From an uncultured cyanobacterium (GTDB lineage Bacteria; Cyanobacteriota; Cyanobacteriia; Cyanobacteriales; CAWUOF01), in NCBI GenBank assembly GCA_963744145.1, contig CAVUSO010000001.1, positions 4,512,001 to 4,576,000 of the forward strand: a DNA stretch of 64,000 nucleotides, given 5' to 3'. A program made the position numbers and the translations under genes. Positions 1-64,000 of this stretch are shown one piece after another. How positions within the stretch are numbered: position 1 is the stretch's first letter; each line of letters starts with the position of its first letter. The notes beneath the pieces were generated by a model. That model ran no database searches. It was not told where the DNA came from and saw only the letters and a program-made list of their open reading frames with translations.

Positions 1-945
1 GGTCGTAAGGTTGGTTTTCTCCAACCCGGATTTGGGACATTTATGCGCGAGTTTTTTGCTAATTCTACGGTCGAAGCTTCTTTAGAAATTGATACAGAAG
101 TAGATGGTAATACTCGGAGTTATTTAGTAATTGCCAAAAAATGGCTGGAAGACCAAGCTGCGGTTTTTGTGGGGATGGATATTACTGAGCGTAAACAAGC
201 GCAAGAAGCTCTGCTCGCAGAATTAGCTGAAGCAGCTGAATATGTACGCAGTTTGTTACCTCCCCCATTCTCTGAACCTGTGGCAATTGAATCTCGGTTT
301 ATTCCTTCTCAACAGTTAGGAGGAGATTGCTTTGATTATTATTGGCTCGATGATGAAAATTTGGTTATTTATCTGTTAGATGTTTCTGGACATGGCACTG
401 GACCGGCTTTGTTATCGGTTTCGGTCTTAAATCTCTTGCGATCGCGTTCTCTTCCCAATACTAATTTTAATCAACCTAGTGAAGTTTTAACTGCCCTGAA
501 CCAAGCTTTCCAAATTGATAATCAACGTGATATGTATTTCACGATTTGGTATGGGGTTTACAATCTGACTCAACGTCAGCTTACTTATGCTAGTGCTGGA
601 CATCCACCAGCAATTTTATTATCGGAAAATTCCGAGTCGATTACTCAAGCTAGACGTTTGAGGACTCGCGGATTACCGATCGGGATGTTTCTCAATGCTG
701 ATTTTATGACTGCTCGATGTACGATCGCTAAAAATAGCAGTCTTTACTTATATAGTGATGGTGCTTATGAAATTCATCTACCTGATGGGACAATTTGGGG
801 TCTTGATTCTTTTATCCGTCTCCTGAAAGATTATCGCCATCCCCATGGTTTTAATTTAGATGAAATTCTTAAATATTTGCGTGATTTAAGTGCCAAAGAT
901 TCATTTAATGATGATTTATCTTTGCTCCAAATTAATTTTAATTAA
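1..945 (+). CDS. PAS + PP2C/SpoIIE (RsbU-like) Ser/Thr phosphatase, 5'-truncated by the window edge
   Basis: Frame is open from base 1 (GRKVGFLQPGFGTF-M...). PAS C-terminal DITERK, then PP2C motifs GGDCFD, DVSGHG, YASAGHPP, YSDG, DDLS. Confidence 0.9.
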   Translation, partial: GRKVGFLQPGFGTFMREFFANSTVEASLEIDTEVDGNTRSYLVIAKKWLEDQAAVFVGMDITERKQAQEALLAELAEAAEYVRSLLPPPFSEPVAIESRFIPSQQLGGDCFDYYWLDDENLVIYLLDVSGHGTGPALLSVSVLNLLRSRSLPNTNFNQPSEVLTALNQAFQIDNQRDMYFTIWYGVYNLTQRQLTYASAGHPPAILLSENSESITQARRLRTRGLPIGMFLNADFMTARCTIAKNSSLYLYSDGAYEIHLPDGTIWGLDSFIRLLKDYRHPHGFNLDEILKYLRDLSAKDSFNDDLSLLQINFN

Positions 946-990
946 ATTAGTCGGACAACTAAGCTCACTAAATTTATGTCCGACTAATTA
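946..990. terminator. Probable bidirectional terminator hairpin between convergent genes
   Basis: Inverted repeat AATTAGTCGGACA...TGTCCGACTAATT followed by a T-run. Confidence 0.6.
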
Positions 991-1035
991 TTTTTTGGCC
1001 AAGCTTTTTGACAATTAACCATCAAGAATCTTTAA

Positions 1036-1362
1036 TCAGTGGCACTGAATAATGGTTTTGTCAAATTCATTAGGATTGGAAAAAATTTCAAACAATTTAT
1101 CCATACTAGCAAGTTCAAATAACATTTTTAGTTGGGGACTCAGAGAACAAATGAAAATTTTACGTCCTTGACCACGCACAAGTTTTAAGGCGGCCACTAA
1201 AGCTCCTAGACCCGAACTATCTATGAATGTTACATCCTTGAAATCAACTAAAATTATATCTGCTCCAGATTGAACCAATTCGCTAATTTCTCGACGCAAA
1301 TCACTTGCTTTGGCACCGGCTAAAGTGCCAGAGGGTTGAACGGTTTTTAAGATCGGACTCAT
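1036..1362 (-). CDS. STAS-domain anti-sigma factor antagonist (RsbV/SpoIIAA-like)
   Basis: VDFKDVTFIDSSGLGALV motif with the phosphorylatable Ser. Likely start is the ATG at 1362 (MSPILK). Confidence 0.9.
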   Translation of the reverse strand: MSPILKTVQPSGTLAGAKASDLRREISELVQSGADIILVDFKDVTFIDSSGLGALVAALKLVRGQGRKIFICSLSPQLKMLFELASMDKLFEIFSNPNEFDKTIIQCH

Positions 1363-1400
1363 ATTTTTCTGCATAACGGGAGTTGCTGGCAAAATCTAAG

Positions 1401-1590
1401 ATGAGCAAAAAGGTTCTACTTTGACACTCCCACCCCTAAAGGGAAGTGGGATTCTTGAATCAACGACCGCACTTAACCAATTCTAATGTTTCGACTACGC
1501 TCAACACGAGTCACTCAGAACCAGCCAGAGGCGCAGTCTCCTCAAGCGTAGAAATTCCGGTGTGTCCCACCGTATTTTTTAATCCTAATC
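1401..1590 (-). ncRNA. Predicted TnpB omegaRNA/reRNA (3' end of tnpB + right end + flanking guide AGTAGAACCTTTTTGCTCAT)
   Basis: Inferred from the known TnpB architecture. Hairpins are visible between the tnpB 3' end and the TCAA boundary; the 5' limit is approximate. Confidence 0.6.
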
Positions 1591-2890
1591 CTCTTGCTAA
1601 AATGTTCTTGGCAGCGTTCAAATCTCGATGTTCAATTAATCCGCAATTAGGGCATTTATGAGTACGAGTTGACAAAGATTTCTGTACTCTTGTCCCACAT
1701 TTATGGCAATCTTGAGATGTGAAATGGGGTGCTACTGCAAATACATGAACGCCACGTATTTGGGCAAAATAATCTACCCAATCAGTGAACATTGACCATG
1801 CTGCATCAGATATAGATTTAGCAAGTTTATGATTCTTGACCATGTTGCACACTTTCAGATCCTCGTAGACAATCACATCGTTAGATGTTACTAACGTCCT
1901 TGCGGTTCTTACAGCAAATTCTCGACGTTGCCTACTGACCTTTAAGTGCTTTCTTGCCATTTTATTAATGGCTTTTTTACGGTTTTTAGAACCCTTTTTC
2001 CTTTTAGAAACTCTACGTTGTAGTCTCTTTAAGGACTTTTCTGACTTTCTTAAAAATCTAGGGTTTTCTACCTGATTACCGTCTGAATCAGTATAGAAAT
2101 ATTCCAAACCTAAATCAATCCCAACTGCTTTACCTGTTGGTATCTGTGGTTCAGAACGTTCTACCTTAATTAAGAATTGGCAGTAATACCCATCGGCCCT
2201 TTTAACAACCCTAATCCGTTTGATTTGCTCAAGTTGATAGAAATTTAGATCACTAATCCGATGGACGGGAGGATGCGTATTGCAATATGCTCCTTGAGCT
2301 AAGGCTTTAGCGCCATCTTTTAAACCGATTAGCTTAAATGTACCTGCTTTAAAACCATCCGTGAATGTGATCTTCTTTCGATCTTCCGACAGTGACCAGC
2401 CAGTTTGTTTATATTCAACTGATCTGCCACGTTTTTTGAACTTTGGGTAACCTTTCTTCGGTTCCTTCTCCTTACAGTTTTGGTAGAATCTAGAAATTCC
2501 ATTCCATGCTCTATCAGCCGAAGCTTGTCTTGCTTGAGAATTTAGCTTCTTAGCCCACTCAAACTCTTTGGCTAAAGTTGAGCAAAGTTTCTGAAGATCG
2601 TTTTTACTAACACCGCGATTGTCCATCCAGTACCTTAAAGCTTTATTACGAATAAAGTTGGCAGTACGGATTGCTTCGTCTAGCAACTCATACTGCCAAT
2701 CTTTTCCACTTAACTTTGCTTCTAATACCAACATAATTTTTTCGGTGTTAATATTAACAGTATAACAGATAATTAGCTAATTAGCCAACTTAATTAATTA
2801 ATTTTTCAATTAATTTTCACGGCTCCTAAGCCAACAGCTATCCGATTCATCCCGATCCCTAAAAGGAGTGGGCTTTCTCGGTGACAACTT
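1421..2890 (-). mobile_element. IS200/IS605-family element, tnpB only (IS1341/IS891-like, no tnpA)
   Basis: Minus strand: TTAC (2894-2891) precedes the left-end hairpin (2843-2881). The right-end hairpin AAGAATCCCACTTCCCTTTAGGGGTGGGAG ends in GTCAA at 1421. No terminal inverted repeats or target duplication, as expected for this family. Confidence 0.85.
1511..2734 (-). CDS. tnpB: RNA-guided endonuclease TnpB
   Basis: RuvC catalytic residues intact (GIDLG, VYEDL, HRDLNAA) and Zn finger CHKC/CPNC. Contains an extra ~22-aa in-frame insertion. Confidence 0.95.
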   Translation of the reverse strand: MLVLEAKLSGKDWQYELLDEAIRTANFIRNKALRYWMDNRGVSKNDLQKLCSTLAKEFEWAKKLNSQARQASADRAWNGISRFYQNCKEKEPKKGYPKFKKRGRSVEYKQTGWSLSEDRKKITFTDGFKAGTFKLIGLKDGAKALAQGAYCNTHPPVHRISDLNFYQLEQIKRIRVVKRADGYYCQFLIKVERSEPQIPTGKAVGIDLGLEYFYTDSDGNQVENPRFLRKSEKSLKRLQRRVSKRKKGSKNRKKAINKMARKHLKVSRQRREFAVRTARTLVTSNDVIVYEDLKVCNMVKNHKLAKSISDAAWSMFTDWVDYFAQIRGVHVFAVAPHFTSQDCHKCGTRVQKSLSTRTHKCPNCGLIEHRDLNAAKNILARGLGLKNTVGHTGISTLEETAPLAGSE

Positions 2891-3106
2891 GTAACGTTAA
2901 CCGAGTTTTTTTAACTGGTCGAGACCCTGTATTTAGGTTGCGCTACTCTTCAGCACTTGAGACGGATTATTGGTAAAAGAGGTTGCCGAATTTAATTGAG
3001 TAGAAAAAAAATTGCGGCCATCGATTTCCAATGGCTAGTCCTCCATCTAGACTCTATGTTTTTATTTTATCTGCACCCACTTTGAGAGTCTAGTCAAATC
3101 ATACTA

Positions 3107-4300
3107 CTAAAACATGGGGATGTTAAAGCCTGTTAGCGATCGCCTCTTTTCCATTATACTTAAGCCTTTCCCCTGCACCAAAACCCCAAAACCACCTAAT
3201 CCGGTGGGATTGATTAACTGATGTAACGCATCACGACGGTTGAGGACGGTTTGCAGATTTGTCGGTTGAGTTGTCAGTGTCCTAAGACGCTCTCCTAATC
3301 CTAGTGCCATCAAAAAATATTCCTGGGGTTGAAAGCCCAATCGTTCTAATCCAGACAATTCTCCTTTTTTTTCTAAAGCTGTAAAGTTTACGTGACTGGT
3401 CAAATCCTGTTCTCCCACATATATATAAGGGTGATCATGGTGCTGATGACGGTAATAACACTTTAATGTTCCTTGTTGACGACTGGGATGATAAAAATGT
3501 TTCGCAGTATATCCATAATCAATAGTTAATACATAGCCCCTCTGTAATCGCTGGTTTACTGTATCCATCCAATCTAAAGCCGCTAAATTAACTTCACTAC
3601 GATATTCGTCTATATCGGAATAATTGGTTAAATCTATTTCTACCAAGTTTAAATATTCGGCTAATTTCTGGGTCGAAGGTTCGTCAATGATTTCGGTAAA
3701 AAGTGGTAGATCTGCGGGAGTTCTTTTAGTGGTAGTGACGTAAATTTCTTGTAGTTTTCCCGCTTTAATAATAATTTTATGCACTGGGAAAGCATCTACT
3801 AATTCGTTAGAAAATAAACAACCTGTAATTGATTGAGAGGGAATTTGTTCCCAGGAATACCAATGGTAGCGATCGCTCACACCGATCTCTTGCTGTAAAC
3901 GTTGTTGTTGCTGTGCGATTAAAGTTGGCGATCGCTCAATAATTATGTATTGTAAATGATTAAAAAAATCAACATGATGGGTGAGTAAATATTTCAGGAT
4001 ATCAGTAGCTAAGATTCCTTGTCCAGCACCCATTTCCACCAAGGTAAATGGGTTTGGTTGACCTAAAATCTCCCACATTTGGACAAATTGGAGGGCTAAT
4101 AGTTCTCCAAAATCAGGTCCCAAATGGGGAGAAGTGAAAAAATCTCCTTTGCGTCCCAGATTAACTCTCTTGTTAGTGTAATAGCCATATTCGGGATGAT
4201 ATAAGGCTAAATCCATATATTCAGCAAAAGTAATTCTGCTGTAGGGATGAGAAATGATCTTTTGCTGAATTAATGTAGCTAAAGGAGAATGCTGATTCAT
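3107..4300 (-). CDS. MidA/NDUFAF7-family SAM-dependent methyltransferase
   Basis: ITFAEYMDLALYHPEYGYY, GDFFTSP, VEMGAGQG, SNELVDAFP, IDYG and GEQDLTSHVNF motifs. Confidence 0.9.
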   Translation of the reverse strand: MNQHSPLATLIQQKIISHPYSRITFAEYMDLALYHPEYGYYTNKRVNLGRKGDFFTSPHLGPDFGELLALQFVQMWEILGQPNPFTLVEMGAGQGILATDILKYLLTHHVDFFNHLQYIIIERSPTLIAQQQQRLQQEIGVSDRYHWYSWEQIPSQSITGCLFSNELVDAFPVHKIIIKAGKLQEIYVTTTKRTPADLPLFTEIIDEPSTQKLAEYLNLVEIDLTNYSDIDEYRSEVNLAALDWMDTVNQRLQRGYVLTIDYGYTAKHFYHPSRQQGTLKCYYRHQHHDHPYIYVGEQDLTSHVNFTALEKKGELSGLERLGFQPQEYFLMALGLGERLRTLTTQPTNLQTVLNRRDALHQLINPTGLGGFGVLVQGKGLSIMEKRRSLTGFNIPMF

Positions 4301-4335
4301 TTACGAAAGAATTGTGTTAGATTAGAGCAACAACC

Positions 4336-4363
4336 GTAGGGGCGTATTGCAATACGCCCCTAC
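4336..4363. repeat. REP-like perfect palindrome GTAGGGGCGTATTGCAATACGCCCCTAC
   Basis: 28-bp perfect palindrome starting with GTAG, intergenic. Confidence 0.8.
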
Positions 4364-4409
4364 AGTCAAATACCCGACAGTTGTCTTCTCTTGATGATTG
4401 AGCATGATT

Positions 4410-4459
4410 GGGACTGAAGCCCCTACTACAAACGGGGACTGAAGTTCCTACTACAAACG
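4410..4459. repeat. Tandem pair of ~25-bp dispersed repeats (GGGACTGAAG..CCTACTACAAACG)
   Basis: Two near-identical adjacent copies just downstream of ndhH. Confidence 0.7.
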
Positions 4460-4464
4460 ACTTT

Positions 4465-5649
4465 TTAGCGATCGACCGAACCCATAATCACATCAATACT
4501 ACCGAGAATCGCCACAATATCTGCTACTTTCATCCCGCGCAATAATTGTGGTAATACCTGGAGGTTATTAAAGTCTGCGGCTCGAATTTTCCACCGCCAG
4601 GGGAAGATATTATCATCACCAATGATATAAATTCCGAGTTCTCCTTTGCCGCTTTCAATTCTGACATAGTGTTCACCTTTAGGAATTTTGAAAGTAGGTG
4701 CAATTTTTTTGCCAATGAATTGATAATCAAAATCATTCCATTCTGATTTTGGCCCAGCCGCCATCCGTTTTGCTTCCAGGTTTTCATAAGGTCCACCTGG
4801 TAAAGCGGTTAAAGCTTGACGAAGAATACTCACCGCTTGACGCATTTCTCGAATCCGAACTACATAACGAGCAAAACAATCTCCAGCCGTTTCCCATTCC
4901 ACTTCCCAATCAAAATCGTCGTAACATTCATAGTGATCGACTTTCCGCAAGTCCCATTTCACTCCCGAAGCGCGGAGAGTTGGACCAGAAAGACCCCAAT
5001 TAATCGCATCTTCACGACTAATCGTACCGATTCCTTCGACCCGACGACGGAAAATCGGGTTATCAGTAATTAAACGTTCATACTCATCAATTTTGGGCGA
5101 GAAATAGTCACAAAAATCTTCGCATTTATCTACCCAACCGTAGGGTAAATCAGCTGCTACACCACCAATCCGGAAGTAATTATTATTGACCATGCGATAA
5201 CCAGTCGCAGCTTCCCAGAGGTCATAGATTAACTCGCGTTCTCGAAAAATATAGAAAAAGGGAGTTTGGGCACCAACGTCAGCTAAGAATGGTCCTAACC
5301 ACAGCAGATGATTAGCAATCCGATTTAGCTCTAACATAATTACCCGGATATAACTAGCACGTTTAGGTACAGCGATATCAGCTAATTTTTCCGGAGCATT
5401 AACAGTAACAGCTTCATTAAACATTCCGGCGGCGTAGTCCCAGCGACTCACGTAGGGAACATACATAATATTGGTGCGGTTTTCCGCGATTTTCTCCATT
5501 CCTCGGTGCAAATAACCCAGGACTGGTTCGCAATCGATCACATTTTCCCCATCTAAAGTAACGATTAATCTCAGCACCCCGTGCATAGAGGGATGATGCG
5601 GTCCCATGTTGAGGACCATGGGTTCAGTTCTGGTTTCAATTTTGGGCAT
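4465..5649 (-). CDS. ndhH: NAD(P)H-quinone oxidoreductase subunit H
   Basis: [37 protein letters not shown] and C-terminal [10 protein letters not shown]. Start is the ATG at 5649. Confidence 0.98.
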
Positions 5650-5767
5650 TGGGTCGCATTCTCCCCTAGGTAATTGAAAATAGTTGGCGAAGTTGGGTTT
5701 ACGGGTATTATATATTCTGTTATTAGTTCTCAACCAAAAATGTGTGTCACAAAAAACTGAAACTCCG

Positions 5768-6628
5768 ATGTTTGTCCATGTTCCAGTTTTAGGTCGGGAG
5801 TTAGTTGCGGGCTTAGAGGTCTGTCCCGGTGGTCATTATTTGGATGCTACCGTCGGAGCTGGTGGACATAGCCGATTAATTTTAGCAGCAGCACCAGATG
5901 TGCGGGTCACGGCGATCGATCGGGATCAGCAAGCTTTAGCGGTAGCCCAGTCCGAACTCGCTGAATATGGCGATCGGGTCAAATTTTGGCAAGGGAATTT
6001 TGCTAATTTTCCGGCTGATGGCATTTTATTTAATGGCATAATCGCAGATTTAGGAGTAAACTCTGGTCAACTAGACACAGCCGCACGCGGTTTTAGTTTT
6101 CGGCATACTGCGGATTTAGATATGAGAATGGATCAATGTCAAACTTTGACAGCAGGTGAAATAATTAATAAATGGGGGGAAACCCAACTAGCTGAGATAT
6201 TTTATAAATATGGAGAAGAAAGACTATCTAGGCGTTTGGCCAAAAAAATTGTGGAATATCGTCCATTTCAAACTACCACCGAACTAGCCCAGGCGATCGC
6301 CGCCCATGTCCCCCGTCAATATCGATATGGCCGAATTCATCCAGCTACCCGCATTTTTCAAGCATTGCGGATAGTAGTGAATGAAGAAATGACTAGCTTA
6401 GAAGCTTTTTTAGGAAAAGTGGCGGGATGGTTAAAAGTAGGGGGTAGAATTGGAATTATCAGTTTCCATAGTTTGGAAGATCGATTAGTCAAACACTCTT
6501 TCCGAGAGTCAAATTTATTGCGGGTGCTTACCAAAAAGCCAATCATACCGGAAGCTGAAGAAATCGCCCAAAATCCCCGCTCACGTTCGGCCAAACTCAG
6601 GCTGGCCGAAAGTTTACCTAAAAATTAA
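5768..6628 (+). CDS. rsmH: 16S rRNA m4C1402 methyltransferase
   Basis: [35 protein letters not shown] and [10 protein letters not shown] motifs. Start is ATG 5768 or GTG 5744. Confidence 0.96.
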
Positions 6629-6976
6629 GTGAAAAGAGTTGATTAGCACTTATGGTTAGGATTACCAATGAGTAAAATATTCTAGGACCAGAATCCGAGT
6701 TTTTAGACCATCGGTTATCTGTCTTATTAGATCAGGTTGCAAGCAACGGTGTGATGTCATCATTATGGTGACAAATACCGTTTGTCAACACAGGTTGAAC
6801 GGGTAAAAGCAGTGTCGGGACTCGATCCGGCCAAATCATGGCCAGAACAGCACCCAAAAATTCTGGCACTTCGTCTTTTGGTGTCGGTACTTGCCCGATC
6901 ACCAAGAGTAAGCGATAGTAGTTAGAATTGCGGCCTTTGCCATCAACGTCAAATTCAGCCGGGAGTGGAGCCTCGC

Positions 6977-8662
6977 ATGAGTCAGGCAGATCGGAGCAAA
7001 CTCAGAATGATGGTCGTTGACGACGAACCGGACAACCTGGATTTGCTATACCGAACATTTAGAAGAGATTTTCAAGTTTTCAAGGCAGACAGTGGTCTGG
7101 CTGCTCTCCAAATCCTAGACCAGGAAGGGGAGATGGCCATCATAATTTCCGACCAACGGATGCCTGGGATGAACGGAACAGAATTTTTAAGTAAAACCGT
7201 AGACCGTTTTCCCGATACGATCCGGATTGTATTAACAGGCTATACAGATGTAGAAGACCTGGTAGAAGCAATTAACTCAGGTAAGGTTTTTAAATACATC
7301 ACCAAACCTTGGCAACCTGATGAACTCAAAGGAGTAGTCCAACAATCTGGGGAAACCTACAAAGTCATCAAACAGAGAACCAATGAACTGCGGCGATCGC
7401 TGCGGCGGGAACTACTGTTTAATGCGGTCACGGGAGCAATTCGAGAATCGTTAGATTATCGAAGTATGTTGCAAACCGTGGTGGAAACAGTTGGACGTAC
7501 TTTTGGGGCGAGTGGGTGCATTCTCCGACCGGTAGAAGACAATCGTCTGACCCAGGATTGTTTTTCTTATCAACTCACGCCGGAAACAGAAACAGCGGTA
7601 GAACCTCCCCCTTTGCCCATCGAAGACAACTTGATTCAATCTGTCCTTAGTAGTCGGACAACCCAACTAGCTCAAAGCGCTGAAAAAGGAAATAAATATG
7701 TAAAACTCGCAGTTCCACTAACCTATCAACAAGAACTTTTGGCGATTTTGTTTGTCTATCAATACGATAGCGCTCGACCTTTGTCTCCAGAAGATATCCA
7801 ACTGATTGAAGGTGTGGCTGAACAAGCGGCTTTAGCCATTTCCCAAGCTAAACTTTATCAGCGCTCTCAGCAGCAAGCTGAACAAATGCGCCAAGATTTG
7901 GCAGTGGCTTGTCAAATCCAAAGTAATCTGTTACCCCCAAATTTCCTGCAACTGGAAAATTTTAAAGTTCAAGCTGAATGTAAACCAGCCAGGGAAGTCG
8001 GAGGTGATTTTTATGAAATCTTTGTCCATCCAGAAGGTGATCTGTGGCTAGCAATTGGTGATGTTTCTGGTAAAGGAGTACCAGCAGCTCTGTTCATGGC
8101 TAGTGCCATTTCCGTGATGCGTCGCGAACTATCTCAAGAAAATCCCCCAGAGCCAAGTCTGGTGATGCGGAGCCTCAACAGCATTCTCTCCGAGCATCTG
8201 ATGACCAATAATTGCTTTATTACTATGGTCTTGGCTCGTTACAATCCCACCACCAGAAAACTGCTCTATGCCAACGCTGGTCATATTTATCCCATCGTCT
8301 GGTCTCAAGATGCAGTGTTAGCCAGCCATAATAACCCAGATGCCACCTTGGAAATTGAACCAAATTATCTGAAAGTGCGTGGGATTCCGGTGGGAATTTT
8401 ACCAATTTGGAAAGCCCAATCTGGGAGTATTGATTTAAATCCAGGGGATGTATTTCTACTGACTAGTGATGGGATCACAGAAGCAACTGTTCCCGATCAA
8501 GATGGGCAAAGTGCTAGCGCCATGTTGCAACAAACTGGTCTGTGGAATTTCCTGATTCAAGAAAAAAGTTCCCTGGACTTGCCTAGCCTGTTAGCTCGCA
8601 TCCAAGCACACGTTAAAGTTCAGGAAGATGACCAAACAATGCTCTCTCTGGAGGTTCTATAG
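6977..8662 (+). CDS. Receiver-GAF-PP2C (SpoIIE) phosphatase
   Basis: REC domain (VVDDEPDN, ISDQRMP, KPW), GAF domain, PP2C motifs (VGGDFY, GDVSGKG, NAGH, TSDG, DDQT). Confidence 0.93.
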   Translation: MSQADRSKLRMMVVDDEPDNLDLLYRTFRRDFQVFKADSGLAALQILDQEGEMAIIISDQRMPGMNGTEFLSKTVDRFPDTIRIVLTGYTDVEDLVEAINSGKVFKYITKPWQPDELKGVVQQSGETYKVIKQRTNELRRSLRRELLFNAVTGAIRESLDYRSMLQTVVETVGRTFGASGCILRPVEDNRLTQDCFSYQLTPETETAVEPPPLPIEDNLIQSVLSSRTTQLAQSAEKGNKYVKLAVPLTYQQELLAILFVYQYDSARPLSPEDIQLIEGVAEQAALAISQAKLYQRSQQQAEQMRQDLAVACQIQSNLLPPNFLQLENFKVQAECKPAREVGGDFYEIFVHPEGDLWLAIGDVSGKGVPAALFMASAISVMRRELSQENPPEPSLVMRSLNSILSEHLMTNNCFITMVLARYNPTTRKLLYANAGHIYPIVWSQDAVLASHNNPDATLEIEPNYLKVRGIPVGILPIWKAQSGSIDLNPGDVFLLTSDGITEATVPDQDGQSASAMLQQTGLWNFLIQEKSSLDLPSLLARIQAHVKVQEDDQTMLSLEVL

Positions 8663-8665
8663 TCA

Positions 8666-9100
8666 ATGAGAACGGAGCTTAATGTACCAAGCGACTTAAA
8701 GTTTTTGAATATTGTGGAGAGCTGGCTACTAGGAAGTCTGGAAGTCGAGCTAGAAAACCATATTGATTGGCCGCGTCAATCAAATCGCTTGCGTTTGGTG
8801 TTAGCAGAAGCATACTCAAATGTAGTACGTCATGCCCATCGAGATAAACCGAATTTACCAATCTTGATTCGTCTAGAACTCAAGGAACGGGATATTGCCC
8901 TGGAAGTTTGGGATCATGGGACAGGATATGATTTGTCTACTTATGCCGCACCCGTCCCAGAAAAAATGCAAGATGGTGGCTATGGTTGGCTGATTATGAA
9001 TCGTCTGATGGATCGAGTGGAATATCGTTTACAAATAGATGGTCGCAATTGTCTCAAGCTGGAAACTAGTTTGCCAGAACCAGAAAAAGCTAAGACCTAA
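8666..9100 (+). CDS. RsbW-like anti-sigma factor / Ser kinase (HATPase_c_2)
   Basis: EAYSNVVRHA, WDHGTG and GGYGW motifs; adjacent to the PP2C gene. Confidence 0.9.
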   Translation: MRTELNVPSDLKFLNIVESWLLGSLEVELENHIDWPRQSNRLRLVLAEAYSNVVRHAHRDKPNLPILIRLELKERDIALEVWDHGTGYDLSTYAAPVPEKMQDGGYGWLIMNRLMDRVEYRLQIDGRNCLKLETSLPEPEKAKT

Positions 9101-9151
9101 AACTAGCTGAATTTGGTGGACAATTGATTTGGCCATTGGTAAGACCAGCAC

Positions 9152-10144
9152 ATGACCGATGATTTAGTTACTAGCGCACAGATTAAAGAAAAAGCTGTTG
9201 AACTGGGATTTCACCAGGTGGGCATAGCAGCAATCTCCCTCCAGTCTGATCCTGGGGATGATGCTGTGAATGTTCCCCTGGCACCTCAGTCTCAAAAGTT
9301 ACGGGATTGGTTGGCTCAAGGTGATCATGCTGATCTGGAATGGATGGCTAATCCTAAGCGTCAGGATGTTCGCTTGTTGATGCCATCGGTGCGATCGCTA
9401 ATTTGTGTCGCTCTGAATTATTACTCATCAGTGTCACGTCCTGAAGATCCACAGTATGCCAAAATTTCCCGTTATGGTTGGGGGAGGGATTATCATCGGG
9501 TTATACATAAAAAATTAAAAGCTTTGACGATCTGGTTAAAAAGTTTTAGCTCGGTTATAGAAGCTAAATATTATGCTGATACTGGACCAATTCTTGACAA
9601 AGCTTGGGCACAAGCAGCGGGAATTGGTTGGATTGCCAAAAATAGTAATTTGATTACTCGTAAATATGGTTCTTGGGTGTTTTTGGGAGAGGTGTTAACT
9701 AATTTGGATTTGACACCTGATCCACCTCATGCAGAACACTGTGGGACTTGTAGTCGTTGCTTGGATGCTTGTCCCACAGGAGCGATTACTCAGCCCTTTG
9801 TGGTTGATGCTAATCGTTGTATTGCTTATCACACGATTGAAAATCGAGGGGAAACTTTACCACCGGCGATCGCTAGTCGGATGGAAGGTTGGGTCGCTGG
9901 TTGTGATATTTGTCAAGATGTTTGTCCCTGGAATCAGCGGTTTGCTCAAGAGACTAATCTAGCTGAATTTCACCCCTATCCTGAGAATATTGCACCAACT
10001 TTAACGGAATTAGCTGAAATCTCCGAATCTGAATGGGAGCGACGTTTTCGAGCATCAGCTTTACGTCGGATTAAACCACAAATGCTTCGTCGTAATGCGA
10101 TCGCTAATTTACATCAGATTCAACCTGAATCCCATCTTGGTTAG
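9152..10144 (+). CDS. queG: Epoxyqueuosine reductase
   Basis: ISRYGWGRDYH, DTGP, CGTCSRCLDACPT and GCDICQDVCPWN motifs. Confidence 0.96.
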   Translation: MTDDLVTSAQIKEKAVELGFHQVGIAAISLQSDPGDDAVNVPLAPQSQKLRDWLAQGDHADLEWMANPKRQDVRLLMPSVRSLICVALNYYSSVSRPEDPQYAKISRYGWGRDYHRVIHKKLKALTIWLKSFSSVIEAKYYADTGPILDKAWAQAAGIGWIAKNSNLITRKYGSWVFLGEVLTNLDLTPDPPHAEHCGTCSRCLDACPTGAITQPFVVDANRCIAYHTIENRGETLPPAIASRMEGWVAGCDICQDVCPWNQRFAQETNLAEFHPYPENIAPTLTELAEISESEWERRFRASALRRIKPQMLRRNAIANLHQIQPESHLG

Positions 10145-11133
10145 GAGTTTTCATCTAATGGTTTTAGGGCTAATTGAGTCGATAAAACCACATACAATCC
10201 CAATACAATGATGATAAATCCGATTAAGTTCACCAAGTTTAATACTTCTCCAAATATGACCCAGGCTAAAAATCCACTTAGCACTGGTTCAAGTAACAGA
10301 ATAACAGCTAATATATAAGATGGTATGTGTTTCAAAGTATACAACATAAAAATTTGACTTAAGCACTGACCAAATACAGCTAAACTGCTACAAGCTAACC
10401 AACTTTTTGATGAAAATAGTAACAGAGGTTCATGGGTCAATAAATTGAGAATACCGGTGATGATTGTTCCCATTCCAAAACACAAAATTAGAATTACTTC
10501 CGTATTTAGATGTTTCTTCAATTGCTCGGCACTCATCAAATAACCAGCCCATGCACCAGCAGAAACCAGAGCGATCAAATCTCCTTGGATTTTGTTTAAA
10601 TTAACATCAAAATCGCCCACACCGATGATAATTGTGCCGCTAATGGCGATCGCTGTACCTAGTAAAAATCTTTGTTCAAACTGCTGATTAAACAATAACC
10701 ATCCTACCACAATAGTGAATAAGGGAGTTAGGTTGTGCATCAGGGCTGAGTTCGCGATCGTGGTTTGAGTGAGCGACCATGTCCACAAAACTGTTGTAGT
10801 ATTAGACATTAATGCAGTCATCACTAATAAAAATATCATCTGATTGTGATCAGCCGATCGCTTAGTAATTTTGGGTAGGGGGATCGGTTCCTTCTGACCA
10901 AAACGGAATATACTTTTTACTCCAGACCACACCATGATCAACATCAGGGAGATCCAATAACGATTGAAGATCAGAGTTCCAGGTTCGATTTCTTGCTCTC
11001 CCCACTTGGTCATCAATGGGACAAAAACTAAACACCCTAGCACTCCGATCAGAGAAAATATCACCAAGATTCTCTGATCGAGTGCTTGTTTCTGGGAAAA
11101 AACCTGCTCTTGTTTAATTGGTATTTCAGTCAT
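10141..11133 (-). CDS. DMT/EamA-family transporter
   Basis: About 10 hydrophobic segments; TPLF, GDLIAL and LLEPV motifs. Confidence 0.88.
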   Translation of the reverse strand: MTEIPIKQEQVFSQKQALDQRILVIFSLIGVLGCLVFVPLMTKWGEQEIEPGTLIFNRYWISLMLIMVWSGVKSIFRFGQKEPIPLPKITKRSADHNQMIFLLVMTALMSNTTTVLWTWSLTQTTIANSALMHNLTPLFTIVVGWLLFNQQFEQRFLLGTAIAISGTIIIGVGDFDVNLNKIQGDLIALVSAGAWAGYLMSAEQLKKHLNTEVILILCFGMGTIITGILNLLTHEPLLLFSSKSWLACSSLAVFGQCLSQIFMLYTLKHIPSYILAVILLLEPVLSGFLAWVIFGEVLNLVNLIGFIIIVLGLYVVLSTQLALKPLDENS

Positions 11134-11398
11134 AATTTAATTTAAAGTTCAATATATTGTAAAGAAATTATTACATTAATTCTATACTTGTCATTCTAGA
11201 TAGAGTATCATAGATGTAGACTATCTAAAAATTTAATTTACCACATGGTACAATCAAAAACAAGTTATCTAACCCGTAGCTACGGGGATGGATATTATCA
11301 ATTCTATTACATTTGTGCCTATTTTTGAAGTTTTCAAACCCGATAAACCTTGATCTGTGATATTTTAGTTTCGTCAAATAGACGTTAATTATGTAGAA

Positions 11399-12034
11399 AT
11401 GTCCAAAGTAATTATTTTTGATTTTGATGGCACAATTGCCGATACTCTGGATACAGTGATCAGAATTATTAATCGAGTTGCGGTAGAATTTGGATATCAA
11501 CCAGTGAGTCAACCAGAGCTAGCTGAATGGAAAAATTTAACAGCGAGACAAATTATTAAAAAATCAGGTGTTTCAATTTTTAAATTGCCATTTTTCATTA
11601 AAAAAGCCAAAGCTGAGTTAAATCAGGAAATTCAAACAGTTCATCCCTTTCCAGGAATCCCAGAAGTTTTGCAAGAATTGAAAAAATCTACTAAACAAAT
11701 GGGGATCATTACTTCTAATTCCCAAGCTAATGTTATGCTTTTTATCAAACAAAATAATTTAGAAGATATCTTTGATTTTGTTTATTCTGGATCAACATTA
11801 TTTGGCAAATCGCAATTAATCGATGGCTTTTTAGAACGGGAAAATATCCGTCCGGAAGAAGTTATTTATGTAGGTGATGAAACCAGAGATATTGAAGCAG
11901 CAAGAAGAAGTCAAATCAAAGCGATCGCAGTTACTTGGGGATTTAACTCTAAACAAGTCTTAGCAGCACATAATCCGGATTTTTTAATTGATCAACCTCA
12001 AGAGTTGATTGAGGTGATTCGCAAATGCAATTAA
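11399..12034 (+). CDS. HAD-family hydrolase (phosphoglycolate phosphatase-like)
   Basis: IFDFDGTIADT, TSN, YVGDETRDI and VTWGFN motifs. Confidence 0.9.
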   Translation: MSKVIIFDFDGTIADTLDTVIRIINRVAVEFGYQPVSQPELAEWKNLTARQIIKKSGVSIFKLPFFIKKAKAELNQEIQTVHPFPGIPEVLQELKKSTKQMGIITSNSQANVMLFIKQNNLEDIFDFVYSGSTLFGKSQLIDGFLERENIRPEEVIYVGDETRDIEAARRSQIKAIAVTWGFNSKQVLAAHNPDFLIDQPQELIEVIRKCN

Positions 12035-12044
12035 AAATTAGTAA

Positions 12045-12332
12045 TCAGTTCTGAACTACAAATTCAATCCTTGGTAACAGCGGATCTTGGACAATTCCGA
12101 TCCCAGTAAAACCCCAACGGGAGAGAATTCCGCGCAGCTGAGAACTGGGAATCGACTCTACCGTAAAGCGATCGGCTAGATCAGTAGCATATTTATTTAG
12201 ATAACTGAGGGCATCAAAATGTTCCCGAAATAGGAGCAAATAACTTAACTGAGATGTTTGATCCTGATGGGGATGAGCTACTAAATAGCTACCATCGGCA
12301 CGAGAACGAATTAAATAATAAATTTCTGACAT
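12045..12332 (-). CDS. Conserved cyanobacterial hypothetical protein
   Basis: 95-aa ORF starting 7 bp after the permease stop, same strand, typical composition. Confidence 0.7.
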   Translation of the reverse strand: MSEIYYLIRSRADGSYLVAHPHQDQTSQLSYLLLFREHFDALSYLNKYATDLADRFTVESIPSSQLRGILSRWGFTGIGIVQDPLLPRIEFVVQN

Positions 12333-12339
12333 AATTAGT

Positions 12340-13398
12340 TTATTTTAAATCTGCTAATTTAATCCGAGGATCAACAGATTTCAGGAGTAAGTCAGCCAAG
12401 AGATTACCAATAATTAACATTACAGCTCCCATCATTAAACTAGCCATCACTAGATATAAATCTTTAGCACGTACTGCTTGAAGAATCAGTAATCCCAGAC
12501 CGGGCCAATTAAAGAAATTTTCCGCAATAAATGCCCCACTTAACAAACCAGCAAACTCAAACCCTAAAAGAGTAATCAAGGGGTTGATCGCATTCCGTAA
12601 AGCATGAACATAGATAACTCGGTCTTCCGGTAATCCTTTAGCTCGGGCTGTCTGAATATAATCTTGACGCAAAACATCTAATAATTCCCCTCGGGTAATC
12701 CGCTGTAAACCAGCAAAACTGGTAATACTTAACGCGAAAGTTGGTAAAATCATGTGCCAACCAATATCTAAGCATTTACCTAAAGGGGAAAGATCCGTAT
12801 AGTAAATACTGGTCATTCCCCCAACTGGAAATAGGGGAGAGGTATTTTGAGCTAAAAATAGGAATAACAGACCAGTAATAAAGGTGGGGAAACCTTGACC
12901 AGTATAACTAATTATCTGTAATAGACGGTCAATCCAGCGATTTTGTTTAACCGCAGCGACAATTCCTAACGGAATCGCGATCGCCCAGGTGAGAATTAAA
13001 GATCCTAGGGAGAGAATCAGAGTATTAAAGATCCTTTCTTGCAATAATTCTGCTACAGGTCTTTGAGCATAGACAAAACTAATGCCAAAATTCCCTTGAG
13101 TAATAATTTGGATCAGCCAACGTATATACTGGACAATTACAGGTTTATCTAGACCAAACTGCTGCTTCAGAGCATCAATAGTTTGCTGTTTAATTTTTGG
13201 GTCTTGGCGCAATTGATCTAAAAAATCGCCTGGGGATAGTTGAATAATCGTAAAACTCAGAGCTGAAGCTAATAATAGAGTAAGCAGTGCCTGTAACAGA
13301 CGTTTAACCACATAAATAAAAGTTTCGCTACTAATTAAAGCGATCAACCATTTCCAGAATAAGATCAGCCAATTAAAGGAAGAGCGAGTCAAAGCCAT
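12340..13398 (-). CDS. Peptide/nickel ABC transporter permease (OppB/DppB family)
   Basis: FGLDKP, GNFGIS, DYIQTARAKGL, HALRNA and FNWPGLG motifs. Confidence 0.93.
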   Translation of the reverse strand: MALTRSSFNWLILFWKWLIALISSETFIYVVKRLLQALLTLLLASALSFTIIQLSPGDFLDQLRQDPKIKQQTIDALKQQFGLDKPVIVQYIRWLIQIITQGNFGISFVYAQRPVAELLQERIFNTLILSLGSLILTWAIAIPLGIVAAVKQNRWIDRLLQIISYTGQGFPTFITGLLFLFLAQNTSPLFPVGGMTSIYYTDLSPLGKCLDIGWHMILPTFALSITSFAGLQRITRGELLDVLRQDYIQTARAKGLPEDRVIYVHALRNAINPLITLLGFEFAGLLSGAFIAENFFNWPGLGLLILQAVRAKDLYLVMASLMMGAVMLIIGNLLADLLLKSVDPRIKLADLK

Positions 13399-13477
13399 AT
13401 AAATTAATAATTATAGAAATGAAAACTGAGGAGTCAGTACCAATTTCAAAAAACTGCTGACTCCTAATGGTTCAGGG

Positions 13478-13990
13478 TTAATATTCCACCAAAGACATAA
13501 TCGGTACATCTGGCAAACATTGACGTCCGTTCAAATCTTTTAGTTCAATGATAAAACCAAAGCCTACCAATTCACCACCGAGCCGTTTAACCAGTTGGGC
13601 TGTAGCACTAGCAGTACCACCTGTAGCAATCAGGTCATCGATAATTAATACCCGACTCCCAGCGGGGAAAGCATCTTGATGAATTTCCAGTCGATCTGTA
13701 CCATATTCAAGTTGGTATTCAGCCGAATAGATCGGTGCGGGCAATTTTTTGGGTTTACGAACCGGAATAAACCCAACTCCTAACTTATAAGCCAAAGGTA
13801 CACCAAAAATAAAGCCCCGCGACTCAGTTCCCACCACATAATCCGCAGCGAGATGGGCACATTTCTGGGTCAATAAGTCAATGGTATAACGTAGTCCCTC
13901 TGGATTTTGGAGGAGTGTAGTAATATCCCGAAACAAAATCCCGGGTTTGGGAAAATCTGGGATGTTGCGAATTAGGGACTTGAGATCCAT
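13478..13990 (-). CDS. apt: Adenine phosphoribosyltransferase
   Basis: [26 protein letters not shown] and [10 protein letters not shown] motifs. Confidence 0.98.
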
Positions 13991-14306
13991 ATTTTTACAT
14001 TATAGAAGAAACAAACAGAAGTAAGCATACATCAAACTAAGAGAAAAGCTTAATTAGCGTGATCTGCCTGTTGGGGCATCTTACACTAGAAAATTGCTAC
14101 TTGATGGTCAAATTCTGACCCTTCAGGGATATATACTATCAATCATATTAGCGATAGTGAGTGTAAGCTAATCGGACAGGGAGTGTAAATACTTGCTATT
14201 GAATTAGACAAAATTGTCAATAATAGATGTCAGGGATTCCTAGGGTATAATCCGTTGGCTTCCTGTTCTGACGATTTAGCCCCATTGTCCTATCTAGTTT
14301 GTTGGA

Positions 14307-14933
14307 ATGAATGTTTACCCAAGCATAATGCCATTAAATAGTCCTCCAGTCCAGTCAATGCCACTAATTTTGGACAATCTGCCCTTACCACCCCTGTCGG
14401 AAAATGGCTGTCCTCGTAGGGCTCGAATGCAAATTGACCTGATTCTGTTAGCCATAGAAGCTCTCGATCTGAATGGGTCCGAAGCGATCCTAGCCGTAGC
14501 TAAGGATCTGGGGCTACAAAGTATTATCAAAAATCGAGTGGCCCTATGGCGGCTCCGGAGTACCAACCCGCTCCGACGCTTTAGTCAACGTCGTTCTTTG
14601 ACCTTGGTAGAAGCAAAAGCATTAGTGGCGATCGCCTGTTATTTAGCACGACGTTTAACTTTTGCCATTCGTGAGTTATTACTAATGTGTCAACAACTGA
14701 GGGAAAAACAGTTACCCTTTGACCATAATTTACGCATATCAGATTATCTAGAACGATTTCGGACTCATTACCGCTCCCGCATGAATCCCAGGCGATCGGC
14801 AGTAGTTGCCTATAATTCTGATGAAAAGCTCAATGACTTAGCTTTAAGCTTGTTAGGTCAACTTTTATTCTGTACGGGAACTTCTGGTATGCAAAGATTT
14901 TGGCTGAGTCTGTTTGATGGAGAAGTAGAATGA
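14307..14933 (+). CDS. DUF3038-like conserved cyanobacterial protein
   Basis: IDLILLAIEAL, NRVALWRLRSTNPLRR and LLFCTGTSGMQRFW motifs, recognised from memory. Confidence 0.75.
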   Translation: MNVYPSIMPLNSPPVQSMPLILDNLPLPPLSENGCPRRARMQIDLILLAIEALDLNGSEAILAVAKDLGLQSIIKNRVALWRLRSTNPLRRFSQRRSLTLVEAKALVAIACYLARRLTFAIRELLLMCQQLREKQLPFDHNLRISDYLERFRTHYRSRMNPRRSAVVAYNSDEKLNDLALSLLGQLLFCTGTSGMQRFWLSLFDGEVE

Positions 14934-16330
14934 CCATTCGACGTCAATACAGTCTACCTAATTGTGTTCTGGTTTTGGAAGGTTTGACTGATGCGGCCAA
15001 TTTTGTTGGTCAGTCAGATGTCCGACCTGTATTATCAATTTTAGTGAACGCCGAGTGTCATATCGCTGGAATTAACCCTCCTTTATCCGGAGGACGTGAA
15101 TTTATAGAAAACTTGGTAAAAACGGTTAGCTCTTATGCTCAGGAATTTTTGAGTGGAGTTCATTCCTATCAAAGTGAAAATCGACAGTCTGATTGGATTG
15201 AACTTGCCAAAATTAGCTCTGATGTCCATCGGTTAAAGGTCTATACCAAACCAAATCCGGAGGTACTCAATGGGACCAAAAGTCAACCAAAATTTACTAA
15301 AGCTCAGTCAGTACCATTTCAGCTAGATTTAACCACGGTCCAGTTATTTGATTTGGTGGAAGCAGTAGATCAATTACTAGCAGATACCCAAACTTTACCA
15401 GATTTGGGCCTGCAAATTGTGCCCGTTTCCAAAAAGAATGCAATCTCAGCTAAACCATTGGTGGAAAGGACAGCTCCAGTATTGCTAGGTGGATCAAGTG
15501 TAGCTGTAGCTGCGATCGTCTTTTACTTAATGCCCATTCCCCAAGTCGAACGACCATCAACCCCTACACCTACCAATCCAACGCAGTCTCAGGAGTCTCC
15601 CCTTAATTCTCAACCTCCCTCTACTAAATCTCCCACTAGTGCTAACCCCCAAACATCTGATTTAGAGGTAGCTCTAAATACAGCCCCGGAAATTACTGAG
15701 CCCCAGTTGTTGAGTGCTTTAAGACGTAAAGTTTCGGAACAAATTTTTCAAAAATTACCCAAAGATACGGTTTTTGATGAATCACTAATTTATCGAGTTG
15801 GTGTAGATCAAAAAGGAGCTATTGTTGGTTACAAAGCGATTAATTCTGCCGCAGCGGAAAATGCTCAGAAAACTCCCCTACCCAGTTTGCTCTATATCCC
15901 AGTTCCAGGTAGCAATGCTAATTCTGAACCCCTCGCTCAGTTTAAGGTGGTATTTAATACCAAAGGTGAACTAGAAGTAGCACCTTGGCAACAACCTGTC
16001 AATAACTCTAATTCTCACTCAGAAATAACTGACCAAAATGAATTAGATGATTTAACTCAAAAACTGTATGACAAAATTAATCCCCTGTGGGTAGGAACTC
16101 CACCATTTGATCGCAATTTAGTCTATCGGGTGACATTTACCATCGATGGTACGATTTTAGATTATGAGCCGATTAATCAAGCAGCTTTTGATTATGTTCG
16201 GGATACTCCCTTACCAAATTTATATCAACCGACTAAACCAACTAGCACGAATACCACAACTGAGGAATCTTTAGGTTATTTTCGAGTAATTTTTACTCCG
16301 AAAGGAATACTCCAAGTTAGTCCGTGGTGA
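14930..16330 (+). CDS. DUF4335-like membrane protein with a duplicated C-terminal domain
   Basis: RQYSLPNCVLVLEG, LTTVQLFDLVEAVDQ, one TM segment, Pro-rich linker, two similar EIT...LxYRV...TPLP...V.PW domains. Confidence 0.75.
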   Translation: MTIRRQYSLPNCVLVLEGLTDAANFVGQSDVRPVLSILVNAECHIAGINPPLSGGREFIENLVKTVSSYAQEFLSGVHSYQSENRQSDWIELAKISSDVHRLKVYTKPNPEVLNGTKSQPKFTKAQSVPFQLDLTTVQLFDLVEAVDQLLADTQTLPDLGLQIVPVSKKNAISAKPLVERTAPVLLGGSSVAVAAIVFYLMPIPQVERPSTPTPTNPTQSQESPLNSQPPSTKSPTSANPQTSDLEVALNTAPEITEPQLLSALRRKVSEQIFQKLPKDTVFDESLIYRVGVDQKGAIVGYKAINSAAAENAQKTPLPSLLYIPVPGSNANSEPLAQFKVVFNTKGELEVAPWQQPVNNSNSHSEITDQNELDDLTQKLYDKINPLWVGTPPFDRNLVYRVTFTIDGTILDYEPINQAAFDYVRDTPLPNLYQPTKPTSTNTTTEESLGYFRVIFTPKGILQVSPW

Positions 16331-16355
16331 AGTTTCTATTTACCTTAGTGATCGA

Positions 16356-17366
16356 TTGCGAAAAAAACCTAAGTTGTCGATTATCCATTATCTGACTCAG
16401 GTGGCTGAAAACAAAAAGATGAAAGATTCACCCATCGACAAGTCTATCCCTAAATCTAAAAAAAAGTTGTCGGGAAATCCTAAATCTCCGGTTTCTTCAT
16501 TGCTCGGTTTCGGATTGCAGTTGTTATTGTTAGGAGTCGGGAGTACATTTGCTTGGTTAGGAGGAATTGCGATCGCTTATTTTCATCCCGACCCCAATCC
16601 AACTATACCTTTGAGTGAGTTAATTAAGACGCAAATTAATCAATGGGTGAGTAATTATCAGCAATTAAAGCAAAGTCAACTGAAACCAACCCCGTTACCG
16701 ATGAAACCGCGATCGACACTTTCACCAACCCAAAAAAAAGAATTACAAGCAAACCTGAAAAAAATTCAGACGGATCTCAATAATTTGATTGGTCGCACTT
16801 CTCAGCTAGAAACTCAAGTCGGTAATCACCATTCCACGGAATCCTTAGAAACAAGAATTCAAGTGCTTTCCCAACAATTAAGTATGGGTGAAGAAACCAG
16901 TGCGATCGCGACGGAATTACCGATTCCTCAAGTAAATTCATCAAAGACTAAATCCCCAGGAACATCATCACCAAATTCCCAACCGATCCTAGCCACCGAT
17001 AAGGTGTTAACATCAGATAGCTTAATGGTAACTTTACCGAGCGATTTCTTATTTCCAGCTAGCACTAATAAACTCCGTCCAGAAACCCATGTAATTTTAG
17101 ATAATTTGGTTGATGATTTACGCAATTATCCAAAAGCAACAGTACGGATTGCTGGACATACCGATGATGCAGGTAATCCTGATCTTAATCGCAGCTTGTC
17201 AATTCAACGGGCTCAAGCAATTCAAGCATATCTAGAGAAAACCTTAGATCATCAATATCGTTGGGTAGTGATTGGTTATGGAGATAGTCGTCCCCTAGTG
17301 GAAAATAATAGTGATGCTAATCGTCAACGCAATCGTCGGATTGAAGTGGCGATCGAACCCCAATAG
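16356..17366 (+). CDS. OmpA-C-terminal-domain (peptidoglycan-binding) membrane protein
   Basis: [22 protein letters not shown] and NRRIEV motifs. True start may be ATG 16419. Confidence 0.88.
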
Positions 17367-17392
17367 TGGTGTATAGTGAGATATCGGTCATA

Positions 17393-18403
17393 ATGAAAGT
17401 AGTATTTTTTGGCACTCCTGAATTCGCTGTACCAAGTTTACAACGCTTATTAGCTCACCGGAAAATTGAAGTTTTAGGTGTGATTACTCAACCAGATCAA
17501 CCCAGAGGAAGAGGAAAAAAACTCACACCTTCTCCGGTCAAAGTATGTGCTTTATCACATAATTTACCAGTTTGGCAACCTAAAAGGATTAAAAAAGATC
17601 AAGAAGTTATATCTCAATTAAAACAGTTAGAAGCAGATTTTTTTGCTGTAGTAGCTTACGGACAGATTCTTTCCCAAGAGATTTTAGATTTACCCCAATT
17701 TGCTTGTGTCAATGTTCACGGATCTATTTTGCCTAAATATCGCGGTGCTGCACCAATTCAATGGTGTTTATATCATGGGGAAAAAGAAACTGGTATTACC
17801 ACGATGTTGATGGATGTGGGTATGGATACGGGAGCAATGTTATTAAAAGCGACAATCCCAATCAATTTACTAGATAATGCTCAAACTCTAGCAGTGAATT
17901 TAGCTGATATCGGTGCAGATTTATTAGTGGAAACTCTAGTAAAATTACAGTCTCAAACCATTGAACCGATTCCCCAAGACTCTACTCAAGCTAATTATGC
18001 ACCACTAATTCAAAAACAAGATTATGCTCTCGATTGGTCGCGATCGGCTCTTGAGTTACATGATCAAGTCAGGGGATTTTTTCCTAATTGTGTTGCTAAT
18101 TTTCGCGGACAATTAGTCAAAGTAATCTCCACTGTACCGATCGGACCTAATTACTGGGCAGAATTACCAGAACAATTCCAGAGTTTAGCACAAGAATGGC
18201 GATCGCTAGCTGATCTTTCTGGTGATCCCGGAGAAGTGATCAGTATTATCAAACGACTCGGACCAATTGTGCAAACTGGTTCGGGCTTGTTATTATTGCA
18301 GGAAATACAGCTAGCTGGTAAGCGAGTTCAATCAGGTTGGGATTTTGCGAATGGGAGTCATTTGACTGTGGGGGAGATTTGGGTAAATGGTTCAATCATT
18401 TAA
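17393..18403 (+). CDS. fmt: Methionyl-tRNA formyltransferase
   Basis: [22 protein letters not shown] and [18 protein letters not shown] motifs. Confidence 0.97.
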
Positions 18404-18751
18404 CTCAAAAAATCGACATTGGTGACATGGACCACCAGGATTCACCGCACAGCGAATTAATTCCGAATTAGCATTAAAACGACAATTAGCATCTCCTAGA
18501 ATCCAACGTCCATTTACAAAACTTCTTTCTTCTGGTTTTGGAGCAGATTGAACATAGATAGCAACTTTTTCTAAGCAATATTTACCAAATTTAAGTTGAT
18601 ACCGATGACGACGCTCTAAAACTACATAGGTTTCTCCTGCTAAATCGACATAATTCCCCGGTTGGGGAATCCAATCTAGTTGGATCTGACCAAGGGACTG
18701 ACGCGGGTGAAGCAATATTACTTCAGTTGGTAAATAGTCTAACTCCATCAT
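18392..18751 (-). CDS. Conserved cyanobacterial hypothetical protein (DUF6464-like)
   Basis: [10 protein letters not shown] and [24 protein letters not shown] motifs. Confidence 0.75.
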
Positions 18752-18772
18752 TCTTTAATTAGTCACGGTAGA

Positions 18773-18830
18773 TATACAGTGACTAATTATTTGACGTGAT
18801 GCCAAATTGTTGTCACCGATGAAAACTATT
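18773..18830 (+). mobile_element. CAST tnsB-proximal (right) end, terminal TGT mutated to TAT
   Basis: TATACAGTGACTAATTATTTGACGTGATGCCAAATTGTTGTCACCG resembles V-K CAST ends with tandem TnsB sites. Confidence 0.85.
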
Positions 18831-18885
18831 GATTTCTCTATATTCTAGCTGTTTTCCTTGATTAAAGATCGCTAGCCGTTAGTGA

Positions 18886-19014
18886 CCTGAAGTAATATCT
18901 AACCAAATCTCAACCTCTGATCCTAGCGAGAGCAATCTGATTGTCTCGGAACTTCCAGAGGAGACAAGACCAAAGTTGGAAGTGATTCAAAGTTTGCTGG
19001 AACCATGCGATCGC
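18886..19014 (+). pseudogene. tnsB: tnsB N-terminal remnant
   Basis: Translates SNLIVSELPEETRPKLEVIQSLLEPCDR, matching the V-K TnsB N-terminus (KLEVIQSLLEPCDR). Breaks at HIP1 19007-19014. Confidence 0.88.
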
Positions 19015-19144
19015 CAGGGTGGTGGGGGGTTGAGGTTGAAAGCTTCTGGGAAATGCTGCCGCCAATGGGGGAGGGGATGAAGTGCGAACCGATCGCTGTC
19101 GGACAAAATTTGGAGAATTAGCTGCATATCAAAAATCAGCTTAA
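19007..19144 (+). pseudogene. tniQ: tniQ remnants (two fused fragments)
   Basis: AIARVVG..EMLPPMGEGMKCEPI (cf. TniQ AIASVV..QMLPPAGVGMQHEPIRLC), then DRCRTKFGELAAYQKSA* (TniQ C-terminus). Frameshifted. Confidence 0.85.
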
Positions 19145-19238
19145 TGCAGGGCGGAGGAAGAAGAATGTCCTCATTGTTTTCTGCCTTTTGTGAAGATAGT
19201 CAAACGTCAGAGTTAGTCTGGCGATTGCTTAGTAATAA

Positions 19239-22200
19239 TTAATTATTTGATATTTTTTGAGAGAGCCGCTTATAGACTTCTGAAACTAACCAATCAGATA
19301 CCAACTTTTTAAAATTGATGTCATTCATATAACGAGCGAAAATATCTTCGTTTTGATCTACACGCTCAATAAATAAAGACTCAACAATTTGATTAAATAG
19401 CAAGGTAAATTTATCGGGTGAGTTGACTTGTGCTGCTTGTTGCAATTCTTCGCTATTTGCCGCCGCTTCAACAATTTGATCAAAGAAAAGTTGATCGGCT
19501 TGGTTAAAGTCAGTTCCAAAACGACTATTTAACAGATCAATTAGCTGTGATAGTTTAACAGAACTTTCACGCAAAATGCCTGTTCCTAATGCTTTCTGGC
19601 CATCTAAGGGAGATTTTTCCCCTTTTTCTAAATGAATTGAACCTTCACTAATTTTCTGAAGGCGATAATATTCAAGCTGAATATCACTATCAAAATCGTA
19701 TCGATCTTCATTAGAATGACGCAATAATTTAGGAGATAAATGACGTAAAAAAATATAAAGTTGTTCTAAATCAGAATCTTGATAAGGAATAATTTGACTC
19801 AAAAAATTATAGAGATTGCGAAAAGCTGTTAATTTTCTCCGCCAGAGTTCTGCTTCTTCAATATTCTGCTCGTATAAAGCTCGAAATCTATCAACGGCTG
19901 GATCTAATACAGCATTCATTCCTTGATGATCGGCAGGACTTTGACGCGGTTTGGGCTTAAAATAAATCGCGCAAAACCGCTTAATTTCTTCACTTAAATA
20001 GATTCCTGATGCGTCTAATTGACTTTTTAACTGGTAAAGTTGTGTGGGCTCGGCTTCCTGTCCTAACTCTGCCCCTTCATAAAACTGCTGAAATGCTTCT
20101 CGAATCTCCTCCGGTTTATTGACAAAATCAAGGATAAAGGTATCTTCTTTTTGAGGGTGAGTGCGATTCAGACGAGAGAGGGTTTGCACTGCTTGAATAC
20201 CCGATAAACGCTTATCAACATACATCGTATGTAGCAAAGGTTGATCGAAACCTGTTTGATATTTCTCGGCAACTAACAACACTTGATAGTCATTAGTAGC
20301 AAATTTTTCTGGTAATTCCTTCTCCCTAATTCCCTGATTCATTTCTTCTTCTGTATAGGTTTTATCGGAAATTTTATCGTCAGTAACAATTCCTGAAAAC
20401 GCGACTAACGTTTTGATGGGATAGCCTTTTTCTTTAATATATTTGTCAAAACTTTGTTTGTAACGAACTGCTTCCAGACGAGAACCCGTTACCACCATTG
20501 CTTTTGCCTTACCACCGATTTTATGCCGTGTAAAACTATTAAAATGTTCCACCATAATTTCAGTCTTTTGGGCAATATTATGGGGGTGGAGACGCATAAA
20601 ACGAGCTAAAGCTTTCGCGGCTTTTTTGCGCTCAACATGGGGATCATCTGAACAGTCTTTAATCAGTTTGAAGTAAGCTTTATAGGTGGTGTAGTGCTTC
20701 AATACGTCCATGATGAAGATTTCTTCAATCGCTTGACGCATGGTATAACGATGGAAGGGTTCACCTTTGCGACCAAAGAATTTTAGAGTTTTATGTTTGG
20801 GTGTAGCAGTAAAAGCAAAGAAACTGAGATTATCCTGGTGAGAGCGTTTTGCCATGCTCAGGAACATTTCTTCTAAATGTTCTAATCCTTCTTCTTCTGC
20901 CATTTCACGGGCTTTTTGATGCAATGCTTCACCACCGAGTACCCCTTTCAACTCTGTAGCACTATCCCCAGATTGAGAACTGTGAGCCTCATCAATAATC
21001 ACCGCACAGCAACGAGTTGGTAATAGTCCGCGTCCCTGTTCGTTCCGTTCTTCAGCAAGTTTAAGTAATTGTCGCGTAACAAAAGGAAATTTTTGTAGGG
21101 TTGTAATAATAATAGGAACAGCACTTTCTAGTGCTTGCGCTAACTGCTTAGAATCTTTATCTATTTTTTGAATAACGCCTTGACGGTGTTCAAATTGATA
21201 GATTGTGTCTTGTAATTGTTGATCGAGAATGCGGCGATCGCTAATCACAATTACACTATCAAAAATCCGTTGATTTTGCTCGTTATGCAGGGAAGATAAA
21301 CGATGAGTTAACCAACCAATGGTATTACTTTTGCCACTCCCTGCGGAATGTTCGATTAGATAATTCTGTCCGACTCCTTCGAGTTGGGTCGCATCAATTA
21401 ATTGACGGACGGCTTGTAATTGATGGTAACGGGGAAAGATCATGCTCTCTTTTTTGAATTTTCGCCCTTGATCATCATATTTTTGGTCTATTTGTAAATG
21501 GAGAAACTGGGCTAGGAGTTCTAGTAAACTATCTCGTTGTAAAACTTCTTCCCAAAAATAGGCGGTGCGATAGGTTCGTTCTTCGGGGTCGGGAGGGTTG
21601 CCAGCACCGTTATTGTAACCTTTATTAAAGGGTAAAAAATGGGTGGCTTTTCCGGCAAGTCTGGTAGTCATCCAGACTTCTTCGGTATCAACGGTAAAAT
21701 GAACTAATGTTCGCCGTTTAAACTCAAAAATAACCTCGTGAGGATCACGATCTTGGCGATATTGTTGTTTACCTTGTTCTACGGTTTGTCTGGTTAGGGG
21801 ATTTTTGAGTTCAATGGTTACAAGGGGAATACCATTAAGACTGAGGGTAATATCAAGTTCATTATGATTGCGATCGCTATATTGGAGTTGACGGGTAATT
21901 CCTAATTGATTGGCATTATAGCGGGTTTCTAGGTCAGTATTGAGGCTATGGGCGGCTTTGAAATAGGCTATACGCAGGGTACGTCCATAGCATTTGAAAC
22001 CGTGACGCAGGGTGTGGAGTGATCCGTAGGTATCCATCCATTTACACAGATCGGTAATGACTTGATTTGGGGTGTTTTCTCCTTGTAATGCTGCTAATTT
22101 TGCCCATTCTTTGGGTTGGGTTTGGCGGATAAAGTTGATGGCTATCTCAGGAAAAATGGCATGAGTTTTGTCAAATTTGGTTATGGTTTTAAGATAGCCG

Positions 22201-22265
22201 TGAGCTAGAAGGTAATCTTCTATGACTTGCTCAAAGGCAGTTTCGGTATGGCTTGCTATTGTCAT
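19239..22265 (-). CDS. hsdR: Type I restriction endonuclease subunit R
   Basis: LDITLSLNGIPLVTIELKN nuclease motif, HSAGSGKS, IDEAHSSQ, FTATP and QTGFDQP. Confidence 0.96.
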   Translation of the reverse strand: MTIASHTETAFEQVIEDYLLAHGYLKTITKFDKTHAIFPEIAINFIRQTQPKEWAKLAALQGENTPNQVITDLCKWMDTYGSLHTLRHGFKCYGRTLRIAYFKAAHSLNTDLETRYNANQLGITRQLQYSDRNHNELDITLSLNGIPLVTIELKNPLTRQTVEQGKQQYRQDRDPHEVIFEFKRRTLVHFTVDTEEVWMTTRLAGKATHFLPFNKGYNNGAGNPPDPEERTYRTAYFWEEVLQRDSLLELLAQFLHLQIDQKYDDQGRKFKKESMIFPRYHQLQAVRQLIDATQLEGVGQNYLIEHSAGSGKSNTIGWLTHRLSSLHNEQNQRIFDSVIVISDRRILDQQLQDTIYQFEHRQGVIQKIDKDSKQLAQALESAVPIIITTLQKFPFVTRQLLKLAEERNEQGRGLLPTRCCAVIIDEAHSSQSGDSATELKGVLGGEALHQKAREMAEEEGLEHLEEMFLSMAKRSHQDNLSFFAFTATPKHKTLKFFGRKGEPFHRYTMRQAIEEIFIMDVLKHYTTYKAYFKLIKDCSDDPHVERKKAAKALARFMRLHPHNIAQKTEIMVEHFNSFTRHKIGGKAKAMVVTGSRLEAVRYKQSFDKYIKEKGYPIKTLVAFSGIVTDDKISDKTYTEEEMNQGIREKELPEKFATNDYQVLLVAEKYQTGFDQPLLHTMYVDKRLSGIQAVQTLSRLNRTHPQKEDTFILDFVNKPEEIREAFQQFYEGAELGQEAEPTQLYQLKSQLDASGIYLSEEIKRFCAIYFKPKPRQSPADHQGMNAVLDPAVDRFRALYEQNIEEAELWRRKLTAFRNLYNFLSQIIPYQDSDLEQLYIFLRHLSPKLLRHSNEDRYDFDSDIQLEYYRLQKISEGSIHLEKGEKSPLDGQKALGTGILRESSVKLSQLIDLLNSRFGTDFNQADQLFFDQIVEAAANSEELQQAAQVNSPDKFTLLFNQIVESLFIERVDQNEDIFARYMNDINFKKLVSDWLVSEVYKRLSQKISNN

Positions 22266-22952
22266 TTATTTTTTCCTTTTTTGTGCTTTAATAGCCTCAA
22301 GTCTTGCAATATGTTTTTCTAATGCTTGAATCAAAACAAAACAAAATTCATCTAATTTGTCTCGTTGTTGAGTCTTTAAATCTCTAAGTCGTTTTCGTGC
22401 ATCTTTAAGCGGAAGATTATTTTCCTTCCCAATAGTTCCTTGAATTGCTGCTTTGCGTTTATCTTCAAGCTCACTATAATCAAGACCGAGTTTTGTAATC
22501 GTCATTGCTGCTGCCTGATCTCCAGCCTGATTTTCAATTTGACCTCGTAATTTAAAAATAAAGCGAGATTCACAGCTTTGATTTAAAGGAGAAACAAATA
22601 AATGCTGTTCATCATTCCCAGACCAATGATCTTTTTTATGAGCGCCATAAGGAACTTTATACTTGGTATTAGGTCCAGGATAGCAAGCTACAATATTACT
22701 GTATAAAACAGTTTCACCAGCAGTACAGTGTGTTTGAGGTTTGAGGTGTTCGATATGACATTTTTGTTCATCAATGCTCAAACCTGTGTATGCACATAAC
22801 CAGCCTTGTTCTTCTAGTAAAGAACGAGTCACTGCTTGAACCACATCACTGTTTTTTCGCATCAAATCATAACCAAAATTAATGTCGTTAGAATAACGAG
22901 ATCGCCATTCCTTTAACTGCTCAGGTTCATTCCTCTTCTGAATCCACTTCAT
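22266..22952 (-). CDS. HNH endonuclease, TIGR02646 / PtuB-like
   Basis: LLEEQGWLCAYTG, HIEHLKPQ, YSNIVAC and GAHKKD motifs; overlaps the ATPase gene. Confidence 0.85.
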   Translation of the reverse strand: MKWIQKRNEPEQLKEWRSRYSNDINFGYDLMRKNSDVVQAVTRSLLEEQGWLCAYTGLSIDEQKCHIEHLKPQTHCTAGETVLYSNIVACYPGPNTKYKVPYGAHKKDHWSGNDEQHLFVSPLNQSCESRFIFKLRGQIENQAGDQAAAMTITKLGLDYSELEDKRKAAIQGTIGKENNLPLKDARKRLRDLKTQQRDKLDEFCFVLIQALEKHIARLEAIKAQKRKK

Positions 22953-24255
22953 CTGCTAATGCCTCTAGGTTATTAATGCTGGCTTCAAAACGGGAAGTTT
23001 CATCGTCACTTCCGATCATACGCTTTAAAGTGTCAAGTTGATTTCTGGCTAACTCAAGATTGCCTTCTTCTAGTGAATCTTCTATAGAATTGATTTGATC
23101 TTGAGATTTGCGGTTGCGGGGTTCAGTTTCCATTAAATGTTTAAGAATCCAGCTAGAATCTAACCCAAAGGATTGAAGACCTTCTTGAATTACAATAACT
23201 CGGTTGTCTTCTTTTTGAAGTAAAATCAAACCACTGGGGTGAACTTCTCCAATGATTTGTGGTGAATGGGTAGTTGCAATAAATTGGCAATTTGGGAATG
23301 TCTGAGTCAGTTTTTCTACGATTGTTCGTTGCCAGCGTGGATGCAAATGTAGATCGAGTTCATCAATTAACACAACTGCTTTCCCTTGCTCTAATGGGTT
23401 CTCTAATTTAGGATTTGCTTGCGAAAGTCGTCGTGCCAAGTCAAGAATTAATGCTAAGATACCTCGTTCACCGTCTGAAAACAAACGTATATCAAGCTTC
23501 ATTCCTTCTTTATTTAAAAGTAATGTTGTTGTAGGTTCTCTAATAACCTCAAGTCCAGTACAGGTATCAATAAAGTTGGTTACTGCATTGTTTAATACGC
23601 TTAGATGTTTTTCTGCTAATTTTACACCTTCTTTCACCAGTGCTTCTTGAACTAACAACCACTCGGCAAATTCACGAAGGCGTAGTTCGCGATGAGTTAG
23701 TGCATCAGCAAAAGCAGCAGCTTGATTTCCTGCACTACTCTGTTTGCTAGGAGTCGCCATGTTAGCTAATGAACGACGGGTAGAAAAATAGAGTGCTAGT
23801 GGTTGTTGTTCAGCTGCTTTTAGATACTTTAGAATATCTTTTTGCTTCATGCCTTTAAGCTCTTGTGGAAGATGCTTGTCTAAAATCTCTCGAAGACGTT
23901 TTAGTTCAGGTAAATTACCATCGTCGTTTTCGATAGGTTCACTACTATGTTTAATGTTTTTCTCTCGCCATCTTCTGCTTTCGTACTCTAAACTAACACC
24001 AGCTATATTACATACAAGTGAAGTATAAAGCCAATCACGTTCAACAGTAATATCTTTGACATCAAAGTCAAGACGCTTACTTTTAGAAACGCCAACAATG
24101 GGTAGAAGTTGTGAGAGCATAATCCTTATTGCGTCAAGTACAGTGGATTTACCCACACCATTGATGCCAACAAGTAGGTTCATCCCAGGCTGAAACTCAA
24201 ATTCTGCCTGTTCAAAAGCTCGAAAATTAGTAAGTGTAAGGCGGTTAATCTGCAT
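22927..24255 (-). CDS. ABC/AAA_21-type ATPase, PtuA-like
   Basis: LTNFRAF, Walker A GINGVGKS, signature FSDGE, Walker B LIDELDLHLHPRWQ and TTHSP. Confidence 0.9.
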   Translation of the reverse strand: MQINRLTLTNFRAFEQAEFEFQPGMNLLVGINGVGKSTVLDAIRIMLSQLLPIVGVSKSKRLDFDVKDITVERDWLYTSLVCNIAGVSLEYESRRWREKNIKHSSEPIENDDGNLPELKRLREILDKHLPQELKGMKQKDILKYLKAAEQQPLALYFSTRRSLANMATPSKQSSAGNQAAAFADALTHRELRLREFAEWLLVQEALVKEGVKLAEKHLSVLNNAVTNFIDTCTGLEVIREPTTTLLLNKEGMKLDIRLFSDGERGILALILDLARRLSQANPKLENPLEQGKAVVLIDELDLHLHPRWQRTIVEKLTQTFPNCQFIATTHSPQIIGEVHPSGLILLQKEDNRVIVIQEGLQSFGLDSSWILKHLMETEPRNRKSQDQINSIEDSLEEGNLELARNQLDTLKRMIGSDDETSRFEASINNLEALADEVDSEEE

Positions 24256-24257
24256 AG

Positions 24258-25529
24258 TTACTCCTTGATTTTAAGTTGTCCGGTGACTGCTGCTGTAATT
24301 AATGATGTTCGACGTTCTTCTAAGAGTTTAATTGTTTTGTCTGTAGCTATTTTTAAAGAATCCAATTTGAAAACTTCATTTTTAATATGAGACACGATAG
24401 AATACTGTTCATTCAAGGGAGGCAATATAATTATTAAGCCACTAATAATTTCTGTATTTAAGTTTTCCATTGTCGTCCCAACAGACATCATAGACAAACT
24501 TTTACCCACAAAAGTATTTAACACCAGTAAAACTAAATATTCAGAATCGATAATTTCTAAATTAGGTCGCACTCTCAGACTACCTGAACCACACAACCAT
24601 CCAACTTCTTGTTGAGTTACCACTCCACATCGTCCAATCTCTCCTCGACGGGCAAAAACGATATCGCCACTCTCTAATTTATGAATTGACAAACGTTTTA
24701 CTGTTTCTTGATCTACAGCTACTTGATAGTCTGGAACAATTTTACCATCAACTAAATGTACAGGATTAATAACTGGAAGACCATCATCAACATAGTCTTC
24801 TGCATGGAGTTGTGTTCCAAAAGGGCCTGTTTGAAGTGATTTACTTACTGTTTTAAGTCTTTGAATTGACCAATGCTCAGGAATTTCTTTCATCCACTCA
24901 ACACCAGAATCTCGCATCGGAACATCAGGATTTAACCCACGAGTTACCGCATGGGTAATGAGGGTACGACGTTTTTCATCCAATAATTCTAGTAATCGTT
25001 TTTTGGCTTTAATTAGCTCATCTATTTTGCCTGTTTTTTGATCAAGATAATTTGCGATCGCTTCCTGAATGGAAAGTGAGTGTAAATTAATCGGAAAATC
25101 GGTAAATTTTTTTCGACTGAGTTCAATTTGATTAGTTGCTCCTTCAGAACATAAAACAGTTAGCGTGTCTTGCTGAATACTAAGGTAATAAAAAAGATAT
25201 TTTGGATAAAATCGTTGCAGTGTATCTCGAATAACAGTAACGTGTCCATCTGCAAATGTAGGTTTTTTAGGTTCTATATCAACAATTGCTACTCGGCCAA
25301 GAGTTCCTGTACCTGTAGAGTTAATTAGAATATCATCTTTGTATATCCAAGATGTAATTTTTTCTATTTCATTAGGATCTTGATATTTAGTTTTTAATAA
25401 ATTTAAACCATCAGGTGAAACACAGGCTTGATTAACAACGTGAATATCGGAATATTCAGTATAAACTGGAGCATCACCACGAGAAATAAAATCAGCAATA
25501 TATTTTAGTTTAAGTATTAAATTATTCAC
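24258..25529 (-). CDS. hsdS: Type I R-M specificity subunit
   Basis: Two TRDs separated by the conserved region LITHAVTRGLNPDVPMRDSGVEW; ends LITAAVTGQ. Confidence 0.95.
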   Translation of the reverse strand: MNNLILKLKYIADFISRGDAPVYTEYSDIHVVNQACVSPDGLNLLKTKYQDPNEIEKITSWIYKDDILINSTGTGTLGRVAIVDIEPKKPTFADGHVTVIRDTLQRFYPKYLFYYLSIQQDTLTVLCSEGATNQIELSRKKFTDFPINLHSLSIQEAIANYLDQKTGKIDELIKAKKRLLELLDEKRRTLITHAVTRGLNPDVPMRDSGVEWMKEIPEHWSIQRLKTVSKSLQTGPFGTQLHAEDYVDDGLPVINPVHLVDGKIVPDYQVAVDQETVKRLSIHKLESGDIVFARRGEIGRCGVVTQQEVGWLCGSGSLRVRPNLEIIDSEYLVLLVLNTFVGKSLSMMSVGTTMENLNTEIISGLIIILPPLNEQYSIVSHIKNEVFKLDSLKIATDKTIKLLEERRTSLITAAVTGQLKIKE

Positions 25530-27553
25530 TTTGTCACCTCCTGCAATAACCTAATAATCTCCTCTTCCATCTGTTTAATATCTGCATCAATTTCAGCTAA
25601 TGGACGAGGGGGCGTATATTTGTAAAAATAGCGATTAAAATTAATCTCATAAGCAATTCTAATATTTTCTCCATCTGCCCAAGCATCAGCAACATGAGGT
25701 TCAATTTCTTCAAGAAAATAACGGATAATTTCATCTTGTAAATTAATATTTTCAAAGTCTCTTAACTTCGAGTCTGCTTCATACATCCGTTCTATTTTTT
25801 TACCAGGAACAGGAAACCATCCCCAAACACGAGAGTTAGGTTCACCTGTGACCTTACGTTCCTTCAAAATAACAGGTTTTGCCTCTATTTCTCGTTCTGT
25901 AAATACATCTTTAAATAGCTTTTGTTCAACTTTTTTCCAACGACTACTACGCTGCTTTAATAAATCCGTCATTAACCGATCAAATTCACTCCAATCAGAA
26001 CGAGGTTCGCGTCCCAATTCTCGATCGATTGCTTGAACATCATCTAATAAGTGGGGAACGGCATCCAGAAAACGACTTTTGCGATCGAGATTCATTTGAT
26101 AGAGTAAACGTAGGGGTCGTTCAATGGGAACGCGGTGATAACCAAAATCCTCATTATCAAAAATCTTGCTGGTTTCACTTTCGACAAATTTCCCATATTC
26201 ACGCACCACAATAGCAATATCTTCTTCACCCATATAACGGCGTTTATCTCCTAAACTACGTCGCATCGGTTGCCAACAGTGACGAGCATCAATCAGTTGA
26301 ATTTTGCCTTTACGGTGTTTCTGTTTCCGGTTGGTAACAATCCAAATATAAGTACCAATTCCTGTGTTATAAAACATCTGTTCAGGTAGAGCAATAATCG
26401 CTTCTAACCAATCACTTTCGATAATCCATTTGCGAATTTCACTTTCACCACTCCCAGCACCTCCTGTAAATAAAGGTGAACCATTAAATACAATGGCAAG
26501 ACGAGAACCATTTTTATGATTTTCAGGTTGATAGAGTTCAAATTTCCTAATTTGATGCTGTAAAAACAACAGCGAACCATCATTAACTCTAGGCAACCCT
26601 GCCCCAAAACGTCCGGCAAAACCTAGCTTTTCATGTTCTCGTTTCACTTCCTTTTGCTGTCTCTTCCAGTCCACACCAAAAGGGGGATTTGCTAGAAAAT
26701 ACTCAAAGGTTTCATCAGGGTATTTATCATCAATTAAAGAGTCGCCAAACTGAATAGAACTTTTTTCATTTTCCTTCATTAATAAGTCTGAAGCGGCAAT
26801 GGCATAAGCACGGGGATTAAAATCTTGACCAAAAACCCAGAGTTGTGCTTCTTTATTATTTTCTCGTAAATAATTTTGAGCTTCTGCTAACATTCCCCCC
26901 GTACCACAAGTGGGGTCAAGGAGTTTGCAAATTACGGATTTAGTCAGAATATCATCATCAGGATCGAATAAAATATCAACCATTAAGCGGATGACTTCTC
27001 GTGGTGTAAAGTGGTCCCCTGCGGTTTCGTTGGCAGTTTCATTAAAACGACGAATTAAGTCTTCAAAAACTGACCCCATTGCAATGTTATCTACTCGATC
27101 GGGGTGTAAATCTACATCGCAAAACTTCGAGATGACTAGATAGAGGATGTTCGCCTCATTCATCTTTTCAATTTCTGCGGTAAACTCGAAACGTTCAAAG
27201 ATTTCGCAGATATTTTTTGAGAAACTATTGATATAGTTCACTAAATGTTTATCAATATTATTCGGATCGCCTTTGAGCTTTTCAAAGGTGAGTTCAGAAC
27301 GATTGTAAAAGCGTTGTCCTGCTGCTTTATTAAGCATAGAATCGAGAGCATCATCTTTTAATCGATCTTTGTATTGCTGATATTTAGTTAAAACGTCCTG
27401 TTTAGTGGGTGCAAGTACGCAGTCAAAACGGCGTAACACCGTCATTGGTAGCATAACTCGTTCATATTGCGGAGGTCGATAGGGACCACGTAAAAGATCG
27501 GCTATTTGCCAGATAAAATTAGAAAGTTGGTGATGATCAGCCATTTGTTGCAA
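25526..27553 (-). CDS. hsdM: Type I R-M methyltransferase subunit
   Basis: FIWQIADLLRG, GDHFTPREV, DPTCGTGGM and NPPF motifs. Confidence 0.96.
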   Translation of the reverse strand: MQQMADHHQLSNFIWQIADLLRGPYRPPQYERVMLPMTVLRRFDCVLAPTKQDVLTKYQQYKDRLKDDALDSMLNKAAGQRFYNRSELTFEKLKGDPNNIDKHLVNYINSFSKNICEIFERFEFTAEIEKMNEANILYLVISKFCDVDLHPDRVDNIAMGSVFEDLIRRFNETANETAGDHFTPREVIRLMVDILFDPDDDILTKSVICKLLDPTCGTGGMLAEAQNYLRENNKEAQLWVFGQDFNPRAYAIAASDLLMKENEKSSIQFGDSLIDDKYPDETFEYFLANPPFGVDWKRQQKEVKREHEKLGFAGRFGAGLPRVNDGSLLFLQHQIRKFELYQPENHKNGSRLAIVFNGSPLFTGGAGSGESEIRKWIIESDWLEAIIALPEQMFYNTGIGTYIWIVTNRKQKHRKGKIQLIDARHCWQPMRRSLGDKRRYMGEEDIAIVVREYGKFVESETSKIFDNEDFGYHRVPIERPLRLLYQMNLDRKSRFLDAVPHLLDDVQAIDRELGREPRSDWSEFDRLMTDLLKQRSSRWKKVEQKLFKDVFTEREIEAKPVILKERKVTGEPNSRVWGWFPVPGKKIERMYEADSKLRDFENINLQDEIIRYFLEEIEPHVADAWADGENIRIAYEINFNRYFYKYTPPRPLAEIDADIKQMEEEIIRLLQEVTK

Positions 27554-27675
27554 ATCCTTCGCTCAATTCACCCAAAGTGGGAGTCTCTATCGAATTTTCC
27601 TGTTTTGCTGTAATTGTTTGATTATGATTATTCTGAAAATTAATTCCGTCTGTACTTTGAGTCCTATCTACAAAA

Positions 27676-28134
27676 TTAAACTATGCGATCGCCTGTGGTA
27701 GCAAAACTGCTGAGATTATCGCGTAAGCGTTGATGAATGCGATCGCTCCAAAACGGTACAACAGACAAACCCTGATTAATTGTTTGCAAGGCTAAATCGC
27801 TGTTAAAATCGACTAAACACCGCTGTTTTGAATCCATTAACAACATAAAACGCTTCATTTGCTGTTCTGATAACGATTGCCCAAATAACCATGACTCATT
27901 GGTTTTGAGAATTTCCAGAATTTCCCGACAAACCTCAAAACTCAACCCGATAGAGAGTAAATATTCCATCACCGTCAGCCCCAATAGGTCAGCTACAGAA
28001 TAATAAACATTGCGACCCTTACCAATCGGGTTCACTGTGGGCACAATAACCCCTTTCTCGCGCCAATACTGCAATTGCCGCCGAGAGCATCCGGTAATCT
28101 GTGCCGCTTCTGTACTGGTGTAGAAATTATCCAT
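27676..28134 (-). CDS. cvkR: MerR-type repressor of V-K CAST (CvkR-like)
   Basis: MerR HTH TSTEAAQITGCSRRQLQYWREKG; divergent from the cas12k stub, as in V-K CASTs. Confidence 0.85.
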   Translation of the reverse strand: MDNFYTSTEAAQITGCSRRQLQYWREKGVIVPTVNPIGKGRNVYYSVADLLGLTVMEYLLSIGLSFEVCREILEILKTNESWLFGQSLSEQQMKRFMLLMDSKQRCLVDFNSDLALQTINQGLSVVPFWSDRIHQRLRDNLSSFATTGDRIV

Positions 28135-28215
28135 AGATTTTTATAATACTTAACTTCGTGCAAAATAATTTGAGAATTTTAAACACATAGTGTGTTCTTG
28201 TGCTACTATATTTTG
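28135..28215. promoter_or_regulatory. Divergent cvkR/cas12k promoter with a CvkR-box-like palindrome
   Basis: AACACA-TAG-TGTGTT at 28182-28196 is one mismatch from AnnACATnATGTnnT. -10-like hexamers TATTAT (minus) and TACTAT (plus) lie 6-8 bp before the respective ATGs. Confidence 0.7.
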
Positions 28216-28266
28216 ATGAGTCAAATAACTATTCAATGCCGTTTAATTGCCAAAGAATCCAGCCAA
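28216..28266 (+). pseudogene. cas12k: cas12k 5' stub
   Basis: MSQITIQCRLIAKESS matches the conserved Cas12k N-terminus. The rest of the gene and the tracrRNA are deleted; the frame runs through the repeat to a TAA at 28341. Confidence 0.85.
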
Positions 28267-28340
28267 GTTTCAACCACCATTTCAGCTAGGGGTGGTTTAA
28301 AAGTCTATAAGGATATGGGCGTAGTCGTCACTGGCAACTA
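28267..28340 (+). CRISPR. Single type V-K CRISPR repeat (28267-28303) plus putative spacer
   Basis: 37-nt GTTTCAACCACCATTTCAGCTAGGGGTGGTTTAAAAG resembles V-K repeats (GTTTCAAC...GGTGGGTTGAAAG). Only one copy, so the spacer end is undefined. Confidence 0.75.
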
Positions 28341-28348
28341 AACGAGAA

Positions 28349-28425
28349 TAATTTGTCCCAAAGACATTTAACTTGTCTCGACGACAGTAATTTGTCCCCG
28401 ACGACATTTAATTAGTCACTGTACA
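28349..28425 (-). mobile_element. CAST tRNA-proximal (left) end with 3-4 tandem TnsB-binding repeats
   Basis: TGTACAGTGACTAATTAAATGTCGTCGGGGACAAATTACTGTCGTCGAGACAAGTTAAATGTCTTTGGGACAAATTA. Confidence 0.9.
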
Positions 28426-28433
28426 GAACCTAA

Positions 28434-28504
28434 AGCGGGCAGCGGGAATCGAACCCGCATCTTTAGCTTGGAAGGCTAAGGTTTTACCACTAAACCATGC
28501 CCGC
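28434..28504 (-). tRNA. trnG: tRNA-Gly (TCC)
   Basis: GCGGGCATGGTTTAGTGGTAAAACCTTAGCCTTCCAAGCTAAAGATGCGGGTTCGATTCCCGCTGCCCGCT folds as a cloverleaf with anticodon TCC. Confidence 0.97.
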
Positions 28505-28604
28505 GATAATCACGTTTATTCAATATAGCACAGACTTCAACAATAATAACAGACTTTTTCAAAAATTTGTTCAAATTCCTGTCAAATTCTCCCAAACCCT
28601 TCAT

Positions 28605-29630
28605 TTACAAAGGTTCGAGGATAACTGACATTTCCAGCAAACTGTCAACGGGTTTACCACCGAGATAAGCTGGGACAAATTGCCAATCGGTGATCATTTT
28701 TTTGATTAACTGTTGTTCATCTACACCAGTAGGACCTTTGATGATCTGAATATAATTGGGATCAGGTTGTCCTGAACTATGGATTAGTAACCGTAAGGTG
28801 GCAACTTGACCAAAACTTTTTTCGGTTGATGATATATACTTGAGAGTGGGAAATTTGGCAATGGTTTGTTTTGGATGGGCTGATTGATCAGGAAGATCGT
28901 GATTTCCATTACCAAGTCGAAAGTTTTGGATCGTTAGGGACACACCTTGACCACCCTGACCACTTTTTCCCTGAGCTGGTACTGGTTGCGATCGCGTTTT
29001 CGATGGTTCTACCTGAGTAGATTTAGTTTTATTTCCTGAATTACTATTACTTTCTAAAGATTTACCCTGATTGATCAGTTGCTTCTGGTTTCCTGATGGT
29101 GATATTACTTTCGGTAAATCAGATTTTTTCGGTGGAACTAATTCTTTACTGCGATTTTCTGGTCTTAAAGATCCTGTTCCTGACTGATTATTACTGGAAT
29201 TAGGGATTTTCTTTGGTGCTACTTCTGGGACAGGAGCTGGTAAATTTTTGGTAGGGACAGATTTTGATACTTGTGAATCAGATTTTACCCGATTAGGTAC
29301 TAATGATTTAGATAAAGGTTTAGGAGGAACAAGACTGGAAGAAACAGGGGTTTTTTGAGAAGATACAAATTTATTATTACTAGATAATTGAGGTGTTTTT
29401 CCGATTAGCTGGTCTCCATCAATAGATAAGACTGGAATTAGATCGGTAGGGAGATTAGCTGATTGGTTTGTTTCCGTTGTTAGATATTTACCAATTAGCC
29501 AAAATCCAAATAAATGTAAACTAATTGAAACTAAAATTAGCCCTAACCACAAAGTGGGAGAATGATCAGTTGACTGATATTGATGACCTGGTTTAAATAG
29601 AGAAGATGTCATAATCAGAAAATATATCAA
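28605..29630 (-). CDS. TonB-like protein (N-terminal TM anchor, Pro/Ser/Lys-rich linker, TonB-C-like domain)
   Basis: SISLH TM motif, low-complexity linker and C-terminal WQFVPAYLGGKPV. Confidence 0.65.
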   Translation of the reverse strand: MIYFLIMTSSLFKPGHQYQSTDHSPTLWLGLILVSISLHLFGFWLIGKYLTTETNQSANLPTDLIPVLSIDGDQLIGKTPQLSSNNKFVSSQKTPVSSSLVPPKPLSKSLVPNRVKSDSQVSKSVPTKNLPAPVPEVAPKKIPNSSNNQSGTGSLRPENRSKELVPPKKSDLPKVISPSGNQKQLINQGKSLESNSNSGNKTKSTQVEPSKTRSQPVPAQGKSGQGGQGVSLTIQNFRLGNGNHDLPDQSAHPKQTIAKFPTLKYISSTEKSFGQVATLRLLIHSSGQPDPNYIQIIKGPTGVDEQQLIKKMITDWQFVPAYLGGKPVDSLLEMSVILEPL

Positions 29631-29712
29631 CTAGCAATTACCACATCGCGATCGCCCATCTTTACGGAAAAAATTTTCATCTAGATGGTGCGATCGCAAG
29701 CATAGCTAGAAC

Positions 29713-30714
<1,002 letters not shown>

Positions 30715-30805
30715 TTATTTTATCTGGCGATCGGCTCAAAATTATCAATTCAGTTGATTACCCTACCTAGGGAAAGCAATTATTTTAGAGCGATCGCAAG
30801 GATTG

Positions 30806-30896
30806 ACCTCTCCCCCAACCCCTCTCCTAAAAGGAAAGGGGAGCAAGAATGATCTTTCTCCCTATCCCTAGTGGGAAGGGGGTTGGGGGGTTAGGT
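30806..30896. repeat. Pair of GC-rich hairpin dispersed repeats
   Basis: GACCTCTCCCCCAACCCCTCTCCTAAAAGGAAAGGGGAGCAAGAATGA is nearly the reverse complement of 37293-37340. Confidence 0.8.
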
Positions 30897-30935
30897 TTTC
30901 ACTAACTTCATCGAAACTTGGTATAATCCATCTAA

Positions 30936-31682
30936 TTAATAGCTAATTTCTAGACTTACAGAAGCTTCTACTTTCTGTTGACCCCCAACTACTGGAGTGA
31001 TAGCAGCATCAGGGCTATTTTGCAATTTAGCCCTATTGGCAAATACTGGTAAAGGGGAAATTGCCTGAACATTATTAATAGCAATATTAATGATTTCTCG
31101 ACGAGTCAGATTGAGAGCAGATAGCACTATATCAGCTTGCTTTTGAGCATCTTGAGTTGCAGCAATGAGAGCTTGTTTTTGAGCATTGGCGATCGCGTCA
31201 TCTGTAGCAGTAAAATTAATCCCATCAACCCGAGTTGCACCAGCTTTGACTGCTTCATCGATCAGGGCTCCAGCGTTTTCCGTATTAGTGCGAAAACTCA
31301 CCATGTTATTAGCACTATATCCAGTTAGAGTCTGCACATTGTTTTCATAACTATAGACGGGATTAAGATTAATTCCTGTAGTTTCTAGTTGTTCAACGTT
31401 GCGAGATTTCAGCAGGTTGACTACTGCTTGCGATCGCTGTGCTACGTCTTGTTGTACTTCATTTACAGTTTTTCCCTGTACTTCAACTCCTAGACGTACT
31501 TGAGAAATTGTAGTGGGAATATGGACGATTCCGTTTCCGGTCACGTTGAGGGTTCTAATTCTTTGTTCTTGGGCTATAGCTGGACTCCATGCACTAATGC
31601 TCACTATACCTAATGCTAATGATAAGGCTGTCACATTACTCCATAAATTAAAGCGGTACACAGGTTTTTGATTACTATTCAT
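30936..31682 (-). CDS. SIMPL/DUF541 periplasmic protein
   Basis: Signal peptide, TLNVTGNG, GATRVDGINF and GGQQKVEASVSLEISY. Confidence 0.88.
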   Translation of the reverse strand: MNSNQKPVYRFNLWSNVTALSLALGIVSISAWSPAIAQEQRIRTLNVTGNGIVHIPTTISQVRLGVEVQGKTVNEVQQDVAQRSQAVVNLLKSRNVEQLETTGINLNPVYSYENNVQTLTGYSANNMVSFRTNTENAGALIDEAVKAGATRVDGINFTATDDAIANAQKQALIAATQDAQKQADIVLSALNLTRREIINIAINNVQAISPLPVFANRAKLQNSPDAAITPVVGGQQKVEASVSLEISY

Positions 31683-31820
31683 CTTGTTCAATCATCTAAG
31701 TGGTATATTTTAACTATGTCAGCTAATTTTGCTTTAGGTGGATGGGTTACACTTTTTGAAACTAACAACGGAGATTTTTCGTATATATACCATATAATTT
31801 AACAAATTTTACCTAAAATA

Positions 31821-34160
31821 ATGAGTCAAACCACCGATTTCCTGCATTCTCTCAATCCCAGTCAACGTCAATCCGTTGAACACTTTTGTGGACCATTATT
31901 AGTTGTTGCTGGAGCTGGTTCGGGTAAAACTCGGGCTCTAACCTACCGGGTTGCGAACTTAATTCGGACTCATCATGTGAATCCGGAAAATATTCTGGCT
32001 GTGACTTTTACTAATAAAGCAGCCAGGGAAATGAAAGAGCGAATTGAAAAGTTATTTGCTCAACAGTTATCTTTAGAAAAATTCGGTAAATCTTTTGATG
32101 CTTTACCACCAGTAGAGCAAACTAAAATGCGATCGCGGGTTTATAAAACCTATATTAAACCTCTTTGGGTCGGAACTTTTCACAGTCTTTGCGCCAGGAT
32201 TTTACGTTATGATATTGAGAAATATCAAGATGAAAAAGGACGCAAATGGACGCGCACTTTTTCGATTTTTGATGAATCTGATGTGCAAAGTTTAATTAAA
32301 GAAATTGTCACTAAAAAGCTCGGTTTGGATGATAAAAAATTTGAGCCTCGGAAAGTCCGCTATGAAATTAGTGCTGCTAAAAATCAAGGATTATCTCCCC
32401 GTGAATATGAATTAGAAGAATCTAGTTATCGAGGAAGGACGATCGCGAATGTCTATAGTCTCTATCAGGATGCTCTAGTTGCTAATAATGCTTTTGATTT
32501 TGATGATTTAATTCGCATTCCGGTGGAATTATTCCTGCAAAATGAGATTGTGCTTGATTATTGGCACCGTCAATTTCATCATATTTTAGTGGATGAATAT
32601 CAAGATACTAACCGCACTCAGTACAATTTAATTCGCTTATTGGTAACCAATGGTCAAGCAGCAAATTTATTTTCTAATTGGTCAAACCGGTCGATTTTTG
32701 TCGTTGGTGATGTTGATCAATCTATTTATAGTTTCCGCATGGCTGATTATACTATATTATTAGAATTTCAGCAAGATTTTGGGGATGGATTGTCCGATGA
32801 GCAAACTGAGACCATGGTCAAGCTAGAGGAAAATTATCGGTCTACGGAAAATATTCTGCAAGTTGCTAACCATTTAATTAACAATAATACCGAGCGGATT
32901 GATAAAGTGTTACGTCCTACTCGTGGAGCAGGGGAACCGATTTATTGTCAACGTGCTGATCATGAAATTGATGAAGCAGAGTTTGTGATTAAACAAATTC
33001 GGACGATGGAACACAAACACCCAGAATTAGACTGGGGAGCTTTTGCAATTCTTTATCGGACTAATGCTCAATCCCGTTCCTTTGAAGAAGTGCTAGTCCA
33101 GACCAATGTACCTTATCAAGTAGTGGGAGGATTGAGATTTTACGATCGCAAGGAAGTGAAAGATGTTTTAGCTTATTTACGCATAATTGCTAATCCAGCA
33201 GATAGTGTGAGTTTAAGACGGATCATTAATACTCCCACCCGCGGAATTGGGAAAACCAGTTTAGATCGTTTAGAAGATATTGCGCTCCAATTAAATGTTC
33301 CCTTGTGGGAAATTATTAGTGAAGAAACCTCAGTTAATACAGTAGCTGGAAGAGCAGCAAAAGCAGTCAATAACTTTGCTCAGATGATTAAGCATTGGCA
33401 AAATCAAATCGAAACCCTCTCAGCTGGGGATATTTTTCGAGGAATTATTGATGATTCTGGTTATCTTAAAGATTTAGAAGCACAGGGAACAGATGAAGCT
33501 CAAGAACGACAACAAAATGTCGAACAATTATATAATGCTATCTTGCAATTTGCTGAAGAAAATGAAGACAATTCCTTAACTGGATTTTTAGCTAATGCTT
33601 CCCTTGCTTCCGATTTAGATGATTTAAAAGCAGGAGATAAAGCCGTATCATTAATGACTCTCCATTCAGCGAAAGGGTTAGAGTTTCCGATTGTGTTTAT
33701 GGTGGGAATGGAAGATGGATTATTTCCCAATTTTCGGAGTTTAGATGATCCAAAAGCGATCGAAGAAGAACGTCGTTTATGCTATGTGGGAATTACTAGA
33801 GCCCAAGAGCGATTATTTCTCAGTTATGCTACCGATCGACGTTTATGGGGATCGTATCAAAAAACCATTCCTTCGCGGTTTTTGAAAGAACTACCAACAG
33901 ATTTATTAGAGGGAAATGCGGTTAATAAAGGACGCAAAAAGTCAACAGTTACGAAAACAAAAGAAACTAAAACTGAAGTGAAGACAGTCAAGGAAAATCA
34001 TTGGAAAGTTGGCGATCGAATTATCCATCCATCATGGGGAATTGGTCAAATCAGTATGATTTTTGGTGAAGGAGAAAAAACTTCTTTAGCGATTAAATTT
34101 CCCAATGCTGGACAAAAAATTATTGATCCAAAAACCGCTAAATTGCAACATTTGGAATAA
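31821..34160 (+). CDS. pcrA: ATP-dependent DNA helicase PcrA/UvrD
   Basis: AGAGSGKT, VDEYQDTN, LEENYRST, HSAKGLEFP and EEERRLCYVGITRA motifs. Confidence 0.97.
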   Translation: MSQTTDFLHSLNPSQRQSVEHFCGPLLVVAGAGSGKTRALTYRVANLIRTHHVNPENILAVTFTNKAAREMKERIEKLFAQQLSLEKFGKSFDALPPVEQTKMRSRVYKTYIKPLWVGTFHSLCARILRYDIEKYQDEKGRKWTRTFSIFDESDVQSLIKEIVTKKLGLDDKKFEPRKVRYEISAAKNQGLSPREYELEESSYRGRTIANVYSLYQDALVANNAFDFDDLIRIPVELFLQNEIVLDYWHRQFHHILVDEYQDTNRTQYNLIRLLVTNGQAANLFSNWSNRSIFVVGDVDQSIYSFRMADYTILLEFQQDFGDGLSDEQTETMVKLEENYRSTENILQVANHLINNNTERIDKVLRPTRGAGEPIYCQRADHEIDEAEFVIKQIRTMEHKHPELDWGAFAILYRTNAQSRSFEEVLVQTNVPYQVVGGLRFYDRKEVKDVLAYLRIIANPADSVSLRRIINTPTRGIGKTSLDRLEDIALQLNVPLWEIISEETSVNTVAGRAAKAVNNFAQMIKHWQNQIETLSAGDIFRGIIDDSGYLKDLEAQGTDEAQERQQNVEQLYNAILQFAEENEDNSLTGFLANASLASDLDDLKAGDKAVSLMTLHSAKGLEFPIVFMVGMEDGLFPNFRSLDDPKAIEEERRLCYVGITRAQERLFLSYATDRRLWGSYQKTIPSRFLKELPTDLLEGNAVNKGRKKSTVTKTKETKTEVKTVKENHWKVGDRIIHPSWGIGQISMIFGEGEKTSLAIKFPNAGQKIIDPKTAKLQHLE

Positions 34161-34240
34161 GTTAAATTAGCCAATGCCAAGATCGGTGAGGTCGGGCAGG
34201 TTTATCATAGTTATCTGTTAGTGACCACCTACTGATGATA

Positions 34241-37147
34241 TTATTTCTGAACTGGTCTAATAATTGCTGGAATGATGGGTTTAGCTGGTTGAAATATGGC
34301 TTTAATTGACTGCTCTAGGGTTGGTGCCATGACAATCTGATTTTGGTAAACTACTATTACTCTTGCTAAAGTTGGTAAACTATTCTTTTCTGCTTCTAGA
34401 TAAAGTGGCTCGACATATAGGAGCGATCGCTCGATCGGAATCACTAATAAATTACCTTGCAATGCTCTTGCTCCTTCACGATTCCAGAGGCTAATTTGTT
34501 GAGAAATAACTGGGTCTTGATTAATTAAAGCTTCGATTTGTTCAACTCCATAAATTAGTTCTTGTTTAGGAAATTTATAAAGTAATAATTTGCCATATTC
34601 TTTGCTATCTGAACTTGCTGCTAACCAAGCAATTAAATTAGTCCGTTTGGTCGGGGTAAAAGGTAAAAGTAGGATAAATTCTTCAGTTGCTTCTGTCGGC
34701 AGTTTCATAATCAGATAATATGGTTCTACAGGTTGCATTTCTCGACCATAAATCTCGATGGGAACTTGCCATTGATCCTCCCGATTATAGAATACTTGTG
34801 GATCTTCCATGTGGTAGGTCAGTAATCGTTCCGATTGAATACTAAATAAATCTCCAGGATAGCGAAGATGACTCCTTAGTGCGTTAGGGATCTCATTAAG
34901 TGGTTTAAACATTCCTGGAAAAATTTGCATCCAACTAGTAATAATTGGCTCTTGCAGATCCGTTACATAAAATGTAATATCACCATGGTAAGCATCAATG
35001 ACTATTTTCACTGAGTTGCGAATATAATTAAATTCTTTTTTTCCCGGATCAGAATAGGGATAATGATCACTGGTAGTATAAGCATCAATAATCCAATATA
35101 AATAATTTTCGGTTGGTGATGGTCGGGAATCTGGATGTAAATTAGCTACTACTAAATAAGGATCACTGTCATAACGTAAAAATGGTGCGATCGCCCGAAT
35201 TCTTTGATTGATATTTCGTCTAAAGAGAATTTTGGTATTATTGGTAAAATTCCGAGTTAGTAACATTTGCCAATCATTGAGATATTTAGCAAACAATAAT
35301 TTACGTCCAATTGAGTTAATATTTATCCCACCATTACCATCATAATGATTATAAATATTTTCATTTCCATTCGGATAATCTAATTCCTGCACTTGAGTTG
35401 GTACGATTACATAAGTATTAGTAATTTCACCATAATAAATGCGAGGATGAGCAGTAGGAATGCTATTTTTAATCCGATCGCTTGAAGTTTTTAAGTCACC
35501 TCCACCCGCATCTATTCCAATATCTTTCACAAAATAATCTGGTAATCCTCCCGGAGCAACTTTATTCACTGGACTAACTGTAAATCCATATCCATGGGTA
35601 TAAATTAAATGTTCATTGACCCAAGTCTGAGCTTCAATTGGTACTGCATTATAATCTAATTCCCTTGCAGCTAAAATTACTTGTTGTTTCTCACTATGAT
35701 CAGGATTTTTACTAGTTAATTCGGGTTTTAAGCTATAGCGATCGATATCAGCATTGACAAACTTATAATAGGGACGAATTTGCTGTAATTGTCGATTAGT
35801 TTGTAAAAGTGGACGAGTATCCCACAAACGAATATTGCGAATTGTTAGATGATTTTTCTGAATATCAGTATCAGTCAGTTTACCTTCAGGATTAAAAACT
35901 TTGTCTTCAATACTATCTAAATTAAATGCCTGTCTGGTAAAATTAATACTATGTTGAATATAAGGACGTTCTCGGGCAATTTCATTCGGTTGAACTAGTA
36001 AACGTTGTAATATTGCTGGTAAAATTGAGCCCGCGATCGCACCAATTGTTAAATATATTAATAAACTATAAACTAAGCGGGAAAATCCGAATCGTGACCA
36101 TAACACTAATCCGACTTTTCCTGATAAAAAAAAACTTTGCCATAGTAAAAAGATACCGATGACTAAACCAATAAAGGTTAAAATTGTATAGATCGGTAAT
36201 TGGACATTTACTGCGGTAAACCCAGCACCATAGAAAACTGTACCTTGATGATAAAGTAATTGATAACGTAATAACCAATAATACCAAGCTAAGACCAAAA
36301 TCAAAATTCCACCCAATCCATTTAAGTGCCGACGCTGTTTTGGAGTAAAATCAGGTAAACTACCTTGACTCAGACTGTTTCCCGAAAGTAAATAGATGAG
36401 AGTAACGGAAATTAAAACATATAAAAATAATCCAATTAACCAAAATTCTAATAGTTCTAAGACTGGTAATTTAAAGATATAAAAGCTAATATCTTGCTGA
36501 AATAAAGGGTCAATTTTATCAAAACTGATTGGGTGAAAGTATTGGAGAAATTTTGCCCAGTTTGCAGCTAAAATAAAGCTAAAACCGAGACTAAGTAAAA
36601 CCGAAATTATCCCTAATGAAACAAAAGGATTAACAATTACGCTAATAGTAACTATCAACAGTACAACTATTTCCGATAAATGAGAAGATAGTTCTTCTGA
36701 ACTTAGCAAAATTGATGCTAGATCAAAAGCAGATGGGATGGGAAGAGATACACTTGGGATATTCAGATCAGATGACCAGCAAGCGATCGCAATTTTGCCA
36801 TAGTGAATTAAAAGTAATCCGATCAGTAGACAAAAAGATATACTCAAAAATAGTAATATCCGTAACCTAAATTTAGGTGTTATATCTATTTTGGGAGGAA
36901 AGGGATGTTCAAATTGTTTAGCGATCGCCAAATTCCCAAGCATAAAAAATGCTGTGGTACTAAATCCGATCAACCACAGCAATATTTGAGTTTTAAACCT
37001 CAATAACCAAACTTGCAAATAGCCAATTTTTTCAAACCACAGGTATTCTACCCCGAGGTGAGAGAGCAAATCAAAACCTAGCCACAGCACTAACATGATT
37101 AAAAGTAGCCACCATTTGCTTTGCCAAAATTTACTCAACATAGGCAT
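34241..37147 (-). CDS. UPF0182-family membrane protein
   Basis: DPLFQQDISFYIF, VQPNE, NIRLWD, YTHGYG, NYIRNSVK and LLYVEPLYL motifs. Confidence 0.92.
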   Translation of the reverse strand: MPMLSKFWQSKWWLLLIMLVLWLGFDLLSHLGVEYLWFEKIGYLQVWLLRFKTQILLWLIGFSTTAFFMLGNLAIAKQFEHPFPPKIDITPKFRLRILLFLSISFCLLIGLLLIHYGKIAIACWSSDLNIPSVSLPIPSAFDLASILLSSEELSSHLSEIVVLLIVTISVIVNPFVSLGIISVLLSLGFSFILAANWAKFLQYFHPISFDKIDPLFQQDISFYIFKLPVLELLEFWLIGLFLYVLISVTLIYLLSGNSLSQGSLPDFTPKQRRHLNGLGGILILVLAWYYWLLRYQLLYHQGTVFYGAGFTAVNVQLPIYTILTFIGLVIGIFLLWQSFFLSGKVGLVLWSRFGFSRLVYSLLIYLTIGAIAGSILPAILQRLLVQPNEIARERPYIQHSINFTRQAFNLDSIEDKVFNPEGKLTDTDIQKNHLTIRNIRLWDTRPLLQTNRQLQQIRPYYKFVNADIDRYSLKPELTSKNPDHSEKQQVILAARELDYNAVPIEAQTWVNEHLIYTHGYGFTVSPVNKVAPGGLPDYFVKDIGIDAGGGDLKTSSDRIKNSIPTAHPRIYYGEITNTYVIVPTQVQELDYPNGNENIYNHYDGNGGININSIGRKLLFAKYLNDWQMLLTRNFTNNTKILFRRNINQRIRAIAPFLRYDSDPYLVVANLHPDSRPSPTENYLYWIIDAYTTSDHYPYSDPGKKEFNYIRNSVKIVIDAYHGDITFYVTDLQEPIITSWMQIFPGMFKPLNEIPNALRSHLRYPGDLFSIQSERLLTYHMEDPQVFYNREDQWQVPIEIYGREMQPVEPYYLIMKLPTEATEEFILLLPFTPTKRTNLIAWLAASSDSKEYGKLLLYKFPKQELIYGVEQIEALINQDPVISQQISLWNREGARALQGNLLVIPIERSLLYVEPLYLEAEKNSLPTLARVIVVYQNQIVMAPTLEQSIKAIFQPAKPIIPAIIRPVQK

Positions 37148-37177
37148 TAGAAATTGGTAGCACTCGGGTAATCAATG

Positions 37178-37364
37178 CAGGGCTGTTTCATGCTCGATTC
37201 CCATATAATGACCTAGCCCCCCAACCCCCAACCCTTAAGAGGGAAGGGGGAGTAATTCAGATGGTTAAATTGATGGGAAATTGAATAGCGAGTCATTCTT
37301 GCTCCCCTCTCCTTGTAGGAGAGGGGTTGGGGGAGAGGTCTTCTAGTAGCATGAAACAGCCATG
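37178..37364. mobile_element. 187-bp MITE with terminal inverted repeats and target-site duplication
   Basis: TIRs CAGGGCTGTTTCATGCT / AGCATGAAACAGCCATG (16/17). Flanking direct repeat GGGTAATCAATG / GGATAATCAATG (11/12). Confidence 0.82.
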
Positions 37365-37392
37365 GGATAATCAATGGGATGAGATCCTGTTG

Positions 37393-38691
37393 CTAGCTAT
37401 ATTGCTCTCCAGACCGATTTTCTGGTTCGAGATTAAACAGCATTTGCAAAGTTTGCATAGCTCGACGACGTGCTTCAATATCTTGCTGTGCCCGTAATTG
37501 CACCATCGGATCGTGAAGAATTTTATTAATAATCCCTCGCGTCAGAGCTTCAATCACTTCTTGATGTCTTTCGGCAAATTCCGAACCCAAACGCGAGAGT
37601 GCTTTTTCTAACTCTTGAGCCCGAATAGTTTCCATTTTATCTCGCAGACAGCTAATTGTCGGCACCGTTTCCAGCGATCGCCACCATACATCAAAAGCTT
37701 CTACTTCTTCTTCCAGCAATACCTCCGCAGCTTTAGCCATTTGCCGACGGCTTTCTTGGTTTTGAGCTACCACTGCTTTCAAATCATCCACATTAAAAGC
37801 TTGCACATTAGCCAATTGATTGACATCACTATCCACATTACGTGGTACAGAAATATCAAACAACATTAACTGCTGCTCTGGGGCTAAAACTGCGGCTAAT
37901 TTGGCTTGATTTAACAGGGGATCTGTCGCTGAAGTGCTAGTAAAAACGATATCCGACTCGGCGATCGCACTCATCATTTCTCCCAGGGGATAAATCTGGA
38001 GAGATGCTTGAGGAAACTGATTAGCTAATTCCTGAGCTCCTTTGTGGGAACGATTCACAATCGCAATTTTCTCAGTCCCTTTCGCTAGTAGGTGCTGGAC
38101 TAATAACCGTGACATTTTCCCAGCACCAACAATTGTTACCCGCTGACTAGCTAGATTTTCGACTTTCAGGTGAGCTAATTCTACTGCTGCTGAACTAATT
38201 GAAACAGCACCAGTACCAATATTAGTCTCAGTCCGAACTCGTTTACCTGCGGTAATTGCCTGTTTAAACAGACGATTTAACAGACGTCCAATTCCTTTAA
38301 ACTGCTGACAAATTTGGTAAGTTTGCTTAACTTGAGCGAGGATTTGTCCTTCTCCTAATACCAAACTATCAAGTCCAGCAGCTACCCGCATGATGTGCAT
38401 GACTGCATCTTCATGGAGGAGAATAAATAGATGTTGACGCAATTGCGCCATCGGTAATTGGGAGTAATCCGATAGAAATTGACGAATTTCGGCAATTCCT
38501 GGCTCAGTTTCGCTAGTAACGATATAAATTTCTAGACGGTTGCAGGTACTGAGGATAGCAACCTCTTCAATGTGGGGATAGACCATTAAAGCAGCGATCG
38601 CTTTTTCTGTTTGGGGTTCGGGAATGCTAAGTTTTTCGCGAACTTCCACAGGTGCTGTCTTATGGCTCAGACCTACTACTGCAATGTTCAT
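37393..38691 (-). CDS. hemA: Glutamyl-tRNA reductase
   Basis: [33 protein letters not shown] and DISVPRN motifs. Confidence 0.98.
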
Positions 38692-38701
38692 TTGCTAAGG
38701 G

Positions 38702-38762
38702 TTAATTGTTAAGTGTTAATTGCTAATTGCTGATTGAGTAATAGGTAATGAGTAATGGGTAA
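38702..38762. repeat. Degenerate heptameric tandem repeats (STRR-like)
   Basis: TAATTGC, TGATTGA, GTAATAG, GTAATGA, GTAATGG units between glpX and hemA. Confidence 0.55.
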
Positions 38763-38833
38763 ATAGATCATCAGAACTGCTTCTGCATACCTACTGTGCC
38801 CTCACCCATAACCTATCCACAATAATTTAGTGA

Positions 38834-39871
38834 CTACCTTAATTGCAGCGTTTTGGGTGCTTCAAACATATGAATCGTATCCACAAAACGAGCAGTTTTT
38901 GATTGACTGGATATTACCAGACTTTGAGTCCGGGCACCACCATGAAAATAGCGGACACCTTCCATCAGCGTCCCAGGGGTGATCCCACAGGCAGCAAATA
39001 GAACTGTTTGGCCACTAGCTAATTCATGGGCATCATAAACTTTATCAGGATTGGTAATCCCCATTTCGTTTAAGCGAGCGATGTTGCTTTCTTTACTTTC
39101 TCCAATCAGACCAGTTTTCACGATCTCTGGGTCATAGATTAATTGACCTTGGAAGTGTCCACCTAAACAACGCATTGCCGCAGCTGAGATTACACCTTCT
39201 GGGGCGGCACCGATGCCCATTAAAGCATGAATATTGCTACCAGAGAAGGCACAACATAGCGCCGCAGAAACATCTCCATCACTAATTAGACGAACTCTTG
39301 CTCCCGCTTGACGGATTTCTTGAATCAGTTCTTTGTGACGAGGGCGATCCATGACGACCACCACTAATTCTTCCACTGAACGATCCATACATTCCGAGAT
39401 AATTTGCAGATTTTGGGTCGCGGTCTTGTTAATATCGACATGGCCTTTTGCTACTGGGGGCGCGGCTAACTTTTTCATATAAAAGTCAGGTGCTGCAAAC
39501 AGACCACCCTTTTCAGAAATTGCTAGCACTGCCATTGAACCGTTTTGACCGTAAGCTACTAAGTTGGTGCCTTCGCAAGGGTCAACCGCGATGTCGATTT
39601 CGACCAGTTCATCGGGATTGCAATATTGAGCCGCATCAGGCTGAGTACATATACCTACTTCTTCTCCGATATACAACATCGGAGCTTCATCTCTTTCTCC
39701 TTCACCAATTACGATCCGACCGCGCATATGAATTTTGTTCATCCGCTCTCGCATCGCTTCTACTGCTACCTCATCTGCGGTATTTTTTTCACCTTTACCC
39801 ATCCAACGAGCAGAAGCGATCGCAGCTTGCTCTACTACTTCAATAATTTCTAGTCCGAGCGTGTTCTCCAA
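38834..39871 (-). CDS. glpX: Bifunctional FBPase/SBPase class II
   Basis: [27 protein letters not shown] and GAAPEGV motifs. Confidence 0.97.
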
Positions 39872-40108
39872 GGGGTCTCTCCTCCCAACTGCTTGATTTG
39901 GCGTTGTTGTGTCTACCTATGTCAGTATTTCAGTCTATCAGAGCGTGGCTATCCCGATAAACCAGTCATGGTTCAGTATTTGTTAAGTTTTGCTGCAATT
40001 AGGGCGGGCTGGATTTGGATTTTGCTTGTGATATACTAGAGCAATTTCGTAGCACCTTGACCCAAGTTGTTTCAAATTGTTTCACATCATTGACTTATAG
40101 TTGTTAAT

Positions 40109-42562
40109 ATGCTAAAAGCACAAATTTGCAAGATAGCTGGTAGTCTGGTTTTCGTTAATCTGTTATCAGTGAGTGCTGCGATCGCCCAAATAGTTCCTGA
40201 TGCAACTTTACCAGTCAATTCTCTAGTTACTAATAGTAATAATACCATTACTATCACTGGTGGGACTAAGGTTGGGGGGAATTTATTTCATAGTTTTAAA
40301 GATTTTTCAGTGCCGACTAAAGGCACAGCATTTTTTAATAATACATTAGATACTCAAAATATTATTACTCGGGTGACAGGTAGTTCGATTTCTAATCTAG
40401 ATGGGACCCTCAAAGCTAATGGAACAGCTAATTTATTTTTAATCAATCCCAATGGGATTAATTTTGGGACTAATGCTGCTTTAAATATCGGTGGTTCGTT
40501 TTTAGGAAGTACAGCGAATAGTATTAGTTTTGCCGATGGAACAGTATTTAGTGCAACGAATCCACCAACGTCACCATTATTGACAATCAGTATACCAATG
40601 GGGTTACAGGTTGGGTCAAATGCGGGAGCTATTAATGTGACTGGTCCTGGTGCTAATTTAACTACTGATGCACTGTTATCTCACCTGATTAGAGGAAATA
40701 ACCCGACCAATCTCCAAGTAGCACCTGGACAATCTTTAGCATTAATTGGAGGTGCGATTAATGTACAAGGAGGTATATTAGTAGCACCAGGAGGACGGAT
40801 TGAATTAGGAAGTATTGGTACTGGGAACGTGAATTTTAATTCTACGGGAACTGGATGGATTTTTAATTATCAAAATGCCCAAAATTTTAATGATATTAAC
40901 TTATCTCAACTAGCATTAGTTGATGCTAGTAGTAGTAATGGTGGTGGATTTATTTCTGTGCAAGGTCGAAACGTAATTTTGAATAGTGGTGCAGTATTTT
41001 TGATTGAGAATGATGGTAGTCAAACAACTGGAGATATTAATGTTAACGCATCGGAATCTGTCCAATTAACTGGTTTATCCGCCGATGGAACTATTCCTAG
41101 TAGTTTTTTTAATCAAGCAATCAGCTCGGGAAATGGCGGAAATATAAATATTTCAACTAAAAGATTTTCTGCCCAGAATTCAGCCCAAGTCAGTACGGTC
41201 AATACGAGTAGTGGTAAAAGTGGTGATCTTAATTTAAATGCTTCTGAATCGGTTGAATCAAGCAATAATGCAGCTAGTATTAGTGTTGCTACTTTTGGTG
41301 AAGGAGATGCGGGTAATCTTAATATATCAACGAATAAATTAAGTGTTTTACAGGGAGCAAATATCCTGAATACATCCTTTAGTTCTGGGAAAGGAGGAAA
41401 ATTAAATATTTTGGCAAATGACATAGAAATTATTGGAGTAGGTATTTATTTATCAACTAACTTTTTTAGTCAAATTGGGGTAACAGCCTACAGTAAAGGA
41501 AATGGTGGTAGTTTAACAATTAATACCTCAATTTTAAATATTCAGAATGCCGGAGAACTGACAAGTTCAACTTATGCAAGTGGTCAAGCTGGAGATCTTG
41601 TCATCAATGCTCTTAAGTCCGTAGAAGTAAATGGTAAAGTATCAGGATTTGTAAATCCATCTCTGATTACGGCATCTGCTGATATTGTCAATCCAGATTT
41701 GCAAGCATTTTTAGGAGTACCTCCTATTCCCAGTGGAATATCAGGAACATTAACAATCAATACTCCAAAATTAAGTGTGATGAATGGAGGTTTAGTCAGT
41801 GTCAAAAATCAGGGTTCAGGTAATGCTGGGACACTGAAAATAAATTCTGGCTCAATTTTTTTGAATAACGCTGGAGGCATTACTGCTACTACTACTAACG
41901 GTGAAGGTGGTAATATTATTTTACAAGGGCAAAATATAACATTACGCCATTCCAGTAATATTACAGCTACTGCTGCTGGAACTGGGAATGGAGGTAACCT
42001 GGATCTTAATACAGATAACTTGGTTCTTTTAGAAAATAGTGATATTACTGCTAATGCGATTAAAGGTCGAGGTGGTAATATTAACATTAATGCTCAAGGG
42101 TTATTTAGTTCTTCTGGGAGCCAAATTACCGCAGTGTCTCAATTGGGAATTAATGGTGTTGTGACGATTAAAACTCCTGATGTTGACCCCAATAAAGGGT
42201 TAGTAAATTTAGCCAAATCTACTCTCAATGCTGGTAGCTTAATTGGTAGTGCTTGCGATCGCTCTAAAGGAAGTAGTTTTTATTTAACTGGGAGAGGTGG
42301 AATTCCTCCCCAACCAACAGACTTTTTAAATCAGCCCATTGTGCTGGCTGATTTAGGTAATAATGGTCTGGGTAATCGTGAGTCAAAACTAAACCCAGAG
42401 GATCGACAAATTAGCAAGTCTAAATTATTGATTCCGGCTCAGATTCAAGAAGCAACCGGCTGGGAATTTAATCACCAAGGTCAGGTAGTTTTGACTGCGT
42501 TGCTGCCTAAATTTACGCTTCATTCCCTCTGGTTAAAATCGCCTGAGTGTCTTTCTCCCTAG
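40109..42562 (+). CDS. Filamentous haemagglutinin N-terminal (TPS) domain protein
   Basis: Signal peptide AIA-QIVPD, NLFHSF, NLFLINPNGI, beta-helical G/N-rich repeats and C-terminal TGRGGIP...EATGW. Confidence 0.92.
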   Translation: MLKAQICKIAGSLVFVNLLSVSAAIAQIVPDATLPVNSLVTNSNNTITITGGTKVGGNLFHSFKDFSVPTKGTAFFNNTLDTQNIITRVTGSSISNLDGTLKANGTANLFLINPNGINFGTNAALNIGGSFLGSTANSISFADGTVFSATNPPTSPLLTISIPMGLQVGSNAGAINVTGPGANLTTDALLSHLIRGNNPTNLQVAPGQSLALIGGAINVQGGILVAPGGRIELGSIGTGNVNFNSTGTGWIFNYQNAQNFNDINLSQLALVDASSSNGGGFISVQGRNVILNSGAVFLIENDGSQTTGDINVNASESVQLTGLSADGTIPSSFFNQAISSGNGGNINISTKRFSAQNSAQVSTVNTSSGKSGDLNLNASESVESSNNAASISVATFGEGDAGNLNISTNKLSVLQGANILNTSFSSGKGGKLNILANDIEIIGVGIYLSTNFFSQIGVTAYSKGNGGSLTINTSILNIQNAGELTSSTYASGQAGDLVINALKSVEVNGKVSGFVNPSLITASADIVNPDLQAFLGVPPIPSGISGTLTINTPKLSVMNGGLVSVKNQGSGNAGTLKINSGSIFLNNAGGITATTTNGEGGNIILQGQNITLRHSSNITATAAGTGNGGNLDLNTDNLVLLENSDITANAIKGRGGNININAQGLFSSSGSQITAVSQLGINGVVTIKTPDVDPNKGLVNLAKSTLNAGSLIGSACDRSKGSSFYLTGRGGIPPQPTDFLNQPIVLADLGNNGLGNRESKLNPEDRQISKSKLLIPAQIQEATGWEFNHQGQVVLTALLPKFTLHSLWLKSPECLSP

Positions 42563-42630
42563 CTTGATTTTTGTCAGCTATTTGTTTACTAAAGATACTT
42601 TGATAAAGTAATATGAGACCAGCTCAAGTA

Positions 42631-42680
42631 AGGAGTATCCCTATCTAAAGAAATAATTTTTCTATTCTATAGGGTACTCC
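42631..42680. terminator. Inverted repeat between convergent genes
   Basis: GGAGTATCCCTAT...ATAGGGTACTCC. Confidence 0.5.
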
Positions 42681-42702
42681 GATCAACCTCATAAAGCTTC
42701 GA

Positions 42703-43023
42703 TCAGCAAGTTACACCAGTAATAGATACATTCTCACCTTGAATAAAGGCAAGAATTCTGCTATCTTCAAGACCTTCAGGTCGAGGATTTAAGGGAATTT
42801 GAAAAAATACAGTCCCAGATTCAGTTCCTCGAAGGATAAACTCGGCACCAGGTCCCATACATACATGGACACTGACAAAATCTTCCACTTCTAGTCCAGC
42901 TTCCCGAATAACTTCACCTGGATGATGGATAAATCTTTGTTTGAATTCCTCATCCATCCATGCTCGAGCAATTAATTTCGATATTTCTAACTCCCATCTT
43001 TTCCAATTATCGGGAAAAGCCAT
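42703..43023 (-). CDS. Nitrile-hydratase-like leader peptide (NHLP) family small protein
   Basis: KLIARAWMDEEFKQRFIHHPGEVIREAG and IPLNPRP match the NHLP leader pattern. Confidence 0.75.
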   Translation of the reverse strand: MAFPDNWKRWELEISKLIARAWMDEEFKQRFIHHPGEVIREAGLEVEDFVSVHVCMGPGAEFILRGTESGTVFFQIPLNPRPEGLEDSRILAFIQGENVSITGVTC

Positions 43024-43261
43024 GTTTTATTCTCCTCGGTTTAATAACACTAAGATTCTGAACTTTAACAAATTTAGGTCTTTGTAATACACCCAAAATT
43101 TGTTTTGTGCCTAATTCTACCTGACTATACCTTAAAGATCAGCAGATGGTTTATTTTTAATAAAATTTTATTCATTTATTAACCTGATCAAGGTAGACAA
43201 AAACACTTTGGTCAATGCTTTAGTACAATTTATCCCAATTTAGATGCACTTACCCTGGTTT

Positions 43262-46200
43262 TTACCACTGGACACAAGCTTCTAATAATTCACCAGCAGT
43301 TCTAGCGTTCACTGGTTGGGAGAAAAAATACCCTTGGGCATATTCGCAGCCAAGTGCTCTTAGTTGGGCTAGTTGTTCGGATTTTTCTACTCCTTCCGCA
43401 ATTACATCCATTTCTAAAGCATGAGCTAGGGTGACAATTGCTCGCACAATTTGGGCATTTTCACTGCTAGTCAAAATCCGATTGACAAAAGACTGGTCAA
43501 TTTTTAAGTTATTAATTGGAAAGCGATGGAGATAACTTAAAGATGAATATCCTGTCCCAAAGTCATCCAGACATAATTCAATATTTTTTGCTCTTAATTC
43601 TAACAACATTGCTGTGGCGGATTCGGTATTTTCCATAATGACAGTTTCGGTAATTTCTAGTTTGAGGCAACTAGCATCTAATCCGGTTTCCTGTAAAATT
43701 TGATCAATTTGTTCGACTAAGTTTGGTTGTAAGAATTGTTTGCCGGAAAGATTGACGCTTATGGTTAAGGGTGAGTGTAAGGGAGCGCGGTTTTGTTCAT
43801 CTAGTTCTTTTTCGATCGCTAATACTTCACTATTATGACCATAAAATTGTCTTTGCCAGATCGCTAATTGCCGACAAGCTTCTTTTAAAACCCAGGTGCC
43901 GATCGGTAAGATTAATCCGGTTTCTTCTGCGACAGGAATAAATGTACTAGGAGGAATTGCTCCTCGTTCGGGGTGGAACCAACGGATCAGAGCTTCAAAA
44001 CCAGTGATCCAACCAGTACCGACGGAGACTATTGGTTGATAATAAACCTGAAATTCTTGGCGTTCGATCGCTCGACGTAGATCGTTTTCTAATTGTAGTC
44101 GCATCATTGCTTGGTCAAGCATAGTTTGATCAAACACTGCGTAGCTAGCGACTCCTCTAGCTTTAGCACGATACATCGCTATGTCTGCATCTCTGAGTAT
44201 GTCTGGGGAGAAGATGGGAGAGTGCAAAGACATTTCTGGTGATAAAAATGAGAGGTTGGGAGTTTTGTTACGCAGGTGGTTATTTTGAGATTCAGAAACG
44301 CTGCTAATGGCAATTCCAATACTGGTGGTGATGAAAACTTCATGTCCGTCAATGGTAAAAGGTGCTTTGAGCTGATTATGGATTTGTTCTGCGATTTGGG
44401 TGACATGGTTTAATTTGCAGATGTTTTCGATTAAAATCACAAAATGATCCCCACTTAGTCTGGCGATGGTAGATTTGAGAAAGTTGTTCAGGAAAGCTTC
44501 CATCCGCTGAGCGAAAGCGATTAATAATAGGTCTCCTACTCGATGTCCTAAGCTATCATTGACGACTTTAAATCGATCCAAATCTAAAAAGAAAACTGTA
44601 AATCCATAATCTGTTTCTTGCGCCGATCGCTGACTAGCTTGTTCGAGTCTTTCCATTAATAAATTGCGGTTTGGTAATCCAGTCAAAGCATCATGGAAAG
44701 CATTATAGATGAGTTTTTCTTCAGCGATTTTCCGCTCCGTGATATCCGTTTGAACACCAATAAAATGAGTTAAGTGATTTTGCTCATTATAAACTGGTGA
44801 AACTCGCAATTCATGCCAAGATATTTTTCCATCTGGCTGCACTTTTTTTAAGATAATTGTACTATCTTTTCCTTCAATTATTGCTTTACGCCATTTCTTT
44901 GATTCAATTTCATTCGTGCTATATCCTGGTAAAAATTTATCTAATTCGGGAGTTAAACACCAGGAATTTTCCAGCACTTCTTTGGCTGTATGACCTGTAA
45001 TTTCTTCAAAGCTTTTATTGACATAAACAATGGGATTATTATCTCTTTGAGCATCAGCGATTACCATCCCATCACTGCTATTTTCCATCGCTCTTTCTAA
45101 CAATCGTAATCTTTCTTCTGCTTGCTTCCGTTCGGTGATATCACGGGAGTTAACGACAAATCCATTAATGACTGCATTATTCAATAAATTACTAAAAATT
45201 GATTCTAAATAAATCCATTTTCCTTGATAATCACAAAATCGAAATTCAATCGTAATTTGGGTTTGTGGTTTTTCGATTGCTTGTTCAAAGGATTTTTTTA
45301 CTCTGGGTAAATCTTCCGGATGGATATAATCAAAGATATTTTTGCTGATTAAATCTTCCGATTTATAACCTAAAATTCGTTCCAGGGATGAACTTTCATA
45401 ACGAATCGTCCCGTCTGGTTCTAAAATTGTGATCGTATCGGAGGAATTTTGCACTAACGAACGAAAACGTTCTTCACTTTTAGCTAGTCCTTCTACTGCT
45501 TTTTTCCGTTCATCGATATTTAAAGCACTCCAACAGACTCCAATGACATTACCAAATTCATTAAAAACAGGATGGTAGTGAATTTCAAACCAATTGCGGG
45601 AAACTGAGTTGCCAATTATACTTTCTGTCATGGCATAATTTCCTTGCCATGCTCTTTGGAAATGTAAATTAAAGCTTTTAATATCCTGGGGGAGAATGTA
45701 ATGGTAAATTGATGTACCAATTTTAATTTCTTGGCTATAAATATGTCTAAATATTTCATTAGCCTTATAATTAAATGCTTGAATTTTATAATCTAAATCA
45801 ATTAACATAAAAGCTTGCATTCCGCTATCAAAAATGGCTCTTAAATTAGCTTCTGATTGTTTCAGAGCGGTTTCAGTTGCAGCTTTATCAGTAATATTGA
45901 TGGCAATTCCTGTCAGCCGAATTGGAGTTCCTAGAGAGTCGCGCAATAGGGCACCTTTTACTGATAGCCATTGCATCAATCCATTAGACCAAAATATCCG
46001 ATGTTCAATATCTAAATCTTCTCCACTTTCTAAACTCCGGGCGATCGCATTAGTAACTAATTGCCGATCTTCAGGATGAATAAATTCTAAATAGGTGGCA
46101 TAATTCCCCGTAAATGAATTTACTGAAATTCCAAATATTGCTTCGACATCTTCTGACCAAGATAGAACATTAGTTTGTAAATTCCAATCCCAAACTCCCA

Positions 46201-47035
46201 TCCGGGCTGCTTTAAGAGCAAATTGTAATTTGGCTTCATTATCGCGCAAATCTGCTTGTGCTTGTTTACGTTCCGTAATATCAATTCCTACCATAAAAGC
46301 TGCTTTACCTTGATTATATTTTTGGGCTACAATCAAGTAAGAACGATATTTATTATTAGTAATGGAAGTCATTTCATCCATGATTTCCATGTCTGAACTA
46401 GCAAAAAAATCCCGGACAAATTCCTTAAATTTCGGACTAGTACCAAGAAACCCAATATCTTTACCAACAAATTCTTCAGGAGATAAATCGTAGAGTTCTG
46501 CTAAATGTCGATTGACTCCCAGGTAGTGTAAATCGGCGCTAATCCAAGAAACAATCCCAGGTACAGCATCTAAAATAGTTTGAATTTGTTCTTTGGCTAG
46601 ATGTAGTCCTTCTTCGGCTTGTTTCTGATTAGTAATATCAGTAAATGTACTTAAAAGAGCGACTTCCCCATTGAAATTAAAAAACTGCTTCGATACCGAT
46701 GTCCAAAATATTGTACCGTCAGCTTTTTTAGCGCGGACTTCATAATTAGATACATAACCATTTTGTTGCAACGTCAGCATTAATTCTTTTTGTTCGATGG
46801 GGTCATAATAAAAATCGGGAGTTTGACTACCAATCAATTCCCGCATCGGTATCCCAAAAGTGGAGCTAATTTGTTCATTAGCATATAAAATCAGCCCATC
46901 TTCTACTCGACTGATTATCATCGGAATCGGAATTGCGGTAGCGATCGCACGGAATAACTCTTGCTCATCTCCGGATGGTACAGATGGAGATGGGGGATGG
47001 TTATCCATTTCTCGTTTTTGCTGAGATTGTTTCAC
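43262..47035 (-). CDS. Multi-PAS GGDEF-EAL protein (probable c-di-GMP phosphodiesterase)
   Basis: About six PAS domains, [10 protein letters not shown], degenerate SGDHF, and intact [20 protein letters not shown]. Start may be ATG 47008. Confidence 0.93.
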
Positions 47036-47571
47036 TGTTTTGTTGATCCTATTATCAGATGGTGAGGGAAATGTGACCCAAGGTCTTTCTTCATTAAAAG
47101 TATAGTTTTAGATGTCATAGGTAAATGAGGATAATACTTAATCTGATGTCCATTAGCGGTGAATCGAGATTGTGGCTGGAGAATAATTTTGTACCCATTC
47201 CGATAGTCTAATTATTTTTTCGGAGCAGGTGATTATTTTGGCTGTAAAGGTTAAACTATTTTTAAGATTTGCCTAATCTGTTATAAACAATACCTAGTAA
47301 TCAGGATATTTTCATTATAACTTCACCATTGGAGCGAGTAACAGACTCGATCGGTCCTGAAAAGTTGAAAGATTTGCACGCAAAAGGTAAAATAGCCTGA
47401 TGATCTGGGCAAAATTTTTCAGGTGGGAAAGTTTATTTGCGGCTGTTGTTAAAGCCAATCAGTGTGATTTATCTAGAATCCTTAATAATTGCCTGATGTT
47501 TAACAAGTCCATCAACCCTATTGCTGGCTACACTATATATTTGCGGATTTTATTTGAGGGAAAGTTGCTAA

Positions 47572-50181
47572 ATGTTGGAATCTTATCGTCAACAAGTAAG
47601 CGAGCGAGGGAAGTTGGGTATTCCCCCATTACCCCTAAATGCTCAACAAACAACAGCTGTCTGTGAGCTACTCAAAAATCCACCGACCGGTGAAGCAGAA
47701 ACCTTAGTTGAGTTGTTACGCGATCGCGTTCCTCCAGGAGTAGACCCCGCAGCTTATGTGAAAGCTGGATTTCTCACAGCGATCGCGAAAAAAGAAATCC
47801 AATGTCCTCTAATTGCACCCGAGTGGGCAGTCTATCTATTGGGGACGATGGTGGGTGGTTACAATGTTTCATCCCTAATCGATTTGCTCAAGTCTAGCGA
47901 TGTGAATATTGCCTCAAGTGCAGCTACAGCTTTAAGCAAAACCACGCTAGTCTTTGATGCTTTCCACGACATCCTGAGCTTATCCGATCTTAATCCTTAT
48001 GCCAAGCAGGTAATTGACTCTTGGGCTAATGCTGATTGGTTTATTGGTCGTCCCCAGCTACCAGCAGCCATTACAGTGACTGTATTTAAGATATCAGGGG
48101 AAACCAATACAGATGATCTATCACCTGCACCCCATGCTAATACTCGTCCCGATATTCCTTTACATGCTTTGGTCATGTTGGAATCCCGCGATCCTCGAGC
48201 TGGGGAAAAGATTGTTGAACTCAAACAAAAAGGATATCCGATCGCTTATGTCGGAGATGTAGTAGGTACAGGTTCATCCCGGAAATCAGCAATTAATTCC
48301 TTACTCTGGCATATTGGTAATGATATTCCTTATGTGCCAAATAAGCGCAGTGGGGGATATATTTTAGGAGGGGCGATCGCGCCAATTTTCTTTAACACGG
48401 CTGAAGATTCCGGAGCCTTACCGATCGAATGTGATGTCACCGGAATGGAAACCGGAATGGTAATTACAATCCATCCCTATCAAGGAGAAATTACCAACGA
48501 ATCTGGTCAAGTTATTTCTACTTTTACCCTGAAACCAGACACTATTCTGGATGAGGTTCGGGCTGGGGGACGTATTCCTTTACTAATTGGACGTACTCTC
48601 ACAGAAAAAACCCGTGCTGCTTTAGGATTAGAACCTAGTTCAATTTTTATTCGTCCCAAACATCCTGTCGATACCGGTAAAGGTTATACTCTCGCACAGA
48701 AAATGGTTGGTAACGCTTGTGGGTTACCAGGTGTACGTCCTGGGACATCTTGCGAACCCTTGATCACTACTGTTGGTTCTCAAGACACTACCGGTCCAAT
48801 GACTCGCGATGAGTTAAAAGAACTAGCTTGTTTAGGATTTAGTGCTGATTTAGTGCTGCAAAGTTTCTGTCATACCGCAGCATATCCTAAACCCGTTGAT
48901 GTGAAAACTCATCAAGAATTACCTGATTTCTTTGCTGAACGGGGAGGTGTAGCATTACGACCTGGTGATGGGATTATTCATTCTTGGTTAAACCGGATGT
49001 TATTACCAGATACAGTGGGTACTGGTGGTGATTCTCATACTCGTTTTCCTTTGGGAATTTCCTTTCCTGCTGGTTCGGGGTTAGTTGCATTTGCTGGGGC
49101 GTTAGGTGTGATGCCCTTGGATATGCCAGAATCAGTTTTAGTCAGATTCAAAGGTGAATTGCAACCGGGTATAACTTTGCGGGATATTGTGAATGCAATT
49201 CCTTATGTGGCAATTCAAAAAGGATTGCTGACAGTAGAGAAGAAAAATAAGAAAAATATCTTCTCTGGTCGCATTATGGAGATGGAAGGATTACCAGATT
49301 TGAAAGTTGAGCAAGCTTTTGAATTAACTGATGCGACCGCAGAACGTTCTTGTGCTGGTTGTACGATTAAGCTAAGTGTAGAAACTGTTTCCGAATATAT
49401 TCGTTCTAATGTTGCCCTATTGAAAAATATGGCAGCAAGAGGTTATCAAGATGGACGCACAATTATGCGTCGTGTTGCCAAAATGGAGCAATGGTTAGCT
49501 AATCCAGTTTTAATGGAAGCTGATGCTGATGCAGAATATGCGGAAATTATTGAAGTTGATCTGAACGAAATTAAGGAACCAATTGTCGCCGCTCCTAATG
49601 ATCCCGATAATATTAAGTTATTGTCAGAAGTTGCTAATGATCCAGTCCATGAGGTTTTTGTTGGCTCCTGTATGACGAATATTGGTCATTATCGTGCTAC
49701 TGCTAAAGTTTTGGAAAATGAAGGTGCAGTAAAGACTAGATTGTGGATTTGTCCACCAACCAGGATGGATGAAAAACAATTAAAAACAGAAGGGTACTAT
49801 GGCATTTTTGGTGCTGCTGGTGCTAGAACTGAAATGCCCGGTTGTAGTCTTTGTATGGGTAATCAAGCAAGAGTTGCTGATGGGGTGACTGTGTTTTCTA
49901 CTTCCACCCGAAATTTTAATAACCGGATGGGTAAAGATGCACAGGTTTATCTAGGTTCAGCAGAATTAGCCGCAGTTTGTGCTTTGTTAGGAAGAATTCC
50001 CACAGTATCTGAATATATGGATATTGTGGCGAAGAAAATTCATCCTTTAGCTGATGATTTGTATCGCTATTTGAATTTTGATCAAATTGTCGGTTTTGAG
50101 GATGAAGGAAGGGTGATTGCTCTAGAAGATATGCCCAAGATTGAAGATATTTTGGGGATTCCCGCAGGAGCTTTGAGTTAG
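47572..50181 (+). CDS. acnB: Aconitate hydratase B
   Basis: [34 protein letters not shown] and [10 protein letters not shown] motifs. Confidence 0.98.
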
Positions 50182-50289
50182 AATTATTAGGAGGATGGGC
50201 AATTGTTAGTTAAATTTTTAATAAAAGACTTAATTTAATTAATTAATTGTCCATCCCTTAATTATTAAAGTGGATACTACCGGAGAAAT

Positions 50290-51834
50290 ATGCCACGTTA
50301 TTTAATAATTATAATATTAATATTAGGGATATTTTTCCGAATTATTAATCTCGATCAAAAACCCTACTGGGAAGACGAAACTTATACCTTATTCCGCTCT
50401 TTCGGATTTACTACAACTGAAGTGAGTCAACAACTTTTTACTGGTCAAGTTATTAGTCTTAATGATCTATTATCCTATCAAAAACCCTGGGCTAATCGAG
50501 GGATAATCGATACAATTAGATCATTAGCAACCCAAGTACCCGAACACCCACCATTATATTTCTTGCTAACCAAAATTTGGGCAATGATTTTTGGGAGTTC
50601 CAAATTCTCAATCCGCAGCTTACCGATGATTAGTAGTTTGTTAACATTCCCAGCACTTTATTGGCTGTCTTTAGAACTTTTTGCATCTACTACAGTAGGA
50701 TGGTTAACCATAGCTTTTTTTGCGGTTTCTCCCATCTGTGTTCGGTACGCTCAAGAAGCTCGTCCCTATAGTTTATGGCTGACTATAGTAGTGTTATCCT
50801 GTGCTGCTTTATTACGAGCTATCCGACAACCAAATAAACTCAACTGGGGGATTTATACTCTAACTGCAATATTAGGTCTCTATGTTCACTTACTGACAAG
50901 TTTATCACTAATTGCCCAGGGAATATATATTTTTATAATCCAGCGATTCCGTTTAAATAAAATACTTTTAGCTTATGTTTTATCATTAGTAATTAGCCTA
51001 GTAATTTTTCTACCTTGGATTTTGGTAGTTTGGAATCATCGTGAATCTGCGATCGCTACAACGCAATGGCTAAGAAATTCTCTTCCCTTATCATTTTTAG
51101 TGCAAAATTGGACTACTATCTCCCTTTATAATCTGTTTTTCCGAGGGGTGATTCAATCTGATCTGATTGTTAATTGTGTAACGATCGCAGTTTTATTATT
51201 AATCATATACTCCGGTTACTTTTTATATCGTCACGCTTCCCAAAAAGCCTGGTTATTCCTATATATCTTTGTGGTAACAGTCTTTTTACCTTTTATTATC
51301 TATGATTTAATTATTGGCGGTAGAACTTCGGTAATATTAAGATACTTTTTACCATTTTATATCGGAATTTATCTCGCGATCGCCTACCTATTAGGCACCA
51401 AAATTACCCCACAATTAACTAGCACATTCCCAACTAAATTATGGAAACTAATCACAATTCTTATTATTACAGGAGAGATTTGGTCTTGTGCTTGGGGGAC
51501 AATGGCACATACCTGGTGGGATGCGAGTGAATTTGACCTAAAAGCTAGCGCAGTTATTAATCAAGTATCTCATCCATTAGTTATTTCAGATGAACGATTA
51601 GGCTTAATTATGCCCCTCGCTCATCAACTAAAATCCGATACCAATCTGATTCTCCTACAAGAACCAAATTCACTCAAAATTCCTGAGCATTTTAATCAGA
51701 TTTTTTTACCTAACCCTAGCGATCGCTTGTTATCTGTAGTCAAGCAAAAGTATGGTGTACCAGAAATTATTGATAAAAATGAATTTAAAGGTTGGGACAG
51801 TCTTTATCTGTATCAACTTAAATCTCGTTATTAA
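50290..51834 (+). CDS. GT-C fold (family 39/PMT_2-like) glycosyltransferase
   Basis: YWEDETYT, EHPPLYF and YAQEARPYSL motifs; many TM segments. Confidence 0.88.
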   Translation: MPRYLIIIILILGIFFRIINLDQKPYWEDETYTLFRSFGFTTTEVSQQLFTGQVISLNDLLSYQKPWANRGIIDTIRSLATQVPEHPPLYFLLTKIWAMIFGSSKFSIRSLPMISSLLTFPALYWLSLELFASTTVGWLTIAFFAVSPICVRYAQEARPYSLWLTIVVLSCAALLRAIRQPNKLNWGIYTLTAILGLYVHLLTSLSLIAQGIYIFIIQRFRLNKILLAYVLSLVISLVIFLPWILVVWNHRESAIATTQWLRNSLPLSFLVQNWTTISLYNLFFRGVIQSDLIVNCVTIAVLLLIIYSGYFLYRHASQKAWLFLYIFVVTVFLPFIIYDLIIGGRTSVILRYFLPFYIGIYLAIAYLLGTKITPQLTSTFPTKLWKLITILIITGEIWSCAWGTMAHTWWDASEFDLKASAVINQVSHPLVISDERLGLIMPLAHQLKSDTNLILLQEPNSLKIPEHFNQIFLPNPSDRLLSVVKQKYGVPEIIDKNEFKGWDSLYLYQLKSRY

Positions 51835-51863
51835 TCTCATAATTTTGCCCAGATTCGATCAGC

Positions 51864-52826
51864 TTAACTCCCCATAGTCGGGATGATTAATCCTGAGTCG
51901 TGAAACAAGGAGCTACTCAAATAGCGTTCTCCAAAACTGGGCTGAATCATTACAATTAATTTTCCTTGATTTTCTGGTCTCTGACCAACTTGAATTGCAG
52001 CACATAAAGCAGCACCTGTGGAAATTCCTGACAATAATCCTTCTTCCCTAGCTAAACAACGTCCATAAGCGATCGCATCTTCATCACTCACGGGAATAAT
52101 TTCATCAATGAGCTTCAGATTGAGAATTTGAGGAATAAACCCAGCTCCAATCCCTTGAATTTTATGGGGTCCAGCTTGACATCCAGATAATACTTGACTA
52201 GCCATAGGTTCAACTGCGATCGCTTGAAATTCTGGTTTTTTCGCTTTAATTGCCTGTGCTACTCCAGTAATTGTGCCACCCGTACCTACACCTGCTACTA
52301 AAATATCAATTTTCCCTTCTGTATCTTCCCATATTTCTAAGGCGGTAGTTTCTCGATGAACCTGGGGATTAGCTGGATTACGAAACTGTTGCAACATATA
52401 AGCATGAGGAGTCCGTTCAACGATCGTTTGGGCACAACGAATTGCCCCACTCATCCCCTGAAACCCTGGTGTCAATTCTAATTTTGCTCCAAAAGCTTTT
52501 AACATTGCCCTGCGTTCCATACTCATAGTTTCTGGCATAGTTAAAATCAAACGATAGCCCTTCGATGCTGCTACCATTGCTAGAGCAATCCCTGTATTCC
52601 CAGAAGTTGGCTCAACTAAAATTGTTTGCTGAGGGTTGATTAGTCCTGCTTGTTCCGCAGCATTAATCATCCCCACACCAATTCGGTCTTTGACTGAAGC
52701 TGCTGGATTCATTCCCTCTAACTTGACCACGATCCGGGCTACAACTCCTTCAGCTTGAGGGATGCGATTTAATTGCACTAAGGGGGTACGACCAATTAAT
52801 TCGGTGATGTTATTAGCAATATTCAT
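51864..52826 (-). CDS. cysK: Cysteine synthase A
   Basis: [30 protein letters not shown] and PSFGERYLS motifs. Confidence 0.96.
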
Positions 52827-53061
52827 AATGGTAGGCAGAAAATATGATCATCATAACAGTAGTCCGGACAGTCGGCGGAATAACTGTTTCAATGGCTTGG
52901 AGAATACTTGGGCGTAATGCTTCCTGTTGTTGATCAGGAGAGAGGATACGCCATTTGGCTAGCAATAGTTCTTCTGTCGTTACAGCGTATGACCGATTAG
53001 TGAAGTATAGCATTTGGGTCGAGCCTAGTCGAGACATTGTTGTCTAGGATGTATTTGAGGA

Positions 53062-53562
53062 GTTCATTCAGGTGATCTGTGGGGTTGGGCGGGTTCATTA
53101 AGGTTATTTGTGTGTGAATAATTAATCGGTGAACCCGCCCCTACAAATCCTGGTTGATGGTCTGTATCAATTCATCGACTAGACATTTTTCTGAGCTAAT
53201 TTCATCTTAATGTCTCAACTACCCTTCGACTACGCCCCCTTCGACTACGCTCAGGGCAAGCTTCGACTACGCTCAGGGCAAGCTTCGACTACGCTCAGGG
53301 CAAGCTTCGACTACGCCCTTCGACTACGCTCAGGGTAAACTCAGGGTAAACTCAGGGCAAGTGCTCGACCCAAGTGTTCTGGGACTTATCCCATTAGTCT
53401 TGCTCCACCGCCAAACCGAGCGGATTTGATGAATCCGACGGACAGAAAATCTATTTAAACATCGGAAATTAGATCACCTGTAGGGGCGGGTTCACCGATT
53501 AATTAGCCACACACAAATAACCTTGATGAACCCGCCCAACCCCACAGATCACCTGAATGAAC
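53062..53562. repeat. Two ~84-bp inverted REP-doublet (REPIN-like) copies, 53062-53145 and 53479-53562
   Basis: Near-perfect reverse complements, each containing GGGCGGGTTCA...TGAACCCGCCC and one GTAG end. Confidence 0.85.
53224..53361 (+). repeat. Tandem/nested CTTCGACTACGCTCAGGGCAAG small dispersed repeats
   Basis: Three exact 22-mers plus partial copies, with no spacers. Confidence 0.88.
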
Positions 53563-53676
53563 CCTGGTGTCGATGTTTCGACTACGCTCAACACAAGGCG
53601 TAGTCGAGATATACCCCATCTGGCCTTACAGACAACAGTGCTATACTTCATAAACCTGGAATAGGTTGTATGGTTG

Positions 53677-55011
53677 CTATCCAGATTTCTGTTTCGATTT
53701 TACCGCTTTGCGCTTGGGCTGGTCTTGTTTTTCGGCGCGAATCCGCTTTAGCAAGACCGATGCGGGTTCATCGTTGGGGTCTTGGGGCACTAACTCACCC
53801 CTGAAGGCTTTAGCAAGGGTGGCTTGCTCTAAGCGATCGCAGAGTTTGCTGGCTTTTTGATACTCCTGCTCGATCAAATCGATCGCTTTGAACAGTTTTT
53901 CAATTCTCTGGATTATTTCTTGCTGTTCTAGTAAAGTTGGAAGCCACAATTGAAGTGATAATAAACCTCGTTGATTAAGATTGACCATTGTTGAACCTAC
54001 AGCGTCAGTTTCTAAAGTTTCTACAGTGGTTGGAGAAGATAGGAATATCTGAAGATATTGTGGCAAGAGTTGAGGCTTAGGTCTAAGAATCATAGAACCT
54101 GTACCACAAAGCCATCCTTCCTGCTCTGGTTGAACAACTGCACAACGCCCAACAATTCCACGTCTGGCAATCACTACATCACCATTTTTAAGTATGAAAT
54201 CTGATAACTCCTCAGCTTTTTTAGGTGAAACAGTCATTTCATTTGAAGGAATTATTTTCCCAACATTAATATGCATGGGATTTACAATTGGAATACCTCC
54301 TTTCACATAATCAGATTTGTGTAAAACACTTCCAAAAGGACCAGTCTTTAATTCTGACAACACATTAGATAAAGAAATTAATTGCTTTGTTGAGGAATGA
54401 TTAGCACCTACATACCATTCTCCTGTAAGTTGCCCTGATATAGCAGCCGCTAATACTGCCTGTTTATAGCGATCGCACAACCCAGGCACCCGCCCCAACT
54501 CCTCACGAGCGCGGCTGTTGCGAGCAAACAGGTTGTCCAGCTTGGCAACAATACGGCGTTGCTCATTGAGGGGTGCTATTGGAAGAAAAATCCTATCTAA
54601 ATCTTCCTTATTAAACCCATTCTGAGCAGACCTAGATATAGATGCTAGAGGCTCTTGAAAATAAGATGTTTTCAGTAAAAGAAAAATAAATTTTCTATCA
54701 AAGTATTTTTCAAAAAAAATAACCTTAGCCAATGCAACATTATATGCGCCAGATTTACCAGTTAGAATTCTTCCAAGACTTGCACCATAGCGGGCAATGA
54801 GAATATCTTCTTGATTACACTTTCTCCATTTGTTGGAATCTCGAATATAAATCGCCTTATCGTCACTACTGAAATCGCGAATTTGCAATAACCTAACTAG
54901 ACCATCTACATAGGATTCTGAAAATTGTGATTTTGGAGGCTGTGTTCCTCCCTGAATATCAAGAAAGTCTGTAAATTTTGCTTCAACCCACCCTATTGGC
55001 AATTCACTCAC
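53677..55011 (-). CDS. hsdS: Type I R-M specificity subunit
   Basis: SELPIGW, APLNEQRRIVAKLD and LAKAFRGELVPQDPNDEPASVLL motifs. Likely GTG start at 55011. Confidence 0.95.
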   Translation of the reverse strand: MSELPIGWVEAKFTDFLDIQGGTQPPKSQFSESYVDGLVRLLQIRDFSSDDKAIYIRDSNKWRKCNQEDILIARYGASLGRILTGKSGAYNVALAKVIFFEKYFDRKFIFLLLKTSYFQEPLASISRSAQNGFNKEDLDRIFLPIAPLNEQRRIVAKLDNLFARNSRAREELGRVPGLCDRYKQAVLAAAISGQLTGEWYVGANHSSTKQLISLSNVLSELKTGPFGSVLHKSDYVKGGIPIVNPMHINVGKIIPSNEMTVSPKKAEELSDFILKNGDVVIARRGIVGRCAVVQPEQEGWLCGTGSMILRPKPQLLPQYLQIFLSSPTTVETLETDAVGSTMVNLNQRGLLSLQLWLPTLLEQQEIIQRIEKLFKAIDLIEQEYQKASKLCDRLEQATLAKAFRGELVPQDPNDEPASVLLKRIRAEKQDQPKRKAVKSKQKSG

Positions 55012-55104
55012 GCGGCTCGCCTCCTCTTGCGGCTCATCGTCTTCCAAATCTGAGATTATATACTACACAGCATCCTCAAAATCAGCGAATTGCAGAGCGA
55101 TCGC

Positions 55105-55449
55105 CTAGACATAGTACATCTCATCGCCAATAAACTCCCAAACCCTCGGACGAACCGCTTTTTTACTGAGCAAATCTACTTTGTTTTGCAACTTTTCCTC
55201 TAAAAAATCCCCCAGCGTCACTAGCTCTAGTCCTAACGGGCGATCGTAGTCAAACAGAATATCAATATCACTGTCAGACTTAGACTCACCTCGTGCCACC
55301 GAGCCAAATATGGCTAACTCAGTAATGCCCCATCGTTCATAAAGATAGGGTTTAAGCGATTGTAAAATAGGCATCACTTGACTTAATTCAGGAACAGCAG
55401 ACTCACGATTCATATTCATCCGTTTGTTCTCCTCTGGCATAGGAACCAA
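55105..55449 (-). CDS. MNT-type nucleotidyltransferase antitoxin
   Basis: IFGSVARGE...SDIDIL and KVDL motifs; start uncertain. Confidence 0.88.
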   Translation of the reverse strand: MVPMPEENKRMNMNRESAVPELSQVMPILQSLKPYLYERWGITELAIFGSVARGESKSDSDIDILFDYDRPLGLELVTLGDFLEEKLQNKVDLLSKKAVRPRVWEFIGDEMYYV

Positions 55450-55463
55450 AAATCCCTATCTAA

Positions 55464-55652
55464 TTAAAACTTGCATAAAACTGGCATTACTTTGTATTTA
55501 TCAGCAAGGTAGATACTATAGTCTTCCTCTGTAACTGATGAGTTTTTGGCAATCCCCCGCAGTCGAGCTAAATTTTTTCGTCTTGGGCTGGGGGTAGCTT
55601 CTAGTTTGAACGATGCCAAAAGAGATTTTAACTGCCAGCGATCGTCCATCAT
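55464..55652 (-). pseudogene. 5'-truncated antitoxin-like ORF
   Basis: Begins DDRWQL, which is the internal motif of the paralog at 55993-56238 (LPTDDRWAL). Ends EDYSIYLADKYK. Confidence 0.55.
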
Positions 55653-55942
55653 AACTCTAAACCCTGTTGCCGATATTTCGCTAATAAGCCTTTCTCGTAT
55701 TCGCTAGAAGGCTGGATCAAAGAAATCTCTAAGCGATCTACTTCTGCAAACCACTTTTCCCAAAATTTAGAGAGTGCTATTGGTTCAAGGTCATTTTTTA
55801 CTTGATTTTGCGGTTGAATACCTTGCCGAACATTTTTTTTATATTGCAGAAAATCAACAAAATCGATCACTAGATCAATCTCTTCAGGAGTCAGTATTTC
55901 TAGCTGTTGTAGCAGCTTATCCGTTTTTTGAATCGTACTCAT
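55649..55942 (-). CDS. DUF2281-like putative antitoxin, fused in frame behind a PIN-toxin stub
   Basis: LTPEEIDLVIDFVDFLQYK motif with its own ATG at 55942. The upstream 18 codons MKFLLDTNSCIIYLRGKN are a VapC N-terminus. Confidence 0.7.
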   Translation of the reverse strand: MSTIQKTDKLLQQLEILTPEEIDLVIDFVDFLQYKKNVRQGIQPQNQVKNDLEPIALSKFWEKWFAEVDRLEISLIQPSSEYEKGLLAKYRQQGLEL

Positions 55943-55992
55943 GTTCTTACCCCGCAGATAGATAATACAGCTATTGGTATCGAGCAAAAATT

Positions 55993-56238
55993 TCATATAA
56001 TTGGTTCACGTTCTAATTGTTTTGGCTGGGGATGGCGCACAAACGTTTCATCATCAATGCAGCCATAATATTGTGCAAGGGGATGGGCATCTAACCCAGT
56101 GGACGTTGTCGGTAACATGGTCACTGTTGAGGTAGCCAAACTAGATGGCTGCAATGATTCGATTAACAGCTTGAGCAACGCCCAGCGATCGTCCGTGGGC
56201 AACTCCAACACTTGCTTTTTTAATTCCTTTAAAGTCAT
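55993..56238 (-). CDS. Putative antitoxin
   Basis: MTLKELKKQVLELPTDDRWAL...YGCIDDETFVRHPQ; its stop overlaps a PIN start. Confidence 0.7.
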   Translation of the reverse strand: MTLKELKKQVLELPTDDRWALLKLLIESLQPSSLATSTVTMLPTTSTGLDAHPLAQYYGCIDDETFVRHPQPKQLEREPII

Positions 56239-56346
56239 AGGTCTAATTTTTAGGATTAATCAGGACTACTTGATACCGAGATCGTAAATTATTAGGTAAA
56301 CTATTTCTGGTAACAACGATAATAGTCATGAATCAGCTGATCGCGG

Positions 56347-56652
56347 CTAGATATAAATTAAGCTCTCAACAATCTGATTTGCCACGGTGCGATTATGAAT
56401 ACTAGCGATGCCTGCGATCGTCAAAACATCCACTTTGCGACCTAAAAAGGCTTCTAGCTCGTCACACAGATCGACAAACCGTAATCCGATCGGTTGCTCA
56501 AATTCCACCACCAGATCGACATCACTGGTTTCCGTCGCAGTTCCCTTTGCAAATGAACCAAAAAGACCAATTCTTTTAACATGAAATTTTTCCCTTAAAT
56601 AATCGAAATGTTGCCGTAAACAATGAATAATTGCTTCTTGAGTTGTATTCAT
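56347..56652 (-). CDS. MNT-type nucleotidyltransferase antitoxin
   Basis: LFGSFAKG...SDVDLVVEF and LGRKVDV motifs. Confidence 0.88.
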   Translation of the reverse strand: MNTTQEAIIHCLRQHFDYLREKFHVKRIGLFGSFAKGTATETSDVDLVVEFEQPIGLRFVDLCDELEAFLGRKVDVLTIAGIASIHNRTVANQIVESLIYI

Positions 56653-56744
56653 AAGTAAATATCTGTATTAATAACTACGACTAACAATTGGAGAACTGCG
56701 ACGAACTAAATATTAAATACAAGCATTAGTATCCAGTAAATAAC

Positions 56745-56990
56745 TCACAATGCACTCCAATCCCTCCGATCGCATTTACCTTGATGTCCACGTTCCAAAG
56801 GTTCACCCTGCCATTCCCCGGCTGTTCGTTCAAAAAAGCCTGGAGCCCAACCTAACTCATGATCAGGTTTTGGCGTTGCTGGACTCCTGGTGATTTCTGG
56901 CTGTAGTAATTCGATCAACAATTTGAACAAAGCCCAGCGAGCCTCCGTAGGCAACTCCAATACTTGCTTTTTTAATTTTTGTAAGGTCAT
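56745..56990 (-). CDS. Putative antitoxin
   Basis: N-terminus paralogous to 55993-56238; GWAPGFFERTAGEWQGEPLER. Its stop overlaps the PIN stub MSYLLDTNACI*. Confidence 0.7.
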   Translation of the reverse strand: MTLQKLKKQVLELPTEARWALFKLLIELLQPEITRSPATPKPDHELGWAPGFFERTAGEWQGEPLERGHQGKCDRRDWSAL

Positions 56991-57085
56991 CGCTCTAATC
57001 TTTAGAAATAATCATAATTGATACTGATCTTAAATTATCATCAGTTATGAAATTGGGATCATTAAAGTAAATCAGGATATTTGGA

Positions 57086-57328
57086 TCAACAGCGTTCATG
57101 CAACATGTCCCGTGTGAAATGGGGAGCATTAGAGGGAATGGGGTTTTGTTGCATTCGCTCAACAAGTAGCTTTAGAAAATTCTGTCTAGTAGCAATGTCA
57201 GCGATCGTGGGGGGAGCAACTTGGGCCGATTGCACGAAAAGCTCAACTTCAATACCTTCAGACAAATTACAGGCTGTTTTAAGAATAAATGTGCCACTAC
57301 GGTAAACTGCTTTTAAGGTTTGGGGCAT
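57086..57328 (-). CDS. DUF104/AF2212-like antitoxin
   Basis: MPQTLKAVYRSGTF...LSEGIEVEL and FTRDMLHER; overlaps a PIN-like stub MNAVDPNILIY. Confidence 0.75.
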   Translation of the reverse strand: MPQTLKAVYRSGTFILKTACNLSEGIEVELFVQSAQVAPPTIADIATRQNFLKLLVERMQQNPIPSNAPHFTRDMLHERC

Positions 57329-57391
57329 AGGAAGACTCCATGATCAGATTCGCGTTCTGGTTGTTCTAGCTGGGGATGGCGCACAAACGTT

Positions 57392-57994
57392 TTATGATCG
57401 ATCGCCAGTTTCAGGAAATTCCACCTCCTCATACACTAGCGTCAACGGACAACGAAAATCCAGACTAACCAATTCCAAGATCGGATTTTCCGTATCCACC
57501 GCATCGTCAGGATAGGCTGTCAGTTCCCATTTACCCGTACTGGTTTTGCGATAACAATCTACCCCTATCTTCTGGGCATCAATCAATACATATTCTTGCA
57601 GCGTGGGGATGCGGCGGTAGAACTTAAACTTATCACCCCGATCGAAGCCTGCGGTGCTGGGTGACAATACCTCAATTATCAGCTTTGGGTAAGCGATCGC
57701 ATCTATTGCACGGCGATCGCGATCGTCGCAACTTACCACCATGTCAGGATAGAAATAAGGCCCGCCCTCAGCAATCTTGACCTTGGCATCAGACATTCGC
57801 ACTTTACAGCCCGTTCCTCGTAGAGCTATTCTGAGGGCACTCGTCAGATTCACAGCAATGTCATTATGGGGCAGCGTTCCCCCCGTCATGACATAGACTT
57901 TACCGTCAATATATTCATGTCGGAGCGGTTGGTCGGCTTCCCAGGTAAGATATTCAGCCGGAGTCATGGATTGGGGTTGAACCCTGGCAATCAT
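57392..57994 (-). CDS. Uma2/DUF820 family endonuclease
   Basis: HEYIDG, YPDMVVSC, IEVLSPST, DRGDKF and LQEYVLID motifs. Confidence 0.93.
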   Translation of the reverse strand: MIARVQPQSMTPAEYLTWEADQPLRHEYIDGKVYVMTGGTLPHNDIAVNLTSALRIALRGTGCKVRMSDAKVKIAEGGPYFYPDMVVSCDDRDRRAIDAIAYPKLIIEVLSPSTAGFDRGDKFKFYRRIPTLQEYVLIDAQKIGVDCYRKTSTGKWELTAYPDDAVDTENPILELVSLDFRCPLTLVYEEVEFPETGDRS

Positions 57995-58079
57995 GATTAA
58001 CCTCCATTTCGGGTTGTTGTGCTGCCGTCTGTTGCGGAATTACCATTTTTTCTAAAGAGCGATTCAATTGAAACAAGAC

Positions 58080-58343
58080 CTAGCACTTTCTGTAAACATC
58101 TTTTCGGTGTTTGCATTGCAATAGGAGAACTATCAACTCTTCATCGTCGATCTCATAACGAACACGATAATCACCGATGCGAATACGGTACTCATTGTCA
58201 GCACCTTTCATTTTGATGACTCCATCGGGGCGTGGGTCTTCGGCAAGTTGCTGGATTTTAACGACGATGCGATCGTAAACGTCATTGGGCAAGGCATCTA
58301 GCTGTTTTTGCACAGCTTTAGGCGTAATTATAAAGTAAGTCAT
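58080..58343 (-). CDS. RelE/ParE-family toxin
   Basis: PRPDGVIKMKG, YRIRIGDYRVRYEI and HRKDVYR motifs. Confidence 0.9.
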   Translation of the reverse strand: MTYFIITPKAVQKQLDALPNDVYDRIVVKIQQLAEDPRPDGVIKMKGADNEYRIRIGDYRVRYEIDDEELIVLLLQCKHRKDVYRKC

Positions 58344-58579
58344 GCCGATCGATTTGCCCGCTGTGCTATGTATTGGTCAAAGGTGGTGTAATCACCTGCT
58401 TTATAGTCAGCACGGGCAGCTTGAATTTCGGCAATATCCTCCGGAGAATCCTCATCATCGGGGAATAATTCAGCCTCTAGAAGTTCCCAAAGTTGGTGTT
58501 TTTCAGCAATTTCTAGAGATGAAATTGCCTCCAGTAGTGATTGAAATGAGATATCTACTTTCACGGTATTCTCAGCCAT
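58340..58579 (-). CDS. Putative antitoxin of the RelE toxin
   Basis: Small acidic protein with EIQAARADYKAGDY; ATGA overlap with the toxin gene. Confidence 0.8.
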   Translation of the reverse strand: MAENTVKVDISFQSLLEAISSLEIAEKHQLWELLEAELFPDDEDSPEDIAEIQAARADYKAGDYTTFDQYIAQRANRSA

Positions 58580-58682
58580 TAGACTTTACCATCAATATAT
58601 TCATGTCGGAGCGGTTGGTCGGCTTCCCAGGTAAGATAGTCAGCCGGGGTCATGGATTGGGGTTGAACCCTGGCAATCATGA

Positions 58683-60149
58683 TTAACCTCCATTTTGGGT
58701 AAACTCATCCATCATTATCTCAATTTCCCGCAGGGCATTGCCTAAATGGATAGCGATCGCAGCAGCAATCTCCTCTGGCTCGGTGAGTTCATCCTCTGGG
58801 TCATTGCTGGTATCGCGCAGCCAAGCAATATCCAAATTGTCATTCCGGGCAGCAATCTGCTCACGGGTGAAACATCGGAACCGCCCTTCCTCTCCCTGAT
58901 CAGTGCGCGGAGCTTTCCCCAATGGGTCATCCCCAAAAGCGGTTTCAAACTCGGCAAAATCCGCCACAGTTAACAGCCTAGTCTTGCCAAAGCTGTTCAT
59001 ATTTGCCCGTAGGTCATGTACCCAAACCGCCTTCGTGTTACCGCGATCCGTCTTACCCCGCGTGAAAAACAGCACATTAGTTTTCACACCTTGGGCATAA
59101 AAAATCCCCGTCGGCAATCGCAAAATGGTGTGCAGATCGCACAGTTCCATGAGCTGCTGTCGGAGCTTCCGCCCCGTATTGTCCTCAAACAACACATTAT
59201 CTGGTACAACCACCGCCGCCCTGCCCCCTGGTTTCAGGGCGCGATAGATATGCTCCACAAAAGCAAGCTGCTTGTTAGAGGTTTCTGCTGTTACTGAAAA
59301 ATCCGCTCTAGTGGGTCGTCCGCCGCCCTTCTTCGTTCCAAAAGGGGGATTCGTCAGGATCACATCGGCTTTACCCAAAGCTTCCCCATCTGATGACAGG
59401 CTATCCCCACACTCCACCACACTTTCAATGCCGTGCAACATCAAATTCATCAGGCAAAGACGGTGTGTATCTGGCACCAGTTCCAGCCCTCGGTAAGCCT
59501 CATGGCGCTGGAAATGTGCCTGATCCTTGGTCAAGGTATAGAGATCATCGGTGTGCCGCTTGACATACTGATCCGCCGCCACCAAAAAACCACCCGTCCC
59601 CGCTGCTGGGTCTTGGATCACCTCCCCCGCCTGGGGCTGCACCAGCCTGACAATGCAATCAATCAAGGGGCGCGGTGTGAAATATTGCCCTGCCCCTGAT
59701 TTCTTCTCAGCAGCATTCTTCTCCAGCAATCCTTCATAAAGATTGCCTAAGCCTTCTTCTCTTGCAGAAAACCAGTCTAGGCGATCGATCGCATCGGTAA
59801 GTGACTTCAGATTGGTGGGTTTCCTTAGCCTGGTTTGAGCATCGGTAAAAATAGCCAGTACCACAGAGTCGGCAACTTTCTTCTGATTCCCCAGATCCAG
59901 CAAAAGCTGACGGTAAAACTCCAACTGTTCCAACCCTTCGCGGCTGTCGAGTTCACTCCAGCGATATTCAGTCGGTAAACGGCTTTCGCGCCCTGTCTCC
60001 GCCAGCATCTTGAGAAATAACAAATAGGTCAGCTCGGTGACATATTCGTTATAGGTGATGCCATCATCACGCAGGATATGACACAAATTCCAAAGTTTCC
60101 CGACGATATCACGGGTTACGCTACCCGTCTTACCGTTATCAGTACCCAT
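58683..60149 (-). CDS. hsdM: Type I R-M methyltransferase subunit (EcoKI-like)
   Basis: KLWNLCHILRDDG, GAGQYFTPR, DPAAGTGGF, NPPFG and FYAQGVKTNV motifs. Confidence 0.96.
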   Translation of the reverse strand: MGTDNGKTGSVTRDIVGKLWNLCHILRDDGITYNEYVTELTYLLFLKMLAETGRESRLPTEYRWSELDSREGLEQLEFYRQLLLDLGNQKKVADSVVLAIFTDAQTRLRKPTNLKSLTDAIDRLDWFSAREEGLGNLYEGLLEKNAAEKKSGAGQYFTPRPLIDCIVRLVQPQAGEVIQDPAAGTGGFLVAADQYVKRHTDDLYTLTKDQAHFQRHEAYRGLELVPDTHRLCLMNLMLHGIESVVECGDSLSSDGEALGKADVILTNPPFGTKKGGGRPTRADFSVTAETSNKQLAFVEHIYRALKPGGRAAVVVPDNVLFEDNTGRKLRQQLMELCDLHTILRLPTGIFYAQGVKTNVLFFTRGKTDRGNTKAVWVHDLRANMNSFGKTRLLTVADFAEFETAFGDDPLGKAPRTDQGEEGRFRCFTREQIAARNDNLDIAWLRDTSNDPEDELTEPEEIAAAIAIHLGNALREIEIMMDEFTQNGG

Positions 60150-63100
60150 CAAGCTGTCTTTCGCCACAATTCCTCGTTTATATCTCCTAAAATGGCTTCC
60201 AGTTGTCCATCAAAAATGCGGTTGAGCCGATTAAACCCCCCATCCGCCTGGAAAGGTTCTTGATCCAGGGCAGCGCGATCGACAATAACCTCACGGGATA
60301 CCTGTTCACCAATTCGCTGCAACCATTTGCGCTGGGGGTCTGTCCAGACCCGCTTGGCCATAATCCGCTTCATGGCGGCTTTGACTCGATCGTCATAAGG
60401 GATCAGCGGATCACCCAACGCCACCTGACGGATAAAGCCAATAATCGAGGCGGCAATATCCTCATTTTTAGCATCCTGCCACGCCTGCCGCAGGTTTGCT
60501 TCTGAATATCCCATTTTATCAAGATCCAGACGCAATTCACGAAGCTGGGCACGGGTTAGCTCACGCGGTCGCTGCAATACCACGGTCAATGCTGCCAGCT
60601 TGTTGACGTTATCCCGCACATAAGCCGTAAAGCTATCAAGAAAATCATCCGGTCTTTGACCCGTACCATACCCACGGGTCACCGCTACCACTTGATCAGG
60701 ATGGTAAGAAATTGGCAGAAAACTCCCTTTGCCGCCTGCCGGATTCCAGTCCAGAATCCGCCCGATGCCGGGTCGCTCCCTCACCCAGCCAGCTAGTTCC
60801 GGCAGTGGTGAAGTCCTGAACCGCTCCAGCGTCTCTTCTGGTGTTTCACCAATCTGAGCTTCATAGCTCTCTCTAGCCTGGTCAGCCAGTCGCTGCAACT
60901 TCCGCTGTAGCTTAACCACTATTTGATCCCGAATGAGCTTGCGGTGCTTATCCTCCTTCACCTGGGCAAACTCATCAAACAACCGCTCAAGGGTAATGGT
61001 AGGGTTGACCACAACGGGTTTCATCTCGGTCAAAGCCTGCAATTTAGAATATAAATCAACTGCATCAAAAATACGGAACGTCTCCTTACCGATCTCATTG
61101 CATTGACGGGTTGCCCGTCCCAACATCTGCTCATAAAGAATCCGGCTATTCACCCGCCGCAAAAACACCAGATTGATAATACTGGGAACATCAATTCCTG
61201 TGGTCAGCAGGTCAACCGTGACGGCAATCTTGGGCATCGCATCATTCCGGTAAGAACGGATCAGCTCCCCTACCTTGTCAACACTGCCCGTAATCTTGCG
61301 AACGGCGGCATCCTCAATCTCGCCATAATAATCTGCCATTGCCTGCTTAATTTGGTCAACCATAATATCCGCATGGGCATCACTGACCGCAAAAATCAGG
61401 GTCTTACCCGGCAGGTTCGGATCAATATGTTTAGCCAGTTCTCTAGCGACTGCCCTATTGAACGGAATCGTGACTACATTTTTATTAAAGTCATCCACCT
61501 CAAAATTCAGATTGTCTGGGGCATAGATGCGCTGCATATGCCCGGTAGTAGAATAGATGGCATCCAACGCTTCCCCAGCTCGAAACTTAATACCACTCTG
61601 GCTCAAAGCGGTCGCGATCTGCACAGGTGGCTCATGATCAATCAGAAAACCATCGATTACCGCCTCACGATAAGAGTAGGTAAACACGGGTTCACCGAAT
61701 ATTTGCACCGTATGCAGGGCAGGCGTAGCCGTCAGCCCGATTTTAACCGCATCAAAATGCTCTAACACCCGACGGTACTTAGAAACATAATCATCCTGAT
61801 TGCGGAAACTCAGCTCGGCATCGGACATTTCCCGATCGAGCAGATAGCCTCGGTGACATTCATCAATCAACAACAGATCATATTGATCAATCGGTGGAAC
61901 GCTTCCTGGTTCATTGGCATAAAGAACCCGCTTCACTAGCCCCTGAATGGTGCAGATATGAACCTTGGTTTCTGAATCTGGGGTAACATCTCCTAACCCC
62001 TGCAATCCGAAAATATCGCTGAAGGTTTTAGCGGTGACAACCTTGGTAGTACGAAACTCACCTGCTGCCTGACTCCCCAAAGCACTGCGATCGACCACAA
62101 AACAGACACGGCGAAACCGTTTAGCGGTCAATAAACGGTAAAGCAGAGCGATCGCCAGTTTTGTTTTCCCGGTTCCGGTTGCCATTGCCACCAGCATGGC
62201 ACGACTATCCTGCTCCAAAGTGTTTTCAACAGCTTCGATCGCCCGTTGTTGATAGGGTCGCAAGGGAAACCCAAACTGATAAGGCTGGGTTTTCAGGGCA
62301 GCGTGGGCAGTTTCGCGATCAATTCCTAGCTGTGCTTCTAGACCATCAGGCGTTGGCCAACCAGCCAGAGCGCGACGGCGGTTAGTGGTTTTACGCACAT
62401 CCCGAAACCAAATCCCGCTTTCCGTCTCAATCTGTTTTAGATATGGTCGTCCGTTCGTCGCAAACACAAAGGGAACCTGAAACTCACTCCATGGACCGCC
62501 ACCTATAACATCAAATCCATCACCCGCATGAAACCCTTTGGCGTATCGTTCAGCTTGATCTATGGCAGCAGAAACATTCTTCTGTCTGCGTTTAGCCTCA
62601 ATAAACCCGATACAACTTGTGCCAATAAACAGCGCATAATCAGCAATCCCATTAGCCGTCGGCCATTCGGCGATCGCCATATTCTGACCTCTAACTGGCC
62701 TGATCCCCTTGTTGTAGCGCAAGTTTCGGGTATCAGCCAACCAGCCTGCATCCTGCAATTGCTGATCAATAATTGCCCTTGTCTCATTTTCATCCAGGTC
62801 AATAACCGAAACTGCCTGATCAGCCAGGGAAATAATAGCAGCGGTCTGTTGTGCTGGTAACTGTCTGGAAGCTGCTTGAAGTGTCGCTAACTGAACTTCA
62901 ATGCCTGATCTTGCCTGTTCAGACTCGATCGCAAGCTGTTCCCATAATGAACGTTCTTCGGCTTCCCTCCTGGCTCTCTCCTCAGCACTAAGCACCGCTC
63001 TGGCCTGTTCTTCGGCTGCCAGCTTTGCCCGTTCTGCCTCGCTGCGTGTGTCTTCAATGGCAATACGCAAGCGTTCAAGTTCCACTGCTAGTTCTACTGT

Positions 63101-63535
63101 CACATCAGTTGGATTGGGCGGTGGCACAAAGGCACCAGCTTTAAACTGACGATCGCTGCCAAAGGTGCGATGAAACCAGATCCCTAAATTTCTGGCCATT
63201 TTCAACAGCGTTAGGGCTTCTGTGCGATCGCCGCAATAATTGTGAGTGGCTTGATTCCCGGCTCTTCGGATGTGATGAAATAGATCAGCCACTTCCTGCG
63301 ATATCACCCGTTCCACCTTCAACCGTCGCAATAAATCTGCCTGGGCTTCCTCCGGGTCAACAAACAGCCCTGTCTTGGCGGCGGTCAATTGTGCCAGCAG
63401 TTCGGCAAACTGCCGCAACTTAATCAGACAAGTATTGGGGTCATCTTGGAAATAGCGTTCAGCCAAACTCCCAAGACGTACTAACTGCAAGTCATGCGAT
63501 CGTAAAAAACCAAAATTGGCTGATTCTCCTGCCAT
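60149..63535 (-). CDS. hsdR: Type I restriction endonuclease subunit R (EcoKI-like)
   Basis: ADYAL..IEAK, MATGTGKT, DECHRGY, GLTATP and QMLGRATR motifs. Confidence 0.96.
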   Translation of the reverse strand: MAGESANFGFLRSHDLQLVRLGSLAERYFQDDPNTCLIKLRQFAELLAQLTAAKTGLFVDPEEAQADLLRRLKVERVISQEVADLFHHIRRAGNQATHNYCGDRTEALTLLKMARNLGIWFHRTFGSDRQFKAGAFVPPPNPTDVTVELAVELERLRIAIEDTRSEAERAKLAAEEQARAVLSAEERARREAEERSLWEQLAIESEQARSGIEVQLATLQAASRQLPAQQTAAIISLADQAVSVIDLDENETRAIIDQQLQDAGWLADTRNLRYNKGIRPVRGQNMAIAEWPTANGIADYALFIGTSCIGFIEAKRRQKNVSAAIDQAERYAKGFHAGDGFDVIGGGPWSEFQVPFVFATNGRPYLKQIETESGIWFRDVRKTTNRRRALAGWPTPDGLEAQLGIDRETAHAALKTQPYQFGFPLRPYQQRAIEAVENTLEQDSRAMLVAMATGTGKTKLAIALLYRLLTAKRFRRVCFVVDRSALGSQAAGEFRTTKVVTAKTFSDIFGLQGLGDVTPDSETKVHICTIQGLVKRVLYANEPGSVPPIDQYDLLLIDECHRGYLLDREMSDAELSFRNQDDYVSKYRRVLEHFDAVKIGLTATPALHTVQIFGEPVFTYSYREAVIDGFLIDHEPPVQIATALSQSGIKFRAGEALDAIYSTTGHMQRIYAPDNLNFEVDDFNKNVVTIPFNRAVARELAKHIDPNLPGKTLIFAVSDAHADIMVDQIKQAMADYYGEIEDAAVRKITGSVDKVGELIRSYRNDAMPKIAVTVDLLTTGIDVPSIINLVFLRRVNSRILYEQMLGRATRQCNEIGKETFRIFDAVDLYSKLQALTEMKPVVVNPTITLERLFDEFAQVKEDKHRKLIRDQIVVKLQRKLQRLADQARESYEAQIGETPEETLERFRTSPLPELAGWVRERPGIGRILDWNPAGGKGSFLPISYHPDQVVAVTRGYGTGQRPDDFLDSFTAYVRDNVNKLAALTVVLQRPRELTRAQLRELRLDLDKMGYSEANLRQAWQDAKNEDIAASIIGFIRQVALGDPLIPYDDRVKAAMKRIMAKRVWTDPQRKWLQRIGEQVSREVIVDRAALDQEPFQADGGFNRLNRIFDGQLEAILGDINEELWRKTA

Positions 63536-63581
63536 ACTCTATTTTGATGGTGGATTTATTCAAAAAAAAACACTCATTTGC

Positions 63582-63899
63582 CTAAGATTGACTTACGGGG
63601 TCAGCATCAGTAGCTAGTTCAGCAATAACTTGCTTCAAAGAGATATTTCTGCTGTGATCCAATGATTTTCTAGTTTCGTGCGTTGCAAGTTGAGTATCAA
63701 TTTCTTCAAGGGATAGCACCGGCAGGTCAAACGCTTCTTTAAACCATTGAACGAGTTGCATCAGTTCTTCAAAGGAGGCACCAACCAAGGTAACAGGAGT
63801 TTTGCTGTAATTAACAATCCTGTGATCTCGCTCATAAAAGACCTCACGAATGGAGTAACGCCCTTGACTGTCACGAAATACGCGGTAAGTCCAAATCAT
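63582..63899 (-). CDS. Hypothetical protein (possible antitoxin-like)
   Basis: 105-aa ORF MIWTYRVF...YSIREVFY, co-oriented and upstream of hsdR. Confidence 0.6.
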   Translation of the reverse strand: MIWTYRVFRDSQGRYSIREVFYERDHRIVNYSKTPVTLVGASFEELMQLVQWFKEAFDLPVLSLEEIDTQLATHETRKSLDHSRNISLKQVIAELATDADPVSQS

Positions 63900-63905
63900 C
63901 TTGTA

Positions 63906-64000
63906 CTAGTTCTCCTGACCACGAAAGAACACTGTGTTTTTTGGTTTCTCTCCAATTCTCTCAATACTAACAATTTGAACCAGGTCATCGACGTTATAGA
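63906..64000 (-). CDS. 3' end of a probable RelE/ParE-like toxin (runs off the window)
   Basis: Translates YNVDDLVQIVSIERIGEKPKNTVFFRGQEN*. Confidence 0.5.
   Translation of the reverse strand, partial: YNVDDLVQIVSIERIGEKPKNTVFFRGQEN

Follow-up and report, generated by a model that had tools for sequence, protein, structure and literature searches.

Thirty years on, the HIP1 octamer, GCGATCGC, still lacks an agreed function, and very few cases tie it to deletions. HIP1-promoted excision was reportedly described by Robinson et al. in 1997. Short direct repeats are a general source of deletions in bacteria, either by replication slippage or by microhomology joining, and deletion between such repeats is said to have been treated by Bzymek and Lovett in 2001. 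For the smtB/metallothionein locus of Synechococcus PCC 6301, PMC13756078 describes a 352-bp smtB excision flanked by HIP1, which goes back to Gupta et al. 1993. Type V-K CASTs, as far as the accessible text of two reports goes, comprise Cas12k, TnsB, TnsC, TniQ and CvkR (PMC9938897; bioRxiv 10.1101/2021.02.06.429022); in the excerpted text of the former, CvkR is a MerR-type repressor of type V-K CASTs, and in that of the latter, a tRNA gene flanks Cas12k elements at the end farther from the transposase genes. Among the matches listed in the literature on HIP1 and deletion, there was no title about CASTs.

The window, by which we mean the whole 64 kb stretch of DNA that was analysed, carries at 18773-28425 the remnant of a type V-K CAST, which adjoins a tRNA-Gly gene in a cyanobacterial chromosome (G000:C1). 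Its features are collected in Table 1. Both ends are recognisable, the left one (LE) from 18773 and the right one (RE) up to 28425, with the terminal TGTACA and with end repeats like those of relatives, and the tRNA-Gly gene flanks the end that lies away from the transposase genes. The coding leftovers amount to ~43 codons of tnsB, two tniQ pieces (~42 codons), ~16 codons of cas12k and one CRISPR repeat. Nothing of tnsC is left in 18773-28425, so that tnsB and tniQ fragments are all that represents the tnsB/tnsC/tniQ gene set, while ~16 codons and a single repeat stand in place of cas12k, tracrRNA and an array with a tRNA-targeting guide. Over the window locus, Rfam reported the tRNA only, and no stretch of at least 10 nt inside 28131-28425 matches the tRNA region as a guide would. 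The element is a remnant of a type V-K CAST member, not a working member, and it is incapable of moving by itself. Its cargo (a type I restriction-modification system with an embedded ATPase pair) and its MerR regulator remain intact; judged by its position, the MerR gene may be CvkR-like. A second CAST copy in the same genome, which could have served as parent, was found neither by blastn nor by tblastn; these genome searches gave one weak TnsB-like match elsewhere (C1:4464500, E=0.15).

An undeleted form of the element is present in a public sequencing run (X2), on a 24,128-nt contig which is 95–99% alike. This contig fits the window over 18775-18886 and then has 161 letters that are missing from the window; it fits again over 18887-19014, followed by 2645 missing letters before the match resumes at 19026. 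The next two stretches, 19026-19093 (fitted also by X3 and X5) and 19090-19577, share 4 letters of the window and lie 162 apart on the contig, corresponding to 166 missing letters. The contig is unbroken across 19090-19577, that is, across the tniQ end, the fragment of a second tniQ and the 3′ end of hsdR. In another run, X1, the contigs are at least 99% alike but none of them spans the joints. X2 and X5 both fit the window from 18775, and their flanks before that position are unrelated to it. The ~20-nt inverted copy at 18752-18772, which forms a palindrome with the LE terminus, is absent from these two flanks and may be a scar, perhaps the last, of an older neighbouring element. A genome search at the family level gave no match (only 2 genomes in the family), and a lineage-specific degenerate pattern, applied to genome and metagenome contigs, retrieved decayed or partial members (G096, G239, L053–L055) and no full intact operon of the lineage. 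Within the families of G096 and G078, no relative closer than G078 (83% TniQ identity) was found.

Table 1. Features of the CAST remnant and its borders (positions in the window; J0, J1, J2 and J4 are deletion joints)
Positions	Strand	Feature	Evidence
18752..18772	.	Short inverted copy of transposon end, just outside left end	34-nt self inverted match, 88%
18773..18886	+	Left end (LE) and leader, up to joint J0 at 18886/18887	Matches in many relatives
18887..19014	+	tnsB 5′ remnant, ~43 codons, start codon lost, ends ..LEPCDR	X2 fits 18887-19014
19007..19014	.	HIP1 octamer GCGATCGC, native to tnsB Cys-Asp-Arg codons; left edge of J1	
19015..19017	+	CAG at J1, fits neither parent	tnsB relatives: Val codon next; tniQ relatives: GGA
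19018..19093	+	tniQ piece 1, relatives' codons ~71-95, one extra G in run 19024-19029 (frameshift)	71/76 vs L053, L054
19090..19096	.	J2: CGAT (19090-19093) common to both parents, then CGC from right parent's HIP1	Alignment to L003; X2, X3 overlap
19090..19144	+	tniQ piece 2, last ~17 codons and stop TAA 19142-19144	96% identical to L003
19145..19216	+	Fragment of second, different tniQ C-terminus (..ECPHCFLPF..KRQS, stop)	DNA matches L012, L023, L024, L030, L035, L044
19239..27553	-	Type I restriction-modification cargo (hsdR, hsdS, hsdM), with AAA_15 ATPase and 228-aa ORF between	Pfam scan
27676..28134	-	MerR-family regulator gene, divergent from cas12k start	Pfam MerR_1, 2.6e-16
28216..28266	+	cas12k 5′ remnant (~16 codons) and joint J4	84.6% DNA match to L052, up to 28262
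28267..28303	+	Single CRISPR-repeat-like unit, array leftover	Similar unit in L054 at 6437
28368..28425	+	Right end (RE), repeats like relatives' transposon ends, terminal TGTACA	Matches to many relatives' ends
28434..28504	-	tRNA-Gly (TCC), attachment-site gene, 8 nt from RE	ARAGORN and Rfam

A preliminary description, made from the window alone, had attributed the loss of most of tnsB, all of tnsC and parts of tniQ to recombination between HIP1 sites, citing GCGATCGC at 19007-19014 and CGATCGC at 19090-19096. Both words are where it placed them, and the losses are real: one deletion (joint J1, from 19014 to 19018-19026) cost the element its tnsC, the greater part of tnsB and tniQ up to codon ~70, and a second took 166 nt of tniQ (J2). 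Two further joints had been overlooked, namely a 161-nt deletion at the tnsB start (J0, 18886/18887) and the cas12k/repeat joint near 28263-28267 (J4). The proposed route of the losses is another matter. Alignment to intact relatives, suggested at the time as a check for HIP1 at both parental breakpoints, reveals the octamer on one side only at each of the two joints.

The left side of J1 agrees with what had been reported. Frame 0 reads ..LEVIQSLLEPCDR up to 19014, and the TnsB similarity, said to end within the octamer, stops at its last base, where the fit of X2 also stops. The tnsB DNA matches end at 19014 in 12 of 14 relatives and at 19016 in the other two (L020, L022). The octamer itself belongs to tnsB, being carried at the same Cys-Asp-Arg codons by 13 of 14 tnsB relatives, with 7 of its 8 letters in the fourteenth; X5 likewise has 7/8 letters at this site. 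Beyond it, the closest TnsB proteins (P0001-P0003; 93, 86 and 83% identical over the remnant) continue with VTYGERL, and the loose end of X5 past the tnsB site continues in the same manner with Val-Thr-Tyr. The CAG that follows the octamer can be dismissed as the next tnsB codon (Gln), since both the closest proteins and X5 go on with Val.

On the tniQ side, the claim that similarity begins inside the same octamer is not borne out. Compared with the closest tniQ DNA (L053, L054), the window has 71/76 identities over 19018-19093 against 5/11 over 19007-19017. The six lineage proteins all have ALA or AMA followed by E at this site (AIA in 0/6), G078 reads Ala-Met-Ala, and AIA or HIP1 occurs in 0/3 lineage DNA copies; the partner site of J1 reads GCTTTGGC and then GGAGGTGGTA in L053 and L054 and in the loose ends of X3 and X5. 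As for X2, it has 0 letters fitting both sides of J1, and from this together with the placement of J1 (as in X3 and X5) we infer that X2 is without HIP1 at its tniQ parental site. In the family as a whole, the octamer occupies the tniQ site in 2 of 32 distinct loci (L032, L068; 38 rows less 6 fetched twice from the same place), with 7/8 letters in L038; of 120 proteins retrieved, 110 had a locatable motif, and 6 of these read AIA there. The 'AIA' reading in the window is GCGATCGC read in the next frame. J1 is, to judge from the aligned relatives, flush with the 3′ edge of the HIP1 native to tnsB, joined to a HIP1-less tniQ site. Codons ~11-14 of tniQ (Phe-Ala-Ile-Ala-Pro) carry a conserved HIP1 in L053, L054 and L056; a two-step history of J1 via this N-terminal site was considered and dropped, as it demands three events and offers only a 4-nt match. 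A separate truncation of a tniQ gene of the same lineage is found in L052 (G096, Coleofasciculus sp. H7-2, ~9769-10400), where the 5′-truncated gene lies ~90 nt downstream of a cas2-like ORF and its truncation point falls within ~10 nt of the tniQ break of J1 in the window.

The second jump that had been noted within tniQ, from EPI to DRC, is a true internal deletion, its two sides overlapping on CGAT at 19090-19093. The missing segment measures 166 nt in X2 and X3 and 190 nt in G239 (L003/L055), where it includes a 24-nt in-frame insert; it is likewise kept in G096 (L002). The parental word on the left is CCGATT or CCAATT wherever Pro-Ile is kept. Every locus that retains the Ile (33/34) encodes it by ATT, and HIP1 is found at Glu-Pro-Ile in 0 of 34 distinct loci; the loose end of X5 behind 19093 agrees with this reading. 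The right parent (Cys-Asp-Arg-Cys) has HIP1 in L002 and L003, 7/8 letters in L057 and none in L054 and L056, and the scar keeps 7 of the 8 HIP1 letters. J2 is, as the alignments place it, a 166-nt deletion across a 4-nt CGAT microhomology, the right repeat being the core of HIP1. As in other deletions between short direct repeats, the word stands at both parental ends and one copy is kept. Downstream, the C-terminus encoded by tniQ piece 2 is the same as in P0006, P0008 and P0082. The 24-nt insert (VGDSRGVS) is near-palindromic and sits between Cys and Asp/His-Arg-His of the tniQ zinc-finger region; it is carried by L002, L003/L055, L054 and P0006 and is absent in X2, X3, G078, P0007 and P0008.

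Directly behind the resident tniQ stop lie 23 codons (19145-19216) from a different tniQ lineage, like that of L044, L035 and L012. As the intact element of X2 is arranged likewise, this second fragment is older than the decay of the present copy, and a working CAST therefore carries a relic of the tniQ of another CAST. For the same reason, a model in which the arrangement is a lesion of this copy, produced by an old and a new element in tandem, was discarded. Within the cargo gene hsdR, the likeness of X2 and X3 to the window ends at the same base, 19577, with identical loose ends; this is a mosaic break shared by the two, and HIP1 is absent there. Between hsdS and hsdR (22266-24255) sit an AAA_15/AAA_21 ATPase gene and the 228-aa ORF, which has no Pfam match. 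At the right-hand end of the element, the L052 match covers the promoter and start of a homologue taken to be cas12k. In L054 (6420-6460), a HIP1 octamer lies 1 nt upstream of the CRISPR-repeat-like unit similar to that of the window.

HIP1 is absent at the three other joints of the element, i.e. at J0, at J4 and at the older joint between the two tniQ lineages (tniQ-A/tniQ-B). The letters shared by both sides number 0–1 nt at J0 and J4 and 0–2 nt at J1, and J0 and J4, and probably J1, therefore do not count as strictly repeat-mediated. Of the 12 joints mapped in decayed CASTs from other genomes, none has HIP1, one of its 7-mers or CGATCG within 25 nt (L034, in tnsB; L037, in tnsC; two in L042; L053 and L054; L052; L055; L057; L058; L059/L060; and L060, where an internal 39-nt deletion runs across TCGG); the loci holding these joints contain 53 HIP1 copies in 81,001 nt. 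The octamer is abundant in general, with 59 copies of GCGATCGC in the window against 0.28 expected and 7811 in the 7,702,779 nt of the genome (1 per 986 nt). The 16 intact CAST operons have the same density as the genome (52 in 49,352 nt, 1 per 949 nt). CAST genes are thus as HIP1-adapted as host genes, and they carry the octamer at fixed codons, as at tnsB Cys-Asp-Arg.

When random deletions were simulated in these 16 operons, HIP1 stood at the joint with p=0.0030; counting its 7-mers as well raised this to p=0.0086. By the binomial from the simulated p, two HIP1-touching joints among the 5 of this element have a probability of ~7e-4, and two among 17, with those of the relatives included, ~9e-3, figures that come from a small sample and from a case chosen for its coincidence. 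HIP1-touching joints thus exceed what random breakpoints would give, which makes a neutral bystander role of HIP1 at these joints improbable. To this extent the earlier emphasis on HIP1 at both scars is justified; it fails in that only one of the two parents of each joint carries the octamer.

The reading we favour, and consider probable, is ordinary illegitimate deletion with little or no homology, to which HIP1 contributes on one side, as a frequent GC-rich word. Where the joints lie and what the parents read is observed directly, and from this we infer how the joining proceeded, that is, its enzymology: replication slippage or microhomology-type joining. A type V-K CAST would have landed beside tRNA-Gly and would later have been immobilised by at least 4 separate illegitimate deletions. 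These would have removed the 161 nt at the tnsB start (J0), about 2.65 kb between tnsB codon ~43 and tniQ codon ~70 (J1), the 166 nt inside tniQ by use of a CGAT repeat whose right copy is the HIP1 core (J2), and the stretch from cas12k codon ~16 to the last CRISPR repeat (J4), while a 1-nt frameshift would have added to the decay. As HIP1 stands on only one side of each deletion in the intact relatives, J1 and J2 point to short-homology deletion and not to palindrome-to-palindrome recombination. The main rival holds that HIP1 is a preferred break point, or a start point of repair or recombination, and one-sided joints are just what it would lead one to expect. J1 and J2 each have HIP1 on exactly one parent, J1 lying at the edge of the octamer and J2 within its core, and the excess over random breakpoints (~7e-4 for 2/5, ~9e-3 for 2/17) speaks for it as well. 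However, neither HIP1 nor its core lies near 15 of the 17 joints, the 4-nt microhomology explains J2 equally well, and a nuclease of CGATCG or GCGATCGC type, cutting inside HIP1, would have broken up the octamer, which is intact at J1. With a small sample and a case picked for its coincidence, we regard a preferred break point as unlikely, if still the strongest of the alternatives.

Exchange between two HIP1 copies, as the preliminary description had it, conflicts with the tniQ partner of J1, which reads GCTTTGGC in X3, X5, L053 and L054, and with the left parent of J2, where the octamer is found in 0/34 loci. The smtB-type pattern of Gupta et al. 1993, as described in PMC13756078, with GCGATCGC at both parental ends, is seen at neither J1 nor J2, and neither scar consists of one octamer free of extra letters, J1 having 3 odd letters besides and J2 only 7/8 letters. 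J1 might be rescued for such an exchange if its direct ancestor had gained GCGATCGC at the tniQ Ala-x-Ala codons (AIA-R). The tniQ site can hold HIP1 (L032, L068; 7/8 letters in L038), the in-frame joint gives AIARVV in register with the family motif A[LI]A-x-VV, and two-sided signatures exist both elsewhere in this genome and, as PMC13756078 describes it, in the case of Gupta 1993. Against this, 6 differences in 11 nt would be required relative to relatives that are 93% identical over the next 76 nt, and three of the six (CAG) are unneeded for making HIP1; X2, which is 95–99% alike, has 0 letters fitting both sides, and AIA or HIP1 occurs in 0/6 lineage proteins and 0/3 lineage DNA copies. 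We consider such a gain in the ancestor quite improbable. Less credible again, to the point of being highly improbable, is a dedicated role of HIP1 in disarming mobile DNA through deletions inside transposons, which had also been put forward. That two scars of the element touch HIP1 is its sole support. The three remaining joints of the element and 12/12 joints in decayed relatives are without HIP1, the octamer is not enriched in CAST operons, which have the density of the genome, and HIP1-bounded length differences in this genome sit in ordinary repeated regions; the title of Robinson et al. 1997, taken by itself, also argues against a cyanobacterial machinery.

Those length differences came from a self-comparison of paralogous copies across the genome, which yielded 24 chained pairs with one copy short by at least 20 nt, which by eye collapse to roughly 14 loci, among them several tandem protein repeats and an IS insertion. 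In 2 of the ~14 loci, a proportion that is rough for this reason, HIP1 stands at both ends of the extra segment in the long form and a single HIP1 remains in the short form. One is C1 54617/58701 versus 61692, within G000:C1:52675-62554 (L077), a cluster of paralogous gene modules in which similarity blocks start and stop exactly at HIP1 (54617, 58701, 61692). The other is a 485-nt tandem unit with HIP1 at 181808, 182293 and 182778 and with two copies that are 99.2% identical. Tandem arrays of a 485–488-nt unit, with start, borders and end on HIP1, occur at G000:C1:181808-182785 (L076) and at C1:5579255-5580251. The HIP1-bounded differences fall in ordinary repeated regions of the genome, and HIP1-to-HIP1 exchange seems to occur in this genome, though not at the CAST joints.

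A HIP1-flanked deletion has been known since 1993, and this locus is an ordinary new instance. It is nevertheless a well-resolved natural case, thanks to a nearly identical intact parent in public data, and HIP1 on one parent only at the scars argues against simple repeat-to-repeat recombination here. Together, the CAST joints and the two clean two-sided length differences suggest a modest role for HIP1, as a source of short homology or as a break-prone site; if the one-sided break site were true, HIP1 would shape which genes cyanobacteria lose. For CAST biology, the locus documents immobilisation with defence cargo and regulator kept, an expected and unsurprising outcome.

Compared with the smtB case, the CAST scars resemble it in being cyanobacterial deletion scars that carry GCGATCGC, with illegitimate recombination as the proposed cause. 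They differ in that smtB has HIP1 on both sides, whereas the CAST joints have it on one parent only, J1 with 0–2 nt shared and 3 odd letters and J2 with CGAT. With deletions between short repeats, J2 has in common that one copy of a 4-nt repeat is kept, as is also the case with TCGG in the relative L060; J0 and J4, and probably J1, with 0–2 nt of shared letters, are unlike them. Set against type V-K CASTs, the element is without tnsC, without working tnsB, tniQ, cas12k, tracrRNA and array, and without a tRNA-matching guide that could be found; it nevertheless retains both ends, the tnsB and tniQ remnants, the start of cas12k, a repeat unit, the divergent MerR gene, the defence cargo and the tRNA at its distal end, all of which it shares with that group.

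Follow-up and report, generated by a model that had tools for sequence, protein, structure and literature searches.

What does an ATPase-HNH nuclease gene pair do inside a type I restriction-modification (RM) operon, and is its activity tied to the restriction complex encoded around it? This question is raised by a locus at positions 19239..27553 of a 64,000-nt stretch of DNA from an uncultured cyanobacterium (GCA_963744145.1 CAVUSO010000001.1:4512001-4576000), here referred to as the window.

Organization of the operon

ORF calling combined with Pfam and PADLOC searches yielded five intact ORFs on the minus strand in the order hsdM, hsdS, ptuA, ptuB, and hsdR. According to the ORF coordinates, hsdM and hsdS overlap by 4 bp, hsdS and ptuA are 2 bp apart, ptuA and ptuB overlap by 26 bp, and ptuB abuts hsdR with a gap of 0 bp. 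The sequence-only reading of the locus, which described five intact and tightly coupled genes with the ATPase-HNH pair in the slot between hsdS and hsdR, was thus borne out. The methyltransferase subunit gene hsdM (25526..27553, minus strand, 675 aa) was called from a TTG start; since the clade consensus begins at an ATG three codons in, this ATG may be the true start, which leaves the layout unaffected. HsdM contains the Pfam domains HsdM_N and N6_Mtase, matches MTase_I PDLC03029 at 4.4e-265 (PADLOC), and displays a readable LANPPFG motif (NPPF). Its C-terminal extension of roughly 200 aa holds a clade-specific conserved patch composed of L496, P500, W521, W539, F547, R548, F551, and T552. 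The specificity subunit gene hsdS (24258..25529, minus strand, 423 aa) starts with GTG, within a 4-bp overlap with the hsdM stop, and its product has two Methylase_S stretches (Pfam), representing two target-recognition units, and matches Specificity_I at 1.2e-92 over residues 24-422 (PADLOC).

The restriction/translocase subunit gene hsdR (19239..22265, minus strand, 1008 aa, ATG start) is intact. Its product matches HSDR_N, SWI2_SNF2, ResIII, and a T1R_D3-like domain (Pfam), REase_I at 1.6e-37 (PADLOC), and the hsdR subfamily at 5.5e-59 (NCBIfam). The translation carries a D-x13-ELK nuclease motif (PD-(D/E)xK) and the IIDEAH motif of an SF2 translocase, closely preceded by a 12-aa clade-specific insert at residues 401-412. 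Judged by their predicted products, hsdM, hsdS, and hsdR are an ordinary, intact type I RM system. The window contains a second type I locus, in which cargo is likewise located between hsdM and hsdS.

Identity of PtuA and PtuB

The third gene, ptuA (22927..24255, minus strand, 442 aa, ATG start), encodes a predicted Septu-type ABC ATPase. Pfam assigned AAA_15, AAA_21, and SMC_N, and PADLOC profile PDLC00271 was matched at 1e-122, with residues 1-434 on profile positions 1-418 of 421. The alignment with PtuA of PDB entry 8ee4 covered residues 1-400 to 1-424 (9e-33). The motifs GINGVGKST, LSDGERG, VVLIDELD, and TTHSP can be read in the translation, and the Walker A, signature, Walker B, and H-loop residues G30, K36, S260, G262, E263, D298, E299, and H330 are each at least 90% conserved.

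The fourth gene, ptuB (22266..22952, minus strand, 228 aa, ATG start), overlaps ptuA by 26 bp, abuts hsdR, and encodes a predicted HNH nuclease with a C-terminal helical domain. No domain match was obtained for PtuB in Pfam, and a sequence-only search of the PDB returned no match. It matched PDLC00346 over the full profile length at 1.8e-68 (PADLOC) and scored 68.1 against TIGR02646, above the cutoff of 52.15 (NCBIfam). An AF2 model of PtuB was obtained with a pLDDT of 92.7 and a pTM of 0.88, and its best Foldseek match was 8eea_G, the PtuB of the E. coli Septu system (E 7.4e-08, TM 0.70). Residues C53, E68, H69, and N86 were invariant across 37 sequences. Based on the full-length profile matches of both proteins, the match to a solved structure, and the confident PtuB model, the middle pair is judged to be a true Septu-type PtuA/PtuB, in agreement with the PtuA/PtuB-like nature proposed for it before these searches.

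Genomic context and phylogeny

The placement of such pairs was surveyed by scanning one genome per species with the PtuA profile and taking the best 80 of 584 relatives as loci. Hsd genes on the same strand and in the same order were present at 39 of these 80 PtuA-seeded loci, and the other 41 had none. HsdM was encoded upstream at 36 of the 39 RM-context loci, the other three having less than 710 nt of contig upstream. HsdR was encoded downstream at 34 of the 39; in three of the five others the contig ends within 500 nt, while two (L021 and L052) have room downstream, yet no HsdR. At 26 of 35 loci, hsdS and ptuA overlap or abut. The same was true of ptuA and ptuB at 25 of 29 RM-context loci; at 26 of 33 solo loci, these two genes overlap by 4 bp.

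A PtuA tree was built from 74 rows, 38 from RM contexts (the window included) and 36 solo; three ORFs of less than 380 aa and four loci missed by ORF calling were left out. A single branch with UFBoot/SH-aLRT support of 100/100 parted RM-context from solo sequences, and one change of context was sufficient in 200 of 200 bootstrap trees. The idea of a link to RM had been deemed vulnerable to homologs that are mostly stand-alone or randomly placed. For this clade, all 39 loci sampled among the best 80 of 584 relatives lie in an Hsd context with the same gene order, behind a 100/100 branch.

An HsdM tree of 140 rows, including HsdM-seeded loci from 401 cyanobacterial genomes and, in addition, from metagenomes, gave the reciprocal view. 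One HsdM clade (SH-aLRT 100, branch 0.45) contained all 48 PtuAB-bearing rows, and PtuAB was found in none of the 48 rows judged outside this clade. The association is asymmetric: the RM clade occurs without PtuAB, whereas PtuAB of this clade was never found without HsdM (0 of 36 loci with room upstream, among the best 80 of 584 PtuA relatives). Among 20 judgeable HsdM-seeded members of the clade, 14 have ptuA, one (L089) has a truncated ptuB alone, and in five the slot is empty or occupied by other genes, HsdM being identical in two of these five. This Septu pair has moved with this restriction system across many bacterial phyla. Such joint travel suggests that the two work together.

Co-divergence of PtuA with the RM subunits

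Distance correlations were calculated for 18 loci in which all five genes are full length. PtuA and HsdM distances correlated with r = 0.85, a value reached in 0 of 2000 permutations, and correlations of 0.82 and 0.69 were obtained for HsdM-HsdR and PtuA-HsdR, respectively. PtuA thus follows HsdM no less closely than HsdR does. HsdS did not track PtuA (r = 0.25). It should be noted that co-divergence proves co-inheritance only; promoterless genes inside an operon would look alike.

The pair could be an ordinary Septu system, functional by itself, that entered a permissive slot a single time and stays there through the shared operon promoter and joint transfer, the two defences being layered but mechanistically separate. 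We regard this as a serious possibility, if on balance a doubtful one. Many unrelated cargo genes occupy the hsdM-hsdS and hsdS-hsdR slots of the same RM family, the second type I locus of the window carries cargo too, and 6 of the 20 HsdM-seeded clade members lack PtuAB or have something else in its place. Comparison of RM-embedded PtuA and PtuB with their stand-alone sisters revealed no clade-specific domain, insert, or motif, and no visible docking module; the only consistent differences in PtuA were at positions 264 (R instead of K) and 293 (A instead of G), and PtuB had none. The published concept of embedding explains linkage by co-transfer (bioRxiv 10.1101/2024.01.29.577857), and the hsdS-hsdR site has been called a potential recombination hot spot (PMC12255303). 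However, occasional escape would be expected of an independent passenger, yet 0 of the 39 sampled clade members lie outside an Hsd context despite a mean pairwise PtuA identity of 39% (18 full five-gene loci). Co-transfer alone also hardly explains why a PtuA-like ATPase has independently been fused to HsdM.

Fusions of HsdM with PtuA-like ATPases

HsdM_N and N6_Mtase were present in 5 of 14 longer PtuA homologs. In four of these five, each about 900 aa long, a complete HsdM comes first and a complete PtuA-like ATPase follows from residue ~472. Among the 120 relatives listed for one of these fusions, 36 carry N6_Mtase (counted by eye), at 41-100% identity. In the PtuA tree, the ATPase domains of the fusions fall on the side of the stand-alone sequences, where they make up a single clade (support 97) next to the PtuA of a Calothrix locus that also encodes PtuB. 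The association with HsdM therefore has a second origin. Like the operon of the window, these metagenomic fusions (about 860-1055 aa) join a PtuA-family ATPase to a type I methyltransferase, but they do so covalently, at the HsdM C terminus, and with a different PtuA lineage.

An ATPase permanently tethered to the methylase would also fit an auxiliary effector, in which M2S1, or a complex that has stalled while translocating along unmodified DNA, would bring in PtuA-PtuB as an additional nuclease that extends or replaces HsdR cleavage instead of guarding against RM inhibition. Three clade loci (L052, L021, and L145) keep hsdM, ptuA, and ptuB with no clade HsdR within 10 kb, and stand-alone PtuAB of E. 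coli Septu is reported to be active on nicked DNA (PMC11555353). On the other hand, HsdR is intact in the window and present at 34 of the 36 RM-context loci with downstream room, and PtuAB therefore does not replace HsdR as a rule. The nuclease targets reported for PtuAB, moreover, vary by system between tRNA and DNA (PMC13096335, PMC11555353, PMC12673091). We consider an auxiliary role unlikely.

Neighborhood and mobility

A MerR-family helix-turn-helix gene (27676..28134, minus strand, 152 aa; MerR_1 at 2.6e-16, Pfam) is located upstream of the operon and probably regulates it. MerR homologs were found upstream of hsdM at one locus with PtuAB (L129) and at three without (L115, L117, and L118), and at none of the 80 PtuA-seeded loci (best 80 of 584). 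The MerR gene goes with this RM family in cyanobacteria and not with PtuAB.

Directly upstream of this block lies a tRNA-Gly(TCC) gene (28434..28504, minus strand; 75.7 bits with the Rfam tRNA model, also called by ARAGORN), a candidate integration site. A 17-nt direct repeat, TACAGTGACTAATTAAA (28407..28423, minus strand), is positioned 11 nt 3' of the tRNA gene as a candidate island end. Its second copy, TACCGTGACTAATTAAA (18754..18770, minus strand), lies 9653 nt away between hsdR and a DUF6464 gene and is the candidate other end. Only three copies with at most one mismatch exist in the 7.7-Mb genome, and the related island at L129 has the same repeat core 3' of a tRNA-Pro gene. With these sequence features, the block resembles a small mobile island next to a tRNA gene. 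The same five genes were also found on a conjugative IncP plasmid, adjoining a Phd/YefM antitoxin gene. Other cargo in the same and neighboring slots of the RM family includes ImmA/IrrE with DUF4411, YhcG/DUF1016, RhuM, VapC pairs, and Schlafen-type ATPases, which fits an insertion hot spot.

The island-like features and the antitoxin gene beside the plasmid-borne copy would suit a stabilizing or addiction module, with PtuAB acting mainly as a toxin and operon control penalizing loss or disruption of the RM island. Against this, no antitoxin-like partner is encoded within the operon, PtuAB has been cleanly lost in several relatives, and type I RM systems are poor addiction modules. We consider an addiction role highly improbable.

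A composite guard operon as the tentative explanation

The explanation that we favor, tentatively and at somewhat less than an even chance, is a five-gene composite defence operon in which PtuAB is tied to the methyltransferase core and stays latent until the type I complex is blocked. The Septu pair would have been acquired in a single event by an ancestral member of one HsdM/HsdR clade and since then inherited and horizontally transferred with this RM clade, partly on conjugative plasmids. PtuA-PtuB would be functionally tied to the methyltransferase core and remain latent while the type I complex works normally. A block of the complex, for example by DNA-mimic or peptide anti-restriction proteins, would release PtuA-PtuB or switch it on, and activated PtuB would cut tRNA or DNA and thereby abort the infection. 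The logic would be that of PrrC/EcoprrI, or that of a type I-A retron whose RT-msDNA sensor is replaced by the type I complex; by this analogy we infer a role of the complex as inhibitor and sensor, with anti-restriction proteins as the trigger. A PrrC-like guard is plausible but unproven because the pair has no clade-specific domain, other cargo occupies the slot, and ptuA is absent in 6 of 20 HsdM-seeded clade members.

A more specific version, which is possible but rather unlikely, has PtuA binding the methyltransferase core near the HsdM C-terminal region and reading the state of the complex, making the pair a PrrC-independent restriction guardian fired by anti-restriction jamming. This region holds the clade-specific patch, and the ATPase of the fusion lineage is attached there.

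The confinement of a Septu clade to a single type I clade, together with a methylase-fused lineage, makes the restriction complex a candidate sensor or partner, and the compact operon, also found on a conjugative plasmid of a non-pathogenic bacterium, makes this idea testable. If the more specific version is true, a physiological sensor would be defined for the first time for a Septu system outside retrons, and type I restriction would have a second way of being guarded, convergent and widespread. If the guard idea is false, the locus is a clean example of the long lock-in of a passenger system within a host operon.

Comparison with known systems

Embedding of defence systems in type I operons has already been published in general terms, with the same general architecture and slot as in the window (bioRxiv 10.1101/2024.01.29.577857). 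That preprint describes Septu as commonly embedded in Hma and discusses embedded ABC-ATPase defences as a back-up of the surrounding system. Its text, to which this comparison is confined, does not single out Septu in type I RM and describes neither clade-level co-divergence nor HsdM fusion; its figures or supplementary tables may list such cases of Septu.

Septu type I (8ee4/8eea) and the window have in common an ABC ATPase that lacks the coiled-coil insert, an HNH nuclease ending in a helical domain, and overlapping ptuA and ptuB, with profile and structure matches over the full length. Canonical Septu, however, is a stand-alone two-gene locus, whereas the clade of the window is seen only in the hsdS-hsdR slot of one RM clade, with which it co-diverges. 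Stand-alone Septu reportedly functions without an RM partner, activation via falling ATP levels having been proposed (PMC12673091), and a Septu escaper screen is reported not to have found the phage trigger (PMC13096335).

Type I-A retrons (Retron-Eco7/Ec78 and Eco4/Ec83) have homologous PtuA/PtuB effectors that a separate sensor module holds in check (PMC12673091), and their PtuB folds match at TM 0.62-0.71 (Foldseek). In Retron-Eco7, two PtuA-PtuB complexes are reported to be kept inactive by RT-msDNA (PMC12673091), and tRNA-Tyr can be cleaved by Septu and retron PtuAB (PMC13096335, PMC11555353). The window differs in having no reverse transcriptase or known ncRNA and a PtuA without the roughly 100-aa insert. 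None of the 47 non-overlapping window ORFs with a length of 90 aa or more matched an RVT family (Pfam), in line with the initial impression, and Rfam at the gathering threshold returned one tRNA alone, not every retron RNA (msr/msd) having a model. PtuA scored 243 against the retron-type model NF041760, below its cutoff of 500 (NCBIfam), and retron PtuA chains aligned with its C-terminal half alone (residues ~184-420, PDB search). The lack of an RVT match among these 47 ORFs and of the coiled-coil insert in PtuA led us to reject a type I-A retron identity.

The gene order with PrrC is hsdM-hsdS-prrC-hsdR. Homology of the pair to PrrC was rejected: the best 25 of 192 PADLOC matches were to PtuA, retron I-A ATPase, and AriA, none to PrrC, and the nuclease is a separate HNH protein. 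PrrC is a single polypeptide with a distinct anticodon-nuclease domain, whereas the window encodes separate ATPase and HNH proteins of the Septu family. The likeness lies in an ABC-ATPase-regulated nuclease inside a type I RM locus, which for PrrC/EcoprrI (type Ic) is described as always RM-linked (PMC3458546, PMC1484252, PMC12707154); this constant embedding was shared by 39 of 39 sampled clade members (among the best 80 of 584). In company with EcoprrI, PrrC stays latent, and a T4 inhibitor of EcoprrI switches it on (PMC1484252, PMC12707154). For PrrC it has been shown that the RM enzyme silences the nuclease and that an anti-restriction factor activates it, whereas for the operon of the window both are proposed by analogy. 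A 2025 review names two RM guardians, PrrC and PARIS (PMC12707154), and if our reading is true, such guardians would extend beyond these two.

Composition of the operon and identity of the middle pair

The operon lies on the minus strand and reads hsdM (25526-27553; 675 amino acids [aa], TTG start), hsdS (24258-25529; 423 aa, GTG start), ptuA (22927-24255; 442 aa, ATG start), ptuB (22266-22952; 228 aa, ATG start), and hsdR (19239-22265; 1008 aa, ATG start). PADLOC assigned ptuB, the other four genes were identified by both Pfam and PADLOC, and catalytic motifs were readable in the translations of all five proteins. The tight coupling described in the sequence-only reading, namely, a 4-bp overlap between hsdM and hsdS, a 2-bp gap between hsdS and ptuA, a 26-bp overlap between ptuA and ptuB, and no gap between ptuB and hsdR, agrees with the coordinates of the open reading frames (ORFs). 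Besides Methylase_S, Pfam detected no domain in HsdS, the length of which is similar in loci with and without PtuAB. A promoter and terminator scan of positions 18300 to 28800 returned fewer sites than shuffled sequence gives.

As had been proposed, the ATPase and the HNH protein scored as Septu-type PtuA and PtuB in HMM and PADLOC checks. PtuA is a full-length match to PADLOC model PDLC00271 (1e-122) and can be aligned over its whole length to the Escherichia coli Septu PtuA structure, 8ee4 (9e-33). Only its C-terminal half aligns with retron PtuAs, which are about 550 aa long, and the NCBIfam retron-Ec78 PtuA model gave a score of 243, below the cutoff of 500. PtuB exceeds the TIGR02646 threshold and matches PADLOC PtuB at 1.8e-68. 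Its sequence had no match in the PDB; an AlphaFold2 model built from 37 sequences (pLDDT 92.7, pTM 0.88) had E. coli Septu PtuB, 8eea_G, as its top fold match (E value 7.4e-08, TM 0.70), followed by 10 retron PtuB chains. The claimed absence of a reverse transcriptase was borne out, with no RVT-family match among the 47 window ORFs of at least 90 aa, and an Rfam search, the models of which do not cover every retron RNA, returned a tRNA as its sole match. A retron was ruled out on the RVT, PtuA alignment, NCBIfam, and Rfam results, and the middle pair is Septu-type rather than retron-type. Upstream of stand-alone PtuAB in Nostoc loci, a 305-aa ORF resembles, as judged by eye, a metallophosphoesterase and not a reverse transcriptase.

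Distribution of the PtuA clade

A PtuA profile from 33 homologs was used to search prokaryote genomes, each species being represented by one genome. The best 80 of 584 confirmed relatives were taken with 10-kb flanks, and their context was counted by tblastn with the window's five proteins. The suspected association with type I restriction-modification (RM) genes recurred: Hsd genes were found on the same strand and in the same order in 39 of these best 80 loci, and they were absent in 41, which hold stand-alone PtuA or PtuA-PtuB. HsdM was upstream in 36 of the 39 RM-context loci, the remaining 3 having less than 710 nt of contig on that side. HsdR was downstream in 34. Of the remaining 5 loci, 3 run out of contig within 500 nt, and 2, L021 and L052, have enough downstream room, yet no adjacent HsdR.

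A maximum-likelihood tree of PtuA was calculated from 74 sequences, 38 from RM context (the window's included) and 36 stand-alone, with 3 ORFs shorter than 380 aa and 4 loci missed in ORF calling omitted. A single branch splits the two groups (UFBoot/SH-aLRT, 100/100), and one step of context change suffices in 200/200 bootstrap trees. Phyla on the RM-context side include Cyanobacteriota, Pseudomonadota, Chloroflexota, Bacteroidota, Acidobacteriota, Gemmatimonadota, Planctomycetota, Kiritimatiellota, Spirochaetota, Armatimonadota, and Binatota. In Ketogulonicigenium vulgare, all five genes occur with overlapping frames next to the trb genes of a conjugative IncP plasmid of 268 kb. RM-embedded and stand-alone PtuA and PtuB are alike in length and motifs, the only consistent differences being R264 and A293 of PtuA, with none in PtuB; this similarity speaks against PtuAB being tightly coupled to the Hsd subunits.

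Presence of PtuAB in the HsdM clade

A search of 401 cyanobacterial genomes with HsdM gave 46 with a match at an E value of 1e-60 or better, and 40 of the 50 HsdM sites outside the window's genome were taken for analysis. Metagenome contigs scanned with a profile of 30 clade HsdMs returned 80 loci. In the resulting HsdM tree (140 sequences), one clade stands out with an SH-aLRT of 100 and a stem of 0.45. Its 63 rows comprise 48 loci with PtuAB, 5 without, and 10 cut by a contig end; the corresponding values for the 77 rows outside are 0, 48, and 29.

The 20 judgeable clade members that were found with HsdM provide an unbiased sample for PtuAB presence. ptuA was present in 14 of them, and the slot was empty or filled with other genes in 5 (L130, L139, L151, L206, and L208, the last two sharing an identical HsdM). 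In L089 (G284:C227; region about 1084 to 2444), a close relative with an 80% identical HsdM, a deletion that starts midway in hsdS has removed the whole of ptuA and the beginning of ptuB; only an N-terminally truncated ptuB, from about residue 43, is left directly ahead of hsdR. Because of the split in the HsdM tree and the counts in the 20-locus sample, PtuAB was evidently acquired once, at the base of the HsdM clade, and mostly retained. Judging from gene content, the RM system of this clade can manage without PtuAB.

Other cargo in the same slots of related operons includes ImmA/IrrE with DUF4411, YhcG/DUF1016, RhuM, VapC pairs, and Schlafen-type ATPases. The pair of ImmA/IrrE (peptidase M78, HTH) and DUF4411 fills the hsdS-hsdR slot in the PtuAB-less clade members L151 (6334-7988) and L206 (4473-6109), and it sits alongside PtuAB in locus L152 (5347-6989).

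Co-divergence and possible exchange of the middle segment

The 18 loci in which the five genes are all of full length were used to evaluate co-divergence. Distance correlations were 0.85 for PtuA-HsdM (0/2000 permutations as high), 0.82 for HsdM-HsdR, 0.69 for PtuA-HsdR, 0.46 for PtuA-PtuB, and 0.25 for HsdS-PtuA, and three sub-clades of the PtuA tree recur in the HsdM tree. Mean identities of 39% for PtuA and 37% for PtuB versus 63% for HsdM and 69% for HsdR mark PtuA and PtuB as faster-evolving. Taken as a comparison of distances, this co-divergence proves co-inheritance of the operon as a unit and is not proof of contact.

Between the window and L129, the closest related island, identity is 91% for HsdM and HsdR, 48% for PtuA, 38% for PtuB, and about 41% for HsdS. 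The PtuA of Planktothrix agardhii is 97% identical to that of the window. Since close HsdM and HsdR accompany a distant PtuA in L129 and a nearly identical PtuA occurs in P. agardhii, the comparison suggests that the hsdS-ptuA-ptuB segment has been swapped among related operons.

Fusions of HsdM and PtuA

HsdM_N and N6_Mtase domains were found in 5/14 longer PtuA homologs. Four of these, of about 900 aa, consist of a complete HsdM and then, from residue ~472, a complete PtuA-like ATPase; the fifth resembles a deletion chimera. When the ATPase half of one fusion served as query, N6_Mtase was present in 36 of the 120 proteins listed (manual count; 41 to 100% identity, 557 to 1055 aa), which argues that the fusion is a diversified family rather than an artefact. 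Members (listed homologs P0125-P0128, P0135-P0162, and P0172; metagenomic) are roughly 860 to 1055 aa long, and all fusion-family cluster members looked up were metagenomic singletons. No full-length match to the fusion was found in 301 Myxococcota genomes, and viral contigs gave matches to the ATPase part only. The same search listed related ATPases fused to SIR2-like, Mrr_cat, TIR, SAVED, or LRR domains.

Seventeen fused ATPase domains were placed in a tree of 101 sequences. They group together (support, 97) on its stand-alone side, where their neighbor is a PtuA from Calothrix accompanied by a PtuB of its own, and the RM-embedded clade is unbroken (support, 100). Because the fused ATPases group apart from the RM-embedded clade, PtuA-family ATPases and type I methyltransferases have, by this phylogeny, been joined at least two times.

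Two clade-specific features were found in the Hsd subunits: a conserved patch in the C-terminal extension of HsdM (L496, P500, W521, W539, F547, R548, F551, and T552) and an HsdR insert of 12 aa (401-412) ahead of the DEAH motif. HsdM-HsdR co-adaptation could explain the patch and the insert as well as a coupling to PtuAB would. The clade HsdRs of loci L018, L020, L027, L042, L084, and L135 have about 1180 to 1220 aa versus the usual ~1010 aa, an extra 170 to 200 aa.

Candidate island and neighboring features

A 9.65-kb block, MerR-hsdM-hsdS-ptuA-ptuB-hsdR, lies 3' of tRNA-Gly (28434-28504) and is flanked by two copies of a 17-nt direct repeat (18754-18770 and 28407-28423), 9653 nt apart. The repeat has just 3 copies in the 7.7-Mb genome, the third being 6 nt 3' of tRNA-Val, and the same repeat core lies 3' of tRNA-Pro in L129. 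Next to the distal 17-nt copy, visual inspection of the alignment showed the core once more in inverted orientation. No integrase was found inside the block. The 341-aa flank gene was present in only 1/20 relatives and tRNA-Gly in 0/10 relatives' DUF6464 neighborhoods; an empty site was not demonstrable among relatives, synteny being gone at the available distances. In this setting, PtuAB might act as an island-stabilising toxin, which we consider highly improbable.

The MerR-like gene was rejected as a PtuAB-linked part, because it is also found upstream of PtuAB-less operons. Between it and the tRNA, a short direct repeat of the form GTC..GACAAATTA occurs three times (~28340-28400, minus strand) and is conserved in L129 (~155-235); the three copies might serve the MerR-like regulator as an operator or belong to the island end.

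The window has one more type I RM locus, from a different family, at 53677-63535 on the minus strand. It contains hsdR (DUF4145 and EcoEI_R_C), hsdM, and hsdS, and genes for a Uma2 nuclease and two MNT-type nucleotidyltransferases separate hsdM from hsdS. Its GC content is 0.48 to 0.50 versus ~0.39 elsewhere, and it is a further case of embedding within the same window. An IS605 OrfB/TnpB-like gene with OrfB_IS605 and Cas12f1-like TNB domains is located at 1511-2734 on the minus strand.

Mechanism and comparison with known systems

In the sampled loci, PtuAB of this clade never occurred without HsdM, whereas the RM clade was found without PtuAB. Because of this asymmetry, the independent HsdM fusion, and the precedents of PrrC (PMC1484252, PMC12707154) and type I-A retrons (PMC12673091), some functional tie is favored. 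The highest-ranked reading, to which we give tentative preference, is that PtuAB would be a PrrC-like guard, latent with the type I complex and firing when the complex is blocked. Ranked only slightly lower is PtuAB as an independent passenger, maintained through a shared promoter and co-transfer. An auxiliary effector that is recruited by the methylase core or the stalled enzyme is a reading we regard as unlikely.

The literature search found no paper in which a Septu clade is described as dedicated to type I RM; the figures and supplements of the preprint on embedded defence systems (bioRxiv 10.1101/2024.01.29.577857), outside its coverage, may list RM-embedded Septu. In the accessible text, reverse transcriptases and Hma are the only associations of Septu given by the PADLOC paper (PMC8565338), and the RM guardians listed in a 2025 review are PrrC and PARIS, with Septu unmentioned (PMC12707154). 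Published PtuAB systems, as far as the accessible texts describe them, cleave tRNA-Tyr or DNA (PMC13096335, PMC11555353, PMC12673091). Septu within Hma is described in the accessible part of the preprint, which also proposes that embedded ABC-ATPase systems may act as back-ups, and in EPEC the same slot is, according to the available text, occupied by DarTG2 (PMC12255303).
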